From Syntrophaceae bacterium UBA1411 (GTDB lineage: Bacteria; Desulfobacterota; Syntrophia; Syntrophales; Smithellaceae): a DNA stretch of 64,000 nucleotides. The notes beneath the pieces are model-generated. The model saw only the letters and a program-made list of their open reading frames with translations. It made no database searches and had not been told where the DNA came from. Below are positions 1 through 64,000 of this stretch, one piece after another; within the stretch, counting starts at the first letter, position 1; each line of letters opens with the position of its first letter. The stretch spans positions 1,613 through 65,612 of the forward strand of contig DBPV01000004.1 in assembly GCA_002304995.1 (NCBI GenBank), given 5' to 3'. Position numbers and translations under genes: made by a program.

Positions 1-10
1 AAATGGAACG

Positions 11-37
11 GGAAAGGGCCCGGCCGGGCCCCTTTCC
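11..37 (-). terminator. GC-rich hairpin just downstream of the SDR gene (possible terminator)
   Basis: GGAAAGGG-CCC-GGCC-GGG-CCCCTTTCC stem-loop with one bulge lies 10 nt past the stop of the minus-strand CDS 48..836. It has no clear U-tract. Confidence 0.3.
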
Positions 38-47
38 GCTCTGCGAT

Positions 48-836
48 TTATTTTTGCTTTAACGGCGCTCCCGCCGTGAATCTTTCCTGAAGCCGCCGCA
101 TGCCCTGCAGCCACCGGTCGTAATCCGACGCTTTTCTCTGGATGTAGGTTTTGACTTCCCTGTGGGGCAGAATCAGAAATTCATCGGCCGCAAAGGATTC
201 CATGACCGCCTCCGCGAGCTGCTCGGGTTTCATCAATCCGTCCACACCGGCCACGCCGCCGCCTTCGTGATCGCGCGTCATCGCCGTTTCCACCGCCTGC
301 GGACACAAGGCAAACACCTGGATGCCCTGGCCGCCGTAGGTGATCGCCAGGTTTTCCGCCAGACCCACCGCGGCGTGCTTGGTGACGGAATAAGGCAGGG
401 AACCGATCTGGCTTAAAAGTCCGGCCGCCGAAGCCGTGATCATGATCGCTCCGCCGCCGCGGGCAATCATGCCGGGGATCGCCGCCCGCGCCACGAAGAC
501 GTGCGCCAGAACGTTGATCTCCCAGATGCGCTGCCAGGTTTCGTTGTCCACTTCGTATCCGCCGATGGCGATGATGCCCGCGTTGGAGCAGAAAAGATCG
601 ATGCGGCCGAACTTGTCTTCCGTCATTTTCACCAGACGGACAATATCCGCTTCCTTGCGTACGTCGCACAGCGCGGCTTCACCCTTGACTTCTGCGGCGA
701 CGGCCTTCGCGCCTGCCTCATTGACGTCCGCCGCGACGATTGCTTTTGCGCCTGCTTTGGCAAACCTCTGGCACAGTCCCCGGCCGATGCCGGAGGCCGC
801 GCCTGTCACAACAACTACTTTTCCCGCTACTTCCAT
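48..836 (-). CDS. short-chain dehydrogenase/reductase (SDR family oxidoreductase)
   Basis: 262 aa. N-terminal TGAASGIG Rossmann motif, NAG motif (SNAGI) and YSVTK (YxxxK) catalytic motif. Confidence 0.85.
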   Translation of the reverse strand: MEVAGKVVVVTGAASGIGRGLCQRFAKAGAKAIVAADVNEAGAKAVAAEVKGEAALCDVRKEADIVRLVKMTEDKFGRIDLFCSNAGIIAIGGYEVDNETWQRIWEINVLAHVFVARAAIPGMIARGGGAIMITASAAGLLSQIGSLPYSVTKHAAVGLAENLAITYGGQGIQVFALCPQAVETAMTRDHEGGGVAGVDGLMKPEQLAEAVMESFAADEFLILPHREVKTYIQRKASDYDRWLQGMRRLQERFTAGAPLKQK

Positions 837-871
837 TCTCTATATCCTCACCTTTCTGTGAATTTTGCCTT

Positions 872-2647
872 TTACCGGCCCCGGTAGGGCCACGCCTCCC
901 ACAAAGGCCGGATTTCCTTTTCCCTGGGCTCCGCCTGAAGGGCATCCAAAACCATCTGCTTGGTCAGCTCGCCTCTGGACATGGCGATCCTGGCCTTTTC
1001 CAGGTCCGCGTCCAGAAGCAGCGTTTTGGGAAATCCTGCGATATTGGACCAGGGCGACCACTTGGGCAGGCCCGGCTTGTTGGGGTTGCCCGTCTTCGCA
1101 AATTGCGCCCAGTAGTCCATCATCGCCTGCGATAGGGCCGTCCGGCCCGGTTTGTTTTTGTCGCTGAAGACCAGCGCGCCTAAAGACGCCTTTTCGGTTC
1201 CGAAGACAAAATCGATTTCCATCGCGTGGCAGGCGCCCAGAATCACGTTCAGCGGAAAAGCCATCACGGGATTGGCCGCTCCCCCCGCGCCCCAGAGGAA
1301 CTGATAGGTAAAGATGAAAGGCTGGCCTTCGTTGTCCCGCATCGTCCGCGCGGGATCGTCCACGGCCATGACCTTCCAGCTGTCGCTCTGATATTTGGCC
1401 ACGAGATTGTACAGCTCCATTTTCGCCGGGTCTTTAAGCAGTGATCCGTCCTGGCGCCAGCCGGCAAATACCGGATAGAGACGGATGAATAATTTCGCCT
1501 CTTCCTTGTTGGTGCCCAGAATCAGCGGCACCTTGTTGTAGTTTCCGGACTCGAGCGCCCCGTAAAAATCGGCGGGCAGGATTTTGCCGTCGCTGAAGGC
1601 CGTGGGAAACCGGATCATGCCGGCAGCCGGGCCTTCCGGGTAGAGAGCCAGAAAATCGGCGGACGATTTGGAGCGCAGATAGCTTTCAACCTCAGCCGCG
1701 GGCATGGCGGACACGAGGGCCGCGGCTGCTTTGGCATCGGCCGCCTTGCCGTCCTTCACAAGCAGCTTGGCCAAAAGAGCGTTCACGTGCGCCGCGCCCT
1801 CAGCGGGTGTCGACGGACGGATCACTCCGCTTTGGGAAATCGCCTTATGGAACAGGCCGGCCGCCGCGGGCGAACTCACCAGACAATAGACATTCTGGCC
1901 GCCGGCGGATTCGCCGGCAATCGTGACGTTGTCCGGATCGCCGCCAAAATAGGCGATGTTGGCTTTCACCCAGCGAAGCGCGGCCATCAGATCCAAAAGC
2001 GCAAAGTTTCCGGAATCCTCGGCCGGATCGCCGGCGGCAAGCGCCGGATGGCTGAAAAATCCCATCGGGCCGAGACGGTAGTTGACCGTCACCACCACCA
2101 GATTGCCCCGGGCGGCCAGGTAGCCGCCGTTCTGCAAGGACAGGAGCGGCCACTGGATGCTGTTGCCGCCGCCGTGAATCCAGAAAAAGACGGGCAGTTT
2201 GCCCGCCGCGTTTTTCGGCGACCAGATATTCAGATACAGACAATCCTCGCTGCCGGTCACCACCTGGGCGGTCGCGGGATTGCGGTCATGATCGATATAC
2301 TGGGGACACAAAGAGCAGAACTTATCCGCCTTCAAGGGCTGCGGCCGCTTTTCGGGCGCCTGGGGCGCCTTCCAGCGCAGCGCGCCGACCGGCGGCCTGG
2401 CGTAGGGAATGGCCTTCCAGACATTCGTGCCGGTGGCCGGATCTGCAAATCCGATGACGACTCCTTCGGTCGTCGCCCGCTCTGCGGCCGCCGGAGCTTC
2501 CGCTTTGACCGCAGGCGCCGTTGCCGGAGGCGCCGCAACGGTTTTTCCCGTCGCGCACCCCGCCAGGATCAGCGCGGCAAGAGAAACCAACAACGATAAG
2601 GCACGCCATACTCCCGTATGATCCGAAAATACTGCTTTGGGCGACAT
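872..2647 (-). CDS. type-B carboxylesterase/lipase family protein, probable lipoprotein
   Basis: 591 aa. Signal peptide with lipobox LILAGC. HGGG oxyanion motif (WIHGGGN) and GESAGG nucleophile elbow typical of the carboxylesterase type B family. Confidence 0.85.
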   Translation of the reverse strand: MSPKAVFSDHTGVWRALSLLVSLAALILAGCATGKTVAAPPATAPAVKAEAPAAAERATTEGVVIGFADPATGTNVWKAIPYARPPVGALRWKAPQAPEKRPQPLKADKFCSLCPQYIDHDRNPATAQVVTGSEDCLYLNIWSPKNAAGKLPVFFWIHGGGNSIQWPLLSLQNGGYLAARGNLVVVTVNYRLGPMGFFSHPALAAGDPAEDSGNFALLDLMAALRWVKANIAYFGGDPDNVTIAGESAGGQNVYCLVSSPAAAGLFHKAISQSGVIRPSTPAEGAAHVNALLAKLLVKDGKAADAKAAAALVSAMPAAEVESYLRSKSSADFLALYPEGPAAGMIRFPTAFSDGKILPADFYGALESGNYNKVPLILGTNKEEAKLFIRLYPVFAGWRQDGSLLKDPAKMELYNLVAKYQSDSWKVMAVDDPARTMRDNEGQPFIFTYQFLWGAGGAANPVMAFPLNVILGACHAMEIDFVFGTEKASLGALVFSDKNKPGRTALSQAMMDYWAQFAKTGNPNKPGLPKWSPWSNIAGFPKTLLLDADLEKARIAMSRGELTKQMVLDALQAEPREKEIRPLWEAWPYRGR

Positions 2648-2706
2648 TTTCCCGATCCTCCTTTTCGTTATTTTTTAAAACGGATTGTTCCGAACATCCC
2701 GACGTT

Positions 2707-3519
2707 TCAGCCGGCGAGCTCTTTGGCCCTTTGCGTTGCCGCTTCCACGGCGGCCATCAGCGTGGCGCGAAGCTTTCCTTCTTCCAGGACCTTCAGTCCC
2801 GCGGCGGTTGTGCCGCCCGGCGAGGTTACCATGTTTTTGAGCTGCGCGGGATGCTGACCGCTTTCGAGGCACAGGCGCGCCGAGCCCAGCATCGTCTGCG
2901 CCGCCAGTTTTTCGGCCAGGCCGCGCGCCAGGCCGAGTTGAACGCCTGCGTCGGTCAGGGCTTCAATCATCATGAAGCAGTACGCCGGGCCGCTGCCGCT
3001 CAAGCCCGTCACCGCGTCCATCAGCTTTTCCTCGACTTCCACCGCCAGTCCCACGGCGTTGAAAATGGCGAGCGCGTACCTGGCGTCTTCCTCCTGTGCA
3101 AACCGGCCGCGCGCCACGGCCGTAGCGCCCGCGCCCGCAAGCGCGTTGACGTTGGGCATCACGCGGAGCACCCGGGGGCTTTTGGTCAGAAGCTTTTCAA
3201 TGAATTCGGTCTTCACGCCCGCGGCGATGGAGATGAAAATCTTTTTCTTCGTGACGGCCGGCCGCAGCGGCTTGAGGGCTTCCGGAAAGTTCTGGGGCTT
3301 GACCGCCAGCAAAACGATGTCCGCGCCGAGCACCGCTTTTTGATTGTCCGTCGTCGTCCGGATGCCGCAAGAGGTGCGCAGTTCCCCGAGCCTCGCGGCG
3401 TCGACGTCCGCCACCGTGATGTGTTTTGCCGCCACAATGCCGCGGTCGATCATTCCGCGGACGATAATCCCGCCCATTTTCCCGCCGCCGATCACGGCCA
3501 CTTTCTTTCCTGTAAACAT
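2707..3519 (-). CDS. proC: pyrroline-5-carboxylate reductase
   Basis: 270 aa. VAVIGGGKMG dinucleotide fold. C-terminal SPGGTT motif and overall ProC-like sequence. Conserved neighbourhood with yggT/DUF167. Confidence 0.9.
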   Translation of the reverse strand: MFTGKKVAVIGGGKMGGIIVRGMIDRGIVAAKHITVADVDAARLGELRTSCGIRTTTDNQKAVLGADIVLLAVKPQNFPEALKPLRPAVTKKKIFISIAAGVKTEFIEKLLTKSPRVLRVMPNVNALAGAGATAVARGRFAQEEDARYALAIFNAVGLAVEVEEKLMDAVTGLSGSGPAYCFMMIEALTDAGVQLGLARGLAEKLAAQTMLGSARLCLESGQHPAQLKNMVTSPGGTTAAGLKVLEEGKLRATLMAAVEAATQRAKELAG

Positions 3520-3660
3520 AGGTTAGTCAGACCTCCGGGTGATGGCTTCATACATGCACTTTTTCGCGTCGTCCTGTCAATACAATTCCTGGGGACGCGC
3601 CATTCTTCCGTTGCATTCAAATTTGCTTTTGTGATAGTCACTTGCCGGAGGGTGTCAACC

Positions 3661-4443
3661 ATGCTGAAATATTTTACCGTACAGGAAAACCAAACGGCGG
3701 TCTGGATCAATCCGCACCGTTTCGGCGAACACAGGCAAAGTCTCGTTTTCATTCACGGCTCCGGCGGCAATTCCGGCGCCTGGCTCTACCAGTATTCCCA
3801 ATTGGACAAAGCGTTCAATATCGCCGCCGTCAACCTTCCGGGACACGGCGAATCCGCCGGAACGGGCCGGCAGGAAATTCGGGAGTACACGCTCTTCCTG
3901 CGGGAGATGCTCGGCGTTCTTTCGCTTGTTAAACCGCTTCTGATCGGCCATTCGCTGGGCGCGGCCGTCGCCCTGGATTTCGCCGCCGAATTTCCCGGCC
4001 TGGCGGGCGGCATCGTCCCCGTGGGCGGGGGCGTCACCATGCCGGTCAATGCGGACATGATCAGCGGTTTTCGCAGCCAGCCCCAAATCGTACTGGATAT
4101 GATGTGCAAGTTTTCCCTGGCCAAGGAAAACCGGCCCCGGCTCTACGACGCGCTGCGGGCAAGTTTGGGCGAAGCGTCCGTCGAGGTCACGGCCGGCGAC
4201 ATGCTGGCGTGCAGCAAATTCGACATTGCCCCGCGGATCGCGGGGATTTCAGCGCCCGCGCTCGTCATCTGCGGCACGGAAGACAAAATGATGCCGCCTT
4301 CCGCCTCGGAGCAGATCGCCCGGAGCCTTCCCGGCGCAAAGCTCGTTCTGATCGAAGGCGCGGGCCACATGGTGATGATGGAACAGCCGCAGGCGTTCAA
4401 CGCCGCGCTGCAGGATTTCGCCTTGTCTCTGCCCGCCGTGTAG
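3661..4443 (+). CDS. alpha/beta-fold hydrolase
   Basis: This is the real part of track ORF 2521..4443, starting at ATG 3661 (MLKYFTVQ...). HGSGG oxyanion region, GHSLG nucleophile elbow and C-terminal GAGHMVMMEQP motif. The 5' 380 codons of the track ORF are antisense to proC. Confidence 0.85.
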   Translation: MLKYFTVQENQTAVWINPHRFGEHRQSLVFIHGSGGNSGAWLYQYSQLDKAFNIAAVNLPGHGESAGTGRQEIREYTLFLREMLGVLSLVKPLLIGHSLGAAVALDFAAEFPGLAGGIVPVGGGVTMPVNADMISGFRSQPQIVLDMMCKFSLAKENRPRLYDALRASLGEASVEVTAGDMLACSKFDIAPRIAGISAPALVICGTEDKMMPPSASEQIARSLPGAKLVLIEGAGHMVMMEQPQAFNAALQDFALSLPAV

Positions 4444-4468
4444 CACAACGCCAATAACGGAGGACTTC

Positions 4469-4771
4469 ATGCTCAGCATCGGCGCCGGTAATTTTTTGAT
4501 CGCCATCGCCAAGGTCATCGACATCGTGCTCACGGTGTACCTGTGGATCATCGTGGCGCGCGCACTCATCTCCTGGGTCAATCCCGATCCCTACAACAAG
4601 ATCGTGATCTTCCTGTACCGCGTCACTGAACCGGTGCTGCGGCCGATCCGCAGAATCATTCCGCGGCACAGCCTGCCCATCGATTTTGCGCCGCTGGTCG
4701 TTTTGCTGATCATTTTCTTCCTGCAGTACTTTCTGGTGCAGACCCTGATTCAACTGGCGGGCGGCATCTAG
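4469..4771 (+). CDS. yggT: YggT family membrane protein
   Basis: 100 aa with two TM segments. The sequence ...ARALISWVNPDPYN...EPVLRPIRR... is typical of YggT/Ycf19. Confidence 0.85.
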   Translation: MLSIGAGNFLIAIAKVIDIVLTVYLWIIVARALISWVNPDPYNKIVIFLYRVTEPVLRPIRRIIPRHSLPIDFAPLVVLLIIFFLQYFLVQTLIQLAGGI

Positions 4772-4786
4772 AGAAAGGCGGGCCCA

Positions 4787-5098
4787 GTGACCGGCGCACC
4801 CCTCATTCGCGAAACCAAAGACGGCCTGTCCTTCGAGATCCACGTCAATCCGCATGCATCGCGGGCCCAAATCGCGGGGTTTGCCGACGGCGTCCTGAAG
4901 GTCAAAGTCACGGCGCCGCCGGTGGAAGGCGCGGCAAACGCCGCCTGCATCGCGCTTCTGGCAAAAAAGCTGGGGCTGCGGAAAAGCGAGATCGCCATTT
5001 TGGCGGGCGAACGGGGGCGAAAAAAAACGATTGTGGTGAGCGGCATCGACAAGGCGCTTCTGGAAAAGAAGCTCCGCGAGCTCGCAAACGCTTCCTGA
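4787..5098 (+). CDS. DUF167 (YggU-like) protein
   Basis: 103 aa with GTG start. The core ...V.V.P.AS...I.G......LKVKVTAPPVEGAAN... is characteristic of DUF167. Conserved position after yggT. Confidence 0.8.
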   Translation: MTGAPLIRETKDGLSFEIHVNPHASRAQIAGFADGVLKVKVTAPPVEGAANAACIALLAKKLGLRKSEIAILAGERGRKKTIVVSGIDKALLEKKLRELANAS

Positions 5099-5150
5099 AA
5101 AGGAAAAAACAAAGCGCGGCCGGATTGGCCCGGCCGGCGCGGACAGGCCC

Positions 5151-6737
5151 ATGGAACAGCACGCCTCTTCATCCGAAAACGCAAACGTCGCCAAAGCGGC
5201 GGGCATCGTCGGCGCGGCCACGATGGTCAGCCGCGTTTTCGGCGTCGTCCGGGATATGGTCATCGCCGCCTTCTTCGGCGCCACCTGGATGACCGACGCC
5301 TTTTGGGTGGCTTTCCGCATTCCCAACATGCTGCGGCGCCTTCTGGGCGAAGGCTCGCTCACCGTCTCTTTTGTCCCCGTCTTTACCGAGTACCTGCAGA
5401 AGAAGTCCCGGGAGGAAGCCCTCGACCTGGCGTCAAACGCGCTCACGATTCTGTCCGTCCTCCTGGCGTTGATTTCCGTCCTCGGCATCTGCCTGTCGCC
5501 GGTCATCGTCGGATTGATCGCGCCGGGGTTCATCGCCCATCGCGAACAGTTTGACCTGGCGGTCTTTCTGAACCGCCTGATGTTTCCCTACATCTTCTTC
5601 ATCGCGCTTGTCGCCCTGTGCATGGGCATTCTGAACTCCTTCCGCCATTTCACGGCGCCGGCCCTGTCGCCGGTTCTGCTCAACATCGCCATGATCGCGG
5701 CCACGCTGGGCCTGCGCGATTTCTTCGCCCAGCCGGTGACGGCGCTCGCCGCAGGCGTCCTGGCGGGCGGCGTCCTGCAGCTTGCCATGCAGTGGCCCGC
5801 GCTCCGGAAATATGGCATCCGTTTCCGGTTTCGTTTTTCTCTGCGGCATCCGGGCATCCGCCAGATTGGGGCGCTCATGCTGCCGGCCATCCTCGGCGCC
5901 GGCGTGGGCACGATCAATGTCTTTGTCGGAACGATTCTCGCGTCGCTGCTGCCGGCCGGCTCCGTCACCTACCTGTTTTACGCGGACCGGATCATGGAAT
6001 TTCCGCTGGGCATTTTTGCCATCGCCATCGGCACGGCGGCCCTGCCCAGCTTTTCCAAGCACGTCGCCGCGGGGCGGACGGACGAACTGAAATCCGGCAT
6101 CTCCTTTTCGCTCCGGCTGATGCTCTTTCTGACCATTCCGTCGATGGCCGCCCTGATGGCGCTCAACGCGCCGATCATCTCCGTTTTGTTTCAGCGCGGC
6201 GCTTTTAACGCCGACGCGGCCGTCAAAACGGGCCAGGCCCTCTTCTGCTATGCGCTGGGCCTGTGGGCATACGCGATGCTCCGCGTTTTTGTGTCGGCTT
6301 TTTATTCTCTTAAGGATTCCAAGTGGCCGACCAAGGCGGCCGTCATCGCGCTCATCGTCAACGTCGTTTTCAGCCTGATCCTCATGTCCCCCCTGAAACA
6401 CAACGGCATCGCCCTGGCCGGGTCTCTTTCCGCCGCGGCGAACGTCCTCATTCTCGCGTGGGTGCTGAAAACAAAAATCGGCGGCTATCTCGACCGCCCC
6501 TTTTTCCTGTCCATTTTCAAAATCATCGCCGCGTCGGTCATCATGCTGGGCGGCATTTTCCTGGTGCAGACCGCAATGCCGTGGAATCCGCTGGCGGGCT
6601 TCCGGTCCCGACTGCTCTTCCTGGTCCTGGCCATCGCCACAGGCGGCCTGGTTTTTCTTGCGAGCGCCTGGTGGCTGAAAAGTCCGGAAATGCAGGCGCT
6701 CGCCTCCACCCTCAAAAAGCGGCTGGGCCGGCCGTAA
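5151..6737 (+). CDS. murJ: lipid II flippase MurJ (MviN)
   Basis: 528 aa polytopic membrane protein. The N-terminus ...SRVFGVVRDMVIAAFFGA...DAFWVAFRIPNMLRRLLGEGSL is the MurJ signature. Confidence 0.92.
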   Translation: MEQHASSSENANVAKAAGIVGAATMVSRVFGVVRDMVIAAFFGATWMTDAFWVAFRIPNMLRRLLGEGSLTVSFVPVFTEYLQKKSREEALDLASNALTILSVLLALISVLGICLSPVIVGLIAPGFIAHREQFDLAVFLNRLMFPYIFFIALVALCMGILNSFRHFTAPALSPVLLNIAMIAATLGLRDFFAQPVTALAAGVLAGGVLQLAMQWPALRKYGIRFRFRFSLRHPGIRQIGALMLPAILGAGVGTINVFVGTILASLLPAGSVTYLFYADRIMEFPLGIFAIAIGTAALPSFSKHVAAGRTDELKSGISFSLRLMLFLTIPSMAALMALNAPIISVLFQRGAFNADAAVKTGQALFCYALGLWAYAMLRVFVSAFYSLKDSKWPTKAAVIALIVNVVFSLILMSPLKHNGIALAGSLSAAANVLILAWVLKTKIGGYLDRPFFLSIFKIIAASVIMLGGIFLVQTAMPWNPLAGFRSRLLFLVLAIATGGLVFLASAWWLKSPEMQALASTLKKRLGRP

Positions 6738-6837
6738 GGCCGCCGCATCAGACAAAATCATTGACTTGAAGATTCCAAAGTGATAGGTGTTTCCGTCCTC
6801 GGCGGGAGGCAACAGCCGGGGGTGATGAAGGTTATTT

Positions 6838-8112
6838 ATGCTGGATATCAAGTATTTAAGACAGAACATCGATTTCGTCCAGAAGAAGATGAACGAGCGG
6901 GGTCAAAATATCGATTTTGACCGTTTTTTAAACCTGGAAGCCAAAAGGCGCGACATCCTGCAGGCGGTGGAAACGCTGCGCAACGAACGCAACAGCGTTT
7001 CGAAGCAGGTCGGCGAACTCAAGAAGAAAAAAGAGGACGCCTCAGCGCTCATCGCCCGGATGGGCGAGGTTTCCGCCAAGATCAAGGAATATGACGAAAG
7101 CCTGCGCCTGACCGAAGAAGAACTCGGCGCCTTCGTCATGATCGTGCCGAATGTTCAGCACGAATCCGTGCCGTTGGGCAGCGGTTCGGAAGACAATACG
7201 GTCGTCCGCACCTGGGGCGAAAAGCCAGTGCTGGACTTTGAGCCCAAGCAGCATTTCGAGCTCGGCGAAAATCTGAACATCCTGGATTTCGCCCGCGGCG
7301 CCAAAATCACCGGAGCGCGCTTCACGCTTTACCGGGGCGCCGCCGCGCAGCTGGAACGGGCTATCACCAATTTCATGCTGGATCTGCACACCCGGGAGCA
7401 CGGCTACACCGAAGTGCTGACGCCCTTCATGGTCAACGCCGACAGCATGACCGGCACGGGCCAGCTTCCGAAGTTCAAGGAAGACCTGTTCAAGATCGAA
7501 GGCATGGAGTACTACCTGATTCCGACGGCCGAAGTTCCGGTCACCAACATTTACCGGGACGAAATCCTCGACGAAGACCTGCTGCCCGTGTACTTTGTGG
7601 CGTATTCGCCCTGCTTCCGCGCGGAGGCCGGCTCCTACGGCAAGGACACGCGGGGGCTGATCCGTCAGCACCAGTTCAACAAGGTGGAGATGGTCAAGTT
7701 CTCGAAGCCGGAAACGTCCTACGACGAGCTGGAAAAGCTCACGGCCAACGCGGAGATGGTGCTCAAAAGACTCGGCATCCATTATCGGACGGTCTGCCTG
7801 TGCACGGCCGATCTGGGATTCTCCTCGGCCAAAACGTACGACGTGGAAGCGTGGCTGCCCGGACAGAACGCCTACCGGGAAATTTCGTCGTGCAGCAATT
7901 TTGAAGACTTTCAGGCCAGACGGGCGGCTATCCGCTATCGCCGGAAAGACAACGGCAAGGTGGAATTCGTCCACACGCTGAACGGTTCGGGCCTGGCGGT
8001 CGGCCGGACGGTCGTGGCGGTCATGGAAAACTATCAGCAGGCGGACGGGAGCATCATCATCCCTGAAGTCCTGCGTCCTTATATGAAAGGTCTTGAGCGC
8101 ATTGCTCCTTGA
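6838..8112 (+). CDS. serS: seryl-tRNA synthetase
   Basis: 424 aa. N-terminal coiled-coil tRNA-binding arm. Class II motifs (..FRAEAGS.., ..GSGLAVGRT..). Confidence 0.95.
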
Positions 8113-8144
8113 GGTCTTCCGGAGGATAACCGAAAAAAACTGAT

Positions 8145-8230
8145 GGAGGGATGGCCGAGTGGTCGATGGCGGCGGTCTTGAAAACCGTTGGACGAAAGTC
8201 TCGCGGGTTCGAATCCTGCTCCCTCCGCCA
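8145..8230 (+). tRNA. tRNA-Ser (anticodon UGA), CCA encoded
   Basis: Acceptor GGAGGGA/TCCCTCC. Anticodon stem GCGGT/ACCGT with loop CTTGAAA. Long variable arm, GGTTCGAATCC T-loop and terminal GCCA. Confidence 0.9.
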
Positions 8231-8393
8231 GATAAAACGAACAGAGCCGGGAAATCACGGGACCGCCGCGGGGCGGCGCCCGAAGCGGCGCACATATCCT
8301 GCGGCGCGCTTTTCCGGCCGGAACAGCAACAGGGCGTCTTGCTTTTTTTAAGGCGTCATGTTTTAAGAAAGACAGGCCTGAAATAATTTCAGC

Positions 8394-8488
8394 GGAGAGA
8401 TGGCTGAGTGGCCGAAAGCGATCGCCTGCTAAGCGATTGTACGCCCTTTAAAGGTGTACCGCGGGTTCAAATCCCGCTCTCTCCGCCA
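8394..8488 (+). tRNA. tRNA-Ser (anticodon GCU), CCA encoded
   Basis: Acceptor GGAGAGA/TCTCTCC. Anticodon loop CTGCTAA, long variable arm, GGTTCAAATCC T-loop and terminal GCCA. Confidence 0.9.
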
Positions 8489-8617
8489 TTTTTCATTTTT
8501 AATCCCTTCCATTCTTCTCTTCCCCCCGCCCGGGAAGATGCGTTTCGTAAAATGATTCGCGGGTAAAAAAATTTCGCCCGCAATGCTCCGCCGGCTCGAG
8601 ACAATACGCGACAGCCT

Positions 8618-9733
8618 ATGGACAAGCAGTCGAAACCTTCCCTTGTAAAACAAGCGCTGAGATCAACCCTTGCCGCTTCCCGGCCGGCGGCGCAAAACAT
8701 TTCCGCCGCGCCTGTTGTCGCTTCCATGCTCGGGCTTGCCGGGCCTCTGCTCATCGGCGCGGCAGCAGGCCTTCCACAAAGCGGCGTGGTCGCTTCTCTG
8801 GGAGCCCTGATCATCGGCGGCCAGGGCCGGGAAGGCTCTCTGAAAGACACCATCACCGCCTGGACCTATGCCCTGATCGCCGGCGGCGCGGCCATGTTCA
8901 TCGGAACCGTCGTTTCAGGAAACGGCTTTGCCGGCTGGGCGATTGTCGCCCTGTGCGCCGTTGCCGGTTTCTTCGGCAGCGCAAGCAGGCCGCTGGCGCG
9001 AGCCACAGCGCAATTCATGATTCTCCTGATCATCGCCGGCAACATGCCTCCGCCGCAGGCGCATCCTCTTGGAATGACCCTTTTGTTTGCCCTGGGCGCC
9101 CTGTGGGCAGCCGCTCTTTTTTCCGGCTTGCCAATGCTTTTCCGGGCGGCTCGCCTCTTCCCCGTCGTGGATGCCTCAGCAACGGACCTTCCCCGGCCCT
9201 CCTACACGTTTCAACAGGTATTCCGCTACTGGCGAAACAATCTCCGGCATCGGCGCGGCTGGCAATATCCCCTGCGCATCACACTGTGTCTTGCCGCCGC
9301 GGAAATCATCCGGGAACTCTGGCCGCAAGACCACAGCTACTGGATTTCGCTCACCGTCGCCATCGTCGTACACCGCGATTTGCAGTCCGCCCTTACGCGC
9401 ACCGTTCAGCGAACGCTGGGGACCTTCCTCGGTGTCCTGCTCGTCAGTCTTTTTCTTCTGGGAATGCCGCCTTCGTGGGCAATCCTCTGTCTGATCGCAC
9501 TGCTTTCAGGAATAAGACTCATCCTGGCCGAAATCAACTACGCCGCCTCCGTGGCGGCGGTCACGCCGCTCATTATTCTGCTTTTGGACTTCGGCCGGCC
9601 GCCCGCGGCCGATTTAATGGCGCACCGGCTGATGGCCACTTTGGCCGGCTGCCTGATCTCCCTGATTTTGGGATATCTCCTCTGGATAAACCCGACAGGC
9701 CGTTCGCGCATGGAGTCAGAGGAAAGCAAATAA
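8618..9733 (+). CDS. FUSC / aromatic-acid-exporter-like integral membrane protein
   Basis: 371 aa with two blocks of hydrophobic helices separated by a basic loop (RYWRNNLRHRRGW). Resembles the FUSC/ArAE (YccS-like) family. Assignment is by recollection of family features only. Confidence 0.6.
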   Translation: MDKQSKPSLVKQALRSTLAASRPAAQNISAAPVVASMLGLAGPLLIGAAAGLPQSGVVASLGALIIGGQGREGSLKDTITAWTYALIAGGAAMFIGTVVSGNGFAGWAIVALCAVAGFFGSASRPLARATAQFMILLIIAGNMPPPQAHPLGMTLLFALGALWAAALFSGLPMLFRAARLFPVVDASATDLPRPSYTFQQVFRYWRNNLRHRRGWQYPLRITLCLAAAEIIRELWPQDHSYWISLTVAIVVHRDLQSALTRTVQRTLGTFLGVLLVSLFLLGMPPSWAILCLIALLSGIRLILAEINYAASVAAVTPLIILLLDFGRPPAADLMAHRLMATLAGCLISLILGYLLWINPTGRSRMESEESK

Positions 9734-9765
9734 CCTCAAACGTTCCGGGTTTGCCTGTGGTGTCT

Positions 9766-11145
9766 CTAAAGTACGCTTTGGTACTTTTCCAGCTTCTTGC
9801 GCAGGGTTTTGCGGGTGATGCCCAGGCGGCGGGCCGCTTCGCTTTTGTTGCCGCCGGCCGCGGCCAGCGCCTCCAGAATGCTTCTCTTTTCGACCTCCTC
9901 AAGCGGCAGGGAGAGCGCCCCGGCGGCAACGCCGCCTCCGCTTAGCGCGCCGTCGGCGCACACCGCCGCCTCCGCCATGGGAAACACCAGGTCATCCGCG
10001 TCGATTACCGCGCCGCGCGCCAGCACAACGGCCCGCTCCACGGCGTTCATCAGTTCCCGGATGTTGCCGGGCCAGGAATACTGTCCGAGCTTGACGAGCG
10101 CCCGCGGCGTAAAGCCGGAAAGGGTCCTGGCGTTCCGTTCGGCAAACGTCTTCAGAAACTGCTGCGCCATGAGCGGAATATCTTCGGCCCTGTCCCGCAG
10201 AGGCGGGACGGTCAGCGCCACGACGTTGAGACGGTAAAACAGGTCTTCCCGGAAGCGGCCTTCCCGGATTTCCTTTTTCAGGTCCTTGTTGGAGGCGGCA
10301 ATCACGCGGACATCGATCCGGACGACTTCCGAACCGCCCACGCGCGTGAGTTCCCGCTCCTGAAGCACCCGCAGCAGCTTGACCTGCATGGCGGGAGACA
10401 TTTCGCTCACCTCGTCGAGAAAGAGGCTGCCGGTGTCCGCCTGGACGAACTTGCCTTCCCGCCGGCGGTCCGCGCCGGTAAACGCGCCTTTTTCGTGGCC
10501 GAAGAGCTCCGATTCCAGAAGCGTTTCGGCGAGCGCCGCGCAGTTGATCTTGACAAAGGGCGCGGCCGCACGGCTGCTGTTGGCATGGATGGCGTTGGCG
10601 ATCATTTCCTTGCCCGTGCCGGATTCGCCGGTGATGAGGACGGTCGCCTGCGTCGGCGCGACCTGCTCGACCATTTCCAGAAGCTTCACCATGGCCAGGC
10701 TCTGCCCGATGATGTTCTGACGGTCGAACTTCTCGCCGAGCCGCTGCTTCAGGTATTCGTTTTCTTTTTTCAGCAGCGAATGCTCGGTGGCCCTGGCGAC
10801 AACGATTTGCAGTTCGTCGAAATCCAGCGGCTTGGTCAGATAATCGTACGCGCCTTTTTTCAGCGCGCGGACGGCCGTCTCCACCGACGCGTAGGCGGTC
10901 ATGATGATCACCGGAACAGCCGGCGAAATTTTTCTGATCTGCTCCAGGGCCTCGATGCCCGAAACATTCGCCATCCGGATGTCCATCAGGATCACGTCAT
11001 AAGACCGGCGGCGGGCCTCATCGATCGCCGTCGCGCCGTCGTCCGCCTCGAAAACGGCATATCCCCAGCCGCCGATGAGTTTTTTCAACATCAGCCGGTG
11101 AGCCGCGTCGTCATCCACAATCAAAACGTCTGCTGTGCTTTTCAT
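9766..11145 (-). CDS. sigma-54-dependent response regulator (NtrC/ZraR/AtoC class)
   Basis: 459 aa. REC domain (VDDD...D..MDIRM). AAA+ domain with GESGTGKE Walker A and the GAFTGA sigma-54 contact motif. C-terminal Fis-type HTH (AARRLGITRKTLRKKL). Confidence 0.93.
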   Translation of the reverse strand: MKSTADVLIVDDDAAHRLMLKKLIGGWGYAVFEADDGATAIDEARRRSYDVILMDIRMANVSGIEALEQIRKISPAVPVIIMTAYASVETAVRALKKGAYDYLTKPLDFDELQIVVARATEHSLLKKENEYLKQRLGEKFDRQNIIGQSLAMVKLLEMVEQVAPTQATVLITGESGTGKEMIANAIHANSSRAAAPFVKINCAALAETLLESELFGHEKGAFTGADRRREGKFVQADTGSLFLDEVSEMSPAMQVKLLRVLQERELTRVGGSEVVRIDVRVIAASNKDLKKEIREGRFREDLFYRLNVVALTVPPLRDRAEDIPLMAQQFLKTFAERNARTLSGFTPRALVKLGQYSWPGNIRELMNAVERAVVLARGAVIDADDLVFPMAEAAVCADGALSGGGVAAGALSLPLEEVEKRSILEALAAAGGNKSEAARRLGITRKTLRKKLEKYQSVL

Positions 11146-12827
11146 TTTTCTCCCTGATCGTCGGACATTAAGACAAAACGCAGCGTCACGGTCGTGCCCG
11201 CGCCGCGCGTACTTTCCACGAAAATTCTGCCGCCGTGCGCATCCATGATTTTTTGCACGACGGCCAATCCCAGGCCCGTGCCCGCCGGCTTGGAGGTAAA
11301 GTACGGATCGTAAATCCGCGGCAGGTCCTCCGCGCGGATGCCCTCGCCCGTGTCGGACACCGCCACATCCAGAAAAGAGCCCTGCGCCGCCAGATCGACG
11401 GTGAGCTTGCCTCCGCCCGGCATCGCCGCCAGGGCGTTGAGCAAAAGATTGAGCAGGACCTGCTTGATTTTATCGGGATCGACTTCCACATCGGGCAGCG
11501 GCTCCCGGACCCGCACATCCACGGCCACAGTCTGCTTTGCCGCTTCTGCCTCCACCAGACGGACGGTCTGCCGCGCCAGCTCCGCAAGACAGGTCCGCTC
11601 CTTCTTCAACTGCAACGGGCGGGCAAATTCGATGAGCTGGCTGATCACCCGGTTGAGCCGGTCGGTCTCGGCAATCATGATCTGCGCCGTTTCCTCGTCC
11701 TCGGCGTTGCCGGCCAGCCGCTGCTTGAAATACACGGCAAAGCCCTTGATGGAGCTCAGCGGATTGCGGATTTCATGCGCCACGCCGGCGGCCAGCGATC
11801 CGATGGCGTTCAGGTGGCGGCTGTGCGCGACCTCCCGCTCCATTTCCCGCAGCGCCGTCACATTGCGGGCCAAAAGCATCCGGCCCTCTTGCGCGTCTTC
11901 ATCGGCAAAGGACGTCGCCGCCACTTCCCAGATCTGGTCCGGCCCGTCGGCGGACGAAACGGAGATCTCCTTTTCCACCGGCGCATTTTGCCCCGCAAGC
12001 CCCTCCAGAATCTGCAGAAACGGCCCGCGCAAAACCGCGGCGGCCTTCTTTCCGGTCGCTTCGTCGCAGCCGGAGACGATGAGCGGCCGGGCCGGTTCAT
12101 TGCAGGCGACCACCTCGCCTTCCTTATCCACCGCCAGCAGGGCGATGGGCATGCTTTTTACCAGGGCCTCCGAAAAAACAGTGAGCCTCGACAGGGACAC
12201 CTGCGCCAGGCGGTAGGCCTGCACGAGAAAAAGGGCCACGATGGCGAGCGACCCGATGAGCACCAGCACAATCGCCATCATGACCGTCTGAAGGGCGTCT
12301 TCCCGCGAGGCCTTTTCGATCTTCTCCATGTTGAAACCGACGAAAACCGCCAGCGAATGGCCCTTTCCCGCCAGCGGAGAAAAGCCCCGATAGACTTCAA
12401 ACGTGTCTGCCCCTTCGGGATTGGCGGCCTGACGCCAGCGAAGCTCCCGGCTCGCGGCGATCTTTTGCACGTCCAGATCCAGTCCGTAAGACCGCCCCAG
12501 CATAGTGGGATCGCTGTCGGCCAGAATGTTCCCCTCGCCGTCCGTCACGATCATGTAGTCGATGTCCGGCTGTCTGGCGACTTCCGCAAGCAGGGTCTGA
12601 AAATCGAAAAGCGCTTCCTCATGCCGCAACCGGCAGCTCAGTCCCGCTTCAAACGAGGAAATCAAGGTTGCTCCTTTTTCGATAAAAAGCGTCACCGCCT
12701 GCGTCTTGCGCTGCGAAAACTGCATGACCATCATCAGGCCCAGAATTCCGGCCAGCACGATAATCGCGCTTCCGGCCAGCCAGACGGAAACACGCCGGCG
12801 GGCTTTTGTCTTTTTCTTTTGCTGCAT
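11142..12827 (-). CDS. membrane sensor histidine kinase (ZraS/AtoS-like)
   Basis: 561 aa. N-terminal TM, periplasmic region, second TM. H-box (GVAHEIRNPL). N, G1 and G2 boxes (LLNALAAM, DTGEGI, GTGLGLAV). 4-nt overlap with the downstream regulator gene. Confidence 0.9.
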   Translation of the reverse strand: MQQKKKTKARRRVSVWLAGSAIIVLAGILGLMMVMQFSQRKTQAVTLFIEKGATLISSFEAGLSCRLRHEEALFDFQTLLAEVARQPDIDYMIVTDGEGNILADSDPTMLGRSYGLDLDVQKIAASRELRWRQAANPEGADTFEVYRGFSPLAGKGHSLAVFVGFNMEKIEKASREDALQTVMMAIVLVLIGSLAIVALFLVQAYRLAQVSLSRLTVFSEALVKSMPIALLAVDKEGEVVACNEPARPLIVSGCDEATGKKAAAVLRGPFLQILEGLAGQNAPVEKEISVSSADGPDQIWEVAATSFADEDAQEGRMLLARNVTALREMEREVAHSRHLNAIGSLAAGVAHEIRNPLSSIKGFAVYFKQRLAGNAEDEETAQIMIAETDRLNRVISQLIEFARPLQLKKERTCLAELARQTVRLVEAEAAKQTVAVDVRVREPLPDVEVDPDKIKQVLLNLLLNALAAMPGGGKLTVDLAAQGSFLDVAVSDTGEGIRAEDLPRIYDPYFTSKPAGTGLGLAVVQKIMDAHGGRIFVESTRGAGTTVTLRFVLMSDDQGEK

Positions 12828-12846
12828 GGTTCCTCCTGCACACCCT

Positions 12847-12893
12847 GGATACTAACGAACCATTCGGATACGGAAATTGGATACCAATTATCC
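12847..12893. promoter_or_regulatory. candidate upstream activator sites (repeated GGATAC half-sites) for the sigma-54 regulator
   Basis: GGATAC occurs at 12847, 12866 and 12879. An inverted copy (GGATA-ccaat-TATCC) spans 12879-12893. The sites lie 80-125 bp upstream of the sigma-54 promoter, with an AT-rich tract in between. Confidence 0.4.
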
Positions 12894-12969
12894 GCGCGAT
12901 ACGGGTAAAAGGCAAATCAAATTTCGTAAAATATTTATAAAATTAACGATTCCAGATAATTAACAACAA

Positions 12970-12985
12970 TGGCACAGGCATTGCT
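12970..12985 (+). promoter_or_regulatory. sigma-54 (-24/-12) promoter of the LTXXQ periplasmic protein gene
   Basis: TGGCAC-aggca-TTGCT exactly matches TGGCAC-N5-TTGCW. It lies 48 nt upstream of ATG 13033 and is divergent from the sigma-54 two-component genes. Confidence 0.8.
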
Positions 12986-13032
12986 ATGATAAAAGACAAC
13001 TGATCAGAAATAAATATAGAAGGAGATGTACC

Positions 13033-13527
13033 ATGAAAAAACTGACCTTAACTTTAACAGCCGTTGTGGCAGGCTTGCTTTTAGCGACTTCAGCCTTCGC
13101 CTGGGGCCCCGGTCCCGGCAAGGGGAGAGGCTATTGCCAGGGGGCAGGCCTGGAAAGACTTAATTTGACGGACGATCAAAAAGCGAAAATCGATACGCTG
13201 CAGACGGAGCATGCAAAAGCCGTACAGCCGCTGCGCGAAAAGACATTCGACAAGGCGGTGGAGCTGCGCCGGTTGTGGCAGCAGGCCAACCCCGACAAGG
13301 ACAAGATCACGGCCGCGCAAAAGGAATTGAGAACGCTGCGCAACGAAATGGAAGACAAGGCGACGGCTTACAAGCTGGAAGTCCGCAAGGTCCTGACACC
13401 GGAACAAAATGAAAAACTGGCCGCCTTCGGCTGGGGTCCCCGGTCCGGTTTCGGTCCCCGCGGCGGCATGAGAGGCCCCGGACCGCAGGGAGGCGGACCG
13501 GGCTACGGAATGGGATTTTGCCAATAG
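13033..13527 (+). CDS. periplasmic Spy/CpxP/ZraP-family (LTXXQ) stress protein
   Basis: 164 aa. Signal peptide (..ATSAFA). Two LTxxQ motifs (LTDDQKAKI, LTPEQNEKL). Gly/Pro-rich ends each carry a G(Y/F)CQ motif. Confidence 0.8.
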   Translation: MKKLTLTLTAVVAGLLLATSAFAWGPGPGKGRGYCQGAGLERLNLTDDQKAKIDTLQTEHAKAVQPLREKTFDKAVELRRLWQQANPDKDKITAAQKELRTLRNEMEDKATAYKLEVRKVLTPEQNEKLAAFGWGPRSGFGPRGGMRGPGPQGGGPGYGMGFCQ

Positions 13528-13556
13528 TCAACGAATCAATGCCTCCTTTCAAAAAA

Positions 13557-13585
13557 GGGGGAGCCTCCGGCTCCCTCTTTTTTTT
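13557..13585 (+). terminator. Rho-independent terminator of the LTXXQ gene
   Basis: GGGGGAGCC-tcc-GGCTCCCTC stem followed by T8. Confidence 0.8.
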
Positions 13586-13663
13586 GTAATCAAAAAAACT
13601 TTTGACAACGGCCGCATTTTGCATTAAGGAGAACGACAATTTGTTTTTTAAAGGATAGGTTAC

Positions 13664-13783
13664 ATGTTCAGTTTTACGGCAATCACGATTTCGGCATGCG
13701 CTCTTCTGACCCTGCTTCTGGGCCTCGCCTTGTTGCGCCTGGTCTTAAAGGCCGCCTGCCCGTCGTCTTCAGGTCGTCACTGA
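13664..13783 (+). CDS. putative Leu-rich leader peptide of the leu operon
   Basis: 39-codon ORF MFSFTAITISACALLTLLLGLALLRLVLKAACPSSSGRH*, below the track cutoff. 10 Leu codons fall within a 16-codon stretch. It sits between the upstream terminator and a terminator that precedes leuA. Confidence 0.45.
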   Translation: MFSFTAITISACALLTLLLGLALLRLVLKAACPSSSGRH

Positions 13784-13814
13784 ACGTTAAGCATAACGAA
13801 TCACCTGAAAAAAA

Positions 13815-13850
13815 GGCCGTGGGCAGCAAATCCCACGGCCTTTTTCGTTT
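13815..13850 (+). terminator. intrinsic terminator in the leuA 5' leader (candidate attenuator)
   Basis: GGCCGTGGG-cagcaaat-CCCACGGCC followed by TTTTTcgTTTT. It ends 40 nt before the leuA ATG. Confidence 0.7.
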
Positions 13851-13889
13851 TGGAAAACATTTAGTGAAATACAGACAAAGGAGCCCTTT

Positions 13890-15440
<1,551 letters not shown>

Positions 15441-15507
15441 AAAATAGGTTAATGACAGCGTCTCATTTTAAAATTAAAGCGCTTTGGCCAGTCAAGGAGT
15501 TTACAAC

Positions 15508-16767
15508 GTGGGATATACAATAACGGAAAAGATTTTAATGGCGCATACGGAGCTTAAGGACATCGCGCCCGGACAGCTCATCAACGCCCGGGTCGATATC
15601 GCGCTCGGCAACGACATCACCGCGCCCATCGCGATCCGCGAATTTCGCGCGGCCGGCGGGAAAGAGGTGTTCGACCGGGACCGGGTGGCGCTGGTTCTCG
15701 ATCACTTTACGCCGAACAAGGACATCAATTCCGCCCAGCAGTGCAAAACCGTCCGCGAATTCGCCTTCGAACACGGCATCACACATTTTTACGAAGGCGG
15801 CCAGGTGGGCGTCGAGCACGCGCTTTTGCCTGAAAAAGGCATCGTCCTGCCCGGCGACCTGGTCATCGGCGCGGACAGCCACACCTGCACGTACGGCGCC
15901 CTGGGCGCCTTCGCCACGGGCGTGGGCAGCACGGATCTCGCGGCCGCCATGCTCACCGGCGAGCTGTGGTTCAAGGTGCCGCAGTCGATCAAGTTCGTCA
16001 TTTACGGAAAGCTGCGAAAGTGGGTCTCCGGAAAGGACCTGATTCTGAACATCATCGGACGCATCGGCGTGGACGGCGCCCTGTATCAGGCGATGGAATT
16101 CACCGGAGAAACGGTCGCGGCGCTTCCGATGGCGGATCGCCTGTCCATGGCCAACATGGCCATCGAGGCGGGCGCGAAAAACGGCATTTTCCCGCCCGAC
16201 GCCGTCACCGGGGAATATGTCAGCCCCCGCGCCGGCAGGCCTTACACGCTTTACGCCTCCGATCCCGACGCCGTTTACGCCAGGACCATTGAAATCGACG
16301 CGGGAGCCCTTGAGCCGCAGGTGGCCTTCCCCCATCTGCCCTCCAACGTCCGGGGCGTGAGCGAGGCCGGCCACGTGAAGATCGACCAGTCGCTCATCGG
16401 CTCGTGCACCAACGGCCGGATCGAGGATTTGCGCATCGCCGCCGGAATTTTAAAAAACCGTAAAGCCTCGCCCAGCGTCCGCCTGATCGTCGTTCCGGCA
16501 ACGCCGCTCATTTACCGGCAGGCGATGCACGAAGGGCTGCTCGACATTTTCATGGACGCCAACGCGGTCATCTCGCCGCCCTCCTGCGGCGCGTGCCTGG
16601 GCGGCCATCTGGGCATTCTGGCCGACGGCGAAACGTCCATCGCCACGACCAACCGCAATTTTGTGGGACGCATGGGGCATCCCAACAGTGAAGTGTATCT
16701 GGCCAGCCCCGCCGTGGCCGCGGCATCCGCCGTTTTGGGCCGGATTGCGTCTCCGGAAGAATTATAA
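15508..16767 (+). CDS. leuC: 3-isopropylmalate dehydratase large subunit (type 2, archaeal-like)
   Basis: Aconitase-family motifs (GADSHT, GSCTNGR, CGACLG). I prefer GTG 15508, preceded by AAGGAG at 15494-15499, over the track TTG 15484. Confidence 0.9.
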
Positions 16768-16787
16768 AAGAAAGAGGAATATCATCC

Positions 16788-17279
16788 ATGATTTTTAAAG
16801 GAAACGTCTGGAAGTTCGGCGACAACATCGATACCGACGCCATCATTCCCGCGCGCTATCTGAACACGTCCGATCCCGCCCAGCTGGCCCGCCACTGCAT
16901 GGAAGACGCGGACCCGGACTTCGTCAACAGGATGAAGCCCGGCGACATCATCGTCGGCGGCGAGAATTTCGGCTGCGGCTCGTCGCGCGAGCATGCGCCG
17001 ATCGCCATCAAGGCCGCCGGCATCTCCTGCGTCGTGGCCAAAAGCTTCGCGCGCATTTTTTACCGCAACGCCTTCAACATGGGTCTGCCGATCTTCGAAT
17101 CCGCCGCGCTTGCCGACGCGATCGCCGACGGCAAGGAAATCGCCATCGACAGCGCCGGGGGAACCATCACGGTTTCCGGCTCCGGCCGGACCTTCACCAT
17201 TAGCCCCATCCCCCCCTTTATGGAACAGCTCATCGCCGACGGGGGGCTGATGCGGCATATCGCCAAAACCAGAAAATGA
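16788..17279 (+). CDS. leuD: 3-isopropylmalate dehydratase small subunit (type 2)
   Basis: 163 aa. The sequence ..[15 protein letters not shown].. and ..[14 protein letters not shown].. is the swivel-domain signature. Confidence 0.92.
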
Positions 17280-17286
17280 GGAATCC

Positions 17287-18381
17287 ATGACTGCCAAATA
17301 TTATCGCATAGCCGTTTTTGCCGGCGACGGCATCGGCCCGGAAATTATGAAGGAAGCCCTGAAGGTTTTAAAGATCGTCGCCGATCGCTCTGCCGTCGAG
17401 CTGCAGCTGACCCACGGGCTTCTCGGCGGCAGCGCCTACGACGCCTGCGGCACGCCCTTTCCCGAGGAAAGCCTGAATCTCGCCCTGGAAAGCGACGCGG
17501 TTCTGCTGGGCGCCGTGGGCGGACCGAAATGGGAGGGTCTCGACTACAGCGTCCGCCCCGAACGGGCGCTTCTGGGCCTGCGCGAAAAACTGGGCCTCTT
17601 TGCCAACCTGCGGCCGGTGGTCGTTTTCGATGAGCTGGTGGATGCGTCCCCGCTCAAACCGGAGCTGGTGAAAGGCATCGATATTCTTATTCTGCGGGAG
17701 CTGACCGGCGACGTCTATTTCGGCCGGCCCCGCGGCGTGACCCGCGACGCGGAAGGAAAACGCACCGGCGTCAACACGATGATTTACACGGAAGAGGAAA
17801 TCCGCCGCATCGCGGGGCGGGCCTTTGAACTCGCCCGCGGCCGCAGGAAAAAACTGCTGTCGGTGGACAAGGCCAACGTTCTGGAAACCACCGAACTGTG
17901 GCGCAACGTGGTTACGGAAACCGGCCGCGACTATCCCGACGTGGCGCTCGGCCACATGTACGTGGACAACTGCGCCATGCAGCTCGTGCGCCATCCGGCG
18001 CAGTTCGACGTCATCGTGACCACCAACCTGTTCGGTGACATCCTGAGCGACGAGGCGGCCATGCTCACCGGCTCGATCGGCATGCTCCCCTCCGCCTCGC
18101 TGGGCGCGGGCCGGGCGCTCTACGAGCCGATTCACGGTTCGGCGCCGGACATCGCGGGAAAAAACATCGCCAATCCCCTCGCCACGATTTTATCGGTCGC
18201 CATGATGCTGCGGCATTCGCTGGACCTGCCCGACGCGGCAGCCGCCGTGGAAAAAGCGGTCGCGGACGTTTTGAAGGACGGCTGGCGCACCCAGGATATT
18301 CATTCGCCGGGCAGCCGGCTTGTCGGCACGGCGGAAATGGGCGACGCCGTTTTGAAAAAACTCGCCGGGCCGGGCCGCTGA
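17287..18381 (+). CDS. leuB: 3-isopropylmalate dehydrogenase
   Basis: 364 aa. GDGIGPEI, ..[26 protein letters not shown].., and [15 protein letters not shown] motifs. Confidence 0.95.
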
Positions 18382-18406
18382 AGAAAAACGCAAAGGAGTC
18401 GGAGCT

Positions 18407-18808
18407 GTGAAAGGAAAAATTCTCGTCGTGGATGATGAAGCATCGGTGCGCGATTTGTTTTCCAACGTTTTCGCCGATGAGGATTACGACGTCATCGCCG
18501 CCGAAGACGGCAAATCGGCGCTGGAAATCCTCAAGCAGGAAGACATCGACGTCATTTTTCTCGACCTCAAGCTCTTCGGCATGAACGGCATCGACCTGTG
18601 CCGCCAGATCCGCGAAAGCAAGCCCGTCTCCATGATTTTCGCGATCACCGGCTGGGCGCCTCTGTTTGAAATCGAGGAATGCCGCGAAGCAGGCTTCGAC
18701 GATTATTTCGAAAAGCCGCTCGACATGGACATCCTGCTCGACGTCGTGGAGGATGCGTTTAAAAAACTGGACCGGTGGAAGAGGCGCTACAGCAATCTTT
18801 CCAGGTAA
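18407..18808 (+). CDS. single-domain response regulator (CheY-like receiver)
   Basis: 133 aa with GTG start. VVDDE...D (phospho-acceptor in IFLDLKL) ...T...K (EKP) receiver pattern. No output domain. Confidence 0.85.
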   Translation: MKGKILVVDDEASVRDLFSNVFADEDYDVIAAEDGKSALEILKQEDIDVIFLDLKLFGMNGIDLCRQIRESKPVSMIFAITGWAPLFEIEECREAGFDDYFEKPLDMDILLDVVEDAFKKLDRWKRRYSNLSR

Positions 18809-18836
18809 CCGCGCCGACAAACGGGGCCGTCCTGCC

Positions 18837-19457
18837 ATGCAAACTGCCGTCACTTTTCTGGACAAGATAACGATTGCCGAGCCCGTCCCCCAAATCTATT
18901 CCCGTCTCGGCTTCCGGAAAAAAAGCACAGAAATCTCTTCCGCGCGCCGGAACGAAACGGACCGGTACATCGGCGAAGCGGCGGCGCTCATCCACCTTGC
19001 GGGAGCGTATCGCCCCTTTTCCATCCTGCAAAACGACGGCCGGATCATTACGCTCGCGGGCGGTGTGTCTTTTTCCAGCGGAAAGCTTGCCGCCTTTGTG
19101 GGCCGGTGCCGCACGGCGCTCTTTCTGGGCGCGACGGCGGGGTCCGCCATCATGGACGCGATCCGGGAAAAAACCGCGCAGGGCGACATGACGCGCGCCG
19201 TGGTTTACGACGCGACCGCGAGCGAAATGGCCGACGCCGCCCTGGACTGGATCATGACCTACGTCAACCGCCAGCTGCTCCGGGAAAGCCGCCGGCTTCT
19301 GCCCCGGCGCTTTTCGGCCGGCTACGCGGACTTCGCCCTGGAAAACCAGAAGATTCTCCACGAACAGCTGCAGATGGAACGGCTGGGCGTGTCGCTGACT
19401 CCCCGCTTTCTTCTGGTGCCGGAAAAATCCGTCACGGCCGTCGGCGCCATTCCCTAA
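18837..19457 (+). CDS. methionine-synthase activation-domain-like protein (stand-alone)
   Basis: This is the real part of track ORF 18666..19457, from ATG 18837 (MQTAVTFLDK...). The C-terminal ...RRFSAGYADFALENQKILHEQL...LGVSLT....LVPEKSVTAVGAI matches my recollection of the B12-dependent MetH reactivation-domain family. Confidence 0.6.
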   Translation: MQTAVTFLDKITIAEPVPQIYSRLGFRKKSTEISSARRNETDRYIGEAAALIHLAGAYRPFSILQNDGRIITLAGGVSFSSGKLAAFVGRCRTALFLGATAGSAIMDAIREKTAQGDMTRAVVYDATASEMADAALDWIMTYVNRQLLRESRRLLPRRFSAGYADFALENQKILHEQLQMERLGVSLTPRFLLVPEKSVTAVGAIP

Positions 19458-19458
19458 A

Positions 19459-19498
19459 AAAAGCAGCGTCCGCCCGCCGCGGTGGCGGGGCCGGACGC
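19459..19498 (-). terminator. terminator between convergent genes (U-tract on the minus strand)
   Basis: GCGTCCG-CCCGCC-gcggt-GGCGGG-gc-CGGACGC hairpin at 19466-19498. A7 precedes it on the plus strand, which is a T-tract after the hairpin for the minus-strand acyl-CoA ligase transcript. Confidence 0.7.
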
Positions 19499-19524
19499 CG
19501 CTTGCGCTGCCGCAACGCGGGCCT

Positions 19525-21159
19525 TCAGGTTTTCGAACCCTTTTCTTCGCCGGAAAACCGCTTTTTCAAATCCTGCTTCAAAATCTTCCCCGTCGGATTG
19601 CGCGGGAAGTCCGCCATGAACTCGACAAACTCGGGCAGTTTGTACTTGGCGAGTTTGTCGGCCAGGTAATCCCTGACTTCCTCGTCCGTCATCGTGCAGC
19701 CGTCCTGCAAAATGATGCAGGCGCGCACGCGCTCGCCCAGGGCCGGATCGGGAGCGCCCACCACCGCCGCCTCGGCGATCTTGGGATGCTGCTCCAGCGG
19801 AATCTCAATTTCGCGCGGATAGATGTTTTCGCCGCCCCGGTTGATCATCTCCTTCTTGCGGCCGGAAATATAGACGTAGCCCAGCTCATCCATGTGGCCC
19901 ATGTCGCCGGTGTGCAGCCACCCGTCGCGCAGCGACTCCGCCGTGGCTTCGGGCTTGTTGAGATAGCCGATCATCACCGCGTCGCCCCGGACGCAGATCT
20001 CCCCCCGCTCGCCGTAGGGAAGGATGTTGTTGTCGTCGTCCATGATCTCCACTTCCAGTCCGGGATATGCCATGCCGATGGAACCGATATTTTCCGGAAT
20101 GCCGGAGCAGGTAGTCGAAACGCCCGTGGCTTCGGTGAGCCCGTAACCGTCCACGACCTCGATGCCGAATTTCTCCTTGAAGCCGTGGATCAGCTCCACC
20201 GGCATGGGCGCGGCGCCGGTAAAGGCCATCCGCAGCTTCATCCGGCTGAAGTCGATCGACGCCGGATCGATGGCGTTGTAGACGTAGAAAAACATCGCGG
20301 GCACGCCCTGAACGGTCGTCACGCCGTAGCGCAGAATCGCCGGCCAGAAATCCTTCGGCGAAAACGACTTGCGGATGCAGACGGAAAGCCCCTGGTAAAT
20401 GATGGGATAGGTCCAGACGCACAGCGGATTGACATGAAACATGGGCAGAACGATCATGAACACGTCGCCGGGCTCGCTCCGGCCGAACATCGCGCTGCCC
20501 TTGCAGATGCACAGTTCGTTGCGGTGGGAAAGCAGAATCCCCTTGGGCATCCCGGTAGTCCCGGAGGAGTACATGAGCATCACCGGATCGTCCGCCGCCT
20601 GGGGCACGAGGCATTCGTCCGACGGAAAGGTCCGCAGAATCTCGGCCAGCGTCGTCTCGGCGATGTTTTCGGCATGCTGCACGTCCGTGACCACTTCCAC
20701 CACGACCGGTTTGTGCGCCGAGAGCCGCAGGCCTTTGGCGAATTCTTCCATATACTCGCTGCCGACAAAGACCACCCGGGGCCGGGAGTCTTCCAGAACA
20801 TAGGCGATTTCCGGACCCTTGAGCATGTAGTTTACCGCGCCGGTGACAAAGCCCAGCTTCTGCGCGCCAAACATCGTATAATAAATTTCCGGAGCGTTCA
20901 GAACCATCACGGAGACGATGTCGCCTTTTTTCACGCCTTTGCCTTTCAAGTAGTTCGCGACCGCGTTGGCGCGGTCATTGACCTGCGCGTAGGTGATCAC
21001 GTCGTCGTAAAAATACACCAGCGGATCATCCGGCCGCTCGCGGACGCGCGTGAGAAACATTTCGGCGATGTTTTCAAAATCAAGTTGCCTGCCCGTCAGC
21101 ATGGGCACCTCCGCGAGCGGAACATAGGTCCGCACATAACGTTTGCTTTTATCCACCAT
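19525..21159 (-). CDS. AMP-dependent acyl-CoA synthetase/ligase (long-chain fatty-acid-CoA ligase-like)
   Basis: Start moved to ATG 21159 (MVDKSKRY...), preceded by AAGGAG. AMP-binding motif YSSGTTGMPKG, plus GYGLTE, TGDMG and GRKKEMINRGGENIYPREIE motifs. Confidence 0.9.
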   Translation of the reverse strand: MVDKSKRYVRTYVPLAEVPMLTGRQLDFENIAEMFLTRVRERPDDPLVYFYDDVITYAQVNDRANAVANYLKGKGVKKGDIVSVMVLNAPEIYYTMFGAQKLGFVTGAVNYMLKGPEIAYVLEDSRPRVVFVGSEYMEEFAKGLRLSAHKPVVVEVVTDVQHAENIAETTLAEILRTFPSDECLVPQAADDPVMLMYSSGTTGMPKGILLSHRNELCICKGSAMFGRSEPGDVFMIVLPMFHVNPLCVWTYPIIYQGLSVCIRKSFSPKDFWPAILRYGVTTVQGVPAMFFYVYNAIDPASIDFSRMKLRMAFTGAAPMPVELIHGFKEKFGIEVVDGYGLTEATGVSTTCSGIPENIGSIGMAYPGLEVEIMDDDNNILPYGERGEICVRGDAVMIGYLNKPEATAESLRDGWLHTGDMGHMDELGYVYISGRKKEMINRGGENIYPREIEIPLEQHPKIAEAAVVGAPDPALGERVRACIILQDGCTMTDEEVRDYLADKLAKYKLPEFVEFMADFPRNPTGKILKQDLKKRFSGEEKGSKT

Positions 21160-21220
21160 TATCTTCTCCTTGCGGTTTATTGCGACATCGGCGCAGCGCC
21201 GGATGCAGCCGGCTCCTGCC

Positions 21221-22474
21221 TTACGGTTTGGCAGCGGGGGAATCCTTTCCCCGGCGGGACGCGTCTTTTTTCGACCGGCGCGCTTCAATTCTCTTTTTGT
21301 ACTCGCTGATGAATTCCCTGGACGACAGATACTTGTCCGCGAAAGAAACGATATAGGACTCCTTGTATTTCGGCGGCACGAGCGTCAGCGGCCACATGTG
21401 CTTGCGGATGATATCCTCTTCGATGTCGTTGAGCGAAAAGTATTTTCCGGCGTTGGCCACGGCGATTTTCGGATGCTCCAGGCCGTGGAATTTTTCCCGG
21501 GGCAAATCCGGCGCGTCGTGATTGCGCCAGTCATAGAGAAAAAAGTCGTGCAGCAGCGCGCCCCGGGCCGTAGAGCGGTAGTCGAGCTTGAGAAACTTGC
21601 TGATCCGGTAGGACAGGTAAGCCACATCGTGGACGTGGGAGTATATGGACGAGTTGTGATGGAAGTAGTCCTTGAGCTTCTGGAATTCCTCATGCGCGAG
21701 AATATCCCGCACGGTCTCGTAGTACTCCGCTTCGAAAGGCTTCCGGCCGTCGAGCTCCTGGAAGATTTTTTCCGAAACGGGCTTCAAAAACGAATCGATC
21801 TTGATCTTGATGCGCCGGTTGATGTGCGAGTTGACGTACTTGTTCAGATCGGGGAAGGCTTCCCGCAGACGCTGGAAGGATTTCAGGATATCCTCGATTT
21901 CAAGGCTGCTTAAGTTGAAGTACTCCTCGTAAAGGTAGGCGACGCCCTTGCGGAAGGCGGCCAGCGAAATCACGGAAAAGGTGTAGTCGATCCAGAAATA
22001 AACCATGAAAGCGATGGCGGCAATCTGCACCAGGCCCTCAGGCAGCAGGGCCACCCGCCGGAGGGCTTCGGGGTGGACAAACAGGACAAACCCCGTCGCC
22101 AGAAGCGTCCAGATCAGGGAAAACCGCAGGCAGACGTAGCCGTGGAGATTGAACCGCTTTTCCGAGTAGTCCCACAACTTCAGTTTGAAGATCTTTTCGG
22201 ACAGATAGCCGACCGCATATTCCAGAACCGTGATCACCAGACCGAAAGCGACCAACCGAACCGCGACGGGCCAATCCTGCAAAGCATGACCGAGCACAAT
22301 GACGAAAAACGCGCCGACGCCGTAAATGGGAATGAAGGGACCGAAGAGAAATCCTGCGTTGACGAATTTCCGCTGGGTCACCGAGCGGTAGATCACCTCC
22401 GCCACCCATCCGGCAAAGCAGTAAGCCGCAAACAAAACAATATAATAAAAGAAATTCAGATGCTGATCCAACAT
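21221..22474 (-). CDS. fusion protein: N-terminal polytopic membrane domain (PF06541-like) plus C-terminal HD phosphohydrolase domain
   Basis: 417 aa. About 170 aa with 4-5 TM helices (..AGWVAEVIYRS...GPFIPIYGVGA..). Then an H...HD...D pattern (HVHDVAYLS...ALLHDFFLYDW...KHMWPL). Likely in an operon with the ligase 61 nt downstream. Confidence 0.7.
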   Translation of the reverse strand: MLDQHLNFFYYIVLFAAYCFAGWVAEVIYRSVTQRKFVNAGFLFGPFIPIYGVGAFFVIVLGHALQDWPVAVRLVAFGLVITVLEYAVGYLSEKIFKLKLWDYSEKRFNLHGYVCLRFSLIWTLLATGFVLFVHPEALRRVALLPEGLVQIAAIAFMVYFWIDYTFSVISLAAFRKGVAYLYEEYFNLSSLEIEDILKSFQRLREAFPDLNKYVNSHINRRIKIKIDSFLKPVSEKIFQELDGRKPFEAEYYETVRDILAHEEFQKLKDYFHHNSSIYSHVHDVAYLSYRISKFLKLDYRSTARGALLHDFFLYDWRNHDAPDLPREKFHGLEHPKIAVANAGKYFSLNDIEEDIIRKHMWPLTLVPPKYKESYIVSFADKYLSSREFISEYKKRIEARRSKKDASRRGKDSPAAKP

Positions 22475-22617
22475 AGGGTTTGCCTGCCTTTTGTGTCGCC
22501 CGAGACTACACGATTCCCCTCTTTTTGTGAAGAAATTTTGCAGTCATCTGTGGTATGAAATGAGCGGTTGGAATATCTCTGCCGGCGGCTTCGGCAAAAA
22601 AAGCGGGAAGGGACCTC

Positions 22618-23547
22618 ATGATCCAGGACTATTTCATCGCGGCGCTCAAGGGAATGGGCATGGGCGCGGCCAACGTCATTCCCGGCGTTTCCGGCGGCAC
22701 GATCGCTTTGATCACGGGCATTTTTCAGCGGCTCATCGACGCCCTGAAATCATTCGATCTTCAGGCGTTCAAGCTTTTTTTTACGGGCCGGTGGCGGGCC
22801 TTCGCCCGGCATACCGACTTCTTTTTTCTGCTGGCCGTTTTTCTGGGCGCGGCCGCAAGCATTCTGTCGCTGGCCCGCCTGTTCCGGTTTCTGTTCGACC
22901 ATTACCCCGTCTTCATCTGGTCGTATTTTTTCGGACTTATCCTGGCCTCCGTCTTTTTCGTCGGAAAAACGATCGGACGCCGGACGCCGGCCGTGGCGGG
23001 GGTGTTTCTTCTGGGAACCGCCGTGGCCACCGCCGTTTCGCTCTTAAGCCCTGCGGCGCAAAACGATTCCTTCTGGTATCTGGCGGTTTGCGGCGTCGTG
23101 GCGATCTGCAGCATGATTCTGCCGGGCATCTCCGGTTCCTTCGTGCTGATCCTGATGGGTAATTATGAATTGATCGTCATCGACGCGATAAACGCGCTGG
23201 ACCTGCGCATCCTGCTTCCCGTGGCCCTGGGCGCCGCCGTCGGACTGGTGGCCTTTTCCCATTTCCTGTCCTGGATTTTCCGCAAGTTCCGCGCCGAAAC
23301 GATCGCCGCGCTGACCGGCTTCATTCTGGGCTCCCTTTTGACCCTCTGGCCCTGGAAGACGGCCGTCTGGCGCCTGGACGCGGGCGGCGCCCCCGTTGTA
23401 CGGGACGGCAAGAAACTGGTGGAAGGCTATTCCTATTTTCTGCCGCCGCTCGATGAAGCGTTTTGGTGGGCGCTGGCCGTCATGGCGGCGGGCGTCCTCA
23501 CGATATGGGCGACGGAGAAGCTGGCCGTTCGCGACGATACTCCGTAG
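22618..23547 (+). CDS. DUF368 family membrane protein (candidate undecaprenyl-phosphate translocase family)
   Basis: 309 aa polytopic. The N-terminal GMGAANVIPGVSGGTIALITG and the repeated ..ILPGISGSFVLILMG.. are DUF368 hallmarks. Confidence 0.8.
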   Translation: MIQDYFIAALKGMGMGAANVIPGVSGGTIALITGIFQRLIDALKSFDLQAFKLFFTGRWRAFARHTDFFFLLAVFLGAAASILSLARLFRFLFDHYPVFIWSYFFGLILASVFFVGKTIGRRTPAVAGVFLLGTAVATAVSLLSPAAQNDSFWYLAVCGVVAICSMILPGISGSFVLILMGNYELIVIDAINALDLRILLPVALGAAVGLVAFSHFLSWIFRKFRAETIAALTGFILGSLLTLWPWKTAVWRLDAGGAPVVRDGKKLVEGYSYFLPPLDEAFWWALAVMAAGVLTIWATEKLAVRDDTP

Positions 23548-23587
23548 CACATTCACCGGCCGCACGCGGCCCTGACAAGGAGGCATC

Positions 23588-24535
23588 ATGGAAAAAATCA
23601 GGCTCGGCATCAGCACCTGTCTTCTGGGAGAAAACGTCCGTTATGACGGAGGGCACAAGCTCGACCGTTTCCTGCGCGACACGCTGGGGCGGTACGTGAA
23701 CTACGTGCCTGTCTGTCCGGAGACCGAATGCGGAATGGGCATTCCCCGCGAAGCCATGCGGCTCGAAGGCAAACCGGACGCGCCCCGGCTCGTCACCCGC
23801 GCCAGCCGCATCGACAAAACGGACATGATGGTTTCCTGGGCGAAAAACCGCATCGCAAAACTCGCGTCCGAAGACCTCTGCGGCTTCATTTTCAAAAGCG
23901 ACTCACCGTCGAGCGGCATGGAGCGGGTGAAGGTCTATGACGACCGCGGCATGCCCGCGCGAACCGGCGTGGGCATCTTTGCGCGGATGTTCATGGACGC
24001 CTTTCCGCTGATTCCGGTGGAAGAGGAAGGGCGGTTGCACGACCCCGAGCTTCGCGAAAATTTCATCGAAAGGATTTTTGCGCTCATGCGCTGGCGCGGC
24101 GTCCGCGGGGCCAGGTCCCCCCGGGGCGCGCTGGTGGACTTTCACACCCGGCACAAGCTGCTTATTCTGGCGCACGGCGCCAAACCCTATCAGGCCATGG
24201 GAAAGCTGGTCGCCGGACAAAAAGGCATCCCCGTGCGGGATCTGATGGCGCAATACGAGGCGCTGCTCATGGAAGCGCTGAAGCTGAAAACCACGCCGAA
24301 AAAGAATGTCAACGTGCTCATGCACATGATGGGCTACTTCAGGCAGCAGCTGACCGCCGACGAAAAACAGGAGCTTCTCGAAATCTTCGAGCGCTATGCC
24401 CGGGGCCTGGTTCCCCTCATTGTTCCCCTCACCTTGCTCGGCCACTATGTGCGCAAGTACGATGAGCCTTATCTGAAGGGACAGGTGTACCTGAATCCGC
24501 ACCCGCTGGAACTGCAGCTGCGCAACCACGTTTAG
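23588..24535 (+). CDS. DUF523 (YbbK/TudS-like) plus DUF1722 (YbgA-like) fusion protein
   Basis: 315 aa. The N-terminus ..GISTCLLGENVRYDGGHK...VPVCPE.. is DUF523. The C-terminal helical part resembles YbgA. Confidence 0.75.
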   Translation: MEKIRLGISTCLLGENVRYDGGHKLDRFLRDTLGRYVNYVPVCPETECGMGIPREAMRLEGKPDAPRLVTRASRIDKTDMMVSWAKNRIAKLASEDLCGFIFKSDSPSSGMERVKVYDDRGMPARTGVGIFARMFMDAFPLIPVEEEGRLHDPELRENFIERIFALMRWRGVRGARSPRGALVDFHTRHKLLILAHGAKPYQAMGKLVAGQKGIPVRDLMAQYEALLMEALKLKTTPKKNVNVLMHMMGYFRQQLTADEKQELLEIFERYARGLVPLIVPLTLLGHYVRKYDEPYLKGQVYLNPHPLELQLRNHV

Positions 24536-24572
24536 GGGCGGACCGCGCCGCCTTCCGGCCGGCCCGGAGGCG

Positions 24573-25214
24573 TCAGTCCAGGATGTTGTTTTTGCGGAAA
24601 GGATCGTAAACCTGGTCCAGGCAGCTTTCGATTTCTCCGGGCGGAGCCAGGCAGAACAAAATGGATTTATCGCGCGGCATCGCCTTTTCCAGCTGTTCAA
24701 AGACCACCGGGTCCGGTTGGGCCACCGCCACGGTCAACTGCCGGGGACTGCTTTTCAAAACGACGATGCGGTTTCTGGCCGCAAACGCTTCGCCGATTTG
24801 CCGCTGCAGCGCGGCGGATGCCCGGCAATCGACCAGCGAAACGACGGGCATGCTGAAGTGGGCCGAAAGGGCGCTGAGATAATTTTCACCGCTCACGATC
24901 TTCCTCTGCACGAGCAGCGTTCCCAGCGGAACGTAGACGCCTTTCTTCTTCAGCGCCTGCTGTTCCAGCAGGTATTCGTCGAGCGTCTCCTGCGCCAGCG
25001 CGCCGCGGTCGACCAGAATCTCGCCGATCCGCTTTCTTTTGTTGTTGCTGAAAATCGCCCTCACAATCCGGGACTGGGGAAACCCCATTTCGCAGAGGAT
25101 CTGCCCCAGATATTTTCCGGGCTCCTGTTGCTGCCGCTCCATGGCCGCCTTCAGATCAGCTTCCGAGATGATCTTTTTCCGGATCAGAATCCGGCCGATT
25201 GGTTCAGACATCAT
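24573..25214 (-). CDS. stand-alone GspE/MshE N-terminal-domain protein (possible c-di-GMP receptor)
   Basis: 213 aa. Repeated (R/x)(L/I)GxxL(L/V/I)xxG(L/x)(I/L)xxxxLxxxLxxQ motifs; the best copy is R62-Q85, RIGEILVDRGALAQETLDEYLLEQ. The C-terminal part resembles T2SSE_N. No ATPase domain. Confidence 0.65.
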   Translation of the reverse strand: MMSEPIGRILIRKKIISEADLKAAMERQQQEPGKYLGQILCEMGFPQSRIVRAIFSNNKRKRIGEILVDRGALAQETLDEYLLEQQALKKKGVYVPLGTLLVQRKIVSGENYLSALSAHFSMPVVSLVDCRASAALQRQIGEAFAARNRIVVLKSSPRQLTVAVAQPDPVVFEQLEKAMPRDKSILFCLAPPGEIESCLDQVYDPFRKNNILD

Positions 25215-25420
25215 TACACACCATCCGGTCAGTCGCAGTCCCTGGCGACGTGCGGCTCTTTCCCTGAGCGCTCTGGGGGATTGTTTTTAAGGAAGGAAGG
25301 TATTTCCAACGCTGGGCCGAAGTTTATACAAAACCGCGGACGCTGTCAACCGCAACCCTGCGCCGGCGGGGCTGTCAGCGGATTTCCCGGACGCCCCGCG
25401 GCGGAGGATTGCCGCGTCCG

Positions 25421-26224
25421 TCAGACTTTCATGCCCGGCAGGTTCAGCGACGCCGTGTTGCCGCCATCCACCGGCAGAGCCTGCCCGGTGATATAGCTTG
25501 CCTCGTCGCTGGCCAGAAAGCAGATCGCCCGGGCCACTTCTTCCGGCCGGCCGTAGCGCCGCAGTTCACAGCGGCTGCCGAGTTTGTCCACCTTGCCTCT
25601 ATCCCGCGCCAGATCGAAGATCGGACGGGTCATCCCCGTTTCGATCAGCCCCGGACAGACGGCATTCACCCGGATGTTGTAGCCGCCCAGGTCGCAGGCC
25701 GCCGTTTTGGTGAAATTGATCACGGCCGCCTTGCTTGCGCTGTAGGCGTTGAGGCCCGCGCCGGCGCGGATGCCCGCGACCGAAGCCGTGTTGACGACGG
25801 CGCCCGCGTTTTGCGCCCGCATGTGCGGGGCGGCGTGCTTGATCGCATAAACCGCGCCCAGGACATTCACGGCGTAAACCTGCTGCCAGTCTTCACCCGA
25901 TTCCTGCTCCAGTCCCAGAAACTGTCCCGTGATGCCGGCGTTGTTGCACAGAATATCGATCCGGCCGTAGGTCGCAACGACCAGACGGATCAGTTCGGCA
26001 ACGTCGCTTTCCTGCGACACGTCCGTCCGCCGGCCTACGACATCGGCCGTTTCCTCTTGGACCAGCTTAATCGTTTCCGCAAGGCCCTTTTCATGGATAT
26101 CGGCCAGAACCAGTTTTGCGCCCTCGCGGGCGAAAAGCACCGCCGCAGCCCGGCCGATGCCGTCGGCCGCCCCGGTGATCACGGCTGACTTGCCTTCCAG
26201 CCGCCCGTCTCTCCTGTTGGTCAT
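25421..26224 (-). CDS. SDR family oxidoreductase (3-hydroxyacyl-CoA/3-oxoacyl reductase-like)
   Basis: Start moved to ATG 26224 (MTNRRDGRLEGKSAVITGAADGIG...), preceded by AGGAGG. NNAG, YSASK (YxxxK) and PG motifs. Confidence 0.85.
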   Translation of the reverse strand: MTNRRDGRLEGKSAVITGAADGIGRAAAVLFAREGAKLVLADIHEKGLAETIKLVQEETADVVGRRTDVSQESDVAELIRLVVATYGRIDILCNNAGITGQFLGLEQESGEDWQQVYAVNVLGAVYAIKHAAPHMRAQNAGAVVNTASVAGIRAGAGLNAYSASKAAVINFTKTAACDLGGYNIRVNAVCPGLIETGMTRPIFDLARDRGKVDKLGSRCELRRYGRPEEVARAICFLASDEASYITGQALPVDGGNTASLNLPGMKV

Positions 26225-26323
26225 CACGATAAAAACCTCCTGTGGTAAAATGCACCGTGGCTGGAGATGTGCACCAGCCACGATCGATTCGTCAATCCGG
26301 ATTTCTCCGCCCGAAAAGGCCGC

Positions 26324-27511
26324 TTATTGATCGACTCTCTGCCACAGAGACGCGTTGCCGTTGCCGAAACCGCCGCAGAGCATGGCGACGCCGTATTTGG
26401 CGTCCTTGAAATCCGTCTTCATGATGTTGTTGAGCGTGACGATGATGCGGCAGCCCGATTCGCCCAGAGGATGCCCCAGCGCCAGCGCCCCGCCCCAGAC
26501 GTTCACGTTGTCAAAAGGCGCGTTTTGCGCAATGCCCAGCTCGCGCAGGCAGGCCAGAGCCTGGCTGCCGAAAGCTTCATTGAGTTCCCAGACGCCGATG
26601 TCCTTCACGGTCAAACCGGTGCGCTTCAGAAGTTTCTGCGCAGCATAGATGGGACCGACGCCCATGACGGTCGGATCGCATCCCGCCATCGCGCCTCCGG
26701 CGTATTTGATATGATAGGAAAGTCCGAGTTCATCGGCCTTGTCCCGGCTCATGAGCAGGAGCGCCGCAGCGCCCGCCGTAAGCGGCGAAGACACGGCCGC
26801 CGACACCACGCCGCCTTCCTTGAAGGGCGTTTTCATTGTAGCCATCTCTTCGAGCGACACGTTGTCGCGGATCCACTGATCCGTTTTCACCATGAACTTC
26901 GTTCCGTCTTCCTGCTCTCCTTCGATGGGAACAATTTCGTTGTCAAACTTCCCGGCATCACGGGCCGCCGCTGCCTTCTTGTTGCTCCAGTACGCCATCA
27001 CTTCGGCGTCCCTGCGGCTGACTTTCCACAACTCGGCCACCTTCTCTGCCGTGTTGCCCATCGGAAGATCCATCATATTGTAGCGATCGAGAAGTTTCGG
27101 CGTAATGTCCATGGCGAACATCATGGGAACTTTCTCCATGTCTTCGACGCCGGAAGCGATGTAGATGTCGCCCTCGCCGCACATGATGGCCCGGGCCGCG
27201 TGCTCCGTGGCCGACATGCCCGACGGACACTGCTGGTTGATTCCATTGCTCGCCACGCATTCCGGAAATCCTCCGGCCAGCCAGGCAATCCGGGCAATGT
27301 CGTTCTGCATGCCGGCCTGATTGGCCGATCCGCAGAAAACCGCTTCAACCTCTTCGGGCTTTACCTTAGGATTGCGTTTGAACAGGGCTTTGTAGACTTC
27401 AATCAGCACCTGATCCGGCCGGACATGCCGAAACCAGCCTTTATCCTTGTGGGCCCGTACATTCGCGCTTCTTACACCGTCAACCACCACACATTCCTTC
27501 ATCGTTTTCAT
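26324..27511 (-). CDS. thiolase (acetyl-CoA C-acyltransferase family)
   Basis: Real start is ATG 27511 or 27502 (MKTMKECVVVDG...). Active-site Cys context NQQCPSG, plus NEAFGSQ, GHPLGESG and CGGFGNG motifs. The 5' 89 codons of the track ORF overlap the upstream gene and are rejected. Confidence 0.88.
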   Translation of the reverse strand: MKTMKECVVVDGVRSANVRAHKDKGWFRHVRPDQVLIEVYKALFKRNPKVKPEEVEAVFCGSANQAGMQNDIARIAWLAGGFPECVASNGINQQCPSGMSATEHAARAIMCGEGDIYIASGVEDMEKVPMMFAMDITPKLLDRYNMMDLPMGNTAEKVAELWKVSRRDAEVMAYWSNKKAAAARDAGKFDNEIVPIEGEQEDGTKFMVKTDQWIRDNVSLEEMATMKTPFKEGGVVSAAVSSPLTAGAAALLLMSRDKADELGLSYHIKYAGGAMAGCDPTVMGVGPIYAAQKLLKRTGLTVKDIGVWELNEAFGSQALACLRELGIAQNAPFDNVNVWGGALALGHPLGESGCRIIVTLNNIMKTDFKDAKYGVAMLCGGFGNGNASLWQRVDQ

Positions 27512-27588
27512 TCCTTTCGTTAGGTCAGTTTTTTCAAACTCCACAGCGTCCGCTATTCCGGCCCCTGCCTGGGGGCCGGAGTCGTCGT

Positions 27589-29097
27589 TTATCTGCCGTT
27601 CTTCTTCGCGACGGGGCTTAAAGCCTCGCGGTCGCCGCCGCTCATGCCGGCGATGTACTTCACCAGCTTTTTGCGGGATTCGATATCGTACTGGGTGGTG
27701 ATGGCGATCTGCTCCATGATGGGCGAACCGCCGCCGTGGTAGTTGCCCACGTTCATGATGCCGCCGGAGGCCGAACACAGGATATCGCCCAGGAACCGCC
27801 AGAACTGCGCCTGGTCTTCCGCCGGGATGTTCGGATTGCGCTTCGTGTACTTCAAAAGCAGCTCGCCCGTTTCCGGATTGGCAAAATCCTTTTCATGGGG
27901 GAACGTCGCCGTAACACCGCCCGAAATGTCGCACAGAATTTCCGATTCATGATAAACGGCCTCGCCGGTGAGGCAGCGGCCCACGTTGGCGTAAATCGAA
28001 TGGGGAATATAGGATCCCGGACCGTAAGGCACGAACCCCAGGCCCGGTACGTAAAGCTCGGGGCGGCCCAGGTCGGAGGCCGTATAGCCGGCGGCATAGC
28101 CCAACTCGGAAGTCATGATGATTTCCGCGAGTTTGGCGCGCACGTGTTCGGTCTTGTGGATGTTGTTGACTTCCGCGGCCAGCGCGGCGATTCCCAGAAT
28201 CACGTCGCCGATGGCCGGCTTGCAGCCCGAATAGGAATGGCGGTGGAACAAGGCGAACAAAAGCGCGCAGGCCCCGCCGTGCAGGTTTTCTCCGGCCAGG
28301 AAAACCCGCTCCCAGGGAACGAAGCAGTTGTCGAAGATCAGGTAGGAATCCGTCGCGCCCATGGTGAAGCCCCGGGGATAATGCTCGCGGAGACGCGCAT
28401 TATGGATGGTCACGACCTGCTTCATGCCGTCCCAGTCGCCGGGAACGGCAAACGCCACCGCGTAGTCCTTGTCCTCCTTGCGCAGCGCCCGCGTCGGCAG
28501 CACCAGCACCTCGTCCGCAACGGAGGCTTCCGAAATGTGCAGTTTGCAGCCTTCCACCACGATCCCGTCCTTGCGGCGCTCCTTGATCCGGACATAGGCC
28601 GACGGGTTCGGCTGTTCGGCGGGGCGGAGCATCCGGTCGCCCTTCACATCGGTCTGGGCGCAGCAGCCGACCAGGTCCTCCGTCTGGAAGCGGGCGAGCC
28701 ACTTCTTGAAGTTTTCGTGATACTCTGTTGCGCCGTTGTTTTGCTTGTCCGCCTCATAGGAAACGTTGTAGATGGCGTTCGTTCCGTCGATCCCCATGCA
28801 GCGCTGGATGCAGCCGCCCACTTTCTGGCAGAGCATCCGCGTCATGTCCTGTTTTTTGTGCAGGTCGTCCGTGTTCTGGTGGACATGCGTGAAGCGGTTG
28901 ATCCGCCGGCCCGTCAGGTGGGAAATCGCCGTACAGAGATCCTGGTTTTCGGGCTTGGCGGCCTCGTCGAACGTCGTGCCGATGGTGTTGAGGCAGTCCA
29001 TCTGCAGTTCATCGGTCCGGTCGATCAGCCGGCCGTCAAAGTAAAGGTTCCGTTTCATCCTGGAGAGACCTTCAATGTATTGCTCTTTGCTTCTCAT
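27589..29097 (-). CDS. 4-hydroxybutyryl-CoA dehydratase/vinylacetyl-CoA isomerase-like [4Fe-4S] flavoenzyme (HpaB/AbfD superfamily)
   Basis: 502 aa. C96-x3-C100 (GGCIQRCMG) and H285-x6-C292 (HRHSYSGC) match the spacing of the Fe-S ligands reported for Clostridium AbfD (C99, C103, H292, C299). Confidence 0.75.
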   Translation of the reverse strand: MRSKEQYIEGLSRMKRNLYFDGRLIDRTDELQMDCLNTIGTTFDEAAKPENQDLCTAISHLTGRRINRFTHVHQNTDDLHKKQDMTRMLCQKVGGCIQRCMGIDGTNAIYNVSYEADKQNNGATEYHENFKKWLARFQTEDLVGCCAQTDVKGDRMLRPAEQPNPSAYVRIKERRKDGIVVEGCKLHISEASVADEVLVLPTRALRKEDKDYAVAFAVPGDWDGMKQVVTIHNARLREHYPRGFTMGATDSYLIFDNCFVPWERVFLAGENLHGGACALLFALFHRHSYSGCKPAIGDVILGIAALAAEVNNIHKTEHVRAKLAEIIMTSELGYAAGYTASDLGRPELYVPGLGFVPYGPGSYIPHSIYANVGRCLTGEAVYHESEILCDISGGVTATFPHEKDFANPETGELLLKYTKRNPNIPAEDQAQFWRFLGDILCSASGGIMNVGNYHGGGSPIMEQIAITTQYDIESRKKLVKYIAGMSGGDREALSPVAKKNGR

Positions 29098-29472
29098 ACC
29101 GCTTCTCCTTTCATTTAACGTCCCGGATACCGATACAATATCCTGATGGACTCGCAGCTGCGATCCTTTTTGAGGCGCTGCGGACCCGCAGCCGCCTCTC
29201 TGTCCGGCGTTTCGCGTCGCAGCGGGAGCCGGTGTTCAGTCGGTAAAGGGGAGAATTTTCCCAGGGTTTTGCATCGCCGGATTTTCCGGCCGGAAAGGGG
29301 AAAAGGGCGCGGGCGCATGCTTGCAGACAGTGGGAGCCGGTGTCGACCATGGACAAACCTTTGGGGAATGCCGGATGATTTTTCCCCGGCGGCTTTTTAC
29401 TGCGGTAAACCGGAGGTTATTTTTCAGCCTGGCCAAATCGTATTGCGTAATACTGCACACTAAACGCGTAAT

Positions 29473-29501
29473 GCATTAATCTATTCATATTTTACTGTCA
29501 A
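29473..29501 (-). promoter_or_regulatory. candidate sigma-70 promoter for the dehydratase-thiolase-SDR operon
   Basis: On the minus strand, TTGACA (29501-29496), 17 nt, ATTAAT (29478-29473), directly after the htpX terminator. It implies a 5' UTR of about 370 nt. Confidence 0.4.
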
Positions 29502-29546
29502 TGTTTTCTTTCCCGCCCGGGGACAAGACGAGGCGGCCGCCGGCCA

Positions 29547-29577
29547 TAAAAAAAGAGGGAACCCCTCGGTCCCCTCT
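29547..29577 (-). terminator. Rho-independent terminator of htpX
   Basis: Hairpin AGAGGG..ACC-cctc-GGT..CCCTCT at 29554-29577. A6-7 precedes it on the plus strand, which is a U-tract on the minus-strand transcript. Confidence 0.65.
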
Positions 29578-29614
29578 TCATCAATTCCTTAAAGCGCCGC
29601 GCATCAGGGCCGGC

Positions 29615-30505
29615 TTACGCCGCCCTGCCGGACAGGCGCTTCAGCGCCGCGATACGGTCCTCGAGCGGAGGATGGGTCATGAACAGAAGCTTCAGCCCGC
29701 CGGTCGACGGTTTGCCGCTGATGCCGAAAGCCTTCATCTGATCCGGCAGGGGTTCATGCGCGCTTCGCCCAAGGCTCTCCAGCGCGGCAATCATGTTGCC
29801 CGCGCCGGCAAGCTTGGCGCCGCCTTCGTCCGCCCGGTACTCGCGCTGGCGGCTGAACCACATGACGATGACGCTGGCCAGGATGCCGAAGACGATCTGG
29901 GCGACAATCGTGGTGATGAAAAAGCCGATGCCGTGGCCCTCTTCGTTTTTGAGCACCACGCGGTCCACAAAATAGCCGACAACCCGGGAAATGAAAATGA
30001 CGAAGGTGTTGACGACGCCCTGAATGAGGCTGAGGGTGATCATGTCGCCGTTGGCGACATGGCTGATTTCGTGGCCCAGAACCGCTTCGACTTCGTTGCG
30101 GGTCATGGTGTGCAGAAGCCCGGTGCTCACCGCGACGAGCGCGCTGTTCCTGTTCATGCCGGTGGCGAAGGCGTTTGGCGAATCCGATTCAAAAACCGCA
30201 ACTTCCGGCATGCCAATCCCGGCCATCGACGCCTGCTTCTTGACCGTGTTGACAAGCCAGATTTCCGCCTCCGACCGGGGCTGTACGATCACTTGGGCGC
30301 CGGTGCTCCACTTGGCCATCCATTTGGAAATCGCGAGCGATATGAACGAACCGCCGAAGCCGAAGATAGCGGCAAAGATGAGCAGGCTCACATAGTTGAT
30401 GCCGTTGGCGTAGAGAAACTGGTCCGCGCCGACGATCTTCACCACGATGCTCAACACCAGGATCACGGCGATGTTGGTTACAACAAACAGCAAAACTCTT
30501 TTCAT
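29615..30505 (-). CDS. htpX: zinc metalloprotease HtpX
   Basis: 296 aa. Two N-terminal TM helices, HEISH zinc motif ([12 protein letters not shown]) and C-terminal ..[12 protein letters not shown]. Confidence 0.92.
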
Positions 30506-30590
30506 CTATTTTTCCCCTCCTCCACCTTTGTTCAAAATTCCGGCAGACGGTTTGCAATACAAACCCTTTTTCATTGTATCTTATCTTAAT

Positions 30591-30638
30591 GTCAAGCTGC
30601 AAATTGTCAAGCTGTCGTTCTTGGGCTGTCGTTCTTGG
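30591..30638. repeat. short tandem/direct repeats in the htpX upstream region
   Basis: GTCAAGCTG occurs at 30591 and 30606. The 14-nt unit GCTGTCGTTCTTGG is duplicated in perfect tandem (30611-30624 and 30625-30638). Confidence 0.8.
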
Positions 30639-30643
30639 GTCGA

Positions 30644-31510
30644 TTATTTCGTATATGTTTGAAGAGCAAGCATCGTTATTCCGCAAATGCCGATCAAAAC
30701 GCCGATCCAGCCGGCCGGTCTGATTTTTTCCCGGGAGACGAACGAAATGAACATGCCCAGCATGATCGGGGCGCTGAGCGTAATGGGAAACACAACCGCC
30801 GCCGGCATCAGTTTCAGCGCTTCCAGGGTGCAATACACGCCGACATAACTGGCAAAAGCCGCAAGGATTCCATACACCAAAGCCCGCGCTTTCAATCGTT
30901 TCCTGCGCATCGCGAAGAGAACCAGAAGCAGGATAAAACCGACGGCATAGGACATAAAGAGGTAGGCAAATGAATTGAGGTTTTGATGACTTATTAAAAG
31001 CTGCCCGATTCTGGGAAGACCGCTCAGGGCAAAAGCGCCGATGATCATGAAAAACCACAGCAGATTGCCGGGCGTCCTGTCCGCGGCAAAGGTATCGTTG
31101 GACCAGGAAACCAGCAGGATGGACGTCAGGATGCAGAGGATTCCGGCAACGGTTACGAAATTCAGCGTCGCCCCGAAAAATGCAACGCTGAAAATAACGG
31201 GAATGAGAAACGATGATCGATAAATGGCATTGGAGTAACCAAAATGACCGATCCGTACCGATTTATTGAAAACAAAAACGGCCAGCCCGCCGCCGATTCC
31301 GGCCATTGCGGAGATCGAGCATAATTCAAGAGTATAACTTGCCGTCTCCACATGATTCACCAGCGTGAAAAAATACCCCAGAACTCCGGCTGCCGCAAAC
31401 ATGACAAAGGTCAGGTCCAGGGATGACACGCCGTCTTTCGCGGAAAGCTTCGCCAGATAGGCGACGGATGTGATTCCGAGCACAACAAGGAGCAAATATA
31501 TAAAGCTCAT
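30644..31510 (-). CDS. DMT-superfamily (EamA-like) transporter
   Basis: 288 aa with about 10 predicted TM helices in two homologous halves. Visibly more AT-rich than its neighbours. Confidence 0.65.
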   Translation of the reverse strand: MSFIYLLLVVLGITSVAYLAKLSAKDGVSSLDLTFVMFAAAGVLGYFFTLVNHVETASYTLELCSISAMAGIGGGLAVFVFNKSVRIGHFGYSNAIYRSSFLIPVIFSVAFFGATLNFVTVAGILCILTSILLVSWSNDTFAADRTPGNLLWFFMIIGAFALSGLPRIGQLLISHQNLNSFAYLFMSYAVGFILLLVLFAMRRKRLKARALVYGILAAFASYVGVYCTLEALKLMPAAVVFPITLSAPIMLGMFISFVSREKIRPAGWIGVLIGICGITMLALQTYTK

Positions 31511-31718
31511 ATTCTCAACTTTTTACCGGAAGCCGGCCCTGTCTTTCATTCTTTTTCAGCCGCAAAACAAACACTTAGTTCCCGACGGCCCTGTCTGTGA
31601 TTCACCGCCGCCATATCAAAAAACGCCCGTCCGGCAAAGCCTTTTTTTCTTGACAGACGCGGCAGCGATCAGTAGGTAAAAACGTCGGCAAAAAAATTAA
31701 CGTCAAGGAGGACACGGT

Positions 31719-32999
31719 TTGATTGGTAAAAAAACCGGCTGCGCGCTGTTGATCGTTTCTTTGCTGGGCATCTTTGCCGCCCTGTACTTTTTTTCCTCCT
31801 GGCCTGCCGGCCGGCCGGGACAGGTGACTCACGAGCCGCCTTCCTTCACTTCCATCGCCGGCGCCATCGAACCGGGAGAAACCCTCTACTCGGTCTTTCA
31901 AAAACATGCCTTAAACCTTGATGACCTGTTTGCCATGAGACAGGCGGCGGCAGAGGTGCACCGTCTGAAAGAGGTCTATCCGGGTCAGCCCTACCGCTTC
32001 TCGGTTGACGCCGGGAAAAGCATCCGTTCCTTCACTTACGGCATTACGGAAAATACCTTCCTCACCATCGAACGCGGCGCCGGGGGCTTCCAGGCCCGCA
32101 AATACGAAATTCCCTACGAGTCGCGCCTTCTCACCGTCGGCGGCGATATCAACGGCAGTCTCGTCGGGGCGCTGGGCTCCGCACAGGAGGACATTGCGCT
32201 GGCCGTCGCGGTGTCGGAAATTCTGGCGTGGGACATTGATTTCAACACCGATCTCCGGGAAGGCGATTCGTTCAAGGTCATCGTGGAAGGCCTGTACCTG
32301 CAGGGAAAATTCAGGAAATACGGGAAAATCCTCGCCGTCGAATTTCTCAACGACAACAAAAAACATGTCGCTTACCGCTTTGAACAAAACGGCCGCCCGG
32401 ATTATTTCGACGCCGGCGGAAAATCGCTCAGGAAAGCCTTTCTTAAAGCGCCGCTCAGTTTCCGCAGAATCAGTTCGGCTTTTTCCCGTTCGCGCCGGCA
32501 TCCGATCTTAAAGGTGCGCCGCCCCCACCACGGCATCGACTACGTCGCCCCGCAGGGAACGCCGGTCTCGGCAACGGCCGACGGCCGGGTCACCTTTGCC
32601 GGACGCCGGGGCGGGTACGGCAAACTGGTCGTCCTCGCGCACCGCGGCGGCCTGACGACTTACTACGGCCATCTTTCACGTTTCGCCGCGGGCATCCGCG
32701 CCGGGAAAACCATCGGCCAGGGGGACCTGGTGGGATACGTCGGCGCCACCGGACTGGCAAGCGGCCCGCACCTGCACTACGAAGTGCGCCACGATGCCAG
32801 GCCGGTCAACCCGGTCCGCTTCAAAATGGCCGCGGGCGATCCCGTGCCGCAGCGGTTTCTGGCGGCGTTTCAGGCAACAGCCGCGCATCTCGACCGGACT
32901 CTGGCGCAGGCCGTCTTCTATGAGGCGCGCGATGCGAAAAACCGCGGCATCGGCGGCGCCCTGGCGCTGCAAACCGACCCGTCGCCCTTCCTGAATTAA
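31719..32999 (+). CDS. M23 family metallopeptidase (periplasmic, N-terminal anchor)
   Basis: 426 aa. TTG start 7 nt after AAGGAGG. N-terminal TM segment. HxxxD (HHGIDY) and HLHYE zinc-ligand motifs of the LytM/M23 domain. Confidence 0.88.
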   Translation: MIGKKTGCALLIVSLLGIFAALYFFSSWPAGRPGQVTHEPPSFTSIAGAIEPGETLYSVFQKHALNLDDLFAMRQAAAEVHRLKEVYPGQPYRFSVDAGKSIRSFTYGITENTFLTIERGAGGFQARKYEIPYESRLLTVGGDINGSLVGALGSAQEDIALAVAVSEILAWDIDFNTDLREGDSFKVIVEGLYLQGKFRKYGKILAVEFLNDNKKHVAYRFEQNGRPDYFDAGGKSLRKAFLKAPLSFRRISSAFSRSRRHPILKVRRPHHGIDYVAPQGTPVSATADGRVTFAGRRGGYGKLVVLAHRGGLTTYYGHLSRFAAGIRAGKTIGQGDLVGYVGATGLASGPHLHYEVRHDARPVNPVRFKMAAGDPVPQRFLAAFQATAAHLDRTLAQAVFYEARDAKNRGIGGALALQTDPSPFLN

Positions 33000-33186
33000 G
33001 GCAGCCGGCCGTCATCGGCTCCGGGCTCCGCTTTTTATTACATTGACAGAAGCGCATTATTTGCCTATAGTGACAATCAAAAGGTTTTCTCTGTGGGCCG
33101 CCCGTCATTGCGGTCCGTTCATTTTTTTTCACGTCCGTCGTCGGTAAACCCCTCTTCTTAAAAAGTCGAATGGAGGATTGATTATT

Positions 33187-33603
33187 ATGGCAGAACGTAC
33201 AATACACATCACAAAATTTGACATGGACCGCCTGCTGGAGCTCATCGACGGCCTGCGGGCCACACCCAAAGCCGTTAAAATAGACCTCGACCTTCTGGAA
33301 AAGGAGCTTTACCGCGCCACGCTGGTCGAGCCGCAGAATATACCGCGCGACGTCATCACGATGAACTCCAAAGTCAGCGTCACGGACATCGAATCCGGCG
33401 AAAAGACGACTTATACCCTTGTGTTTCCGTCCGCGGCCAACATCAGCGAAAACAAGCTGTCCATTCTGGCGCCCCTGGGTATGGCGCTTCTGGGATACCG
33501 CACGGACGACATCGTCGAATGGCGCATGCCGTCCGGCGTCCGCAAACTTCGGGTGGACGGCATCCTCTATCAGCCGGAAGCGGCCGGAGATTATCATTTA
33601 TGA
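33187..33603 (+). CDS. rnk: GreA/GreB-family regulator Rnk (nucleoside diphosphate kinase regulator-like)
   Basis: 138 aa from ATG 33187 (GGAGG lies 10 nt upstream). Short coiled-coil N-terminus plus a GreA/B C-terminal domain (..ISILAPLGMALLGYRTDDIVEW..). Confidence 0.75.
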   Translation: MAERTIHITKFDMDRLLELIDGLRATPKAVKIDLDLLEKELYRATLVEPQNIPRDVITMNSKVSVTDIESGEKTTYTLVFPSAANISENKLSILAPLGMALLGYRTDDIVEWRMPSGVRKLRVDGILYQPEAAGDYHL

Positions 33604-33654
33604 TTTGACGGACCGGTTTTTTTCGTCTATGCACTCTCGACAAGGATACATGCG

Positions 33655-34707
33655 ATGATCGAGAGATTGAAGAACAAAGCCATCCGGAAAAAGGGCATCG
33701 GACCTTCCGAAGCGCTGGAGCTGTTCATCGAAGGAACCCATTCCCCTTACCGCGTCCTTGCCGCGGCCAGTGAAATCCGCGAACACTTCAAGGGCAAGGC
33801 CATCATACTCTGCGGCATCGCCAACGCCAAATCCGGCAAATGCTCCGAAGACTGCGCCTTTTGCGCCCAGTCGTCGCGCCACGCCGCAGAAGTTCCGATC
33901 TACCCGCTCAAAAGCGCCCGGGAAATCGTCGCCGCTGCGCTTTCGGCCCGCAGGGACGGAGCGGAATTTTTCAGCATCGTCACCAGCGGCAGACGCATCG
34001 CGTCACAGAAAGAGTGGAAGGAAATCTTCAAGGCCGTCGACGGCATGAACCGCATCGGCATCCGTCCCTGCGCATCGCTGGGGATGATCGACACGATTCG
34101 GGCCCGCGAACTCAAAAACGCGGGGCTTTTCCGCTATCACCACAATCTCGAAACGGCCCGTAGTTTTTTTAAAAACATCTGCACCACCCACGACTACGAA
34201 GAAAACCTCGCCACCGTCCGCGCCGCGAAGGAGGCGGGGCTTTCGGTCTGTTCCGGCGCGCTCTTCGGCATGGGCGAAGGGATCACGCACCGCATCGAGC
34301 TGGCCGCGACACTGGCCGGACTCGGCGTCGATTCCGTTCCGGTCAATCTGCTTCATCCGATCAAGGGAACGCCGCTTGCGCACATGCCGCTTCTGCCGCC
34401 TCTGGAAGTTCTCATGACGCTGGCCGTTTACCGTTTCATGCTGCCGGACAAGGACATCAAACTGTGCGGCGGAAAGGAAAAAACCCTGCGCCAGCTCCTG
34501 CCGCTGGGCATTATCGCGGGCGCCAATTCGCTGATGACGGGCAATTACCTGACCACCACCGGCCGCGACAGCCGGCTCGACCATGAGATGATCGCCGACT
34601 TGGGACTGATCCCCACCCGCGAGCTTGATATCTGCCGCTGCGGAAGAGAAGGAGAAAACGGCTGCCCCGCCGCCGCGGCCGCAAAAGGAAAAGCACCCCG
34701 GACGTAA
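33655..34707 (+). CDS. bioB: biotin synthase (radical SAM)
   Basis: 350 aa. CSEDCAFCAQS (CxxxCxxC) motif. The ..YHHNLET.. and ..GKE.. regions are typical of BioB. Confidence 0.88.
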   Translation: MIERLKNKAIRKKGIGPSEALELFIEGTHSPYRVLAAASEIREHFKGKAIILCGIANAKSGKCSEDCAFCAQSSRHAAEVPIYPLKSAREIVAAALSARRDGAEFFSIVTSGRRIASQKEWKEIFKAVDGMNRIGIRPCASLGMIDTIRARELKNAGLFRYHHNLETARSFFKNICTTHDYEENLATVRAAKEAGLSVCSGALFGMGEGITHRIELAATLAGLGVDSVPVNLLHPIKGTPLAHMPLLPPLEVLMTLAVYRFMLPDKDIKLCGGKEKTLRQLLPLGIIAGANSLMTGNYLTTTGRDSRLDHEMIADLGLIPTRELDICRCGREGENGCPAAAAAKGKAPRT

Positions 34708-34795
34708 ATGGTTTTGAGATCCGGGAACGTCCTGCCGGAAATCTGCGCCGGCGCCGCCCTGTATCGGAAGCAGTCGCCGCCGTCGACATTTTTCA

Positions 34796-34824
34796 TTGAC
34801 AGCTCCGGGGTTCTTTCTTATACC
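34796..34824 (+). promoter_or_regulatory. sigma-70-type promoter of the acyltransferase gene, sharing a core with the promoter at 36845
   Basis: TTGACA (34796-34801), 17 nt, TATACC (34819-34824). The 14-mer ATTGACAGCTCCGG (34795-34808) is identical to 36844-36857. Confidence 0.55.
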
Positions 34825-34859
34825 TCCCGGCGCAGGAAACAACGACAAGGAGAATTCCC

Positions 34860-35726
34860 ATGGGTTTTCGCGACCGCGCCGACGGCGTTCTGCTCACCAA
34901 AATATCCGGCTTCCGCAAAATGTGGCCCTACCTCATGCCCACCCGCGGAGAATCCACGCTCTATGCCACGCAGCGGATCCGGCTCGGCAACACGCTGGCC
35001 TGGCTGGAGCGGGCAAACGCCGGGCGGGAAGAAAAGCTGACCCTGTTTCACGTTATCCTGGCGGCCAGCGTCCGCCTGTTTGCGCTTCGTCCGGACCTGA
35101 ACCGCTTTGTCGCCGGCCGGCGCATTTATCAGCGGCGCGCCATCGACATCTCCTTTGTCGTCAAGCGGGAAAAATCGGAGCGGGGCTCGGAAACCACCCT
35201 CAAGCTCACGTTTGATCCGTTCTCCACGATTGAAACCGTCGCTCGGCAGGTGGCGGCCGCCGTTTCGTCCACCCGAGAGAGCAAATCATCCCACGATGAG
35301 AGCTTCTCCAATCTTCTGACGGTCATGCCGCGGTTTCTGATCCGGTCTCTGGTCCGCTTCGGACACATCCTCGACTATTTCGGGCTTCTGCCCGCCTCCT
35401 ACATCCGCGGCGACGCCATGTTTGCCAGCGGCTTTTTATCCCATCTGGCCAGCATCAACCTGGATGCGGTCTACCATCCTCTGTTTGAATGGGGAAACGT
35501 TTCATTTTTTCTGGTGATCGGCAAAAAGAAAAAGGAGCCGGCGGTGAGCGAAGAGGGCAACCTCCGGATCGAAGAGGTCATGGACCTCGCTTTCAGCCTC
35601 GATCACCGGGTGACAACCGGAGTGCATTTTTTCAAAGGCATTGCGCTGTATGTCGATCTCCTGGAAAATCCCGCTCCCCTGATGGAGAGACCGCAAAATC
35701 TTCCCGATCCGCTGGCACAGGCCTGA
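34860..35726 (+). CDS. stand-alone 2-oxoacid-dehydrogenase E2-type (CAT-fold) acyltransferase catalytic-domain protein
   Basis: 288 aa. The C-terminal SLDHRVTTGVHFFKGIALYVDLLENP aligns with the E2 catalytic motif DHRxxDG....F......LE.P. No lipoyl or subunit-binding domains. Confidence 0.7.
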   Translation: MGFRDRADGVLLTKISGFRKMWPYLMPTRGESTLYATQRIRLGNTLAWLERANAGREEKLTLFHVILAASVRLFALRPDLNRFVAGRRIYQRRAIDISFVVKREKSERGSETTLKLTFDPFSTIETVARQVAAAVSSTRESKSSHDESFSNLLTVMPRFLIRSLVRFGHILDYFGLLPASYIRGDAMFASGFLSHLASINLDAVYHPLFEWGNVSFFLVIGKKKKEPAVSEEGNLRIEEVMDLAFSLDHRVTTGVHFFKGIALYVDLLENPAPLMERPQNLPDPLAQA

Positions 35727-35789
35727 CCGGGTACGCCGTTTCGTCCGACCCTTTTTTTCGGGCCGGCGCCGGGATGAGGCCGGGCCGTT

Positions 35790-36779
35790 TTACCGAAGCC
35801 ACTTTTCCTTGCGGTACCAGTCGATCGTTTCTTCCATCCCGCGGGCCAGATCGTATTCGGAGCGGAAATTCAGCTCCGCGCGGAGCGGCTCGACATCGCA
35901 GTTCCAGTTGCCGGCTACCAGTTCATTGACCTTTTCCCGGTTCAAAACGGGAGGCTTTTGCAAAATCCGGCAGGCCGGTTCCGCAGCGGCGGCGATGATC
36001 CGGACCAGCCACACGGGCAGGGCCACATGCGCTGCTTTCCCGCCCAGACACCCGGCGACAATTCGCCCCAGATCGCGGCTGCCGTACAGGTGGCCGTCGG
36101 CGGCGAAATAGGCCCGATTGACGTGCGGCGACTCCAGCGCGGCGAAAACCAGGCGGACCAGGTCTTTGACGTACATAAACGTGAGGCGCTGATTTTTTCT
36201 TCCCGCCTGCAGGGCCACGCCGCGGCGGATCAGTTTGATCGCTTCGAAGATGTCCCTTTCACCGGGCCCGTAAACCGCGGTGGGACGGATGATCACATAC
36301 GGCAGGCCTTTTTCCGCGAGAATTTTTTCGGCGGCCAGCTTGCTTTTCCCGTAAGCCGTCACGGGCCCGGGCGTTGTCGTGCGCAAAACGGGGCCGCCGG
36401 ACGGATCGCCGGGACCGAACGCGGCCAGGCTGCTCATCAGCAGAAACTTCTCCGGTATCCGGCCGGTTTGCAGCAGGGCCTCCGCGAGCCGGCGCGTATT
36501 TTCGGCGTTGACTTCAAAATATTCTTCGGGAGAAAGCGATTTCGTCAGGCCCGCATTGTGAATGACGTAATCGCAGCGGGGCAGAAAACACAGTTGATCG
36601 CGCAGGCGGGACGCCGATGAAAAGTCGCAGGTCACGACGGGAATGTTCCGGGCGTCCAGATAGCCGGTTTGGCTGGTTTGCCGGACGGCGGCCACCAGGT
36701 CGTAGCCGCGCCGCAGGGCTTCCTCCACGAGAAAACGGCCGATAAAACCGGTCGCGCCGGTAAGCAGAATTCTTTTCAT
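35790..36779 (-). CDS. NAD(P)-dependent epimerase/dehydratase-family reductase (extended SDR)
   Basis: Start moved to ATG 36779 (MKRILLTGATGFIGRFL...). GxxGxxG motif, and a YGKSK (YxxxK) catalytic dyad preceded by MSS. Confidence 0.85.
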   Translation of the reverse strand: MKRILLTGATGFIGRFLVEEALRRGYDLVAAVRQTSQTGYLDARNIPVVTCDFSSASRLRDQLCFLPRCDYVIHNAGLTKSLSPEEYFEVNAENTRRLAEALLQTGRIPEKFLLMSSLAAFGPGDPSGGPVLRTTTPGPVTAYGKSKLAAEKILAEKGLPYVIIRPTAVYGPGERDIFEAIKLIRRGVALQAGRKNQRLTFMYVKDLVRLVFAALESPHVNRAYFAADGHLYGSRDLGRIVAGCLGGKAAHVALPVWLVRIIAAAAEPACRILQKPPVLNREKVNELVAGNWNCDVEPLRAELNFRSEYDLARGMEETIDWYRKEKWLR

Positions 36780-36844
36780 ACGCAAGAACGCCGTCCTTTT
36801 GGCCATCGGTATAAAAAGCGCCGGCAAGCCTGTCAAGAAGATAA

Positions 36845-36873
36845 TTGACAGCTCCGGCCAACTCTTCTATATT
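36845..36873 (+). promoter_or_regulatory. sigma-70-type promoter of the LolA-like/barrel/oxoamine-synthase operon
   Basis: TTGACA (36845-36850), 17 nt, TATATT (36868-36873). It shares the identical 14-mer ATTGACAGCTCCGG with 34795-34808. Confidence 0.55.
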
Positions 36874-37108
36874 TCCCGGGCAAAACGAGAACGCTCAACC
36901 ATCCGGCCGGGGAACCGAACGTAAACCCTGCGTTCTGACCACGCCGGATTATCATGACAAAAGACGAAAAAGGCTGGACAAGATGTTTTTAATCCACTAC
37001 ACGCAAAACAACATACCGTCGGGCCTTTTTGGCCGGGCTTGCCGCCCCGGCCGGAATTCCTCCCGCGGGAAAAGCCGTAAAAAATTCATCCCGGAGGGGT
37101 TCTGCCCG

Positions 37109-37885
37109 ATGACCGACAAACGGATTCTCCTTTTACTGCTTGCGGCGTTTCTGCTCGTTCCGGCCTTGGCCGACGCCATGAGCGGGCGAGAAATCTTCGA
37201 AAAAATGCACGAGGTGCGCCTGCGCATGCTCAACCAGAAAACGGAAGCCACGATGGTGCTTTACGACCGGGGCGGCGGCAAACGCATCCGCACGCTCACG
37301 CAGTACAGCAAAAACGCGGCTCCCGAAGCCTACAAGGTTCTTTTGATCTTCAACTCGCCCGCGGATTTGAAAAACGTCGGCTTTCTGGCGCATGCCCGCA
37401 CGTTTTCCGACCGAAGCCTCTGGGCGTATTTTCCCGAATTCAAGCGGATCCGGCGCATTCCCACATCCGCCCAGGACGATTCCTTCTTCGGCTCCGACTT
37501 TTCCTACGACGACTTCAGCGGGCCGCCGAATCTCGACGACTATGCCTTCAAGGTGCTTCGGGAGGAAACCGTCGACGACAGGCCCTGCTACGTGGTGGAA
37601 GTTTCGCCGAAGATTCCCCGTAAATATTCAAAATACATCACCTGGGTGGTCAAAAACCTCTGGATAACCGCCAAAGTCGAGTTTTACCGGGAAAAGGAAT
37701 TGTACCGTCTGGGGGCTTTCCGCGACATTCGCCTGGTGGACGGACTTCCGACGCCCTTTACGCTGGAGATGCAAAACGTCAAATCCGGACATCGGACGGT
37801 GGTGACCGTCAACAAAGTCAGCTACCGAACCAGTTTCCCCGATGAGCTTTTCACCCAGCGGGCGCTGGAGCGGGGGGGCAGATAG
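37109..37885 (+). CDS. LolA-like outer-membrane lipoprotein-sorting family protein (periplasmic)
   Basis: This is the real part of track ORF 36845..37885, from ATG 37109 (GGAGGGG upstream). Signal peptide ..VPALADA. The motif ..RIPTSAQDDSFFGSDFSYDDF.. is typical of the LolA_like family. Confidence 0.7.
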   Translation: MTDKRILLLLLAAFLLVPALADAMSGREIFEKMHEVRLRMLNQKTEATMVLYDRGGGKRIRTLTQYSKNAAPEAYKVLLIFNSPADLKNVGFLAHARTFSDRSLWAYFPEFKRIRRIPTSAQDDSFFGSDFSYDDFSGPPNLDDYAFKVLREETVDDRPCYVVEVSPKIPRKYSKYITWVVKNLWITAKVEFYREKELYRLGAFRDIRLVDGLPTPFTLEMQNVKSGHRTVVTVNKVSYRTSFPDELFTQRALERGGR

Positions 37886-37931
37886 CCGCGGCTGCCTGCG
37901 ATCGCCACAACAGTTTTAAGGAGAGACAAAC

Positions 37932-39293
37932 ATGAAAAAACTATGGTTGGCCGCCGTTGTGCTGTTTTGCTGGGCTTCCGGAAGTTACGCGGAAGACTTT
38001 CTGAACGTTTCGGGGAAACTTCATTTGCGGGGCGTCGTTCCGCTGCACAGTGAAAGCGTGATGGAATACCCGAGCCTCCTGGGGCAGCTCAAGGTCGACA
38101 CCAAACCGTCTCCCCTGCGTTTCCACATGTGGCTCGAAGGCGGTTGGGACGGAAGCGTCACTCTGCCGGTGGAAGACCATTCCACCCTCAAGTTCGGCGA
38201 TCGGGTCTATCAGAGCACCACGCCGTTTCTGGAATTCAAGGAACTCTACGGCTCTTACTCCACCGACTGGCTGGAAGTCCGCGCGGGCATCCAGCGCTTC
38301 GCCTGGGGCAGGCTTGACGAGTATCCCGTCAACGATCTGCTCAACCCCTGGGACTATTCCCAGTTTTTGAGGAAGCCGCTGGAAGACCGCAAGATCGGCG
38401 TTCCGTCGCTTTCGACACGCCTCAGCCATGACACCTGGAGCCTCGACGCGGTCTGGGTTCCCGTCTTCATCCCGTATCGCCTGCCGCTTTCCACCGAACG
38501 CTGGTCGCCCCTCAATCAGATGGTCAGCCGGTTCAACAACCTGCCGGTCAATTTTCTCACCAGCGACGCCGACATTCCGTCGCGCAATCTGGCTTCGGGC
38601 GCAGGCGGCCTGCGTCTTTCGAAAACAGGCGTTGTCGACTGGAGCGTCAACCTGTTTCACGGCTACGATCCGCGGCCGGTGCTGAAGGCCACCCGGCTCA
38701 TTATCGCGCCGGTGGCCGGCCAGGTCGCCGTCGAGCCGGGCGCGGTGGCCGATTTCCACAAAATGTCGTCCTTCGGTCTCGATGCGGCGTTCGTCAAAGG
38801 CCCCTGGAGCCTGCGCGCCGAAGCGGCTTACGCGGTCGGACGCTACTTCAACACCAATCTCGAGCGCTGGGGCTATCCGGCCGTTCCCGCGTTCGGCGTT
38901 TATCCGCTCGCCCCCAACGAGCATAAGAGCGATTCACTGGACTACGGCATCGGCGCCGATTACCGCGTCTTCGAGGACTGTCTGCTCACCATGCAGGCCC
39001 AGCAAACCGTGATCCTGGACCGGCCCGATTCGCTCTACCAGCAGAAGTTTGAAACGATCTTCTGGGCCAACCTGAGAAACGGTTTTCTCAATCAGCGGAT
39101 CATCACCAATCTCAACGCCGCCTACAATCCCGAGCACGGCGGCGTCATGGCCCGGGGCAACGTCTCGTACGTGCTTTCCGACTACTGGAAGGTCGGCGTG
39201 ACGGCCGTCGGTTTCTGGGGACCCGAGCAGTCCCTGTTCGGCAGATACAAAACCAATGATCAGGTAGAGGTGGATCTCGTTTTTTCATGGTAA
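37932..39293 (+). CDS. outer-membrane beta-barrel protein (DUF1302-like)
   Basis: 453 aa. Signal peptide ..SGSYA. Alternating beta-strand pattern and C-terminal aromatic residue (..LVFSW). The ..GIQRFAWGRLDEYPVNDLLNPWDY.. block resembles the DUF1302 signature (recollection). Confidence 0.6.
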   Translation: MKKLWLAAVVLFCWASGSYAEDFLNVSGKLHLRGVVPLHSESVMEYPSLLGQLKVDTKPSPLRFHMWLEGGWDGSVTLPVEDHSTLKFGDRVYQSTTPFLEFKELYGSYSTDWLEVRAGIQRFAWGRLDEYPVNDLLNPWDYSQFLRKPLEDRKIGVPSLSTRLSHDTWSLDAVWVPVFIPYRLPLSTERWSPLNQMVSRFNNLPVNFLTSDADIPSRNLASGAGGLRLSKTGVVDWSVNLFHGYDPRPVLKATRLIIAPVAGQVAVEPGAVADFHKMSSFGLDAAFVKGPWSLRAEAAYAVGRYFNTNLERWGYPAVPAFGVYPLAPNEHKSDSLDYGIGADYRVFEDCLLTMQAQQTVILDRPDSLYQQKFETIFWANLRNGFLNQRIITNLNAAYNPEHGGVMARGNVSYVLSDYWKVGVTAVGFWGPEQSLFGRYKTNDQVEVDLVFSW

Positions 39294-39315
39294 GAGAAAA
39301 CGAAATAAAAGACGC

Positions 39316-40584
39316 ATGGAAACTCAAAAAAACACGGACGAAAAAGCGAAACAGCGTATTCACCAGGAAATCATCGAATTTCAGGGCGACGACCTCTTTG
39401 ACGTAAAAAACTACTTCTGGGAATTTTTCCAGGACGGCATCCGGCAGAAGCACTACATTTATCTCAATCCGCTGGCCACCGCGCCCACTGCCCAGGTGCA
39501 GGCCTACGACCGCTACACGAAAAGCGTCCGGCCGTATCTTAATTTTTCATCCTACAATTATCTGGGATATTCCGTTTATCCCGAGGTGATCCGCGAAGTT
39601 CAGGACACGCTGGCCAAATACGGAACGGGCGCCGCGTCCGCGCCGCTTTTCAGCGGCTACTACGACGTCACCGAAAGGCTGGAGAAAAAAATCGCGGCTT
39701 TTAAAAACAAGGAAGCCGCGCTGGTATTTCCCACCGGCTACAGCGCCAACGTGGGCGTCCTGTCCGGTCTGCTCAAGCCGGGCGACGTCGCGGTTCTGGA
39801 CATCCTGGCCCACGCCTCCATTTACGACGGAGCGAAGCTGGCCGGCGCGGAGATCAAAGTCTTCAGCCACAACAGTCCGCGCCATCTGGAGCGGGTCCTC
39901 AAAAGCCTGAACACCCGGCGGGCCATCGTCTGCGTGGAGGGCGTCTACAGCATGGACGGCGACCTGGCCAGACTGCCCGAGATCGTCGCGCTCTGCCGGA
40001 AATACGGGGTTAAAATTCTGATCGACGAGGCGCACGCGACACTGATTTTCGGCGAACACGGCCGCGGTGTGGCCGAGCATTTCGGCGTGGAAGACGCCAT
40101 GGACATCAGCATCGGCACCTTCAGCAAGTCCTTCGGCGCCATCGGCGGTTTTGCCGCGGGCGACGAAAAGCTGATCAATTATCTGCGTTTTTCCGCCCGT
40201 TCGTATATTTTCTCCTGCGCGATGGCGCCGCACACGGCGGCGGGCATCCTCAAAATCCTGGAGATTTACGACCGCGACAAAAGCCAGCGGGAAAAACTCT
40301 GGGACAATGTCCGCTACATGCATAAAGCGCTTACAGACGCCGGCCTCGATATCGGAGACACGCAATCCCAGGTGGTGCCTGTTTTTGTCGGAGAGGAACT
40401 GCGCCTGCGGGAAGTCGGCCGGCGGATTTATGAAAAAGGGTTGTACACCGGCATCGTGACGTACCCGGCCGTATCCAGCAAACGCACGCGCCTGAGGCTT
40501 TCCGTATCGTCCTATCACACGCAGGAACAGATGGACACCTGTTCGGCCATCCTGAAGTCGGCCTTTGACGAGGTTCCTGAGTAA
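39316..40584 (+). CDS. PLP-dependent alpha-oxoamine synthase (serine palmitoyltransferase/BioF/KBL family)
   Basis: 422 aa. YLNFSSYNYLGY, HASIYDG, VEGVYSMDGD, DEAH and the PLP-lysine motif GTFSKSFG. About 75 aa precede the NFSSYNYLG block, as in bacterial SPT and longer than in E. coli BioF. Confidence 0.85.
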   Translation: METQKNTDEKAKQRIHQEIIEFQGDDLFDVKNYFWEFFQDGIRQKHYIYLNPLATAPTAQVQAYDRYTKSVRPYLNFSSYNYLGYSVYPEVIREVQDTLAKYGTGAASAPLFSGYYDVTERLEKKIAAFKNKEAALVFPTGYSANVGVLSGLLKPGDVAVLDILAHASIYDGAKLAGAEIKVFSHNSPRHLERVLKSLNTRRAIVCVEGVYSMDGDLARLPEIVALCRKYGVKILIDEAHATLIFGEHGRGVAEHFGVEDAMDISIGTFSKSFGAIGGFAAGDEKLINYLRFSARSYIFSCAMAPHTAAGILKILEIYDRDKSQREKLWDNVRYMHKALTDAGLDIGDTQSQVVPVFVGEELRLREVGRRIYEKGLYTGIVTYPAVSSKRTRLRLSVSSYHTQEQMDTCSAILKSAFDEVPE

Positions 40585-40608
40585 AGCGGCCCTGCGGCGG
40601 GCGTGGAT

Positions 40609-42225
40609 TTATTGCGGCAGCGTAAAGTAAAAGGCGGCGCCTTTTGCCGGCTGGCCCTCCGCCCAGACCCGGCCGCCGTGCAGGGCGACAATCCGGCGGA
40701 CCGTGGCCAGACCGATTCCCGTGCCGGGAAAATCTTCCGGGCTGTGCAGACGCTGAAAGGCGCCGAAAAGTTTCCCGACCTGGGCCATGTCAAAGCCTAC
40801 GCCATTGTCCCGGACGCAGTAGACGGGCTCGCCGTCCCGGAAGGTCATGCCAAATTCAATCCGGGGGCAATCGCTCCGGCCGGTAAACTTCCAGGCGTTT
40901 TCCAGCAGATTGGTCAGTGCAATCCGCAGCAGATTGGCGTCTCCCCACGCCGTCACACCGTCCTGAATCCGAAGCGCGATTTCCGGGCGGGGACGGTTCT
41001 GCCGGCACAGATCGGCCGCCGCACGAACCAGGGCGCTGAGATCGATTTTTTCGCGCTTGAATTCCAGCCGCGTCACCCGCGACAGTTTCAGCAGATCCTC
41101 GATCAACTGCCCCATCCGCTGAGCGGCGCGGCGCACCCGGTTGAGGTAGTCCTTCGCCTGATCATCCAGCTTGTCTGTATAATCTTCCAGCAGCGTTTCG
41201 CTGAAGCCGTCGATGATCCGGAGCGGCGCCCGCAGGTCGTGGGAAACCGAATAGCTGAAAGTCTTCAGCTCTTCATTGGACGCCTCGAGCTGCATGGTGC
41301 GCTCCCGGACCCGCCGTTCGAGCTCTTCGTTGAGACGGCGGATTTCATCCTCCGCCTTCTTGCGTTCGGTGATGTCGCGTGCGATGGAAATCATGCCGAT
41401 GATCGCCTCGTCCCGCCGGACGGGGGAACAGCTGACTTCGCCGTAGCGGATGCTTCCGTCGTTGGCGATAAACGTATAAACCGTCATGGGAACGGACCGG
41501 CCCGCGAGGACGGAAGAAATGTCGGCCGCCGCGCGTTCGAACGATTCCTGCGCCATGATCCGCCTGAGGTCGCCAACCGGACGGCGCAGAAAAGCCTCCG
41601 GCGTGTGGCCCAGGATTTTCGCGATGCTGGGAGACATGCTGGCGATGGTGAGATTCGCGTCGACAATGAAAACGACATCCGTGATGTTTTCAAAGCTCAG
41701 GCGATACTTTTCCTCCAGCGCCCGCAGATCCCGGTTGGCCGCTTCCAGATCCGCCATCTTCTTTTCCAGCTTGCCGAAAAGAATTTCATTGTACCGGCGG
41801 AAGAATTCCATTTCTTCGCCCAGCGGGCGTTCGGCCCCGCCGCGGACCTTTTTGTTTTGCGCGAGCAGTTGCGCCAGGATGCTCCCCAGCGCCTCCGGTT
41901 CCTGCGGCTTGACGAGAAACAGGTCCGCTCCCAGATCCAGCGCAAAGCGTTCATCTTTTTGCTGGGTGTAGGTGGCCGTGTAAAAAACGAAAGGAATGTC
42001 TTTAAGGCGCTCGTCGGCTTTGATTTCGCGGCACAGTGTGTAGCCGTCCATGACCGGCATCAGAATGTCCGTGACAATCAGATCGGGATTTTCCGCGCGC
42101 GCCTTCTCGAGCGCGATTTTGCCGTTTTCCGCCTCAAGCGCCTCCCAGCCCTGCCCCTCCACCAGGCTTTTGAGCAACCACAAATTGGCGCTGTCGTCGT
42201 CAACGATCAAAACCTTTGCTTTCAT
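40609..42225 (-). CDS. hybrid REC-PAS-histidine kinase
   Basis: 538 aa. N-terminal receiver (VDDD...DILMPVMDG), coiled coil, PAS domain, H-box (SVSHDLRAPL) and an HATPase domain with N/G boxes (LLENAWKF, DNGVGF, GTGIGLA). Confidence 0.88.
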   Translation of the reverse strand: MKAKVLIVDDDSANLWLLKSLVEGQGWEALEAENGKIALEKARAENPDLIVTDILMPVMDGYTLCREIKADERLKDIPFVFYTATYTQQKDERFALDLGADLFLVKPQEPEALGSILAQLLAQNKKVRGGAERPLGEEMEFFRRYNEILFGKLEKKMADLEAANRDLRALEEKYRLSFENITDVVFIVDANLTIASMSPSIAKILGHTPEAFLRRPVGDLRRIMAQESFERAAADISSVLAGRSVPMTVYTFIANDGSIRYGEVSCSPVRRDEAIIGMISIARDITERKKAEDEIRRLNEELERRVRERTMQLEASNEELKTFSYSVSHDLRAPLRIIDGFSETLLEDYTDKLDDQAKDYLNRVRRAAQRMGQLIEDLLKLSRVTRLEFKREKIDLSALVRAAADLCRQNRPRPEIALRIQDGVTAWGDANLLRIALTNLLENAWKFTGRSDCPRIEFGMTFRDGEPVYCVRDNGVGFDMAQVGKLFGAFQRLHSPEDFPGTGIGLATVRRIVALHGGRVWAEGQPAKGAAFYFTLPQ

Positions 42226-42300
42226 TCTTTTCTCCCGTTTTTCCGCCCGCGCAAAGCGCCGAGACCAAACGCGCGGCAGGCCATTGAAAAAAAACCGCGC

Positions 42301-42729
42301 TTACGTCGGCCGGCTTGGATCGCCGGGGCGGGACAAACCAAACCGGACGGCAATGTCCTCGCACATTTGCCGGTAAAAGGTTTTCACATCGATGCGTTTT
42401 TCAAAAAAAGCGCACCGCTTGCCAAGCTCGCCGGTGAGGTTTTCCTCCAAATTGTATCCGCTGATGAGGATGCAGGGAACGTTTTTCAAATCGGGATGTT
42501 CTTCATCGATGCGTTTGATCAGCTCGACGCCGGTCATGGCCGGCATCGCGTAATCCAGAACCATCAGATCCGGTTTCAGACCCCCTGCGATGAGCTCCAG
42601 AGCTTCCTGCGGCCGACGCGCCTCGACAAATTCGAGTTCGGCGTCCCTGAGCAGCCGCCGGATATGGAGAATGGACAGGACGCGGAAGTCATCTTCATCA
42701 TCGACAAAAAGAACGACGATTTTATCCAT
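42301..42729 (-). CDS. single-domain response regulator
   Basis: Start moved to ATG 42729 (MDKIVVLFVDDEDD...), preceded by AGGAG. The receiver-domain pattern has its phospho-acceptor Asp in MVLDYAMP. Confidence 0.8.
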   Translation of the reverse strand: MDKIVVLFVDDEDDFRVLSILHIRRLLRDAELEFVEARRPQEALELIAGGLKPDLMVLDYAMPAMTGVELIKRIDEEHPDLKNVPCILISGYNLEENLTGELGKRCAFFEKRIDVKTFYRQMCEDIAVRFGLSRPGDPSRPT

Positions 42730-42780
42730 GCCTCTCTCCTGTGGAACAGCCGCCAAAGCGGAAACCGGCCGGCCGTCTTT

Positions 42781-44097
42781 CTATGGTGTTTCCGTCTCCG
42801 GAGCGGAAATCGCCGCGCCGGCTTCGGGGAGCGCTTCCACCGACCGCAATTTACCGGCCAGCGTCCGCGTCTTTTTCTGGGCATCATCGACGGAGCTCGC
42901 GGCCGCATCCAGTTTCTTGCGCACCGAATCGAGCGTATCGCCGAAGCGGCTGAACGCCGTCTTCACCTCGCCTAAAACCTTCCAGACTTCGCCGGAGCGC
43001 TTCTGGATGGCCAGCGCGCGGAAGCCCATTTGCAGACTGTTGAGAAAGGCGGCAAACGTCGAGGGGCCGGAGACGACGATGCGGAAATCGCGCTGCAGGG
43101 CCGACACCAGCGCAAAACGGCGGATCACTTCGGCGTAAAGGCCTTCCGACGGCAGAAACATGATGCCGAAATCGGTGGTTTTCGGCGGCGCCAGATATTT
43201 CTGCGCAATGTCTTTCGCGGCCTTTTTGATGCTTGCGTCGAGCTGTCGCGCCGCGTCTTCCGCGGCCGGAGCGTCGCCGCGGTCCTGCGCTTCCGTGAGC
43301 CGGACGTAGTCCTCCACCGGAAATTTCGCGTCCACCGGAATCAGCACGGCATCGGAGGGACAATCGCCCTGGCCGGGCAGACGAATGGCAAACTCGACGA
43401 AATCGCCGCCCTCCTCCCGGATCCGGACGTTTTTCAAGTATTGATCGGGTGAAAGGATCTCCTCGAGCAGCGCGCCCAGCTGCACTTCGCCCCACGTGCC
43501 GCGGGATTTGACGTTGGTCAGCACCTTTTTCAAATCGCCCACGCCGGCGGCCAGCGATCGCATATCGCCCAGCCCCCGGTGAACCTGCTCGAGTCTTTCG
43601 GAAACCTGCCGGAAAGATTCTCCCAGGCGCGCCTCGAGCGTCCCCTGAAGCTTTTCATCGACGGTCTGCCGCATGCGGTCGAGCTGGCGGGCGTTGTCTT
43701 CCTGAATCTGTTTGAGTTTTTCGTCAATGATGCCGCGGATGTCTTCCAGCTTCTTTTCATTGGCCGCCGTCAGGAGCCCCAGCTGCCGGGAAAAGCTTTC
43801 CAGCTGATCGTTTTGGATTTTGGCGCTGTCGGCCAGGCGCGCCTGGACGGAATCACTGAAAGAGGCGAGCGTGCGCGCCAGTTCGGTTCTTTCCTCCTGG
43901 GACGACGCCCGCGCTTCCGAGCGCGCGCGGCCCATCTCATCGCGCAGAGAGCGGTCGGTCCTCTCCTGAGCGTCCAGAAGCGCCTCCAGCTTTGCAGCCA
44001 GCGGCGACCAATCGACCGGCCGCCGCCTCAGCTGCACCAATTGCAGCAAGACCACAATCAGCAGCAAGACAGCCAAAATGTAGAAAAGAATTTCCAT
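42781..44097 (-). CDS. rmuC: DNA recombination protein RmuC
   Basis: 438 aa. N-terminal TM helix, long coiled coil, and a C-terminal RmuC nuclease-like domain (..GTWGEVQL...VDAKFP...FGIMFLPSEGLY..). Confidence 0.88.
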   Translation of the reverse strand: MEILFYILAVLLLIVVLLQLVQLRRRPVDWSPLAAKLEALLDAQERTDRSLRDEMGRARSEARASSQEERTELARTLASFSDSVQARLADSAKIQNDQLESFSRQLGLLTAANEKKLEDIRGIIDEKLKQIQEDNARQLDRMRQTVDEKLQGTLEARLGESFRQVSERLEQVHRGLGDMRSLAAGVGDLKKVLTNVKSRGTWGEVQLGALLEEILSPDQYLKNVRIREEGGDFVEFAIRLPGQGDCPSDAVLIPVDAKFPVEDYVRLTEAQDRGDAPAAEDAARQLDASIKKAAKDIAQKYLAPPKTTDFGIMFLPSEGLYAEVIRRFALVSALQRDFRIVVSGPSTFAAFLNSLQMGFRALAIQKRSGEVWKVLGEVKTAFSRFGDTLDSVRKKLDAAASSVDDAQKKTRTLAGKLRSVEALPEAGAAISAPETETP

Positions 44098-44141
44098 CTC
44101 AACCCGATAGCCTTAAAGACGGCAGCCTGTCGCCCTTTCGT

Positions 44142-44768
44142 CTAAAACACCCGCTGGAAATCGCGGTCCCGCAGAAGGGTCGTAAAGGCCAGATCGATGA
44201 GCTGGTAGCCGCGCCGTTCCAGTTCGGCCTTGTCTTCGGTGGCGGCCGGCGCCATTGTCACCGTGAAATCCTTGTCCAGTTTCGTTTCGCCTTCCTTGAA
44301 GATAAGCGCCTTGAATTTCAATTCCTGATCGGTCATTGACAGCAGAATAAACTGAAATTCGGCCACTCCCCGGGGCGCCTTGTAGCCGCCGGGACCGGGA
44401 GCGCCCCACCACCAGCCGTGGCGGTAAGGATGGCTGCCATCATAGGTGTAGTCCACGAGAATCACGCCGACATGCTTGAAAGCCTTCTGAAAGCTGTTCC
44501 AGTACAAATTTTCGAGGCTCACGTTGCCTTCATAATTCAGTTTGTTGTCCGGGCTGAAATAGTTGTAGGTTTTGGTATTCTGGGCCTGATTGAAAAAGCT
44601 CGAAAGCACCAGCTTCTTGCCTTTGTAACGGGCAAAGTCGTTTGCCTTGAAGGAAGGGGCGTACTTTTCCTGCGTCATCGTGATTTTCGTGCCGCCCGCG
44701 CAGCCGGTTACAACCAGCGCGAGAATGCAAAAGCCCGCCAGGGCACGCCAGGGAATAATTTTTTTCAT
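44142..44768 (-). CDS. lipoprotein of unknown function
   Basis: Start moved to ATG 44768 (MKKIIPWRALAGFCILALVVTGC...), preceded by AGGAGG. Lipobox LVVTGC. I recognise no family. It contains an unusual HPYRHGWWWGAPGPGGY patch. Confidence 0.6.
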   Translation of the reverse strand: MKKIIPWRALAGFCILALVVTGCAGGTKITMTQEKYAPSFKANDFARYKGKKLVLSSFFNQAQNTKTYNYFSPDNKLNYEGNVSLENLYWNSFQKAFKHVGVILVDYTYDGSHPYRHGWWWGAPGPGGYKAPRGVAEFQFILLSMTDQELKFKALIFKEGETKLDKDFTVTMAPAATEDKAELERRGYQLIDLAFTTLLRDRDFQRVF

Positions 44769-45025
44769 GATCGGTACCTCCTTTGCTTTAATGGTCAAAT
44801 AATAGTGTCGGGAAAATTTTTCAAATCATAGCGGTCAAGAGTTTCCCGTGTCAAGCAAAATGAGGACCGGTTGCGCGCTGCGGAAAGGCTCCCGCAAACG
44901 GACGAACGGATTTTTTTCCGCCGCCTGCCAACAATTTCCTTTGGGGAAGGAAAATCCTGTGCTAAACTTTCCAGGAAACAGAGGCCGTTGCCGCCATCGG
45001 ACGGCGTGCGCGAGGAAAGCGATTC

Positions 45026-45715
45026 ATGCAAAACGAACTCATGAATATCCTGCCGAATGCGGACGACTATGTCATCGGCTTTGCCGACCTGGAAGACCTG
45101 GTCAGACAACATTATCCTTACCGCTACGCCGTGGTGATCGGCAAGAAGCTTGACGATGCGGTCATCGACGGCATCGAACAGGGTCCGACGCCGGTTTACT
45201 ACGACCTGTACCGCGCCACCAACGACGAGCTCAACCTGATCACGGCGAAAATGTGCCGCTTCCTGACACAAAACGGCATCTCCTGCCGCGAGATTAAAGC
45301 CACCGTCCAGGAAGACGACAGGCCGGCGGATTTTGCCCGGACGCTGCGGATGCCTTTTTCGCACAAGATGGCCGCAACCCGCGCCGGACTGGGCTGGATC
45401 GGCAAGACCGATCTCCTGGTATCGGAGCGCTTCGGCCCCCGCCTGCGGCTGGCCACGCTGCTCACCAATCACCGGTTTGCCGAACTGGGCGTTCCCATTG
45501 CCGAAAGCCGCTGCGGCGAGTGCACCATGTGTCTGGAGGCCTGTCCGGCCGGGGCAGCCAGCGGCCGTCTGTGGAACGACGCCACCGACCGCGATGAATT
45601 TTACGACGCCGGCAAGTGCCGCGACGCCTGCCGGCGGCTGTCGCAGGAAAAGCTCAACCGGGAAGTTCATCTGTGCGGCATCTGTGTTTCTGTCTGCCCC
45701 TGGGGCCGGCGGTGA
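45026..45715 (+). CDS. 4Fe-4S cluster protein, epoxyqueuosine-reductase (QueG)/reductive-dehalogenase-like fold, short form
   Basis: 229 aa. The ..AATRAGLGWIGK..L......GPR..LAT.. block resembles QueG. Two ferredoxin-type motifs are present (CGECTMCLEACP, CGICVSVCP). Confidence 0.6.
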   Translation: MQNELMNILPNADDYVIGFADLEDLVRQHYPYRYAVVIGKKLDDAVIDGIEQGPTPVYYDLYRATNDELNLITAKMCRFLTQNGISCREIKATVQEDDRPADFARTLRMPFSHKMAATRAGLGWIGKTDLLVSERFGPRLRLATLLTNHRFAELGVPIAESRCGECTMCLEACPAGAASGRLWNDATDRDEFYDAGKCRDACRRLSQEKLNREVHLCGICVSVCPWGRR

Positions 45716-46074
45716 TGGCCATGACCTCTCCCCGCTGGTACGATGAGCTGCCGATCGGCATCATCACCTGCGACACAAAGGGCGTCATCCTCTGGATGAA
45801 CGACCGGGCGGCGCTCATCTTCCGGCAATCCGGCGGAAGGGATCTCATCGGCAAAAACATGCTCGCCTGCCATCCCGAAGACGCGCAGAAGCAAATCCGG
45901 GACCTCTTCACGACGCAAAAATCGCACGCCTATACCGTTGAAATCCATGGCGTAAAATGGCTGCTTTCCCAGGCGCCCTGGTACGAGAACGGCCGCTTTG
46001 CGGGATACGTTGAATTTCTCCTGACGCTGCCCGATCCACTGAAAACGCTGCCCGGAATCCGCTGGGTCCGCTAG
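45715..46074 (+). CDS. small PAS-domain protein
   Basis: 119 aa from ATG 45715, sharing nucleotide 45715 with the upstream TGA stop (gTGATGg, stop 45713-45715). The sequence ..GIITCDTKGVILWMNDRAALIF....DLIGKNMLACHPE.. is PAS-like. Confidence 0.65.
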   Translation: MAMTSPRWYDELPIGIITCDTKGVILWMNDRAALIFRQSGGRDLIGKNMLACHPEDAQKQIRDLFTTQKSHAYTVEIHGVKWLLSQAPWYENGRFAGYVEFLLTLPDPLKTLPGIRWVR

Positions 46075-46089
46075 CCGGCAAAAATAGTC

Positions 46090-46133
46090 TTGACAAAAAC
46101 ACAAGGACGCCTATTATACCCCCATAGGGTATA
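46090..46133 (+). promoter_or_regulatory. sigma-70 promoter with overlapping 7-5-7 dyad operator
   Basis: TTGACA (46090-46095), 16 nt, TATTAT (46112-46117). The dyad TATACCC-ccata-GGGTATA (46115-46133) overlaps the -10 element, 24 nt before ATG 46157. Confidence 0.55.
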
Positions 46134-46156
46134 AAACGGACAGGAGGAGAGGGATC

Positions 46157-47146
46157 ATGAAAACACATGATGGCCATTTGAGCCGCAGATCGTTTTTAAA
46201 GATCGGCGCGGGCGCGGCGGCCCTGGCCGGCCTGAAATGGCCGAAAACGGCCGGCGCCGCCGATGAGAAGCGTCTGGCGACGCTCATTGACTTAAGCCTG
46301 TGCGACGGATGTCCCGACCGCCCGATGCCGGCCTGTGTCGGCGCCTGCAGGGCCATCAACAAAGACAAAATTCCGCCGGTCGCCAAAAACATTCCCGAAC
46401 CCTGGCCGCGCAAGACCATTGAGGACTGGTCGAAGAAAAAAGAGGTCTTCAACCGTCTGACGCCTTACAATTTCATTTACGTGCACGATGTCCGGATCGA
46501 CGGAAAAACGATTTACGTTCCCCGCCGCTGCATGCACTGCGACAATCCTCCCTGTGCGACCATCTGTCCGTTTTCCGCCAACCACAAAGAGAAAAACGGC
46601 GCGGTGGTCATCGAGCAAAACCAGTGTTTCGGCGGAGCGAAATGCCGGGATGTTTGTCCCTGGGAAATTCCCCAGCGCCAGTCCGGCGTCGGCATTTACC
46701 TGCATGTCCTGCCGGATTTCATGGGCAACGGCGTCATGTACAAATGCGATTTGTGCAACGAGCGACTCCAGGAGGGAAAGCTTCCCGGCTGCGTTGAAGC
46801 ATGCCCCCGCCAGGCCATGCTCATCGGTCCGCGCCGGGAAATTGAAAAAAACGCCCTCGAGCGCGCCCGGGCGATGAACGGCTATCTTTACGGCAAAACG
46901 GAGAACGGCGGAACATCGACCTTCTACGTCTCGCCCGTCTCCTTTGAAAAGATCACCCGGGCGATGGAGAAAAAACCGGGCCGTCCCGACATGAAGCCGG
47001 ATGTCAAAAGGCGCATGGCCGCCACCGATCCGCTGGGCAACGCCGTCCTCGCCGCGCCGGTCCTGGGCGCTGTTGCCGCGGGCGCGCTGGGATGGATTTC
47101 CCGCCGCAAAGCGCAGGGGAAAAAGGAGGGCGAAAATCATGGCTGA
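46157..47146 (+). CDS. Tat-exported 4x[4Fe-4S] ferredoxin-type subunit with C-terminal membrane anchor (FdnH/HybA-like)
   Basis: 329 aa. Twin-arginine signal (SRRSFLK). Four Cys clusters (CDGC...C..AC, CMHCDNPPCATICP, CFGGAKCRDVCP, CDLC...CVEACP). C-terminal TM helix. Confidence 0.85.
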   Translation: MKTHDGHLSRRSFLKIGAGAAALAGLKWPKTAGAADEKRLATLIDLSLCDGCPDRPMPACVGACRAINKDKIPPVAKNIPEPWPRKTIEDWSKKKEVFNRLTPYNFIYVHDVRIDGKTIYVPRRCMHCDNPPCATICPFSANHKEKNGAVVIEQNQCFGGAKCRDVCPWEIPQRQSGVGIYLHVLPDFMGNGVMYKCDLCNERLQEGKLPGCVEACPRQAMLIGPRREIEKNALERARAMNGYLYGKTENGGTSTFYVSPVSFEKITRAMEKKPGRPDMKPDVKRRMAATDPLGNAVLAAPVLGAVAAGALGWISRRKAQGKKEGENHG

Positions 47147-47906
47147 GAAAATTCTTGCCGCAGAAAACCGCGTCGTCCGCCACAGCCGGCTTGAACTGGC
47201 CGAACACTGGGCCATTGCTCTGTCGGGCCTTGTTTTGCTTTTAACCGGCATTTTCGAGCTGCCGGTCGCCAAACGCTACTACATCATCACCGTGCCGGGG
47301 CTGGGCTGGTCGGCCGACTTCATCACCTCCCTTTACCTGCATTACGCAGCGGCCTTTGTGTTCACCGCGGCGGCGCTGTTTCATCTGGTCTATCACGGTC
47401 TTGGCGGCGAAAAGGGACTGCTGCCGCAAAGGGGCGATTTCCGGGCGTCGGTTGCCGTTATCAAAAGTTTCATCGGTCTGGGCAAGGAGCCGCCGCAGCA
47501 CAAGTATCTGCCGGAGCAGCGTCTGGCGTATGCGGGCATGGCATTCATCATTTTGCTCCTGATCGCCTCGGGGCTTGTCAAAACGTATAAAAACATTTAC
47601 GCGCCGGATCTGTCCCATACAGTGCTTCTCTGGGCCACCTGGGCGCACAACATCGGATTTATTTTGTTTTTCCTCGCCTTTCTGGCGCACATGGCGGCTA
47701 TTGCGCTCAAACCCAACTGGCCGATGGTCCGCGGCATCTTCACGGGAAAAGTCCGTCTGGACTATGCGCAACACCGCCATGGCTTGTGGCTGGCCGATCT
47801 GGCGCAAGCCTCCCCGGAGCCGGCCGAACCGCCGGCAGACCAAACAGGCGCCGAAGGGAAAAATCCTCCGCCGCCGGACGGGGAGAAGACAGCCCCCGGA
47901 CCGTGA
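47139..47906 (+). CDS. di-haem cytochrome b subunit (FdnI/PhsC/Ni-Fe hydrogenase cytochrome b family)
   Basis: 255 aa from ATG 47139 (AAGGAGG upstream; 8-nt overlap with the FeS gene). Four TM helices with conserved His residues (HW.., HY.., H.. on helix 4). Pro/Glu-rich C-terminal tail. Confidence 0.8.
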   Translation: MAEKILAAENRVVRHSRLELAEHWAIALSGLVLLLTGIFELPVAKRYYIITVPGLGWSADFITSLYLHYAAAFVFTAAALFHLVYHGLGGEKGLLPQRGDFRASVAVIKSFIGLGKEPPQHKYLPEQRLAYAGMAFIILLLIASGLVKTYKNIYAPDLSHTVLLWATWAHNIGFILFFLAFLAHMAAIALKPNWPMVRGIFTGKVRLDYAQHRHGLWLADLAQASPEPAEPPADQTGAEGKNPPPPDGEKTAPGP

Positions 47907-47917
47907 AAGAAAAATTG

Positions 47918-47946
47918 TTGACACGAACCGCCGGCCTTGCTATAAG
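47918..47946 (+). promoter_or_regulatory. sigma-70 promoter of the trp leader/operon
   Basis: TTGACA (47918-47923), 17 nt, TATAAG (47941-47946). Confidence 0.65.
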
Positions 47947-47969
47947 GCAGCCGTTATTTGGAGAGAGAA

Positions 47970-48047
47970 ATGAAAAACATATCTTTAACCCTGAATTTGA
48001 ATAGCTGGTGGTGGTGGAGCCTCGCCGGGAGGTGCGTCCGCCGCTGA
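47970..48047 (+). CDS. trpL: trp operon leader peptide with four tandem Trp codons
   Basis: ATG 47970, preceded by GGAGAGAG. It encodes MKNISLTLNLNSWWWWSLAGRCVRR*. The TGG codons occupy 48006-48017. The ORF is below the track length cutoff. Confidence 0.8.
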   Translation: MKNISLTLNLNSWWWWSLAGRCVRR

Positions 48048-48069
48048 TCTTTTTGCATAAAAAGTCCAG

Positions 48070-48111
48070 GCCGTGGAGACCCTCTCGGGACTCCACGGCT
48101 TTTTTGTTTTT
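48070..48111 (+). terminator. trp attenuator terminator (first)
   Basis: GCCGTGGAG (48070-48078) pairs with CTCCACGGC (48091-48099), with an inner CCC/GGG stem, followed by TTTTTTgTTTTT. Confidence 0.8.
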
Positions 48112-48120
48112 AAACAATCC

Positions 48121-48158
48121 AAAAGGCCGTGAAAAAAAAATTTTTCCGGCCTTTTTTT
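48121..48158 (+). terminator. second intrinsic-terminator-like hairpin in the trp leader
   Basis: AAAAGGCCG-t-GAAAAA-aaaa-TTTTTC-CGGCC followed by T7. It ends 10 nt before the trpE RBS. Confidence 0.6.
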
Positions 48159-48180
48159 ATTTCGCACGAAGGAGTTGCAA

Positions 48181-49674
<1,494 letters not shown>

Positions 49675-49683
49675 GAGGCGCCG

Positions 49684-50271
49684 ATGATTCTGATGATCGA
49701 CAATTACGATTCCTTTACCTTCAACCTCGTTCAATACCTGGAACAGATGGGCGAAGAGGTCCGGGTGTACCGCAACGACAAAATCACCTGCGACGGCGTC
49801 CGCCGGCTGAAGCCGGAGGCGATTGTGCTCTCGCCCGGCCCCTGTTCGCCCCGGGAGGCGGGCGTCACCGTCGACGTGATCCGCGAATTTTCCGAATCCG
49901 TGCCGCTTTTGGGCATCTGCCTGGGGCACCAGTCCATCGGATTTGCCTTCGGCGGCGAAGTCGTCCGCGCGGACCGCATCATGCACGGCAAAGTGTCGCC
50001 CGTCGAGCACGACGGCAAAACCGTTTTCGCAGGCCTGCCCAATCCCTTTACCGCCGGCCGGTACCACTCGCTGGTAGTGCGGCCCGGATCCCTGCCCGAC
50101 TGTCTGGAGGTGAGCGCCCGGACGGCCGAAGGCGAAATCATGGGGCTGAGGCACAAGCGCTACCCCGTGGAGGGCGTTCAGTTCCACCCCGAATCCGTGC
50201 TGACGCCGCAGGGCAAGCGCATTTTGCGCAACTTTTTAAAAAACATCCGGAGAAAGGAGCAGCATATATGA
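49684..50271 (+). CDS. trpG: anthranilate synthase component II (glutamine amidotransferase)
   Basis: 195 aa. GICLGHQ catalytic Cys and the ..VQFHPES.. His/Glu motif. Confidence 0.95.
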
Positions 50272-51278
50272 TCAGGGAAGCCATTGACCGGGCCGTCGGA
50301 AGAGTCGATCTTCCGGAGGAAGAAATGATGGCGGCGATGGAAGAAATCATGAACGGCGACGCCACGCCGGCGCAGATCGGTTCGCTCATCACCGCGCTCA
50401 GAATGAAAGGGGAGACGGTCGAGGAAGTGACCGGCGCGGCGCGCATCATGCGCCAGAAAGCCGCGCGCGTCAACGCCTGCGCGAGAACCGTCGTCGATAC
50501 CTGCGGCACCGGCGGCGACAAACTGGGCACGTTCAACATTTCCACGGCGACGGCGTTTGTCGTGGCGGCGGCGGGCATCGTCGTCGCCAAGCACGGCAAC
50601 CGCGCCGTCTCCAGCGGCTGCGGCAGCGCCGACGTTCTCGAAGCCCTGGGCGTCAACATCAGCGTCGATCAGGAAATCGTCGAGGAATGCCTCCAGCAGA
50701 TCGGCATCGGCTTTCTCTTCGCGCCGAAACTGCACGGCGCGATGAAATACGCCATCGGTCCGCGGCGCGAAATCGGCATCCGCACCATCTTCAACATGCT
50801 GGGGCCGCTCACCAATCCCGCAGGCGCCACCGCGCAGCTTCTGGGCGTCTACGATCCGAAGCTCACCGAAATGTTCGCCGATGTTTTGAAAAACATGGGA
50901 ACGAAACGCGCCTTTGTCGTTCACGGAGCGGACGGGCTCGATGAAGTCACCGTCACCGGCGAAACCCGCGTGGCGGAATTAAACGACGGCATCGTCCGGA
51001 CCTACAATATCCATCCGAAAGACTATATCGGCAAAACCTATCCGCTTCGCGACCTCCGGGGCGGCGATCCGGCCGAAAACGCCCGGATCCTCGGCGGCGT
51101 GCTTTCCGGGAAACCGGGCGCCTGCCGGGATGTCGTCCTCCTGAACGCGGCGCTGGCGATTGTGGCGGGGGAGAAAGCGGCGGATATCCGGGAAGGCCTT
51201 CGGGTGGCGGCCGAGTGCATCGACAGCGGCGCGGCGGTTAAAAAATTGCAGGCGCTCATTGAAATGAGCAACGCCTGA
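50268..51278 (+). CDS. trpD: anthranilate phosphoribosyltransferase
   Basis: 336 aa. [17 protein letters not shown] and ..NMLGPLTNP.. motifs. ATGA overlap with trpG. Confidence 0.95.
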
Positions 51279-51335
51279 TCCCGTCGCCGCCGGGGCAAAA
51301 AAATTTTTTCAGGAGAAGAAGCGGTTGAGAATAAA

Positions 51336-52121
51336 ATGATTTTAGACAAAATTATCGAAACCAAAAAGGAAGAAGTGGCCGTGTTGAAAAAGACGACGAC
51401 CGTCGAACGCCTGCGGGACGAAATCGCCGGCCGGCCGCCCTGCCGGGATTTCCGCGGCGCCGTCGGCGGCCGGCGCTGCGCCGTCATTGCCGAAGTCAAA
51501 TGCGCCTCTCCGTCGCGCGGGAGGCTGGTGGAGCATTTCGATCCCCTCGCCCTCGCGACAATCTACGCGCAAAACGGCGCGGCGGCGATTTCCGTTTTGA
51601 CGGACGAAAAATATTTTCTGGGCCATAAAGACCATCTGGCGCAAATTCGGCGCGCGGTCCACCTACCGGTTTTGCGCAAGGATTTCATCATCGATCCGCT
51701 GCAGATTTATGAAACGCGGGCGATCGGCGCGGACGCCGTTTTGCTGATCGTCCGCGTGCTGGGACCGATGCTTTCCGCGTTCATCGATCTTGCCCGCACG
51801 CTGGGATTAAGCCCGCTGGTGGAGGTGCACACGGAAGAAGACCTGCGCCTGGCGCTTGGGGCCGGAGCCGAAATCATCGGCATCAACAACCGCAACCTCG
51901 ATACGTTTGTCACGGACATCACGACCAGCCGCGATTTGAAAAAGAGCATTCCGGAAGACAAAACCGTCGTGGCGGAAAGCGCGATTAAGCACCGGGCCGA
52001 CATCGACTATCTGATGAACGAAGGCATCAAGGCGTTTCTGATCGGGGAAGGACTGGTGACCGCGCCGGACATCGGTTGCAAGCTGCAGTCTTTTCTGGGG
52101 AGCAACGGCCAATGCAGGTGA
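51336..52121 (+). CDS. trpC: indole-3-glycerol-phosphate synthase
   Basis: 261 aa. ..IAEVKCASPS.., ..LRKDFIIDP.Q.., ..IGINNRNL.. motifs. Confidence 0.93.
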   Translation: MILDKIIETKKEEVAVLKKTTTVERLRDEIAGRPPCRDFRGAVGGRRCAVIAEVKCASPSRGRLVEHFDPLALATIYAQNGAAAISVLTDEKYFLGHKDHLAQIRRAVHLPVLRKDFIIDPLQIYETRAIGADAVLLIVRVLGPMLSAFIDLARTLGLSPLVEVHTEEDLRLALGAGAEIIGINNRNLDTFVTDITTSRDLKKSIPEDKTVVAESAIKHRADIDYLMNEGIKAFLIGEGLVTAPDIGCKLQSFLGSNGQCR

Positions 52122-52765
52122 AAATTTGCGGCATCACCAATCTGGAAGATGCGCTCTTCGCGGCCCAATACGGCGCTGCGGCGCTGGGATTTATTTTTTA
52201 TCCCCCCTCGCCGCGCTTTGTCGCGCCGCAAAAGGCCAGAGACATTATCGCAGGCCTGCCTGCGCATCTGGTCAAAGTCGGCGTCTTCGTCAATGAAAAA
52301 AAGGACGTCATCGACCGGATCTTTGAAGATTGCCGCCTGGACATGCTGCAGCTCCACGGCGATGAATCGCCCGCGTTTTGCCGTCAATTTCCGGGCCGCC
52401 GAATCATCAAGGCGCTGGAGCTCAAAAGCGACGGAGATCCGGACCAGGCCGCCGCTTTCGAAACCGCCGCCATCCTGGTCGATGCCCGGCAGGCCGGGCT
52501 TTACGGAGGAACGGGCAGGACGGCCAACTGGGAACTCGCCTGCCGGATGCCCCGGCCGGTGATCCTCTCAGGGGGCCTCACCGAAGACAACGTTCTTGAC
52601 GGATTGCGGAAAGTCAAGCCTGTGGCGCTCGACATCAACAGCGGCGTGGAAGAAAGACCCGGCAAAAAGAACGCCGCCAAAATTGCGCGGATGATGCAGA
52701 TCATTCAGCAGGAGACAGCAGGCGATGCGTCGCCGCAAATCTTTGTGCGAAGGGAACAGCAATGA
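52112..52765 (+). CDS. trpF: phosphoribosylanthranilate isomerase
   Basis: Real start is ATG 52112 ([10 protein letters not shown]...), with a 10-nt overlap with trpC. ..LQLHGDE.. and ..ILSGGL... motifs. Confidence 0.9.
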
Positions 52766-53943
52766 AAACATTACCGGATAAAAAAGGGCATTTTGACATT
52801 TTTGGCGGCCGCTATGCCGCAGAAACATTGATGCCGGCGCTTCTGGAGCTGGAAGAGGCCTACGCCGGCGCCCGCAGGGACAAATCGTTTGAGCAGGAAT
52901 TCGCCGCGTACCGCCGCGACTACGCAGGCCGGCCGACGCCGCTTTACCCGGCGCAGAGGATGACCCGGACTCTGGGAGGAGCAAAGATTTACCTCAAGCG
53001 CGAGGATTTGAACCACACCGGTTCGCACAAGATCAACAACACGCTGGGGCAGGCGCTTCTTGCCAGACGGATGGGCAAGAAAAAGGTCATCGCCGAAACG
53101 GGCGCGGGGCAGCACGGCGTCGCCACCGCCACTGTCGCGGCGCTCTTCGGCATGGAGTGCAAAATCTTCATGGGCGAGGAAGACATCCGGCGCCAGGCGC
53201 CCAACGTCTTCCGCATGAAAATTCTGGGCGCGGAAGTGGTGCCGGTGAAAAGCGGAACGGCCACGCTCAAAGACGCCATGAACGAAGCCATGCGCTACTG
53301 GGTGGGCAGCGTCCGCGACACGTTCTACATCATCGGTACGACTGCCGGGCCGCACCCCTATCCCATGATGGTGCGCAATTTCCAGTCGGTCATCGGCCGG
53401 GAAATCAAGCGGCAGCTCGCGCACCGGGAAGGACGGGGGCCGGATGCGCTGGTGGCCTGCGTGGGCGGCGGCTCCAACGCCATGGGCACGTTTTATCCCT
53501 TCCGCAACGATCCGGCCGTAAAAATGTTCGGCGTCGAAGCGGCAGGCCGCGGCCTTGCCACGTCCGAGCATTCCGCCAGCATCAGCGGCGGGAAGATCGG
53601 CGTCCTGCACGGCAACAAAACCTATCTCCTGCAGGACGAACACGGCCAGGTGCGCGACGCGTATTCCATCGCCGCCGGCCTCGACTATCCCGGCGTGGGG
53701 CCGGAGCACGCCTACTTTGCCGCCGTCGGGCGCGTTTCTTACGTCGCGGTAACGGACAAGGAAGCGGTCGAGGCGTTTTTGTTTTTGTCGCGCCAGGAAG
53801 GCATCATTCCGGCGCTGGAAAGCGCGCACGCGATTGCCCATGCTCTGAAGATCGCGCCGTCGATGAACAAAAACGAAATTATCGTCATTTGTCTGTCCGG
53901 CCGCGGCGACAAGGACGCCCAGACGATTATGGAAACCCTTTAG
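52762..53943 (+). CDS. trpB: tryptophan synthase beta chain
   Basis: 393 aa. ..[16 protein letters not shown].. PLP-lysine motif and ..GGGSNA.. motif. ATGA overlap with trpF. Confidence 0.96.
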
Positions 53944-53966
53944 GGAACGCTCGCGAGCGTTCCCTA
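53941..53966. repeat. perfect 26-bp palindrome spanning the trpB stop codon
   Basis: TAGGGAACGCTCG|CGAGCGTTCCCTA. The two 13-nt halves are exact reverse complements, and the first TAG is the trpB stop. No U-tract follows. Confidence 0.9.
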
Positions 53967-53971
53967 AACAA

Positions 53972-54778
53972 ATGAGGAACATGATGGGACGAATATCTGA
54001 AAAATTTATCGCGTTGCAGGCCCGCAACGAAAAGGCGCTGATCGTATACTTGACGGCGGGCGATCCGTCGCTGGCCAAAACCCGGGAGCTTATTTTGGAG
54101 CTGGAAAAAGCGGGAGCGGACATGATCGAAATCGGCGTGCCTTTTTCGGACCCGACGGCCGACGGTCCGGTCATCCAGGCCGCCGCACAGCGGGCGCTGA
54201 AAAACGGCACGACCCTCGCGGGCGTCCTGGCGATGATTGCCGAGTTGCGCAGAGTCTCCGCAATCCCCGTTTTGCTTTTCGGCTACTACAATCCGATCTT
54301 CGCCTGCGGACCGGAAAAATTCGCCGCGGCGGCGAGGGAGGCGGGCGCAGACGGCCTTCTGGTGGTCGATCTGCCGCCGGAAGAAGCGGCCGAGCTGCGC
54401 GTCCACACGGACGCGGCGGGGCTGGACTTCATCTCGCTCGTCGCACCGACAACGGGCAGGGACCGCCTGAAAACCATCCTCCGGACGGCTGCGGGATTTC
54501 TCTACTACATCTCCATCACGGGTGTGACCGGCACGGCCGCGCCGAAGATCGAAGATCTGGCCCGCGACGTTGCAAAGATCCGCAGGCTCACGAAAATGCC
54601 GATTGCCGTGGGATTCGGCATCACAAACGCCGCGCAGGCTGAAGCAATCGGCGCCGTCGCCGACGGCGTCGTCATCGGAAGCGCGGTGGTGAAGCTCATT
54701 GACGAACACCACAATCATCCGGACCTGCTTGCGGTTGTGTCCCGCTACATCGGAGGCATCAAGGCGGCGCTGCGTTAA
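53972..54778 (+). CDS. trpA: tryptophan synthase alpha chain
   Basis: 268 aa. ..YLTAGDPS...E.G.D.IEIGVPFSDP.ADGP.IQ.. motif. The start could also be ATG 53981 or 53984. Confidence 0.93.
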   Translation: MRNMMGRISEKFIALQARNEKALIVYLTAGDPSLAKTRELILELEKAGADMIEIGVPFSDPTADGPVIQAAAQRALKNGTTLAGVLAMIAELRRVSAIPVLLFGYYNPIFACGPEKFAAAAREAGADGLLVVDLPPEEAAELRVHTDAAGLDFISLVAPTTGRDRLKTILRTAAGFLYYISITGVTGTAAPKIEDLARDVAKIRRLTKMPIAVGFGITNAAQAEAIGAVADGVVIGSAVVKLIDEHHNHPDLLAVVSRYIGGIKAALR

Positions 54779-54796
54779 CGGCGGAGCGCGCCCGGC

Positions 54797-56275
54797 CTAT
54801 CGTTTCCTGATCCTTTTTGCGATCGGCAGCAGAATCAAAACTGCGCAGACGGCGAAGGCCGCAAGCGCGATCGGCCGCTCGGCGAAGATGCCGAAGCTTC
54901 CCTGGGACATCAAAAGCGACCGCCGGAGGTTCACTTCGAACATGGGCCCCAGCACGAATCCCAGAATGAGCGGCGCTGCCTCGTAGTCGAATTTTTTCAG
55001 AAAATAGCCGATGACGCCGAAAAGGACCATGACGCCGATGTCGAAGACGCTGTTGTTGATGCTGTAGGCTCCCACCAGACAAAACAGGATAATCAGCGGA
55101 TAGAGGATCCGGTCGGGAATCCGCAGCACCTGCACCCACAGCGGAATGAACGGCAGATTGAGAATCAGCAGCATGACGTTGCCCAGGTACATGCTTGCGA
55201 TCACGCCCCAGAAAATTTCCGGATGCTGCGTCATCAAGAGCGGCCCCGGCGTCACGCCGTGAATCAGAAACGCGCCGAACAAAACGGCCAGCACGACATT
55301 GGGCGGAATGCCCAGCGTGAGCAGCGGAATGAAGGAGGTCGAGGCGGCCGCATTGTTGGCGGCTTCCGGCGCGGCGACGCCTTCAATCGCGCCTTGGCCG
55401 AATTTTTCCGGATGCCGGGAAACCCTTTTTTCCACACCGTAGGCGATAAAGGTGGACAGAACCGGCCCGCCGCCGGGCAGGATGCCCATCAAGAAGCCGA
55501 TAACGGAGCCGCGGACAATCGCCCATTTCGCGGCAAGCCACTGGCGCCGGCCGGGAAACAGGCTGCGGATTTTCACGATGAGGATCTTGGCGGACGCGGT
55601 CTTTTCCAGATTGCCGAACACTTCGGCCAGGCCGAAAAGGCCGATAGCCAGCGGCACGACGTTCAGGCCTTCAAACAGATGAAGAGCGCCGAAGGTCAGG
55701 CGCTGTTCGGCGGTGATGGGATCGAGGCCGATGAGGCTCAGCAAAATGCCCGTCAGCGCCATCAGCACCGCCTTGATCATCGACCGCTGGGCCAGATACA
55801 CGATGAAGGTGAATCCCAGAAGGATGACGGCAAAGTACTCGGGGGGGCCGAATTTCAAAGCCAGCGCCGAAAGAGGCCCGGCGGCGATCTGCAGCCCCAC
55901 AAGCCCCAGCGTGCCGGCGATGAAGGAGCCGAAGACGGCAATGCCCAGCGCCTGACCCGCCTGACCTTTTTGGGCCATCCGGTAGCCGTCGAGGCAGGTG
56001 ACGACGGAGGCCGCCTCTCCCGGAACGTTGATCAGAATGGAAGTGGTCGATCCGCCGTACATGGCCCCGTTGTAAATGCCGGCCAGCATGATGACCGCGC
56101 CCACCGGCGGCAGTTGAAAGGTAAGCGGCAGCAAAATGGAAATGGCGCCCACCGGCCCCAGGCCCGGCAAAACGCCGACCAGCGTTCCCAAAAGACAGCC
56201 GCCCAGCAGAAGCAGCAGGTTGGAGGCGCCGCAGGCGACGGACAGGCCGTACAGTAATCCGTTTAAGGCATCCAA
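54797..56275 (-). CDS. tctA: tripartite tricarboxylate transporter, large permease TctA
   Basis: 492 aa polytopic. The N-terminus ..GTLVGVLPGLGP... and the repeated ..GGSTTSILINVPGE.. are TctA hallmarks. Confidence 0.9.
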   Translation of the reverse strand: MDALNGLLYGLSVACGASNLLLLLGGCLLGTLVGVLPGLGPVGAISILLPLTFQLPPVGAVIMLAGIYNGAMYGGSTTSILINVPGEAASVVTCLDGYRMAQKGQAGQALGIAVFGSFIAGTLGLVGLQIAAGPLSALALKFGPPEYFAVILLGFTFIVYLAQRSMIKAVLMALTGILLSLIGLDPITAEQRLTFGALHLFEGLNVVPLAIGLFGLAEVFGNLEKTASAKILIVKIRSLFPGRRQWLAAKWAIVRGSVIGFLMGILPGGGPVLSTFIAYGVEKRVSRHPEKFGQGAIEGVAAPEAANNAAASTSFIPLLTLGIPPNVVLAVLFGAFLIHGVTPGPLLMTQHPEIFWGVIASMYLGNVMLLILNLPFIPLWVQVLRIPDRILYPLIILFCLVGAYSINNSVFDIGVMVLFGVIGYFLKKFDYEAAPLILGFVLGPMFEVNLRRSLLMSQGSFGIFAERPIALAAFAVCAVLILLPIAKRIRKR

Positions 56276-56293
56276 AAGAAACGTTCCATTACA

Positions 56294-56749
56294 TTAAAAT
56301 CCCCAAATTCCGCGGGGCAGCGGCGTTTTGAGGAGCAAATAAAAAAGGCCGTAGGCGAGGCCTGACGAAAGGCAGGCGGCAAGCAGCGCCGCCTTCACGG
56401 TCAGGGCATTGAGCCGGAACAAAACGCTCATCAGCAAAAACGTAGCGATGAGAAAGCCCGCGTAAGGAAGCAAGGCGACATAAACGGCGAGCACCGCGAG
56501 TACGGCCGCATTTTTGCTCCAGCGGACGGGGCGCCACGCCTCGACCACGCCGACGGCGCCGGCGCCTTTGCGGCAGGCCGCAGACAGGCCGGCCAGGGCA
56601 AAGAAAATCATCAGGGCGCAGGTGACAAACGGCATGAACCATGCCCCGGGATTGCCGAGCGCACCGATGCCCTGCCAAACCGACAGCACAAGGACAATCG
56701 AGGCCAGTGCCAGAAAGAAGATGCTGCTTGCCCGATCGCGCCTATTCAT
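56294..56749 (-). CDS. tctB: tripartite tricarboxylate transporter, small permease TctB
   Basis: 151 aa with 4 TM helices, positioned between tctC and tctA. Confidence 0.75.
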   Translation of the reverse strand: MNRRDRASSIFFLALASIVLVLSVWQGIGALGNPGAWFMPFVTCALMIFFALAGLSAACRKGAGAVGVVEAWRPVRWSKNAAVLAVLAVYVALLPYAGFLIATFLLMSVLFRLNALTVKAALLAACLSSGLAYGLFYLLLKTPLPRGIWGF

Positions 56750-56756
56750 GCCGCCC

Positions 56757-57752
56757 CTATTCCGGTTTTGTCGCCGCTTCCCTAATCGCGCCCGAAGCCG
56801 TGAGGCTCTTGTTGATGACTTTCCAGTGGTGGCGCAAAAAGGCGTCGAACGCTTTGCCGTTGTAATAAACGGGAATCATATTGATCCGGTCGAGCGTTTC
56901 CAGATACTCTTTGTTTTTGGCCGCGGCGGCAAACGCCTCTTCCAGCCGCCCGGCGACGGACGGATCGATGTCCGCCGGCGCCACGACGGCAAAGACGGCA
57001 TCGTTGGCAAAGTCATAGCCCTGCTCTTTAAGCGTGGGAACGGACGGATATTTGGGCGACCGCTTCTCGCTCATGACGGAAAGCAGCCTGGCCTGGCCGG
57101 CCTTCACCGCGGGAACCAGTTCCGACGTCAGAGCCGCAAACTCAACATGGCCGCCCAGGAGTGCGGTGAGCGCTTCCATGCTGCCTTTGTACGGCACGTG
57201 GATCAGTTGCAGCCTGTCGCGCTGTGCAATGGCTTCGACCGCGGCGTGCGTCGTGCTGCCGACGCCGGTGGTGGCGTATTTGACCCGGCCGGGGTTTTTC
57301 GCCGCGTAGAGGGCCAGGTCGCCCAGCGTCTTCCAGGGCGCGTCGCTTTTAACGACAATGCCCAACTGCGGTTCGGTAAATCCGATCACGGCGCGAAAGC
57401 TGGTAAAGGGCTTGAAGGGCACCGGCTGCTGCTGGCTCACCCGGATCAGCACCGAGCTGGGCGTGCCGCAAAGCGTATAGCCGTCGTGCTTCTGGGAAAG
57501 CAGCGCGGCGAGCGCCACCGTTCCCGTCCCGCCGGGTTTGTTTTCAACCATGATCGGCTGCCCCAGGATCTTTTCCGCGGCTTTGGCCAGCGCCCGCGCG
57601 CTCAGGTCCATGCTGCCGCCGGGAACGAATCCGACCAGAAGCGTGAGGGGTCTTTCCGGATAAGCGGCCCCGGCGCCGGGACCTGCCTCTCCCCATCCGA
57701 TTGCCACAAACGCGGCCAGAGCCGCGATAAGCCAGCGATATCTTTTCATCAA
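56757..57752 (-). CDS. tctC: tripartite tricarboxylate transporter substrate-binding protein TctC (Bug family)
   Basis: 331 aa. Signal peptide. The sequences ..YPERPLTLLVGFVPGGSMDL.. and ..NKPGGTGTVA.. are Bug/TctC signatures. Confidence 0.9.
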   Translation of the reverse strand: MMKRYRWLIAALAAFVAIGWGEAGPGAGAAYPERPLTLLVGFVPGGSMDLSARALAKAAEKILGQPIMVENKPGGTGTVALAALLSQKHDGYTLCGTPSSVLIRVSQQQPVPFKPFTSFRAVIGFTEPQLGIVVKSDAPWKTLGDLALYAAKNPGRVKYATTGVGSTTHAAVEAIAQRDRLQLIHVPYKGSMEALTALLGGHVEFAALTSELVPAVKAGQARLLSVMSEKRSPKYPSVPTLKEQGYDFANDAVFAVVAPADIDPSVAGRLEEAFAAAAKNKEYLETLDRINMIPVYYNGKAFDAFLRHHWKVINKSLTASGAIREAATKPE

Positions 57753-57866
57753 CCGATCTCCTGCGGTGAGTTCTTTTGTGCGGGCGGAAGTATAGGAAGC
57801 TTCCGGATGCTTGTCAATCGTTTTATCCGTTGATTTTCAAGCCGTTTTGGCCCGCGGATTATTTGC

Positions 57867-57916
57867 TTGACAACCGGACCGCTTCCGCCCTATAACATTA
57901 AAGCTCAACTTTAATG
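57867..57916 (+). promoter_or_regulatory. promoter plus 8-5-8 dyad upstream of the MerR-family gene
   Basis: TTGACA (57867-57872), 18 nt, TATAAC (57891-57896). A perfect inverted repeat CATTAAAG-ctcaa-CTTTAATG (57896-57916) starts at the -10 edge, 15 nt before ATG 57931. Confidence 0.5.
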
Positions 57917-57930
57917 TTCGCCGGAGGGCC

Positions 57931-58653
57931 ATGAAACTCAAAATCGGGGAAATCGCAAAACGGAGCGGCGTCCGCCCATCCACGATTCGCTATTATGTGG
58001 CGGAGGGTCTGCTGCCCCGACCCGAAAAAACCAACGAAAAGATGGCCTATTACGACGAAGCCTGCATCGACCGCCTGCGCGCCATCCAGGAGCTCAAGGA
58101 AAAACGCTTTTTCCCGCTTTACCTCATTAAAAACATCCTGCGCCGCATGGATGAAGGCTTGAATCTGACCGAAGCGGAAACGATCGAAAACGAAGTCTTC
58201 GGCGCCCCCGGCCGGAGGGGCAACGGCCTGTTGAGCCAGACCGCATTTCTGGCCGCCACCGGCCTGTCGGACCGCGAACTGCGGGAAGCCGAGCGTCTGG
58301 GCATTCTGATGCCCTGCACCGAGCAGGGCGGCAAACCTCTCTACGATCAGGAAGACGTCCGCATCGGCCGGGACGGCATCAAAAAGCTTATCGCCCTGGG
58401 AATGAAACTGGAGGACCTGTCCTTCTGGACAGAGCTGGGGGGGAGGATCGTCGCCCGGGAAATGGCCCTGCGCCGCAAGATCGTCGCCGGAAAATCCACC
58501 CGGGACAATATCGCCGTCACCGCCGAACTCACGCGGGTCGGCAATTTCTACCGCGAGTATATTCTCAGGCGCCTTTTCCAGAAGCAGGTGGAGCAAAACA
58601 TCCAGATGAGTCTTAAAAAATCCGCCGCAACGGGCGGCAAAAAAGAAAAATAA
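57931..58653 (+). CDS. MerR-family transcriptional regulator with a second, degenerate MerR-like repeat
   Basis: 240 aa. The N-terminus KIGEIAKRSGVRPSTIRYYVAEGLL is a MerR HTH. Residues ~100-165 (..FLAATGLSDRELREAERLGIL....YDQEDV...) look like a second MerR-type module. Confidence 0.8.
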   Translation: MKLKIGEIAKRSGVRPSTIRYYVAEGLLPRPEKTNEKMAYYDEACIDRLRAIQELKEKRFFPLYLIKNILRRMDEGLNLTEAETIENEVFGAPGRRGNGLLSQTAFLAATGLSDRELREAERLGILMPCTEQGGKPLYDQEDVRIGRDGIKKLIALGMKLEDLSFWTELGGRIVAREMALRRKIVAGKSTRDNIAVTAELTRVGNFYREYILRRLFQKQVEQNIQMSLKKSAATGGKKEK

Positions 58654-58663
58654 GGAGGCTTCC

Positions 58664-59656
58664 ATGATCAAAACAGCAATAACGGAAATGTTCGGAGTTC
58701 AATATCCCATTATCTGCGGCGCCATGATGTGGCTTTGCAAACCGTCGCTGTGCGCGGCCGTGTCCAATGCCGGCGGCATCGGCAATCTGACGGCGGCGAA
58801 CTACGAAACGGAAGAGGACTTCCGCGCGGCCATCCGGGAGACGCGCCGTCTCACCGACAAGCCTTTCTTTGTCGGCATCACGCTGCTGCCGTCGATTCGG
58901 ATCACGGCCGAGCACCACCGGATGTACGTGAGGGTCTCTGCCGAAGAAAAGGTGGCCGGCATCGAATTTTCCGGCACGCCGCTCGACAAGGTGGCGGGCA
59001 TGGAAGCCGTCGATCTTCTGAAGAAGGCGGGGGTAAAGCTGTTTCACAAGGTGGGCGCGGTCCGCCACGCCCTGCACGCGGAAAAAATCGGCTTTGACGG
59101 CGTTTACGCGGCGGGCATCGAGGAAGGCGGCCATCCGCTCAACGACGATGTCACCACGATGATCCTCACGCCGCGCATGGTCGAATCGCTCACCATTCCC
59201 GTCGTCACGGTCGGCGGCATCGCCAACGGCCGGACGATGGCCGCGGCGCTGGCGCTGGGCGCCCAGGGCGTGATGATGGCCAGCCGCTTCATCGCCACCA
59301 AAGAATGCGATGTTCATGACAACATCAAGCAGGAGCTCATCCGCCGCCAGGAATTCGACACGGTCATTTACGGCAAGTCGATCGGTCTGCAGGGCCGCGG
59401 CCTCAAATCGCGGGTGATCGCGGAAGTCCTGGCGATCGAAGAGCGCAAGGGCGGCTTTGAAGAGCTGATACCCCTGCTCTCCGGCCAGAAAGTCAAAGAG
59501 GCCTGGGAAACGGGCGACGTCGATTACGCGCCCCTGATGGTCGGCCAGTCGATCGGCCTTATTTCCGACGTTCCCACCTGCGCGGAACTTCTCCGCCGGA
59601 TGGCGGCCGAAGCAAAAGAGATTTCGGCTCAGGCGGCAAAACTATGCGGAAACTGA
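58664..59656 (+). CDS. FMN-dependent NMO/FabK-family enoyl reductase-like protein (paralog 1)
   Basis: 330 aa TIM-barrel nitronate monooxygenase/enoyl-ACP reductase II family. ..YPIICGAMMW...LCAAVSNAGGIG.., ..GGIANGRTMAAALALGAQGVMM.SRF. Confidence 0.8.
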   Translation: MIKTAITEMFGVQYPIICGAMMWLCKPSLCAAVSNAGGIGNLTAANYETEEDFRAAIRETRRLTDKPFFVGITLLPSIRITAEHHRMYVRVSAEEKVAGIEFSGTPLDKVAGMEAVDLLKKAGVKLFHKVGAVRHALHAEKIGFDGVYAAGIEEGGHPLNDDVTTMILTPRMVESLTIPVVTVGGIANGRTMAAALALGAQGVMMASRFIATKECDVHDNIKQELIRRQEFDTVIYGKSIGLQGRGLKSRVIAEVLAIEERKGGFEELIPLLSGQKVKEAWETGDVDYAPLMVGQSIGLISDVPTCAELLRRMAAEAKEISAQAAKLCGN

Positions 59657-59690
59657 ATTGATCAATTCTTTACCATAAGAAGGAGTCCCC

Positions 59691-60728
59691 ATGAAAACAC
59701 GATTGACTGAAATGGTCGGCATCAAGGTTCCGATCCTGCTGTCCGGCATGAGCTGGATCAGCACACCGAAAATGGTCGCAGCCGTCTCCAACGCAGGCGG
59801 GCTGGGCATTCTGGCCACGGGCCCGCTCAACAGTTCCCAGACCCGGGAAGCCATCCGCGAAATCCGCAAACTCACCGACAAGCCGTTCGGCGCCAACGCG
59901 TCGCTGATGTTTCCCGGCGCGGCGGAAAACGCCAAGGTGCTCTTGAAGGAGCAGGTGCCGGTGATCAACTTCGCGCTGGGCAAGGGCGACTGGATCGTCC
60001 GCGAAGCGCATAAATACGGCGGCAAGGTGTTCGCCACGGTCGTGAATCTCAAGCACGCCAAACGCGCGCAGGATTTCGGCACGGACGCGGTCATCGCCAC
60101 CGGCCAGGAAGCGGCGGCGCACGGCGAGGACGTCACTTCGCTGGTGCTCATTCCGCATCTGGCGGAAAACCTGCAGATTCCCGTCATCGGCGCGGGCGGC
60201 TTCGCCGACGGCCGGGGACTGGCGGCGGCGCTGGCGCTGGGCGCGGACGGCGTCGCGATGGGCACGCGGCTGATGACGACCAAAGAAAGCCCGCTGCATG
60301 AAAACTATAAAAAACTGGCGCAGGAAAAGGACGTGTACGATACGCTGTTTTCCAAGCGTTTCGACGGCATTCTGTGCCGGGTCATGAAAACGGATGCGGC
60401 GAAAAAGGCCGTCAAGAAAGGATTGAGCTGGCCCGCGGCCTTTTTCAATTCCCAGGATATCGCCCGGCAGATGGGCGTGCCGTATTTCAAACTTTTCATC
60501 GGCGTGCTGCTGTCCGGCTATGGAAACGCCAGGCAGCTGGCCTACATGGCCAACGCCTTCAAAGCCATCCGCGTCGCCACCGAAAACGGCGATTCCCAAA
60601 CCGGCGTTTTGCCGGTGGGCCAGGTGCAGGGTTTGATCCACGATCAACCGACGGTTGCCGAGCTCTTCGAGCGCATTGTGAAAGAGGCAAAAGCCGCGCA
60701 GGCGAAAGTCGACGGGGCGCTGGCGTAA
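59691..60728 (+). CDS. FMN-dependent NMO/FabK-family enoyl reductase-like protein (paralog 2)
   Basis: 345 aa. ..PILLSGMSWISTPKMVAAVSNAGGLG.., ..GEDVTSLVLIP.., ..GGFADGRGLAAALALGADGVAMGTR. Confidence 0.8.
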   Translation: MKTRLTEMVGIKVPILLSGMSWISTPKMVAAVSNAGGLGILATGPLNSSQTREAIREIRKLTDKPFGANASLMFPGAAENAKVLLKEQVPVINFALGKGDWIVREAHKYGGKVFATVVNLKHAKRAQDFGTDAVIATGQEAAAHGEDVTSLVLIPHLAENLQIPVIGAGGFADGRGLAAALALGADGVAMGTRLMTTKESPLHENYKKLAQEKDVYDTLFSKRFDGILCRVMKTDAAKKAVKKGLSWPAAFFNSQDIARQMGVPYFKLFIGVLLSGYGNARQLAYMANAFKAIRVATENGDSQTGVLPVGQVQGLIHDQPTVAELFERIVKEAKAAQAKVDGALA

Positions 60729-60801
60729 TCCGGCATTGCCCAAACGCGCCAAAAGGGTTATGATACGTATGATTATCAACCCTTGAAAGGAGTAATGTCA
60801 T

Positions 60802-61260
60802 ATGTCTCTGTCAGCAGCATTGAAGGACATGGAACCGTATATCGGAAAGGAAGTTTTCGTTTCCGATTGGACACAGGTGACGCAGGATCAGATCAACAAA
60901 TTCGCGGACAGCACCATGGATCACCAGTGGATTCACGTGGACAAGGAACAGGCTGCGAAGGGTCCTTTCGGCACCACGATCGCACATGGCTTTCTGACGC
61001 TTTCACACCTGCCTTTTTTCAGCTACCAGGTTCCCTTGAAAGCGGAAGGGGCGAAGATGTCGATCAACTACGGCCTGGACAAGGTCCGTTTTCTCAATCC
61101 CGTCCCCTCGGGATCGAAAATCCGCGACCGCATTGTTCTGAAAGCCCTGGAGCAAAAGCCGGGAAACCGACTGCTCGTCACGCAGACGCATACCATTGAA
61201 ATTGAAGGTCAGGACAAACCGGCCTGCATCGCCGATGCGCTGGGAATGATCTTCTTCTAG
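60802..61260 (+). CDS. MaoC-like (R)-specific enoyl-CoA hydratase/dehydratase (hot-dog fold)
   Basis: 152 aa. The ..F...S.D.QWIHVD...A...PFG.TIAHG.L.. motif is typical of the MaoC dehydratase family. Confidence 0.85.
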   Translation: MSLSAALKDMEPYIGKEVFVSDWTQVTQDQINKFADSTMDHQWIHVDKEQAAKGPFGTTIAHGFLTLSHLPFFSYQVPLKAEGAKMSINYGLDKVRFLNPVPSGSKIRDRIVLKALEQKPGNRLLVTQTHTIEIEGQDKPACIADALGMIFF

Positions 61261-61296
61261 GACAAGACCGGCAGGCGTATTCAGCGGCAAAGACGC

Positions 61297-61336
61297 AAAA
61301 AAGCGGCGAACTGCAAAAACAGTTCGCCGCTTTTTA
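61297..61336. terminator. bidirectional Rho-independent terminator between convergent genes
   Basis: A6-GCGGCGAACTG-caaaaa-CAGTTCGCCGC-T5. Perfect 11-bp stem flanked by A- and T-tracts. Confidence 0.85.
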
Positions 61337-61352
61337 AATTCGGAAAACCGGA

Positions 61353-62324
61353 TCAGGCAGCGGCGCGGAAAGTCACGATCGGCCCTGCTGCGTCGCGCGT
61401 CACCCGCCCTTCGCCTTCCAGAAAGCGCAGATGCGCGATCGCTTCTCCGGTGGCAAACCATTTCTGGGCGATGGGAAATTCCTCCCAGGTGTCGCAGTCG
61501 ATGTCCCAGGTCATGCCCGCGGCGATCCGGTAGGCGTTCATCGTTTCGCCGCCCAGCACGTCCATCACTTCCTCGGCGCGCTCACGGTGATGCTTTTTCA
61601 GCTCGTCGATGCGGGTTTTCAAATCCCCCACGAAATTGCGGTGGCCGGGCAAAACCCAATCGACGCGGAGCGAATAAACCTTGTCGAGGCTTGCCAGATA
61701 GTCGGCCAGCGAGTTCGTGGCGTAAGCCCAGGATTCAATGTGCGGCGTAATGTCGAACAAAATGTGGTCGCCGGAAAAAAAGATCTTCCGGTCCTCCTCA
61801 TACAGGCAGATGTGTCCCTGCGTGTGGCCCGGCGTCGCAATGCATTTGAGGCGGTAGTCGCCGCACGCGATGACGTCTCCGTCGTCGATGAGGGTAAAGA
61901 CCGGTTTTTTTTCCGGGCTGTACTTGAAGCCGGGATGGCTGTTCAGCGCTTTTTCCAGTTCGTCGGCCGGAAATCCGTTGATGGCGGCAAAATCGACGAG
62001 GGGTTGCCAGCTGTTGTCGGGATCGAAAACGCGCGCGTCGATCCGGCTGAAGAAAATCCGGCTTTCCTCCGCGGCCAGGCGTGTCACAAGCCCCGTGTGG
62101 TCGGCGTGCATGTGGGTCAGCATGAAGTCGGTCCGGGCCGGATCGATCTCCAGGTCGGCCAGGCCCTGCTTCATCGCCTCGTGGCAAACCGTGCGGTTGA
62201 AGCCGGTATCGATGATCAGATTGCGGTCTTTCCCCTTGATCACATAGGAATTCAGATCTTTGAGGGGGCTGTTGGGCAACGGCACGACGATCCGGTACAA
62301 GCCCGGGAGAATTTCTTCCGCCAT
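61353..62324 (-). CDS. MBL-fold metallo-hydrolase
   Basis: Start moved to ATG 62324 (MAEEILPGLYRI...). The HMHADH (HxHxDH) motif and downstream H/D ligands (GHTQGH, ..SGDH..) are present. The C-terminal ~70 aa is an extra helical/winged-helix-like domain. Confidence 0.85.
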   Translation of the reverse strand: MAEEILPGLYRIVVPLPNSPLKDLNSYVIKGKDRNLIIDTGFNRTVCHEAMKQGLADLEIDPARTDFMLTHMHADHTGLVTRLAAEESRIFFSRIDARVFDPDNSWQPLVDFAAINGFPADELEKALNSHPGFKYSPEKKPVFTLIDDGDVIACGDYRLKCIATPGHTQGHICLYEEDRKIFFSGDHILFDITPHIESWAYATNSLADYLASLDKVYSLRVDWVLPGHRNFVGDLKTRIDELKKHHRERAEEVMDVLGGETMNAYRIAAGMTWDIDCDTWEEFPIAQKWFATGEAIAHLRFLEGEGRVTRDAAGPIVTFRAAA

Positions 62325-62358
62325 TTCAAATCCTTTCTTTCCGGCCGGCGCCGGTGAA

Positions 62359-64000
62359 TTAAAATTTATCCTGATCGTCGCCCGTTTCTTCCGGTTCCGG
62401 CTCCGGCGCAAACAGATCGCCGCCCGGCTCCACCGGGTAAAATTCATCCGGCAGCGCCTTGATGATTTTCAGCGGCTTGACCGGAATCAAAGGCGTCTGA
62501 ACCCGCGGCGGGGGAGGCGGCTCCGTGAAAGACAGGGTTTCTTCGAGCATATCGTCCGGCGGCATCGTGATGTCGAAACCGCCCATCGGATTTTTCTTCT
62601 TGCGGTGCCTGGGCCGCCGGCGGCCTCGCTTGCGCGGCGTCTCCGCGGCGGCGGGAATTTCCGCATCGGACCGCACGTCCGGCTCCGGCTCCGGTTCCAT
62701 ATCCGGTTCCGTATCTTCCGCAAGCTGCAGGAGCGGAACATCCTGCATGGCGCTCACCTCGACCGGACGTTCCTTCACCGACTGCTGAATTTCCAGCTTG
62801 TCCCACACCATGTCCGCCCGGCCTTCAATATACAGGGCGACACCGAAAGCGGACTCCAGCTTGAAAAGTTCGGTGCGCTTGTTGTTCAGAATATACTGGG
62901 CGATTTCATGCGGCAGGCTGACCTTGAGCTCCGAGTAGATGCCCTTGACCGCCTCCGATTCAATGGTGCGGAAGGCGCCCAGAGACGCGTATTCCAGGGA
63001 AGGCCGCAGTCCGCTGCCCTTGCAGTAGGGGCAGGTGATGTAGCTGATTTCCTGGATCGTGGACTGTTTTTTCTGGCGGGACAGCTCCAGCAGGCCGAAC
63101 TTGGAAATGCGGGAAAGCTGAATGCGGGACCGGTCCATGCTGAGCGCTTTTTTAAAGGCCTTTTCCACCTCGGCCACATGCTTCTTGTCGATCATGTCGA
63201 TGAAGTCGATGACGATCAGGCCGCCCAAGTCGCGCAGCCGAAGCTGCCTGGCGATTTCCTCGCACGCGTCGAGGTTGGTCTTGAACGCGGTTTCCTCGAT
63301 GTTGCGCTTGTTGGAGCCGCGGCCCGAATTGACATCGATCGTAATCATGGCTTCGGTGGGATTGATGATGATGTAGCCGCCGGATTTGAGCTCCACGCGC
63401 TCCTGATAAATTTCGCGGATCTGCTCCTCCAGTTCAAAGCGGTCGAAAATCGGTATCTTTTCCTTGTACTGCTTCAGGATCCGCAAATGACGGGGAGCGA
63501 CCGCCTTGAGGTAGGCGCGCATTTTGCGGAAGGTCTCGAGGTCGTCCACCAGGATCTCCTCGATTTCCTGCGTGAGGTAGTCGCGCAGCGACCGCACGCC
63601 GAAATCCGTTTCCTGGTAGAGAAAATAAGGCGCTGAAACGCTGTCGGCTTTCTTTTTAATATCTTTCCATAACCGCATCAGGAACTGGTAGTCGCGCTGG
63701 ATTTCCTGCTTGGTGCGGTTGATGCCGGCCGTCCGGACGATGAAGCCCATGTCTTCCGGAACCTTGATCTGCTCCATGAGCGACTTGATTTTCTTCCGGT
63801 CTTCCTCGCTTTCGATCTTGCGGGAAATGCCGCCGCAGAGTTTGTTGGGAAGCAAAACAAGATAGCGGCCGGGCAGCGAAATGTACGAGGTCAGAAGCGC
63901 GCCCTTGTTTCCGGTCACTTCCCGGACCACCTGGACGATGATCTCCTGGCCGGACTTGAGAACCGGCCGTCCGCTGCCGGAGCCGTTTTCCGGTTCTTTA
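62359..64000 (-). CDS. rne: ribonuclease E/G family endoribonuclease (5' end beyond window)
   Basis: The frame stays open to the window edge (..GQEIIVQVVREVTGNKGALLTSYISLPGRYLVLLP..). DNase I-like and RNase H-like subdomains and a CPYCKGSG Zn-link are present. A short Arg-rich/acidic C-terminal tail (EPDMEPEPEPD...RKRGRRRPRHRKKK) follows. Confidence 0.9.
   Translation of the reverse strand, partial: KEPENGSGSGRPVLKSGQEIIVQVVREVTGNKGALLTSYISLPGRYLVLLPNKLCGGISRKIESEEDRKKIKSLMEQIKVPEDMGFIVRTAGINRTKQEIQRDYQFLMRLWKDIKKKADSVSAPYFLYQETDFGVRSLRDYLTQEIEEILVDDLETFRKMRAYLKAVAPRHLRILKQYKEKIPIFDRFELEEQIREIYQERVELKSGGYIIINPTEAMITIDVNSGRGSNKRNIEETAFKTNLDACEEIARQLRLRDLGGLIVIDFIDMIDKKHVAEVEKAFKKALSMDRSRIQLSRISKFGLLELSRQKKQSTIQEISYITCPYCKGSGLRPSLEYASLGAFRTIESEAVKGIYSELKVSLPHEIAQYILNNKRTELFKLESAFGVALYIEGRADMVWDKLEIQQSVKERPVEVSAMQDVPLLQLAEDTEPDMEPEPEPDVRSDAEIPAAAETPRKRGRRRPRHRKKKNPMGGFDITMPPDDMLEETLSFTEPPPPPRVQTPLIPVKPLKIIKALPDEFYPVEPGGDLFAPEPEPEETGDDQDKF

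Follow-up and report, generated by a model that had tools for sequence, protein, structure and literature searches.

Among the closest described biosynthetic systems is the Spt–bCerS–CerR ceramide pathway of Caulobacter and Bacteroides (Stankeviciute et al. 2022; summaries in PMC11087976 and PMC11334938), in which the reductase CerR is periplasmic (PMC11087976). Spt-like proteins occur in many anaerobic phyla, and Desulfobacterota and many anaerobes have Spt-like genes with no bCerS or CerR nearby (PMC11334938). A sphingolipid transporter is not known from any bacterium (PMC11087976), so the literature leaves room for a system of the kind considered here. Regarding export, Lol-type/MacB-like (type VII ABC) exporters with LolA-like carriers include LolCDE–LolA–LolB of E. 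coli, BBJ23–29 of Borrelia (PMC13078400) and LolA3 of P. gingivalis (9TP6), which does not pair with LolB and is credited with a separate function (PMC13103446). Finally, DUF1302/DUF1329 pairs act with RND transporters, as in Pseudomonas PP_0765/0766 and Castellaniella AmeABCD, and these systems have been linked to hydrophobic substrates (bioRxiv 10.1101/2020.07.04.188060; PMC6394551).

We analysed a window of 64,000 nt from the uncultured Syntrophaceae bacterium UBA1411 (Smithellaceae; contig DBPV01000004.1, positions 1,613–65,612 of the forward strand). A sequence-only reading had proposed that five adjacent genes make an amino-lipid and deliver it to the outer membrane. All five open reading frames are present at the positions and on the strands given below, and Pfam profile searches bear out the domain assignment of each protein, with a weak DUF1302 match for the barrel. 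The features, in window coordinates, are as follows.

33655–34707: BioB (TIGR00433, 366 bits, cut-off 225), 150 bp upstream of the E2-like gene
34795–34830, plus strand: promoter-like element, copy 1 (TTGACA, 17-nt spacer, TATACC), 30 bp upstream of the E2-like gene
34860–35726, plus strand: stand-alone E2-core-fold protein, 288 aa, putative lipid acyltransferase (Pfam 2-oxoacid_dh, E 1.6e-12)
35790–36779, minus strand: extended SDR, 329 aa, predicted cytoplasmic (Pfam Epimerase, E 3.2e-36)
36844–36879, plus strand: promoter-like element, copy 2 (TTGACA, 17-nt spacer, TATATT), ~230 nt upstream of the LolA-like start codon
37109–37885, plus strand: periplasmic LolA-like carrier (TP_0789-like/LolA3-type), 258 aa (Pfam LolA_like, E 6.3e-52)
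37932–39293, plus strand: outer-membrane beta-barrel, 453 aa (Pfam DUF1302, 25.1 bits against a cut-off of 23.2)
39316–40584, plus strand: SPT-like alpha-oxoamine synthase (AOS), 422 aa, final gene of the operon (Pfam Aminotran_1_2, E 2.7e-52)
40609–42225, convergent with the AOS gene: PAS-containing hybrid histidine kinase/response regulator

The locus is a plausible, lineage-restricted candidate for amino-lipid synthesis and export, with unproven chemistry. Our main reading, to which we assign a probability of roughly 40%, is that it is a Smithellaceae-specific composite, in which half of an export cassette carries an SPT-like AOS at its 3′ end, with the E2-like and SDR genes upstream. All genes of the locus are intact and under purifying selection relative to the 94%-identical relative L008 (dN/dS 0.09–0.27); the barrel has the lowest value in this comparison, 0.09, and is the most constrained.

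The AOS has its PLP-lysine, Lys271, within GTFSKS (residues 267–272), and the further motifs HASIYDG at 166 and DEAH at 237; the GTFSKS…GGF lysine motif is common to this protein and SPTs. It scores below every NCBIfam equivalog cut-off, reaching 342 for the BioF model TIGR00858 (cut-off 426) and 322 for the KBL model PRK06939 (cut-off 460), whereas BioF and KBL sequences from comparable metagenomes pass their models with scores of 440–620 (442–481 for the BioFs). All three NCBIfam SPT models also fail to accept it. The best PDB match is the Sphingobacterium SPT at 270 bits, and a further SPT follows at 230; CapB (206) and SulA (203) are further off, E. coli BioF scores 181, and CqsA, at 129 bits, is the weakest match among the solved catalytic oxoamine synthases. 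Identity to SPTs is 37%, the same as to environmental BioFs (36–37%). In a small NJ tree of five named reference enzymes and metagenome sequences, the AOS clade has 100% support and groups with the S. wittichii SPT (86% of replicates) or with both SPTs (55%), never with BioF or KBL. Judged from these comparisons, the AOS is neither BioF nor KBL, which supports the earlier proposal on this point, and its closest relatives are serine palmitoyltransferases, although the bootstrap values for the SPT grouping span only 55–86%.

It is therefore highly improbable that the synthase serves the organism as BioF (8-amino-7-oxononanoate synthase), in partnership with the nearby BioB. The position of the BioB gene next to the locus would fit such a role, as would the fact that no second AOS was found in the 64-kb window and the automated JGI name '8-amino-7-oxononanoate synthase' carried by some orthologues. 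However, PGAP gives the orthologues generic names only, and BioB adjoins the locus solely here and in the 94%-identical relative; L001, L005, L011 and L013 lack this adjacency. In addition, neither bioA nor bioD was noticed among those window genes that were examined.

AOS enzymes also include autoinducer synthases. The product could thus be a small diffusible amino-ketone or alpha-hydroxyketone (a CqsA/LqsA-like signal or an aminoketone whose dimer is a pyrazine) that leaves through the barrel and is sensed by the hybrid histidine kinase, whose gene ends 25 bp from the AOS stop; stand-alone orthologues of the synthase are sometimes beside or fused to AraC-type regulators (P0084; L004). We consider this improbable. 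The kinase gene is convergent and is not conserved beside the AOS gene in relatives, and the score of 223 against the CqsA model (cut-off 428) is the lowest that the protein obtains from the oxoamine-synthase-family NCBIfam models, bar two minor ones. The LolA-like carrier, moreover, suggests a cargo that is acylated and membrane-bound rather than diffusible.

The upstream gene had been read as encoding an E2/CAT acyltransferase, and here the fold stands. The Pfam sequence match is restricted to the final ~55 residues, but Foldseek aligns the AlphaFold2 model (pLDDT 77) to E2 catalytic cores over ~250 columns at an E of ~1e-13. The protein contains D-H249-R-VTTG and H206-x3-E210-W-G-N, the latter invariant across the family alignment; the canonical catalytic His of E2/CAT enzymes does not hold up, its position being occupied by Glu or Gln in most family members. 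Family genes are directly followed by an acyl-CoA ligase in 10 loci and have a PlsC-type acyltransferase downstream in six (immediately adjoining in L021 and L023), GT4 is also among their neighbours, and fusions join the family to WS/DGAT, PAP2 and AMP-ligase domains. In other phyla, this gene context connects the family with acyl-lipid metabolism. It occurs without the other four genes in Aminicenantes, Spirochaetota, Myxococcota, Asgard archaea and Actinobacteria, and it is present in archaea, Actinobacteria and Thermotogota, groups from which the cassette is absent.

The extended SDR, with GATGFIG at residues 8–14 and YGKSK at 143–147, is transcribed towards the E2-like gene and away from the LolA-like operon. 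The Caulobacter CerR is reportedly annotated in the epimerase/dehydratase family, and the SDR had been proposed as a comparable ketone reductase. This proposal was not borne out: NDP-sugar epimerase-like proteins lead the PDB matches, the CerR relative NDUFA9 is not among the best 60 of 85 structure matches at E ≤ 0.01, all NCBIfam matches lie far under cut-off, and no signal peptide was found in the protein. The SDR thus looks like a sugar-nucleotide epimerase by sequence. Its orthologue is found in L001/L037, L008, L009, L011 and L013; L005 has a different, non-orthologous SDR in this position, and the gene is absent from L010, L012 and L014.

The LolA-like carrier has the signal peptide MTDKRILLLLLAAFLLVPALA, no lipobox cysteine was found in it, and its second Pfam match is DUF1329 (1.1e-9). 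Its best PDB match is P. gingivalis LolA3 (9TP6, E 6.5e-35). The barrel has a signal peptide and ends in …VFSW; its AlphaFold2 model (pLDDT 73, the sole one of five above 53) is almost entirely beta and matches porins, MOMP and AlgE, 16–18-strand outer-membrane barrels, with Foldseek E of 1e-11 to 1e-9. The two genes correspond by homology to the last two of a widespread four-gene cassette, which in relatives comprises a MacB-type (type-VII-like) ABC ATPase, a double-FtsX permease (862 aa), the carrier and the barrel. The barrel gene follows the LolA-like gene in all cassette loci, with one gene between them in L088 and L090. The suggested delivery route therefore keeps its conserved carrier–barrel pair but lacks the inner-membrane ABC extractor found elsewhere, since the ATPase and permease genes are absent from the 64-kb window.

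Within the window, 46 bp separate the LolA-like and barrel genes and 22 bp the barrel and AOS genes, and a scan found no terminator-like site between the three. With the sigma-70-like site upstream (36845–36873, part of copy 2; 11/12 against the consensus), this agrees with the single operon proposed earlier, and the carrier and barrel are probably co-transcribed with the synthase. The promoter-like copies form a 36-nt direct repeat of 75% identity with a 14-nt exact match, ATTGACAGCTCCGG. This 14-mer has four matches with up to two mismatches in the 64 kb against 0.55 expected, a count reached by 0 of 100 shuffles, and copies 1 and 2 alone are free of mismatches. Both copies are conserved in L008/L091, where copy 2 is upstream of the LolA-like gene; in L009 the copy-2 element is upstream of the permease gene. 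At the sequence level, the E2-like gene and the LolA-like operon are connected by this common promoter-like element.

The order acyltransferase–(SDR)–(PlsC)–ABC–FtsX–LolA-like–barrel–AOS is found in five distinct relatives (L001/L037, L005, L011, L013 and L092), with the PlsC-type acyltransferase upstream in some, and the short form seen in the window recurs in L008/L091. An E2-like gene adjoins the cassette, or the remaining part of it, in all nine Desulfobacterota loci compared. The synthase is attached to the cassette solely in genomes whose copy shares at least 80% identity with that of the window. Orthologues at 77% (L134/L135) and 65–72% (L002–L004, L093–L095 and L136) are solitary, lacking any conserved neighbour; their genomes are Smithellaceae-related, Spirochaetota, Bacteroidales and others. 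Co-conservation of the five genes, set beforehand as a test, thus holds among close Smithellaceae-type relatives and fails beyond them. The amino-lipid proposal as a whole is only partly supported: the genes, domains and folds stand, while co-conservation beyond close relatives and the CerR-like SDR do not.

This distribution makes it quite possible, if somewhat less probable than our main reading, that no common pathway exists. The adjacency would then be lineage-specific synteny: the synthase would be self-sufficient and independent of its neighbours, as in other phyla, the cassette would export other hydrophobic cargo (lipoproteins, xenobiotics or other lipids), and the E2-like protein and SDR would serve a separate acyl-lipid or glycolipid route. 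Such a view is consistent with the solitary position of synthase orthologues in all lineages beyond the ≥80% group, and with a cassette that lacks the synthase in Geobacteraceae, Nitrospirae and L088, in the first case behind a PadR-type regulator. PadR-type regulators are typical of efflux systems. The E2-like family is also far more widespread, with GT4, acyl-CoA ligase and PlsC as other partners, and the cassette has been dismantled differently among Smithellaceae, leaving carrier, barrel and AOS in the window and the permease alone in L009. However, the gene order outlasts protein divergence to 60–85% identity, and the barrel–AOS gap is 22–75 bp in five loci (~210–225 bp in L011 and L013), that of the window being terminator-free. 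The duplicated promoter-like element likewise connects the E2-like gene with the operon, and three to four lipid-type enzymes surround one exporter.

For the composite locus that we favour, we infer every chemical step, together with the substrate and what the carrier and barrel transport, as follows. The cytoplasmic synthase would form a long-chain 3-keto-amine by condensation of an amino acid and a fatty-acyl thioester, and the E2-like protein, plus PlsC where present, would add acyl chains. The ketone may be reduced by a reductase, for which the adjacent SDR is a candidate without specific support. The amphiphilic product would then leave the inner membrane, travel in the hydrophobic groove of the LolA-like carrier and pass to the barrel for outer-membrane insertion or release. 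As the window contains neither the ABC ATPase gene nor the permease gene, inner-membrane extraction would have to be supplied in trans or be unnecessary.

Compared with the Lol/MacB systems, relatives similarly group the gene for an outer-membrane barrel with those for a LolA-fold periplasmic protein, an ABC ATPase and a MacB_PCD/FtsX permease. However, their permease is a single double-FtsX protein, the outer-membrane partner is porin-like rather than LolB or Omp85, and the window has neither ATPase nor permease. The locus shares with the DUF1302/DUF1329 pairs a LolA-superfamily periplasmic protein and a DUF1302-type barrel, although the DUF1302 similarity is marginal (25 bits), the carrier is PF17131 and not a true 450-aa DUF1329, and relatives have an ABC transporter as inner-membrane partner instead of RND with a BNR protein. 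In the capnine/sulfonolipid pathway, CapB/SulA is the cysteate acyltransferase and CapC is a reductase that we take to be of the epimerase/dehydratase family. An AOS enzyme is thus likewise combined with such a reductase, and the product is an outer-membrane amino-lipid, but the locus has no cysteate synthase and its AOS is closer to SPTs than to CapB or SulA. Finally, unlike Spt–bCerS–CerR, the locus has no GNAT-type bCerS, ACP or ACP synthetase, its reductase is predicted to be cytoplasmic and not NDUFA9-like, its AOS fails the SPT models, and its acyltransferase candidate is E2-fold, with a non-canonical active site in most of the family. Like that pathway, it places an SPT-like PLP oxoamine synthase beside a putative acyltransferase and an NAD(P)-dependent reductase, with the outer membrane as the expected location of the product.

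The five open reading frames placed by the sequence-only reading are all found where it had put them, with the motifs that it had quoted. Pfam and NCBIfam agree on the synthase, the SDR and the LolA-like protein; the DUF1302 match of the outer-membrane protein is marginal, and its model is barrel-shaped.

34860-35726, plus strand: stand-alone E2-core-fold protein (E2-like) of 288 residues, whose Pfam match is to the C-terminal portion of the E2 catalytic domain of 2-oxoacid dehydrogenases
35790-36779, minus strand: extended SDR
37109-37885, plus strand: LolA_like/TP_0789-like protein (the carrier)
37932-39293, plus strand: outer-membrane protein of 453 residues with a marginal DUF1302 match (the barrel)
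39316-40584, plus strand: PLP alpha-oxoamine synthase (AOS), with the PLP lysine Lys271 in GTFSKS

Signal peptides are present in the carrier and the barrel and absent from AOS, the SDR and the E2-like protein. The proposed carrier/barrel/AOS operon fits the layout: the gaps are 46 and 22 bp, there is no terminator-like site between the genes, and a sigma-70-like site (11/12) lies at 36845-36873. The nearest database proteins belong to named Smithellaceae at 94% identity, and the rest of the window consists of housekeeping genes (leu and trp operons). A role in anti-phage defence was rejected, with no PADLOC match for any of the five proteins (0/5), and no known RNA, riboswitches included, matched Rfam at E <= 1 in 33000-42500. 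Downstream, a hybrid response-regulator/PAS/histidine-kinase gene (40609-42225, minus strand) is convergent with AOS, the stops lying 25 bp apart; it is overlapped by a spurious 790-aa ORF on the opposite strand and adjoins AOS only in the window and its 94%-identical relative, not in more distant relatives. Upstream, 27589-29097 (minus strand) encodes an HpaB_N/HpaB-family protein of 502 residues; in strict anaerobes, members of this family are often 4-hydroxybutyryl-CoA dehydratases.

The synthase scores below every NCBIfam equivalog cut-off. Its score is 342 on the bioF model TIGR00858 (cut-off 426), 322 and 266 on the KBL models PRK06939 and TIGR01822 (460 and 493), 337, 326 and 271 on the SPT models NF047600, NF047599 and NF047603 (640, 500 and 670), and 223 on the CqsA model (428). 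As positive controls, alpha-oxoamine synthase genes from comparable metagenomes pass, at 442-481 on bioF or 478-621 on KBL models. Among solved structures, the top match is the Sphingobacterium SPT at 270 bits; Thermus BioF/KBL gives 241, Sphingomonas SPTs 220-230, KBLs ~210, CapB/SulA ~205, ALAS ~189, E. coli BioF 181 and CqsA 129. We also calculated a neighbour-joining tree (300 bootstraps) from 13 members of the AOS clade (the window's synthase and its orthologues), SPT and ThAOS sequences transcribed from printed alignments, E. coli BioF and Kbl, and labelled metagenome sequences. The clade is monophyletic (100%), and it groups with the S. wittichii SPT in 86% of replicates and with both SPTs in 55%, in a tree that holds two SPT references and leaves out CapB, CqsA and ALAS. 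It never joins BioF, KBL or ThAOS. The identity of AOS to SPTs is 37%, compared with 36-37% to environmental BioFs; since this is no higher and taxon sampling is thin, we call the synthase SPT-like and not an SPT.

The alternative of a BioF partnered with the adjacent BioB runs against the HMM scores, the positive controls, the tree and the lack of conservation of the bioB adjacency, and BioF identity is essentially excluded. That adjacency is kept no further than the 94% relative. The bioB gene (33655-34707; TIGR00433, 366 bits) is genuine and stands alone, with no bioA, bioD or bioF noticed among the window genes examined. KBL identity was rejected as well: the scores are below the cut-offs, the tree never joins the clade to KBL, and no tdh is adjacent. 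The sole alpha-oxoamine synthase genes found near E2-like genes outside Smithellaceae, in the Rectinema loci L083 and L087, are ordinary KBLs at 621 bits. The AOS clade itself is strongly conserved, with 65-72% identity among Smithellaceae, Bacteroidales, Spirochaetota, Aminicenantes and Clostridia-labelled MAGs, and PGAP gives its members generic names. Some stand-alone orthologues have a DUF6597/AraC-type regulator in front of them or joined to them as a fusion (P0084; L004 9145-11272), which hints at small-molecule-responsive expression.

The closest solved relatives of the SDR are NDP-sugar epimerase-like proteins, and its best NCBIfam matches, all sub-threshold, include HpnA and OleD. The likeness to the ceramide reductase CerR drawn earlier is not supported. 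CerR is periplasmic and NDUFA9-like (PMC11087976), and these published properties set it apart from the SDR, which has no signal peptide and no NDUFA9 among the best 60 of its 85 PDB matches at E <= 0.01. The gene is missing from three relatives, and L005, another related locus, has a different SDR instead. A keto-reduction role for it is no more than possible.

The E2-core (CAT-like) fold assigned to 34860-35726 is confirmed by an AlphaFold2 model (pLDDT 77) with Foldseek matches at E ~1e-13 to many E2 cores (target-normalised TM up to 0.77) and by a PF00198 match above the cut-off; Pfam finds no lipoyl or PSBD domain in the protein. The window copy has DHRVTTG (His249), and the canonical DHRxxDG histidine is Glu or Gln in most of 29 aligned members; thus, the chemistry may differ from that of classical E2. 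An HxxxEWGN motif at 206-213, ~40 residues upstream of the DHRxxDG site, is invariant in the family. A profile search at E <= 1e-30 gives 478 clusters at 50% identity, and the family was recovered from 80 species-level genomes of Aminicenantes, Spirochaetota, Myxococcota, Thermotogota, Actinobacteria and Asgard archaea. Its genomic surroundings consistently point to lipids. First, an AMP-binding acyl-CoA ligase is the next gene downstream in 10 loci, from Spirochaetota, Thermotogota and Bacteroidales. PlsC-type acyltransferases come after the E2-like gene in six loci of the Aminicenantes type, as its immediate neighbour in L021 and L023, and also in L005, L011 and L092; orthology between the Smithellaceae and Aminicenantes copies was rejected (BLASTP E 1.3), so the link is to the PlsC family and not to one orthologue. 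GT4 glycosyltransferases accompany the gene in seven Spirochaete loci. Finally, E2-like fusions occur with WS/DGAT, PAP2, a GtrA-type membrane domain and an AMP-ligase domain. These neighbours and fusions support the acyl-lipid part of the suggestion that the protein is a ceramide-synthase-type acyltransferase, but lend no support to the specific label of ceramide synthase. The E2-like proteins look like an uncharacterised lipid-associated enzyme family in their own right.

The carrier matches PF17131 at E 6.3e-52. Among solved structures it is closest to P. gingivalis LolA3 (9TP6; E 6.5e-35), a protein that does not pair with LolB and reportedly serves a function of its own (PMC13103446). The barrel model (AlphaFold2, pLDDT 73) is nearly all-beta with 16-18 strands and matches porins, MOMP and AlgE in Foldseek at E 1e-11 to 1e-9. 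Its DUF1302 match is 25.1 bits, and DUF1329 on the carrier covers residues 63-150 only. In related loci the two genes belong to a four-gene cassette with a MacB-type ABC ATPase and a double-FtsX permease. Neither an ABC ATPase nor a MacB_PCD/FtsX permease occurs anywhere in the 64-kb window; both are present in L001/L037, L005, L011, L013, L088-L090 and, by tblastn, L092. Among the loci on short contigs, L010 and L014 carry just the ATPase, and L012 carries it together with a permease that is cut short. The cassette is widespread in Desulfobacterota and Nitrospirae and occurs free of AOS (L088 4003-11855, L089 4359-10362, L090 3690-10404). Such copies are known from Geobacteraceae, where a PadR regulator precedes the cassette, and from Nitrospirae; a paralogous version has an alpha/beta hydrolase inserted. 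In L088 an alpha/beta hydrolase separates the carrier from the barrel, and a CapK-like ligase comes after.

Decay of the reduced cassette in the window is ruled out by the dN/dS values of the barrel and carrier (0.09-0.14). Against L008, the locus of the 94%-identical relative, dN/dS is 0.09 for the barrel, 0.11 for AOS, 0.14 for the carrier, 0.18 for the E2-like gene and 0.27 for the SDR. On a complete Smithellaceae chromosome (L009 10001-14626), the E2-like gene, the SDR and the promoter-like sequence are followed only by the double-FtsX permease, and the ATPase, carrier, barrel and synthase are all absent from this locus. This reduction is complementary to that of the window, and the cassette is dismantled differently among relatives. 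In Borrelia, clusters of MacB-like ABC, LolA-like and barrel proteins have been proposed as exporters of a non-polar ligand (PMC13078400), and DUF1302/DUF1329 pairs with RND pumps have been linked to hydrophobic substrates (bioRxiv 10.1101/2020.07.04.188060; PMC6394551). By reasonable analogy, the carrier and barrel would serve outer-membrane delivery, in the window without an energised inner-membrane component.

The five genes, whose co-conservation the sequence-only reading had made a test of its proposal, keep together in a few Smithellaceae-type genomes only. The full order (E2-like, in places an SDR and a PlsC-type acyltransferase, ABC ATPase, 862-aa MacB_PCD/FtsX x2 permease, LolA-like, barrel, AOS) occurs in L001/L037, L005, L011, L013 and L092. 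A short form, lacking both the ATPase and the permease, is restricted to the window and the 94%-identical relative (L008/L091). The full set is confined to Smithellaceae-type loci, and wherever AOS joins cassette genes it is at least 80% identical to the window copy. At 77% identity (L134/L135) AOS adjoins Rrf2/NadA, and at 65-72% (L002, L003, L004, L093-L095, L136) it has no conserved neighbour. A search for conserved neighbours of the stand-alone clade gave only within-lineage synteny; the small ORFs downstream are unrelated to one another and to the E2-like protein. Outside Desulfobacterota, no E2-like locus has the SDR, carrier, barrel or an AOS orthologue within 10 kb. AOS, the cassette and the E2-like family are each found apart; the five-gene set is thus a family-level feature and not a widely conserved operon. 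The main rival explanation, which we regard as quite possible, is lineage-specific synteny that has placed independent functions side by side. As an anecdotal co-occurrence, one 2,744,431-bp Spirochaetota contig (L003, L062) carries a member of the AOS clade and, at a distance of ~115 kb, an E2-like gene that overlaps a gene for an acyl-CoA ligase. The two families are also present in Aminicenantes, Bacteroidales and Clostridia-labelled MAGs.

Bearing on whether these genes act together is a 36-nt direct repeat (34795-34830 and 36844-36879), whose two copies agree at 75% of positions and share the exact 14-nt core ATTGACAGCTCCGG. It sets a near-identical TTGACA-17-TATAnn promoter-like sequence before the E2-like gene and before the carrier operon. 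The exact core has no further copy in 64 kb; with up to 2 mismatches allowed the count is 4, where 0.55 would be expected. Both copies are kept in L008/L091, and the operon copy also in L009. The repeat, a consensus match to a putative promoter, is the only feature of the sequence that speaks directly for possible joint regulation of the E2-like gene with the operon. In the ~230-nt leader from the promoter-like site to the carrier start codon there is a GC-rich inverted repeat at 37027-37056 (GGCCGGGCTTGCCGCCCCGGCC), with no Rfam match.

The interpretation given in the sequence-only reading is upheld in part. Our preferred reading, tentatively held at a probability of about 40%, is that the locus ties a Lol-like export module to lipid-type acyltransferases and an SPT-like synthase. 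A more specific version is unlikely: that the Smithellaceae cluster would be a sphingolipid-type (long-chain-base) pathway in which the E2 fold replaces the GNAT ceramide synthase and the MacB-type ABC/LolA3-like/porin-like barrel system delivers the lipid to the outer membrane. If this is true, a transporter of bacterial sphingolipids, missing so far, would have its first candidate here, and the PF17131/LolA3 family and the ~480-cluster E2-like family would gain a function. Many anaerobic phyla have Spt-like genes alone, and what replaces bCerS and CerR is an open question (PMC11334938); nor is any flippase or transporter known that would take bacterial sphingolipids across the periplasm (PMC11087976). 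The SPT-like synthase, Lol-like cassette and unorthodox acyltransferases are concrete test genes for both questions, on which the locus bears only as a candidate, from an uncultured lineage and in reduced form in the window. We found no literature joining 'alpha-oxoamine synthase' with LolA. If the adjacency is mere synteny, the locus is ordinary. Three elements are flagged independently: a widespread family of E2-fold proteins whose conserved motif is relocated and whose links to acyl-lipid enzymes are consistent, a widely distributed ABC/LolA3-like/barrel cassette, and a highly conserved, unnamed oxoamine-synthase clade across several anaerobic phyla.

Compared with known systems, AOS differs from SPT in falling below the cut-offs of all three NCBIfam equivalogs. 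Unlike the Spt-bCerS-CerR cluster, the flanks scanned (31719-34707 upstream, 40609-47146 downstream) hold no GNAT-type bCerS, ACP or ACP-synthetase, and the window SDR is cytoplasmic, whereas CerR is periplasmic (PMC11087976). With respect to BioF, AOS fails TIGR00858 and lies outside BioF in the neighbour-joining tree, with only bioB nearby, and not in relatives. The 2-oxoacid dehydrogenase E2 shares its fold with the window E2-like protein; however, the lipoyl and PSBD domains are lacking and the canonical His is not family-conserved. In contrast to the DUF1302/DUF1329-RND system, there is no RND or BNR gene in the window or related loci. Lastly, although the permease and ABC ATPase of Lol and type VII ABC export are not in the window, a LolA-fold carrier is present; in place of a LolB-type lipoprotein receptor, as in the Lol system, the outer-membrane partner of the carrier in the window is a porin-like barrel without a lipobox.

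Follow-up and report, generated by a model that had tools for sequence, protein, structure and literature searches.

The window, a stretch of 64,000 nucleotides from Syntrophaceae bacterium UBA1411, carries a gene for an alpha-oxoamine synthase (AOS) that is preceded by genes for a putative outer-membrane barrel, a LolA-like protein, a short-chain dehydrogenase (SDR), an acyltransferase and BioB (Table 1). The AOS open reading frame, which had already been recognised in a first-pass annotation, matched the Pfam profile Aminotran_1_2 (PF00155) with 178.6 bits (E = 2.7e-52), and all best NCBIfam matches of its product were AOS families. In the alignment with references, the catalytic His, Asp and Lys are retained (in H-A-S, D-E-A-H and F-S-K, respectively), and the conserved C-terminal Arg (R-L-R) aligned as well. 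The product is an intact alpha-oxoamine synthase of the fold-type I PLP enzymes.

Table 1 Features of the AOS locus, with their positions in the window.
Feature	Position	Strand	Evidence and remarks
Alpha-oxoamine synthase (AOS)	39316..40584	+	422 aa, ATG start; ORF calling, PF00155
Outer-membrane beta-barrel candidate, 453 aa	37932..39293	+	PF06980, 25.1 bits (cut-off 23.2); weak DUF1302 match
LolA-like periplasmic protein	37109..37885	+	PF17131 LolA_like, E = 1.4e-51
Sigma-70-like promoter match TTGACA-17-TATATT, 11/12	36845..36873	+	divergent SDR/LolA-like intergenic region
Extended SDR (NAD-dependent epimerase/dehydratase family)	35790..36779	-	PF01370, E = 3.8e-36
Stand-alone CAT/E2-like acyltransferase, 288 aa	34860..35726	+	PF00198, C-terminal match, E = 1.6e-12
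bioB	33655-34707	+	TIGR00433, 365.8 bits (cut-off 225)

The barrel candidate has a signal-like N-terminal sequence and its gene ends 22 nt ahead of the AOS start. The junction between the two genes was bridged by metatranscriptome contigs in three of four runs, from four studies, a pattern that is compatible with DNA carry-over and does not establish a single transcript, and no bridging contig was present among the matches listed for run X8. The mechanical start of the LolA-like ORF lies at 36845; judging from the sequence and a 258-aa ortholog at locus L018, translation likely starts at 37109, with a Met that leads into a signal peptide. The SDR gene is divergent, its mechanical ORF extends to 36836 and its product is without a signal peptide; the top NCBIfam match of this product was HpnA (85 bits, far under the cut-off), and a structure search returned sugar epimerases with 58 bits at best. 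The acyltransferase has its catalytic His in a D-H-R motif and found E2 catalytic domains in the structure search, with a best E of 0.07. The promoter match is the sole such site between 34600 and 40800 and, with a mean of 1.3 in shuffles, a positional hint only. In the terminator scan, the number of sites (12) did not stand out from shuffles (mean 9.3). Downstream of the AOS gene, a hybrid histidine kinase and a response regulator are encoded in convergent orientation. A 790-aa ORF on the + strand (40603-42975) was considered as a downstream partner and discarded, as it is the antisense shadow of these two genes.

Since the SSYNYLG motif of the AOS occupies residues 78-84, 75 residues precede the NFSSYNYLG block, in agreement with the first-pass annotation. 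The latter had also read several motifs as signs of serine palmitoyltransferase (SPT) rather than BioF, which was only partly borne out. Neither R.YIFS nor REKLW distinguishes SPT from BioF, and HASIIDG together with ARSFIFS was seen in BioFs above cut-off. HASIYDG is indeed present (residues 166-172), but it is not diagnostic, as one BioF (P0225) has it too; for the HAS, R.YIFS and REKLW motifs, the E. coli BioF is an atypical sequence among BioFs. The case for GTFSKSFG (residues 267-274) is better, albeit with restrictions. The PLP-binding motif G-T-F-S-K-S is termed SPT-characteristic in passages of PMC10196870, and the exact hexapeptide was found in 4/4 SPT rows and in none of the 24 BioF rows, but in only seven of the ten rows of the window AOS's family, and GTFSKA occurs in BioF as well as in three family rows.

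The proposal that the SPT-type loop Arg is replaced by VTYPA proved correct and applies to the whole family: within IVTYPAVS (residues 380-387), the loop reads V-T-[YF]-P in all ten aligned family rows, with Thr in place of the Arg found in 24/24 BioF rows and in both alphaproteobacterial SPT rows. This Arg is also absent from the rows of Bacteroidota-type SPT (0/2), KBL (0/5) and ALAS (0/3). A second difference concerns the loop Ala79-Asn85 of S. multivorum SPT, which lines the amino-acid side-chain pocket according to passages of PMC10196870. It reads A-G-S-R-F-L-N in that enzyme and A-[AV]-S-A-P-L-[FL]-S in the family, with Arg in 4/4 SPT rows versus Pro in 10/10 family rows. Since S-A-P replaces the G-S-R of SPT, serine use should not be assumed for the family, and the earlier caution about the amino-acid substrate stands.

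The window AOS remained below every curated NCBIfam cut-off. Its scores were 337.1, 325.7 and 270.9 bits with the SPT models NF047600, NF047599 and NF047603 (cut-offs 640, 500 and 670), 266.1 and 321.6 bits with the KBL models TIGR01822 and NF005394 (cut-offs 493 and 460), and 222.8 bits with the CqsA/LqsA model NF005526 (cut-off 428); the top match was the BioF/Kbl-related subfamily TIGR01825 with 344.9 bits. Among solved structures, the SPT of Sphingobacterium (S. multivorum; 3a2b and 8guh) was matched best (269.8 bits), against 205.7 bits for the cysteate fatty acyltransferase (CFAT) 28eh and 181 bits for E. coli BioF, and CqsA structures gave the weakest AOS matches (129 bits). In the final tree (LG+G4; 66 rows, after 38 of 104 candidate rows had been dropped), whose rows include no CqsA and no CFAT reference, the family formed a clade of its own (support 100/100) inside a superclade with both SPT types (99/98). 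Structures and tree thus agree with the first-pass view that the protein stands nearer to SPT than to BioF. The canonical SPT clade (96/96) leaves the family outside, and grouping the two was rejected by the AU test (p = 6e-5), for a group that was named after the tree had been seen. The KBL clade (100/100) likewise excludes the window AOS, and neither of the two trees places this protein within the KBL or Kbl-related clades. Its sister group (100/99) includes P0123, an ACP-AOS fusion with 48% identity, and P0128, a FAAL-ACP-AOS fusion, the closest fusion relatives being only 41-48% identical. By profile scores and tree placement, the window AOS is neither a canonical SPT nor a KBL and represents a distinct, unnamed and highly conserved AOS clade related to SPT. 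Identity among the members of this clade, which come from Smithellaceae, Bacteroidales, Aminicenantes and Brevinematales, is 62-94%, and their presence is patchy, with an ortholog in 3 of 151 genomes sampled from the order.

This placement bears on the possibility that the gene encodes an ordinary SPT isozyme, using L-Ser and a C16-type acyl thioester for conventional ceramide synthesis. The structure ranking, the superclade, GTFSKS and a Y-N-Y motif common to alphaproteobacterial SPT would fit such an enzyme, and in parts of Ding et al. 2024 (PMC11334938) the members of a wide 'Spt-like' clade count as potential SPTs. Like bacterial SPT (S. multivorum, 3A2B/8GUH; NF047600, NF047599, NF047603), with which it shares the fold family and the catalytic His, Asp and Lys, the window AOS is soluble, stand-alone and of similar size. 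However, it scores at about half of the curated cut-offs (271-337 bits versus 500-670), is longer by about 20 residues at the N-terminus, carries an insertion of 6 residues ahead of the N-terminal motif, and differs in the pocket loop. Two Bacteroidota genomes (G001 and G004) encode a canonical SPT (692 and 694 bits; cut-off 640) in addition to the ortholog. As for the neighbouring SDR, its best matches in two Sphingomonadaceae genomes, searched with regard to CerR, were 28-31% identical and not located beside spt, and it is of the extended type, unlike the BT_0972-type ketosphinganine reductase, a classical SDR of about 31 kDa (PMC9278070). Given the three missed cut-offs, the coexistence with true SPTs and the AU rejection, the more specific idea of a Sphingomonas-type SPT had to be abandoned, and we regard an SPT isozyme of any ordinary kind as unlikely.

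Slightly less likely still is an enzyme that would yield a small amino ketone from glycine, or some other amino acid, and an acyl-CoA of short or medium length, be it in KBL-like catabolism or as a diffusible signal or secondary metabolite. TIGR01825 as the top NCBIfam match, a Y-P loop like that of KBL and the isolated position of the gene in most phyla, as might be expected of a housekeeping or accessory enzyme, are consistent with this idea, as are the convergent kinase and regulator genes downstream. On the other hand, the kinase neighbour is not kept at the L018 locus, the CqsA-type model and structures matched poorly, the trees place the protein outside the KBL and Kbl-related clades, and its nearest sisters are fused to ACP or FAAL-ACP domains. 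Moreover, one or two true KBLs coexist with the ortholog in three genomes: G001 and G004 (699 bits; cut-off 493) and G003, which has two.

The biotin genes were of interest as bioB does lie 4.6 kb upstream, as had been noted before, with 4,609 nt between its stop and the AOS start on the same strand. The absence of bioA and bioD from the window, also noted before, extends to the whole genome (95.8% complete), in which the profile search gave no match for bioD and, for bioA, a best match of 240.8 bits, under the cut-off of 405. The same holds for the near-identical, 100% complete genome G150, with no bioD and no bioA above cut-off. A separate bioF beside bioA and bioD was found in a relative of the same genus (G140/G002; bioA 570.6, bioF 463, bioD 150.1 and bioB 382 bits, clustered at C2:486-491 kb), but not in this genome, where neither of the two AOS genes reaches the bioF cut-off. 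In the relative, the ortholog of the window AOS is located at C2:934 kb, about 445 kb from the bio genes, so that the adjacency to bioB is not kept. In addition, bioD was undetected in all four ortholog carriers G001, G003, G004 and G005, and some ortholog-bearing genomes had neither bioB nor bioD detected. The window AOS resembles BioF (TIGR00858; E. coli b0776) in its AOS family, its nearby bioB and a score of similar size with the bioF model (342 bits), but this score is below the cut-off of 426.45. It fell outside BioF in both trees, and holding the family together with BioF was rejected by the AU test (delta-lnL 129.9, p = 0.0006). Judged from tree and gene context, the gene is thus not BioF and not a bioB-linked bioF, as the first-pass annotation had suspected. 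That it nevertheless serves as a functional BioF (pimeloyl thioester plus L-Ala) in an organism with bioB and without a canonical bioF, as the neighbouring bioB and the JGI name '8-amino-7-oxononanoate synthase' on several orthologs might suggest, is highly improbable given the missing loop Arg, the AU test, the separate complete cluster in the relative and the carriers lacking detected bioB and bioD, and its product would be a dead end since no bioD and no bioA above cut-off were found.

The gene context was compared at 15 ortholog loci. The order LolA-like, barrel, AOS is kept at four of them (L017, L018, L060 and L064), all Smithellaceae-like, with gaps of 46 and 22 nt, and an ABC ATPase and a MacB permease are added at L018 and L064; the MacB-type ABC pair of this genome sits elsewhere, on contig C104. 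In the Bacteroidales, Aminicenantes and Brevinematales, the ortholog loci had unrelated neighbours and no ACP, ligase or lipid gene nearby. In the same-genus relative G140, the SDR is kept beside the cluster (60% identity) and adjoined by the acyltransferase (61% identity). Across phyla, SDR homologs were found in two Bacteroidota genomes (43-46%) and in Aminicenantes (33%), with none in Brevinematales/G005, and an acyltransferase homolog only in Brevinematales (38%), with none in G001, G003 and G004.

Orthologs of the barrel (52-94% identity) lie behind LolA-like genes in G150, G140, G027, G037 and G149. In G149, which belongs to a second Syntrophales family, the same four-gene transport module is separated by 5.4 kb from another SPT-like AOS, and FakA, FakB, PlsY and an SDR are encoded in between. 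The module has no AOS nearby in G027 and G037, and none of the five distant barrel homologs (28-35% identity) from a phylum sample of 401 genomes had an AOS in the surrounding stretch of about 20 kb. A general linkage of the barrel module to AOS was rejected on this account.

The sister fusions have a Y-N-Y motif and a Pro-containing loop like those of the window AOS, which differs in having no fused carrier or ligase, nor any encoded nearby. We found no characterisation of these ACP-AOS and FAAL-ACP-AOS proteins in the literature; functionally, they appear comparable to the trio of SPT, dedicated ACP and acyl-CoA synthetase described for Rhodobacteria in parts of PMC9386255. Taken together, the superclade with both SPT types and the ACP- or FAAL-ACP-fused sisters point to an acyl donor with a long chain. 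A non-canonical enzyme with SPT activity is reported in passages of PMC12134224, namely SgaB of Pseudomonas fluorescens MYb115, the AOS encoded in the PKS-dependent sphingolipid cluster SgaAB, and SPT-like chemistry thus occurs in non-canonical AOS branches. The SgaAB arrangement itself, as presented there, fits the second AOS of this genome and not the window AOS: on contig C23, a type I PKS gene is directly followed by an AOS gene whose product is 33% identical to the window AOS. A paralog of the acyltransferase (29% identity) adjoins this second locus. The cysteate fatty acyltransferases CapB/SulA (28eh) are an SPT-related branch with a different amino acid and, according to passages of PMC13692747, carry Ala where SPT has Ser81, a feature shared with the family of the window AOS; their structure match to the window AOS was the weaker one given above.

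The window AOS belongs to a distinct, unnamed subfamily within the SPT-related superclade, and we see an even chance that it feeds the following lipid-base pathway. As in its relatives, the enzyme would bind a small amino acid, most likely Ser, Ala or Gly, as a PLP external aldimine and carry out a decarboxylative condensation with the thioester of a long acyl chain, probably acyl-ACP. The predicted product would be an alpha-amino ketone with a long chain, of the same type as 3-ketosphinganine, that is, a lipid base. In this genus, the neighbouring SDR would then reduce the ketone, the CAT-like acyltransferase would acylate the product, and the LolA-like protein, the barrel and the MacB-type ABC pair would carry the lipid to the outer membrane. 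Since the AOS gene sits behind genes of a putative lipid-export system, the enzyme probably supplies an unusual envelope lipid with its backbone.

It is more doubtful whether this base belongs to an undescribed sphingolipid-like lipid of the outer membrane, for which the MacB-type ABC pair, the LolA-like carrier and the DUF1302-like barrel would form a dedicated path from inner membrane to outer membrane. That the module and SPT-like AOSs are linked other than by chance is hinted at mainly by the recurrence of the same module in the second Syntrophales family, at a distance of 5.4 kb from an SPT-like gene unrelated to this one. According to parts of a 2024 paper on Caulobacter (PMC11087976), no such flippase or transporter had been identified for bacterial sphingolipids. 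If true, the arrangement would provide a first candidate for the transport pathway of a sphingolipid-type lipid in bacteria, and the operon link to the Lol/MacB-like module offers a concrete candidate for moving such lipids to the outer membrane.

The results also define sharply an AOS subfamily that extends across phyla of anaerobic-digester and sediment bacteria. Its coexistence with BioF, KBL and SPT implies a fourth activity. Since there are at least two cultured carriers of an ortholog, Massilibacteroides vaginae and Microbacter margulisiae, this activity is directly testable. Automatic pipelines label the family inconsistently, as bioF, glycine C-acetyltransferase or generic aminotransferase, and the protein atlas names for the window AOS are generic AOS only; homology-based surveys of biotin pathways and of sphingolipid potential would therefore miscount it.

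The alpha-oxoamine synthase (AOS) gene is an open frame with an ATG start, whose product matched the Pfam family Aminotran_1_2 (E = 2.7e-52). Among the NCBIfam models, high scores were obtained for AOS families only and none of the curated cut-offs was reached: the BioF/Kbl-related model TIGR01825 gave 344.9 bits (cut-off 535.4), TIGR00858 for bioF 342 (426.45), the serine palmitoyltransferase (SPT) models NF047600 (Bacteroidota type), NF047599 (beta type) and NF047603 (alpha type) 337.1 (640), 325.7 (500) and 270.9 (670), respectively, NF005394 for KBL 321.6 (460), the ALAS model 259.1 (338.55) and the CqsA-type model 222.8 (428). The motifs that had led the first-pass annotation to call the protein SPT-like were all found in place, and the stretch of about 75 residues ahead of the N-terminal motif was counted as 75. 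The gene is a real and intact member of an unnamed AOS subfamily, hereafter the family, in an SPT-related superclade.

Genes in the window and at related loci. Window genes carry plain positions; C and L numbers denote contigs and loci with flanks, and G140 is a relative of the same genus.
Feature	Location	Strand	Remarks
Rnk/GreA-like	33178-33603	+	
bioB	33655-34707	+	365.8 bits (cut-off 225)
CAT/E2-like acyltransferase	34860-35726	+	catalytic His retained
Extended SDR	35790-36779	-	no signal peptide
LolA-like protein	37109-37885	+	signal peptide
Barrel candidate	37932-39293	+	weak DUF1302 match, signal peptide
AOS	39316-40584	+	422 aa
Hybrid histidine kinase	40609-42225	-	
Response regulator	42301-42756	-	
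RmuC	42781-44097	-	
G140 bioA	C2:486031-487323		570.6 bits
G140 bioF	C2:487398-488483		463 bits
G140 bioD	C2:488729-489244		150.1 bits
G140 bioB	C2:489652-490563		382 bits
G140 AOS ortholog	C2:934108-935334		preceded by LolA-like and barrel genes
UBA1411 ABC ATPase and MacB-type permease	C104:4143-7411		10.7-kb contig
UBA1411 second AOS locus	L008:947-11960		contig C23, outside the window
AraC-type regulator, Bacteroidales MAG	L012:6820-7677		directly upstream of ortholog
Kinase fusion, Aminicenantes MAG	L016:4805-7912		precedes ortholog

For the phylogeny, references labelled by curated cut-offs, plus E. coli BioF and Kbl, were combined with 48 representatives picked by rank and length among the 150 best of an all-against-library search, and fusion proteins were represented by their AOS domain alone. 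A quick tree (104 rows) and a careful LG+G4 tree (66 rows, bootstrap not fully settled) gave the same picture. The family was monophyletic on a long stem (100/100), and its sisters (100/99) were unlabelled AOSs, the ACP-AOS fusion P0123 (48% identity) and the FAAL-ACP-AOS fusion P0128. The superclade around them (99/98) also held both canonical SPT types, SPT-like proteins below cut-off, PilZ-AOS-GNAT fusions and a PKS-linked paralog; KBL, the Kbl-related clade, ALAS and 11 of 12 BioF rows fell outside, and the twelfth BioF row, P0191, branched immediately outside it. The representative library contained PilZ-AOS-GNAT or PilZ-AOS-FemAB-like fusions of about 920-930 aa (P0125, P0133, P0157, P0162) and a response-regulator-AOS fusion (P0136). 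These proteins suggest AOS/N-acyltransferase enzymes under c-di-GMP or phosphorelay control, possibly fused analogues of Spt and ceramide synthase.

The proposed SPT-likeness thus held at the level of the superclade, but grouping of the family with the canonical SPT clade, a group named after the tree had been seen, was rejected by the AU test (delta-lnL 101.7, p = 6e-5). Massilibacteroides vaginae (G001) and a Bacteroidetes MAG (G004) each carry three AOS genes, namely a canonical SPT (692 and 694 bits, respectively, vs the cut-off of 640), a canonical KBL (about 699 bits vs 493) and an ortholog of the window AOS. An Aminicenantes MAG (G003) has two KBLs and the ortholog, and a Brevinematales MAG (G005) the ortholog only. 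Together with G140, these sets show that each of BioF, KBL and SPT occurs in some genome alongside a member of the family. The window AOS is probably neither a canonical SPT nor a KBL.

It is still less likely to be a BioF, the label that the first-pass annotation had expected automatic annotation to give in view of the nearby bioB, and had itself doubted. The bioB gene is genuine and lies 4,609 nt upstream. The doubt was borne out by the score below the bioF cut-off, by the separate bioF of G140 and by the AU test, which rejected grouping with BioF (delta-lnL 129.9, p = 0.0006). G140, whose ortholog is 81-82% identical, has its bio genes as a full canonical cluster apart from this ortholog on the same contig, so the closeness of bioB to the window AOS is a local rearrangement and not a conserved link. 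A separate bioF beside bioA and bioD was thus found in the relative but not in UBA1411 itself: neither of the two AOS genes of its 3.42-Mb genome (95.8% complete) reached the bioF cut-off, bioD had no match, and the top bioA match (240.8 bits) stayed under the cut-off of 405. In G150, a 94%-identical, 100% complete relative, bioD and a bioA above cut-off were likewise not found. Among the other ortholog-bearing genomes, of unstated completeness, bioD was found in none of four (G001, G003, G004, G005), and in three of these four (G001, G003, G004) bioB was not found either. That the window AOS is not a BioF is, in our judgement, very probable. The window bioB itself looks orphan: UBA1411 and G150 lack bioD and any bioA or bioF above cut-off, in contrast to the full bioA-F-D/B cluster of G140. 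Scavenged dethiobiotin may sustain the organism, or its biotin pathway may be incomplete.

In the AOS alignment, the family retains the catalytic His, Asp and Lys as well as the C-terminal Arg. The loop arginine present in 24/24 BioF and 2/2 alpha-type SPT rows is replaced, as the first-pass annotation had noted, being Thr in all ten family rows; Bacteroidota-type SPT, KBL and ALAS lack it too. A Y-N-Y motif is common to the family, alpha-type SPT, the ACP-fusion sisters and the PKS-linked paralog, and occurs in 0/24 BioF, 0/5 KBL, 0/7 Kbl-related and 0/3 ALAS rows. According to PMC10196870, the Ala79-Asn85 loop of S. multivorum SPT comes from the partner subunit and lines the amino-acid side chain. 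This loop reads A-G-S-R-F-L-N in SPT, whereas 10/10 family rows have A-[AV]-S-A-P-L-[FL]-S. Since its arginine is near-universal in other AOSs (22/24 BioF, 5/5 KBL, 7/7 Kbl-related, 3/3 ALAS and 4/4 SPT rows), its loss indicates an altered amino-acid pocket in the family, and the amino-acid substrate is therefore not readable by homology.

A word-indexed protein search (8,000 candidates scored) returned 4,822 proteins at E <= 1e-30, the best 120 of which were 64-100% identical homologs with generic or conflicting names (bioF, glycine C-acetyltransferase, class I/II aminotransferase). Orthologs accounted for 10 of 38 loci in species-representative genomes (62-94% identical; next 40%) and 5 of 41 on metagenome contigs (67-94%; next 41%). 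Carriers were Smithellaceae, Aminicenantes, Bacteroidales (Massilibacteroides, Microbacter), Brevinematales and one bin labelled Clostridiales. Within the order, 3 of 151 sampled genomes had the ortholog, all of the window's genus, two more sampled members of which were without it; the next-best match in the whole sample was 40%. Phylogenetically, the sequences from Smithellaceae were nested (100/100) within those of Aminicenantes, Bacteroidales and Brevinematales. This nesting and the patchy distribution fit horizontal acquisition by the window's genus, a reading whose rooting depends on the sister group. In one ortholog, P0086 (711 aa), the gene call joins the AOS to an AraC-type regulator (DUF6597 and HTH_18), and the same kind of regulator adjoins the L012 ortholog, which hints at ligand-responsive regulation. 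The fusion ahead of the L016 ortholog (1,035 aa) joins an APH-type kinase, an M23 peptidase domain and a class-III aminotransferase; with the nearby Ala-racemase-GNAT fusion, methyltransferases and classical SDR, it may belong to a set of enzymes that modify amino alcohols or amino lipids.

The LolA-like and barrel genes are separated by 46 nt and the barrel and AOS genes by 22 nt, with no terminator-like site in either gap. The sole sigma-70-like match of the region, a positional hint and not a statistic, lies between the SDR and LolA-like genes. A 790-aa ORF at 40603-42975 (+), an Arg-, Gln- and Ala-rich frame with no family match, was rejected as an antisense shadow of the histidine kinase and response regulator. 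Four metatranscriptome libraries, drawn from four studies (sludge, digester, sediment), contained contigs that match the stretch at >=99% identity; contigs bridged the barrel/AOS junction in three of the four runs (X1, X3, X12) and the LolA-like/barrel junction in one (X1), evidence that is blind to strand and level, allows DNA carry-over and does not prove a single transcript.

Of the 15 ortholog loci, four (L017, L018, L060, L064) showed the order LolA-like, barrel, AOS; L017 and L060 are nearly identical to one another. In L018 and L064, the LolA-like gene is preceded by genes for an ABC ATPase and for a MacB/FtsX permease of 865 aa. The UBA1411 homolog of this permease (76% identity) lies with an ABC ATPase on the separate contig C104, so that the transport module is split in this assembly. 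The G140 cluster is likewise flanked by an acyltransferase (61% identity) and an SDR (60%). The four-gene module (ABC ATPase, duplicated-FtsX MacB-type permease, LolA-like protein, DUF1302-like barrel) also occurs in three other families of the order. In the Syntrophales genome G149 (L123, C98), a different SPT-like AOS lies 5.4 kb away from it, and SDR, DegV/FakB, FakA and PlsY genes stand between the two; in G027 (L124, C6), the genes that come after it encode a UbiA prenyltransferase, glycosyltransferases (GT2s), an ArnT-like enzyme and a homolog of the CAT-like acyltransferase, with no AOS beside it. No lipid genes were found near the module of G037 (L125, C6), and five distantly related barrel homologs from other parts of the phylum had no AOS nearby. 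Orthologs in other phyla stand alone, outside the module; in Massilibacteroides the neighbouring genes encode ribosomal protein S1 and an esterase, and in L012 the AraC-type regulator. By this survey, the transport link is confined to the genus but for a single independent echo; it is suggestive, but not general. Judging by its placement beside varying lipid genes, the module itself appears to be a general envelope-lipid exporter.

The second UBA1411 AOS (448 aa, 33% identical to that of the window) directly follows a 2,583-aa type I PKS (KS-AT-DH-MT-ER-KR-ACP), with a second, divergent CAT/E2-like acyltransferase upstream; its sister in the tree is a KS-containing AOS fusion (100/99). SgaAB, the PKS-dependent sphingolipid cluster of Pseudomonas fluorescens MYb115 (PMC12134224), has a similar arrangement. 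Besides the two papers cited, we drew on PMC11334938, PMC13692747, PMC11087976, PMC9278070 and PMC9386255; a non-exhaustive literature search found no published work on this AOS subfamily.

For the window AOS, the most likely chemistry would be one in which a small amino acid and a long-chain acyl thioester are condensed, giving an amino-ketone lipid base. In the window's genus, the adjacent SDR and acyltransferase would process this base, and the Lol/MacB-like module would export it. Judging from relatives and gene order, we hold this mechanism as a whole to have about an even chance of being correct.

Follow-up and report, generated by a model that had tools for sequence, protein, structure and literature searches.

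The trpEGDCFBA operon of a Smithellaceae (Syntrophales) genome is very probably controlled by a classical ribosome-mediated, tryptophan-sensing attenuator acting at a first intrinsic terminator, T1. A first-pass annotation of the sequence had proposed a classical-type trp attenuator, and this reading is supported by a leader-peptide ORF with a run of Trp (W) codons, a hairpin 1:2, an antiterminator 2:3 that excludes the terminator, a canonical T1, and conservation across relatives. In addition, the 3′ arm and U-run of T1 are complementary to the 5′ arm and A-run of a second terminator, T2, and on that account the switch probably gates T2 as well. The account that we consider the best overall, and likely to be correct, is a T1 attenuator extended into a six-segment relay.

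The leader of the trp operon

The window, that is, the whole stretch of DNA that we analysed, is 64,000 nt long. Its source genome belongs to the Smithellaceae, which bears out an earlier guess, made from the letters alone, of a deltaproteobacterium-like genome; the lineage is represented almost solely by metagenome-assembled genomes. The leader and the operon comprise the following features.

47918-47946, + strand: promoter of the leader and trp operon, TTGACA (47918-47923), 17-nt spacer, TATAAG (47941-47946) (sequence reading)
47960-47965, + strand: Shine-Dalgarno sequence of the leader ORF, GGAGAG, 4 nt before ATG 47970 (sequence reading)
47970-48047, + strand: leader peptide ORF (trpL-like), 25 codons plus UGA, encoding MKNISLTLNLNSWWWWSLAGRCVRR (sequence; relatives)
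48006-48017, + strand: four consecutive UGG (Trp) regulatory codons (sequence reading)
48070-48111, + strand: T1, segment 3 (48070-48082) and segment 4 (48087-48099), then U6GU5 (48100-48111) (sequence, folds, RNAalifold)
48122-48158, + strand: T2, segment 5 (48122-48136) and segment 6 (48141-48154), with U7 (48152-48158) (sequence, folds, RNAalifold)
48170-48174, + strand: Shine-Dalgarno sequence of trpE, AGGAG, 6 nt 5′ of ATG 48181 (sequence reading)
48181-54778, + strand: regulated trp operon, trpEGDCFBA (Pfam matches)
48181-49674, + strand: trpE (Pfam)
49684-50271, + strand: trpG (Pfam)
50268-51278, + strand: trpD (Pfam)
51336-52121, + strand: trpC (Pfam)
within 52076-52765, + strand: trpF (Pfam)
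52762-53943, + strand: trpB (Pfam)
53972-54778, + strand: trpA (Pfam)

In operon order the Pfam matches are Chorismate_bind + Anth_synt_I_N, GATase, Glycos_transf_3, IGPS, PRAI, PALP and Trp_syntA. The start of trpE is at 48181 and not at 48182, the position it had been given. Otherwise the elements named in the first-pass annotation are in place: the TTGACA-17-TATAAG promoter at 47918-47946, the ribosome-binding site and ATG 47970 opening a 25-codon ORF, the four TGG codons at 48006-48017, the strong terminator with T6GT5 at 48070-48111, and a second hairpin with T7 ahead of the trpE ribosome-binding site, the hairpin itself spanning 48122-48154.

The leader ORF begins 24 nt past the −10 hexamer and its stop codon, TGA (48045-48047), lies 133 nt ahead of trpE. 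It has its own ribosome-binding site and consecutive regulatory codons, as in classical attenuators, and TGGTGGTGG would be expected by chance 0.21 times per window. We infer that the ORF is translated and that the leader would respond to the charging of Trp-tRNA. An intrinsic terminator, T1, stands between the ORF and the structural genes; its arms, GCCGTGGAGACCC and GGGACTCCACGGC (48070-48099), form a 12-pair stem interrupted by a single A-A mismatch. Scans of the sequence with consensus rules were uninformative here: the promoter is missing from the promoter list because the rule demands T at position 6 of the −10 element, and both T1 and T2 are missing from the terminator list because of the loop and stem limits of that scan.

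Conservation of the leader

Using TrpE alone as the query, we collected 77 relatives with upstream sequence (TrpE identity 53-95%) from the Smithellaceae, the Syntrophaceae, other Syntrophales and Desulfobacca. The attenuator was seen in 75 of the 77, so that the W-run ORF is indeed conserved in related trpE upstream regions. Seventy-four relatives carry a run of at least three TGG codons and the 75th carries a broken run, WCWW; the run holds four W in 52 relatives and three in 21. Sixty-six of the 74 have their stop codon exactly nine codons past the W run, and UGA is the stop in 58 of the 63 loci counted. More widely, the attenuator is kept across about 170 related sequences.

An alignment of 76 leaders (the 75 relatives and the window's own) extends this conservation to the flanking elements. 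A promoter (TTGACA −35 plus TATAnn −10) scoring at least 9 of 12 matches was found in 72 leaders, with the TTGACA hexamer itself at a conserved distance in 68 and the end of the −10 element mostly 59-71 nt upstream of the W run. Both T1 and T2 hairpins are present in every leader (76/76). The T1 core, GCCGUG/CACGGC, is invariant or nearly so and the T1 U-run is at least 90% conserved. The T2 hairpin is followed by a U-run in 66 of the 76, and the A-run and U-run on either side of it show covariation, as in CGAAGG..CCUUCG.

Hairpin 1:2 and antiterminator 2:3

The 236-nt leader folds with an energy of −85.9 kcal/mol, compared with −62.4 ± 4.7 kcal/mol for shuffled sequences (z = −4.97), and the RNAalifold consensus of the 76 leaders consists of three hairpins: 1:2, 3:4 (T1) and 5:6 (T2). 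The folds and the alignment add these features to those above.

48010-48023, + strand: segment 1, the 5′ arm of 1:2, W codons 2-4 plus AGCCUC (minimum-free-energy fold, RNAalifold)
48029-48045, + strand: segment 2, the 3′ arm of 1:2 and 5′ strand of 2:3 (GGAGGUGCGUCCGCCGC), at the end of the leader ORF (folds)
48046-48066, + strand: small A/U-rich spacer hairpin, CUUUUU..AAAAAG, inside the 2:3 helix (folds)
48094-48131, + strand: alternative helix 4:5, CACGGCUUUUU (48094-48104) with AAAAGGCCGUG (48121-48131) (inverted repeat, fold, alignment)

Hairpin 1:2 (48010-48045) contains the regulatory codons themselves, UGGUGG pairing with CGCCGC through G-C and G-U pairs, and the stop codon directly adjoins segment 2, where a terminating ribosome would mask it. 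The first-pass annotation had asked whether mutually exclusive antiterminator and terminator structures exist, and folding finds them: segments 2 and 3 form an antiterminator of −24.0 kcal/mol in the window (fold of 48027-48086) that excludes T1, with the A/U-rich spacer hairpin common to both conformations. Across the alignment 92.9% of the cells of 2:3 are paired, and the helix appears in 71 of the 76 leaders when ribosome-masked partial transcripts are folded computationally.

The family mean energies are −18.8 kcal/mol for 1:2, −20.7 for 2:3, −22.2 for 3:4, −16.2 for 4:5 and −18.0 for 5:6, so that all five helices are of similar stability (−16 to −22 kcal/mol). Against shuffled partners the mean z over the 76 leaders is −3.3 for 2:3 and −4.2 for 4:5, values inflated by the relatedness of the sequences, and for the window's own 2:3 helix z is only −1.5 against shuffles of segment 2. 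Since T1 is thermodynamically preferred over 2:3 in the window (−33 versus about −25 kcal/mol), the model rests on kinetics, as in E. coli; a heuristic direct path from 2:3 to T1 has a barrier of about 14.5 kcal/mol.

It had also been pointed out that the Trp-codon segment resembles the 5′ arm of T1. This is correct and is the expected likeness of segments 1 and 3. Because of the same likeness the Trp-codon segment (48014-24) is complementary to the 3′ arm of T1 (48086-96), a pairing that we set aside: a stalled ribosome would cover the segment, which gives the wrong logic.

A possible helix between the two terminators

The first-pass annotation described two tandem terminators. Two are present, but they are not simply tandem, the T1 3′ arm being complementary to the T2 5′ arm. 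The resulting helix 4:5 (−15.5 kcal/mol in the window) sets the 3′ arm and U-run of T1 against the 5′ arm and A-run of T2, is complementary in 76 of 76 leaders, and excludes T1 as well as T2. In the alignment 93.4% of its cells are paired, and when segment 3 is excluded all six bases of CACGGC pair with segment 5 in every one of the 76. Two alternative sets of helices, 1:2/3:4/5:6 and 2:3/4:5, can thus be drawn over all six segments. The second set has 91.6% of its cells paired, compared with 37-56% when the partners are slid against each other, a control biased by the fact that the alternative structure came from these very sequences. Changes on both sides occur at only 5 of the 27 alternative pairs; classical covariation is weak because the helix cores are nearly invariant.

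On this evidence we lean, by a little more than an even judgement, towards a relay through 4:5 to T2, in which one leader peptide would gate two terminators. If the relay is real it would explain why the non-coding leader sequence is frozen, since each arm must fit two partners.

It is possible, though rather unlikely in our estimation, that T1 is the sole regulated terminator and that T2 is constitutive. In that case T2 would serve as a fail-safe or partial terminator, as a 5′ hairpin that stabilises the transcript, or as an insulator, and segments 4 and 5 would be complementary only because T2 began as a duplicate of T1. Helix 5:6 has a small stability advantage over 4:5 (−18.0 versus −16.2 kcal/mol) and the heuristic direct-path barrier from 4:5 to 5:6 in the window is only about 10 kcal/mol, both of which suit a T2 that forms regardless. 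So does the retention of the hairpin with a poor U-run in 10 of the 76 leaders, and the lack of a good U-run there also counts against the relay. A leu leader in the window has a single terminator with the same stem, which shows that the stem can be conserved with no 4:5 partner, and in view of this reuse the hexamer shared by T1 and T2 may be explained by shared ancestry or by some other constraint, not by 4:5. Yet an unregulated terminator of this strength (about −18 kcal/mol, U6-8 in 66 of 76) would cut expression under Trp scarcity too. The 4:5 pairing, moreover, reaches past the shared hexamer into the T1 U-run and the A/G-run of T2, and all 76 leaders retain the extended helix, that of Desulfobacca at 53% TrpE identity among them. 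The T2 core does not vary, while terminators that are independent of each other usually drift through covarying changes. Nor is insulation from one neighbour the general reason for T2. The hairpins had been suggested to shield trp from read-through of the upstream cytochrome b gene, but only 9 of 75 relatives keep this synteny, the other 66 having a different gene context upstream, unlike T1, T2 and the dedicated promoter, which occur in nearly all relatives. A T2 gated by the same switch as T1 remains our preferred reading.

The same hairpin in other leaders

Within the 64 kb there are just two copies of the GCCGTG..CACGGC hairpin, one in trp T1 and one in the leader of leuA, where a GCCGUGG/CCACGGC hairpin closes a Leu-rich leader and is the single terminator mentioned above. 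A search of metagenomes, whose pattern presupposes the hexamers, found the T1 and T2 pair also behind Phe/Tyr/Trp-rich and other leaders. Where leaders of other classes share this T1 and T2, a change in segment 2 is accompanied by one in the variable portion of the T1 5′ arm (GGUCUGCC with GGCAGACC; GCGCCCA with UGGGCGC), and we take the joint change as compensatory evidence for the logic of 2:3. We rate as evenly balanced the broader proposal that one stalled ribosome opens both terminators in turn, the 3′ arm and U-run of T1 serving as antiterminator strand for T2, and that T1 and T2 form a portable expression platform which the lineage has reused for Trp, Phe/Tyr/aromatic and ABC-transporter leaders. 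A separate search of the window for the repeat element of the relatives found no copy.

Reuse of this kind also bears on an alternative that we consider improbable, namely that a trans-acting factor recognises the GCCGUGG..CCACGGC stems and controls termination at one hairpin or at both, beside the ribosome relay or in place of it. Such a factor could be a protein that binds RNA, or else a target or partner of an attenuator small RNA after its release. Stem conservation does far exceed the needs of a terminator, and the stem is specific to attenuators in the 64 kb (the trp and leu leaders) and common to leaders of different amino-acid classes in metagenomes; in Sinorhizobium meliloti, furthermore, a released trp attenuator RNA acts in trans (PMC6614838). 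Against this, no candidate factor has been identified, several pairing partners per segment can account for the invariance, and a leader ORF with regulatory codons is already a sensor. The spacing of the T2 arms varies (loop of 3-8 nt in the 76 leaders), which argues against a fixed-spacing DNA operator and led us to reject that role for the T2 palindrome.

Residues of the leader peptide

Conservation of the leader ORF differs in kind on the two sides of the W run. Ahead of it an L-x-L-N-N motif is conserved as amino acids with synonymous codon variety: the Leu three codons before the run is CTT in 29 loci, TTG in 17, CTG in 4, TTA in 4 and CTC in 3, and Asn stands at −2 in 69 of 73 loci. On its 3′ side the codons are fixed at the nucleotide level, one codon per residue (CGC CGC, AGG, CTC). 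The CGC CGC codons pair with UGGUGG of the W run, and the single codon per residue in segment 2 points to a constraint at the RNA level.

The amino-acid conservation ahead of the run, together with the fixed distance from W run to stop and the prevalence of UGA (58 of 63 loci), is what one might expect of TnaC-like sensing, in which, at high free tryptophan, the ribosome would be made to pause at the UGA by the conserved residues and by a W run lying 9-12 residues away, and would so hold segment 2 and favour T1; we regard this as very improbable, since the peptide has no sequence similarity to the conserved D16 or P24 of TnaC, conservation after the W run is of nucleotides, one codon per residue, and is explained by RNA helices, and the classical model requires no arrest at the stop codon.

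Proposed mechanism

In the mechanism that we propose, transcription would begin just 3′ of the TTGACA/TATAAG promoter and a ribosome would translate the 25-codon leader. With Trp-tRNA plentiful, the ribosome would reach the UGA stop and cover segment 2; were no ribosome present, segment 2 would be taken up by hairpin 1:2 instead. In either case segment 3 would be expected to pair with segment 4, forming T1, and RNA polymerase would halt at U6GU5. With Trp-tRNA scarce, the ribosome would stall on the four UGG codons and hold segment 1, leaving segment 2 free to capture segment 3 as it emerges (2:3, −24 kcal/mol), and T1 could not form in time.

In a putative second stage, the unpaired segment 4 and its U-run would pair with segment 5 and its A-run, and helix 4:5 would keep segment 5 from making T2 with segment 6. 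In the terminating state, by contrast, polymerases that leak past T1 would still have 3:4 formed behind them, so that 5:6 could form and stop them. One sensor gating two serial terminators would in this way multiply repression without a second sensor. It is plausible that the attenuator is an unusually stringent variant, as the first-pass annotation predicted. The trp leader is unusual only in that its two terminators have arms able to pair with one another, and one sensor may govern both.

Comparison with known systems

Most documented cases of leader-peptide attenuation, in itself a textbook mechanism, come from the Gammaproteobacteria, the Alphaproteobacteria and the Actinobacteria. The Syntrophales are syntrophs that degrade fatty acids and alkanes in anaerobic digesters and sediments. 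Our literature search found no trp attenuator described in delta-proteobacteria or Syntrophales and no tandem terminators in leader-peptide attenuators; Rodionov 2004 (PMC545781) makes no mention of tryptophan. The present leader would make leader-peptide attenuation a conserved form of trp control in the Syntrophales, where it is covered by no Rfam model. The linked double terminator suggests that the dynamic range of an attenuator can be multiplied simply, with no second sensor, and is potentially useful as a design principle for synthetic switches. Unannotated attenuators and their small ORFs in uncultured genomes might be traced through this hairpin pair, which is reused after Leu, aromatic and transporter leaders.

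At the level of sequence families the element stands apart. RF00513 (Trp_leader) is absent from the 22 Rfam matches at E ≤ 10 in 47700-48400, that is, homology in sequence and structure is not detectable there; a scan of the whole window at gathering score returned only two tRNAs and no RF00513, and six related loci gave no Rfam matches. Several generic two-hairpin families matched near the element below threshold (trpB motif, VrrA, L20 leader and others) and were rejected as memberships. Among them the trpB ncRNA motif RF04312 scored 32.1 bits (gathering score 59, E = 0.017, 48072-48161); the element is not a member, the match being due to a generic shape of two hairpins and a U-run. RF04312 is found in Firmicutes and Fusobacteria, sometimes upstream of trp genes (PMC11109978). 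Like the present element it has two hairpins, the second an intrinsic terminator, with an anti-terminator strand proposed in the 3′ shoulder of the first; unlike the Smithellaceae element, with its leader ORF and Syntrophales host, it has no leader ORF.

A parallel outside the enterics is the trpE(G) attenuator of S. meliloti (trpL/rnTrpL/peTrpL), whose released RNA and peptide can have roles of their own (PMC6614838, PMC7298713). It too is a ribosome-dependent trp attenuator with consecutive W codons, but it has a single terminator. Any functions in trans of the Smithellaceae leader RNA or peptide would, by this analogy, be pure speculation.

The likeness to trpL of E. coli and other enterobacteria is extensive: a short promoter-proximal ORF with consecutive Trp codons, alternative hairpins 1:2, 2:3 and 3:4, a stop codon sited so that the terminating ribosome masks segment 2, an intrinsic terminator ahead of trpE, and a terminator thermodynamically stronger than the antiterminator. 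In contrast to the two W codons of enterobacterial trpL, the Smithellaceae leader has four (or three), and it is from these codons that the 5′ strand of 1:2 is built, its partner being the Arg codons CGC CGC. It also differs in the conservation, at the peptide level, of the residues before the W run, and in having a second terminator complementary to the first.

Two further systems resemble the proposed relay. Tandem T-box elements and riboswitches occur before trp and other operons, with two sensors, one per terminator, and tandem attenuators have been described for mgtCBR (PMC3641672). As in the tandem T-boxes and riboswitches, two serial termination decisions precede one operon and would give tighter or more switch-like control; here, however, there is one sensor, the leader ORF, and T2 appears to read the state of T1 through the shared arms. 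Finally, the his leader of Salmonella and E. coli has six segments that pair as A:B, C:D and E:F or as B:C and D:E; along this chain, as along the one proposed here, the position of the ribosome at one end is passed on by alternating helices to a terminator at the other. In the his leader only E:F is a terminator, whereas in the Smithellaceae leader the middle helix 3:4 is also a full terminator with its own U-run, giving two serial stops.

Anatomy of the trp leader

The first-pass annotation had placed a promoter, a short leader ORF with four Trp codons and two tandem terminators (T1 and T2) upstream of trpE. Reading the sequence from 47600 to 48500, we found every one of these elements where it had been located; the trpE start codon is at 48181, one base from the 48182 previously implied.

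Features of the trp leader
47918–47923, +, promoter −35 TTGACA, with a 17-nt spacer to the −10
47941–47946, +, promoter −10 TATAAG
47960–47965, +, leader RBS GGAGAG
47970 (ATG) to 48045–48047 (UGA), +, leader ORF of 25 codons, MKNISLTLNLNSWWWWSLAGRCVRR
48006–48017, +, four UGG codons
48070–48099, +, T1 hairpin GCCGUGGAGACCC/GGGACUCCACGGC, then U6GU5
48122–48154, +, T2 hairpin, then U7
ATG at 48181, +, trpE, preceded by its RBS AGGAG

The genes downstream are trpE, G, D, C, F, B and A (Pfam), and the two upstream encode a TAT-signal 4Fe-4S protein and cytochrome b561. The element is no chance feature: a window should hold TGGTGGTGG 0.21 times on average, and the fold of the 236-nt leader beats those of its own shuffles by 5 standard deviations.

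As listed, the 4Fe-4S protein ORF (46157–47146, +) and the cytochrome b561 ORF (47001–47906, +) overlap by 146 nt, so translation of cytochrome b probably begins at a codon further on. Between the end of this gene pair and the trp −35 there are 12 nt and no terminator. Here (47941–47946) and in relatives, the −10 hexamer of the leader promoter mostly ends in G or A where the consensus has T (TATATG in 19 leader promoters, TATAAG in 14, TATAAA in 7 and TATAGG in 6), which is why a simple promoter scan missed it. Two more TGGTGGTGG runs on the minus strand (2092–2100 and 44406–44414) may simply be coding sequence.

Conservation of the leader among trpE relatives

A TrpE protein scan, restricted to one genome per species, yielded 80 loci, each from a metagenome-assembled genome, with TrpE 53–95% identical to that of the window. 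Almost all bear the labels Smithella, Smithellaceae, Syntrophaceae or Syntrophales, and there is one Desulfobacca; the window thus belongs to a Smithellaceae-like bacterium within the Syntrophales. Because the scan was made without leader sequence, it is an unbiased test of leader conservation. The W-run ORF is indeed kept when the trpE upstream regions are aligned: 74 of the 77 loci having upstream sequence carry a short ORF in which UGG occurs three or four times in a row (the W run), with the peptide consensus ..L-N-L-N-N-W-W-W-W-N-L-T-G-R-I-F-R-R-stop. The Desulfobacca locus (L080) has WCWW instead of a W run and both hairpins, one locus (L045) has an upstream sequence of only 153 nt in which T2 is visible, and in another (L011) a long insertion separates the leader region from trpE. 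In 66 of these 74 ORFs exactly 9 codons separate the W run from the stop, and a −35 TTGACA is found at a fixed upstream distance in 68 of 76 leaders (the window and 75 relatives). Given this conserved −35, and since just 9 of 75 relatives show synteny of the cytochrome b gene upstream, the leader stays together with trpE and a promoter of its own and not with the neighbouring cytochrome b gene.

About 26 relatives carry a repeated element of 85–100 nt, in 1–4 copies, inserted between T2 and the trpE RBS. Its consensus resembles AATGAGACCCAAGCTTCAGAAAC..GCTGAAGCTTG.TGGTCGAATTATCCC..(hairpin)..GGGAT, with a fold of two hairpins. No Rfam family matches it and the window lacks a copy; a structured RNA and a small repeat of mobile or REP-like type are both candidate identities.

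Loci of the TrpE scan bearing the repeat
L008 (~817–915), L003, L009, L011, L012, L015, L016, L018–L020, L022
L026–L029, L039, L040, L043, L044, L046, L049, L050, L060, L066, L078

Alternative structures of the leader RNA

The RNAalifold consensus of the 76-sequence alignment (A1) consists of three hairpins formed by six segments, 1:2, 3:4 (T1) and 5:6 (T2). Hairpin 1:2 joins the W codons (UGGUGGUGG) to CCGCCGC, the site of the two CGC Arg codons, and CCUC to GAGG. All 76 leaders have the T2 hairpin, 66 of them with a U-run after it. Folding also bears out the proposed mutually exclusive structures, with two helices possible as alternatives to 3:4 and 5:6: the antiterminator 2:3 pairs UUCCGCCGC with GCCGUGGAG and GGGAGG with CCUCUC, enclosing a small A/U hairpin, and 4:5 pairs CACGGCUUUU with AAAGGCCGUG. 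These alternative pairings are as well conserved as the three hairpins, with standard pairs in 92.9% (2:3) and 93.4% (4:5) of alignment cells versus 37–56% when the partners are slid by 1–3 columns. The helix energies form a balanced chain.

Helix energies (kcal/mol)
1:2: window −22.4, family mean −18.8
2:3: window −24.0, family mean −20.7
3:4 (T1): window −25.1, family mean −22.2
4:5: window −15.5, family mean −16.2
5:6 (T2): window −16.3 to −19.4, by stretch folded; family mean −18.0

When a ribosome mask covers the W run and segment 4 is yet to be transcribed, 71 of 76 leaders form the 2:3 pairing; when segment 3 is left out and segment 6 is yet to be transcribed, all 76 form 4:5. Heuristic direct-path barriers of ~14.5 kcal/mol for leaving 2:3 and ~10 kcal/mol for leaving 4:5 would, on this model, suffice for kinetic trapping while polymerase crosses the U-run. 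Classical ribosome-mediated attenuation at T1 is the best-supported account and very probably the right one, and the conserved leader ORF, T1 and the 2:3 alternative support the first-pass reading of a classical-type trp attenuator.

A second leader upstream of leuA

The only other GCCGTG..CACGGC hairpin in the 64 kb lies at 13815–13840 and is followed by a U-run. It belongs to a putative second leader-peptide attenuator (13602–13850, +, upstream of leuA) that matches no Rfam family.

Features of the leu leader
13602–13607, +, −35 TTGACA
13664 (ATG)–13783, +, leader ORF of 39 codons, 10 of them Leu, MFSFTAITISACALLTLLLGLALLRLVLKAACPSSSGRH (Leu-rich stretch ALLTLLLGLALLRLVL)
13808–13845, +, single terminator AAAAAAAGGCCGTGGGCAGCAAATCCCACGGCCTTTTT
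13890–15440, +, leuA (Pfam), directly downstream of the leader

The base of its terminator stem, GGCCGTGG/CCACGGCC, is the same as in T1 and T2 and, since this sole further copy terminates a Leu-rich leader, the stem is attenuator-specific in the window's genome. The leu stem is predicted to be a lone regulated terminator with an antiterminator strand targeting its 5' arm, and by analogy segment 4 may act in the same role against the 5' arm of T2.

Two terminators and the Trp-codon sensor

Were the T1 3' arm (segment 4) and its U-run to pair with the T2 5' arm (segment 5) and its A-run, this relay would extend attenuation and bring T2 under the same sensor, a reading toward which we lean. In the repressed state T2 would catch leakage past T1, and in the induced state T1 and T2 would both open. 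The conserved leu stem has no 4:5 partner, which weakens the argument for 4:5 from the shared hexamers; that T2 is simply constitutive is unlikely.

Near-invariance of the helix cores (GCCGUG and CACGGC in T1 and T2, CCGCCGC in segment 2) leaves classical covariation sparse, with changes on both sides in only 5 of 27 alternative pairs. We infer that this invariance marks segments that each have two partners; recognition of the invariant stems by a trans-acting factor appears improbable.

A metagenome scan for the T1 3' arm and T2 only, leaving out the W run (CACGGCTTTTT, 12–34 nt, GCCGTG, 3–14 nt, CACGGC), gave at least 120 loci, a sample biased in that the pattern presupposes the hexamers, and which shows existence outside trp and not frequency. 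Among the matches listed, ~95 loci are preceded by a W-run ORF and followed by trpE, ~8 fall by chance within coding regions, and ~14 carry the same tandem hairpin pair (GCCGUGG..CCACGGC) behind other leader ORFs.

Other leaders with the tandem pair (loci of the metagenome scan) and the genes downstream
L093, L187, L152: Phe-rich (..YFAFFSFFSG.., ..RFFSFFSFFG..); Peripla_BP_6 ABC binding protein
L198: Phe/Tyr/Trp-rich (..RFYFGFYYYWY..); DeoC-type aldolase, 3-dehydroquinate synthase II, putative shikimate dehydrogenase (aroE-like)
L096: Phe/Tyr-rich; DAHP synthase
L127, L196: W4 leaders on AT-rich contigs; trpB2-like-trpD-trpC, or a 38%-identical trpE
L108, L186, L130, L170: other peptides; ABC transporter genes
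L104: other peptide; ORF with no Pfam match
L192: non-trp leader; downstream sequence too short for gene identity

In each leader class segment 2 shows complementarity to the T1 5' arm in its variable part, and this distal part changes together with the end of the leader ORF: GGAGACCCUC with GGGAGG..UCC in trp leaders, GGCAGACC with GGUCUGCC in aromatic leaders and UGGGCGC with GCGCCCA in ABC-transporter leaders. These paired changes support the 2:3 logic as independent evidence of compensation.

Past the W run each residue is encoded by one codon across the family (AAC, CTC, AGG, CGC, CGC), as expected with selection on RNA helices and not on the peptide. Before it (window 47952–48005 aligned with 73 relatives) the amino acids L-x-L-N-N are conserved and their codons vary: Leu at −3 in 57 of 73 loci by five different codons, and, both with synonymous variety, Asn at −2 in 69 and Asn, Gly or Ser at −1 in 70. 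Peptide-level conservation is not expected of classical leader peptides. The RNA model gives no explanation for this conservation of the peptide (or its decoding); a TnaC-like contribution of the nascent peptide is very improbable.

Comparison with known systems

Rfam searches around the element and across the whole window detected no homology to RF00513, and membership in the trpB motif RF04312 was rejected (score 32 versus a threshold of 59); that motif, a feature of Firmicutes and Fusobacteria, lacks a leader ORF (PMC11109978). The literature searched, which covered few subscription papers, held no description of a double-terminator trp leader, and an earlier comparative-genomics mention is possible. 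The likeness to the E. coli trp leader is in the way of working and that to the his leader in the six-segment logic, whereas tandem T-boxes, tandem riboswitches and the mgtCBR tandem attenuators differ from this leader, which has one sensor and two terminators. The basic mechanism is ordinary; what merits experiments is a double terminator that is frozen and whose two halves are mutually complementary, the reuse of this pair in leaders for different amino acids within an uncultured lineage, and the conservation of peptide residues ahead of the W run.
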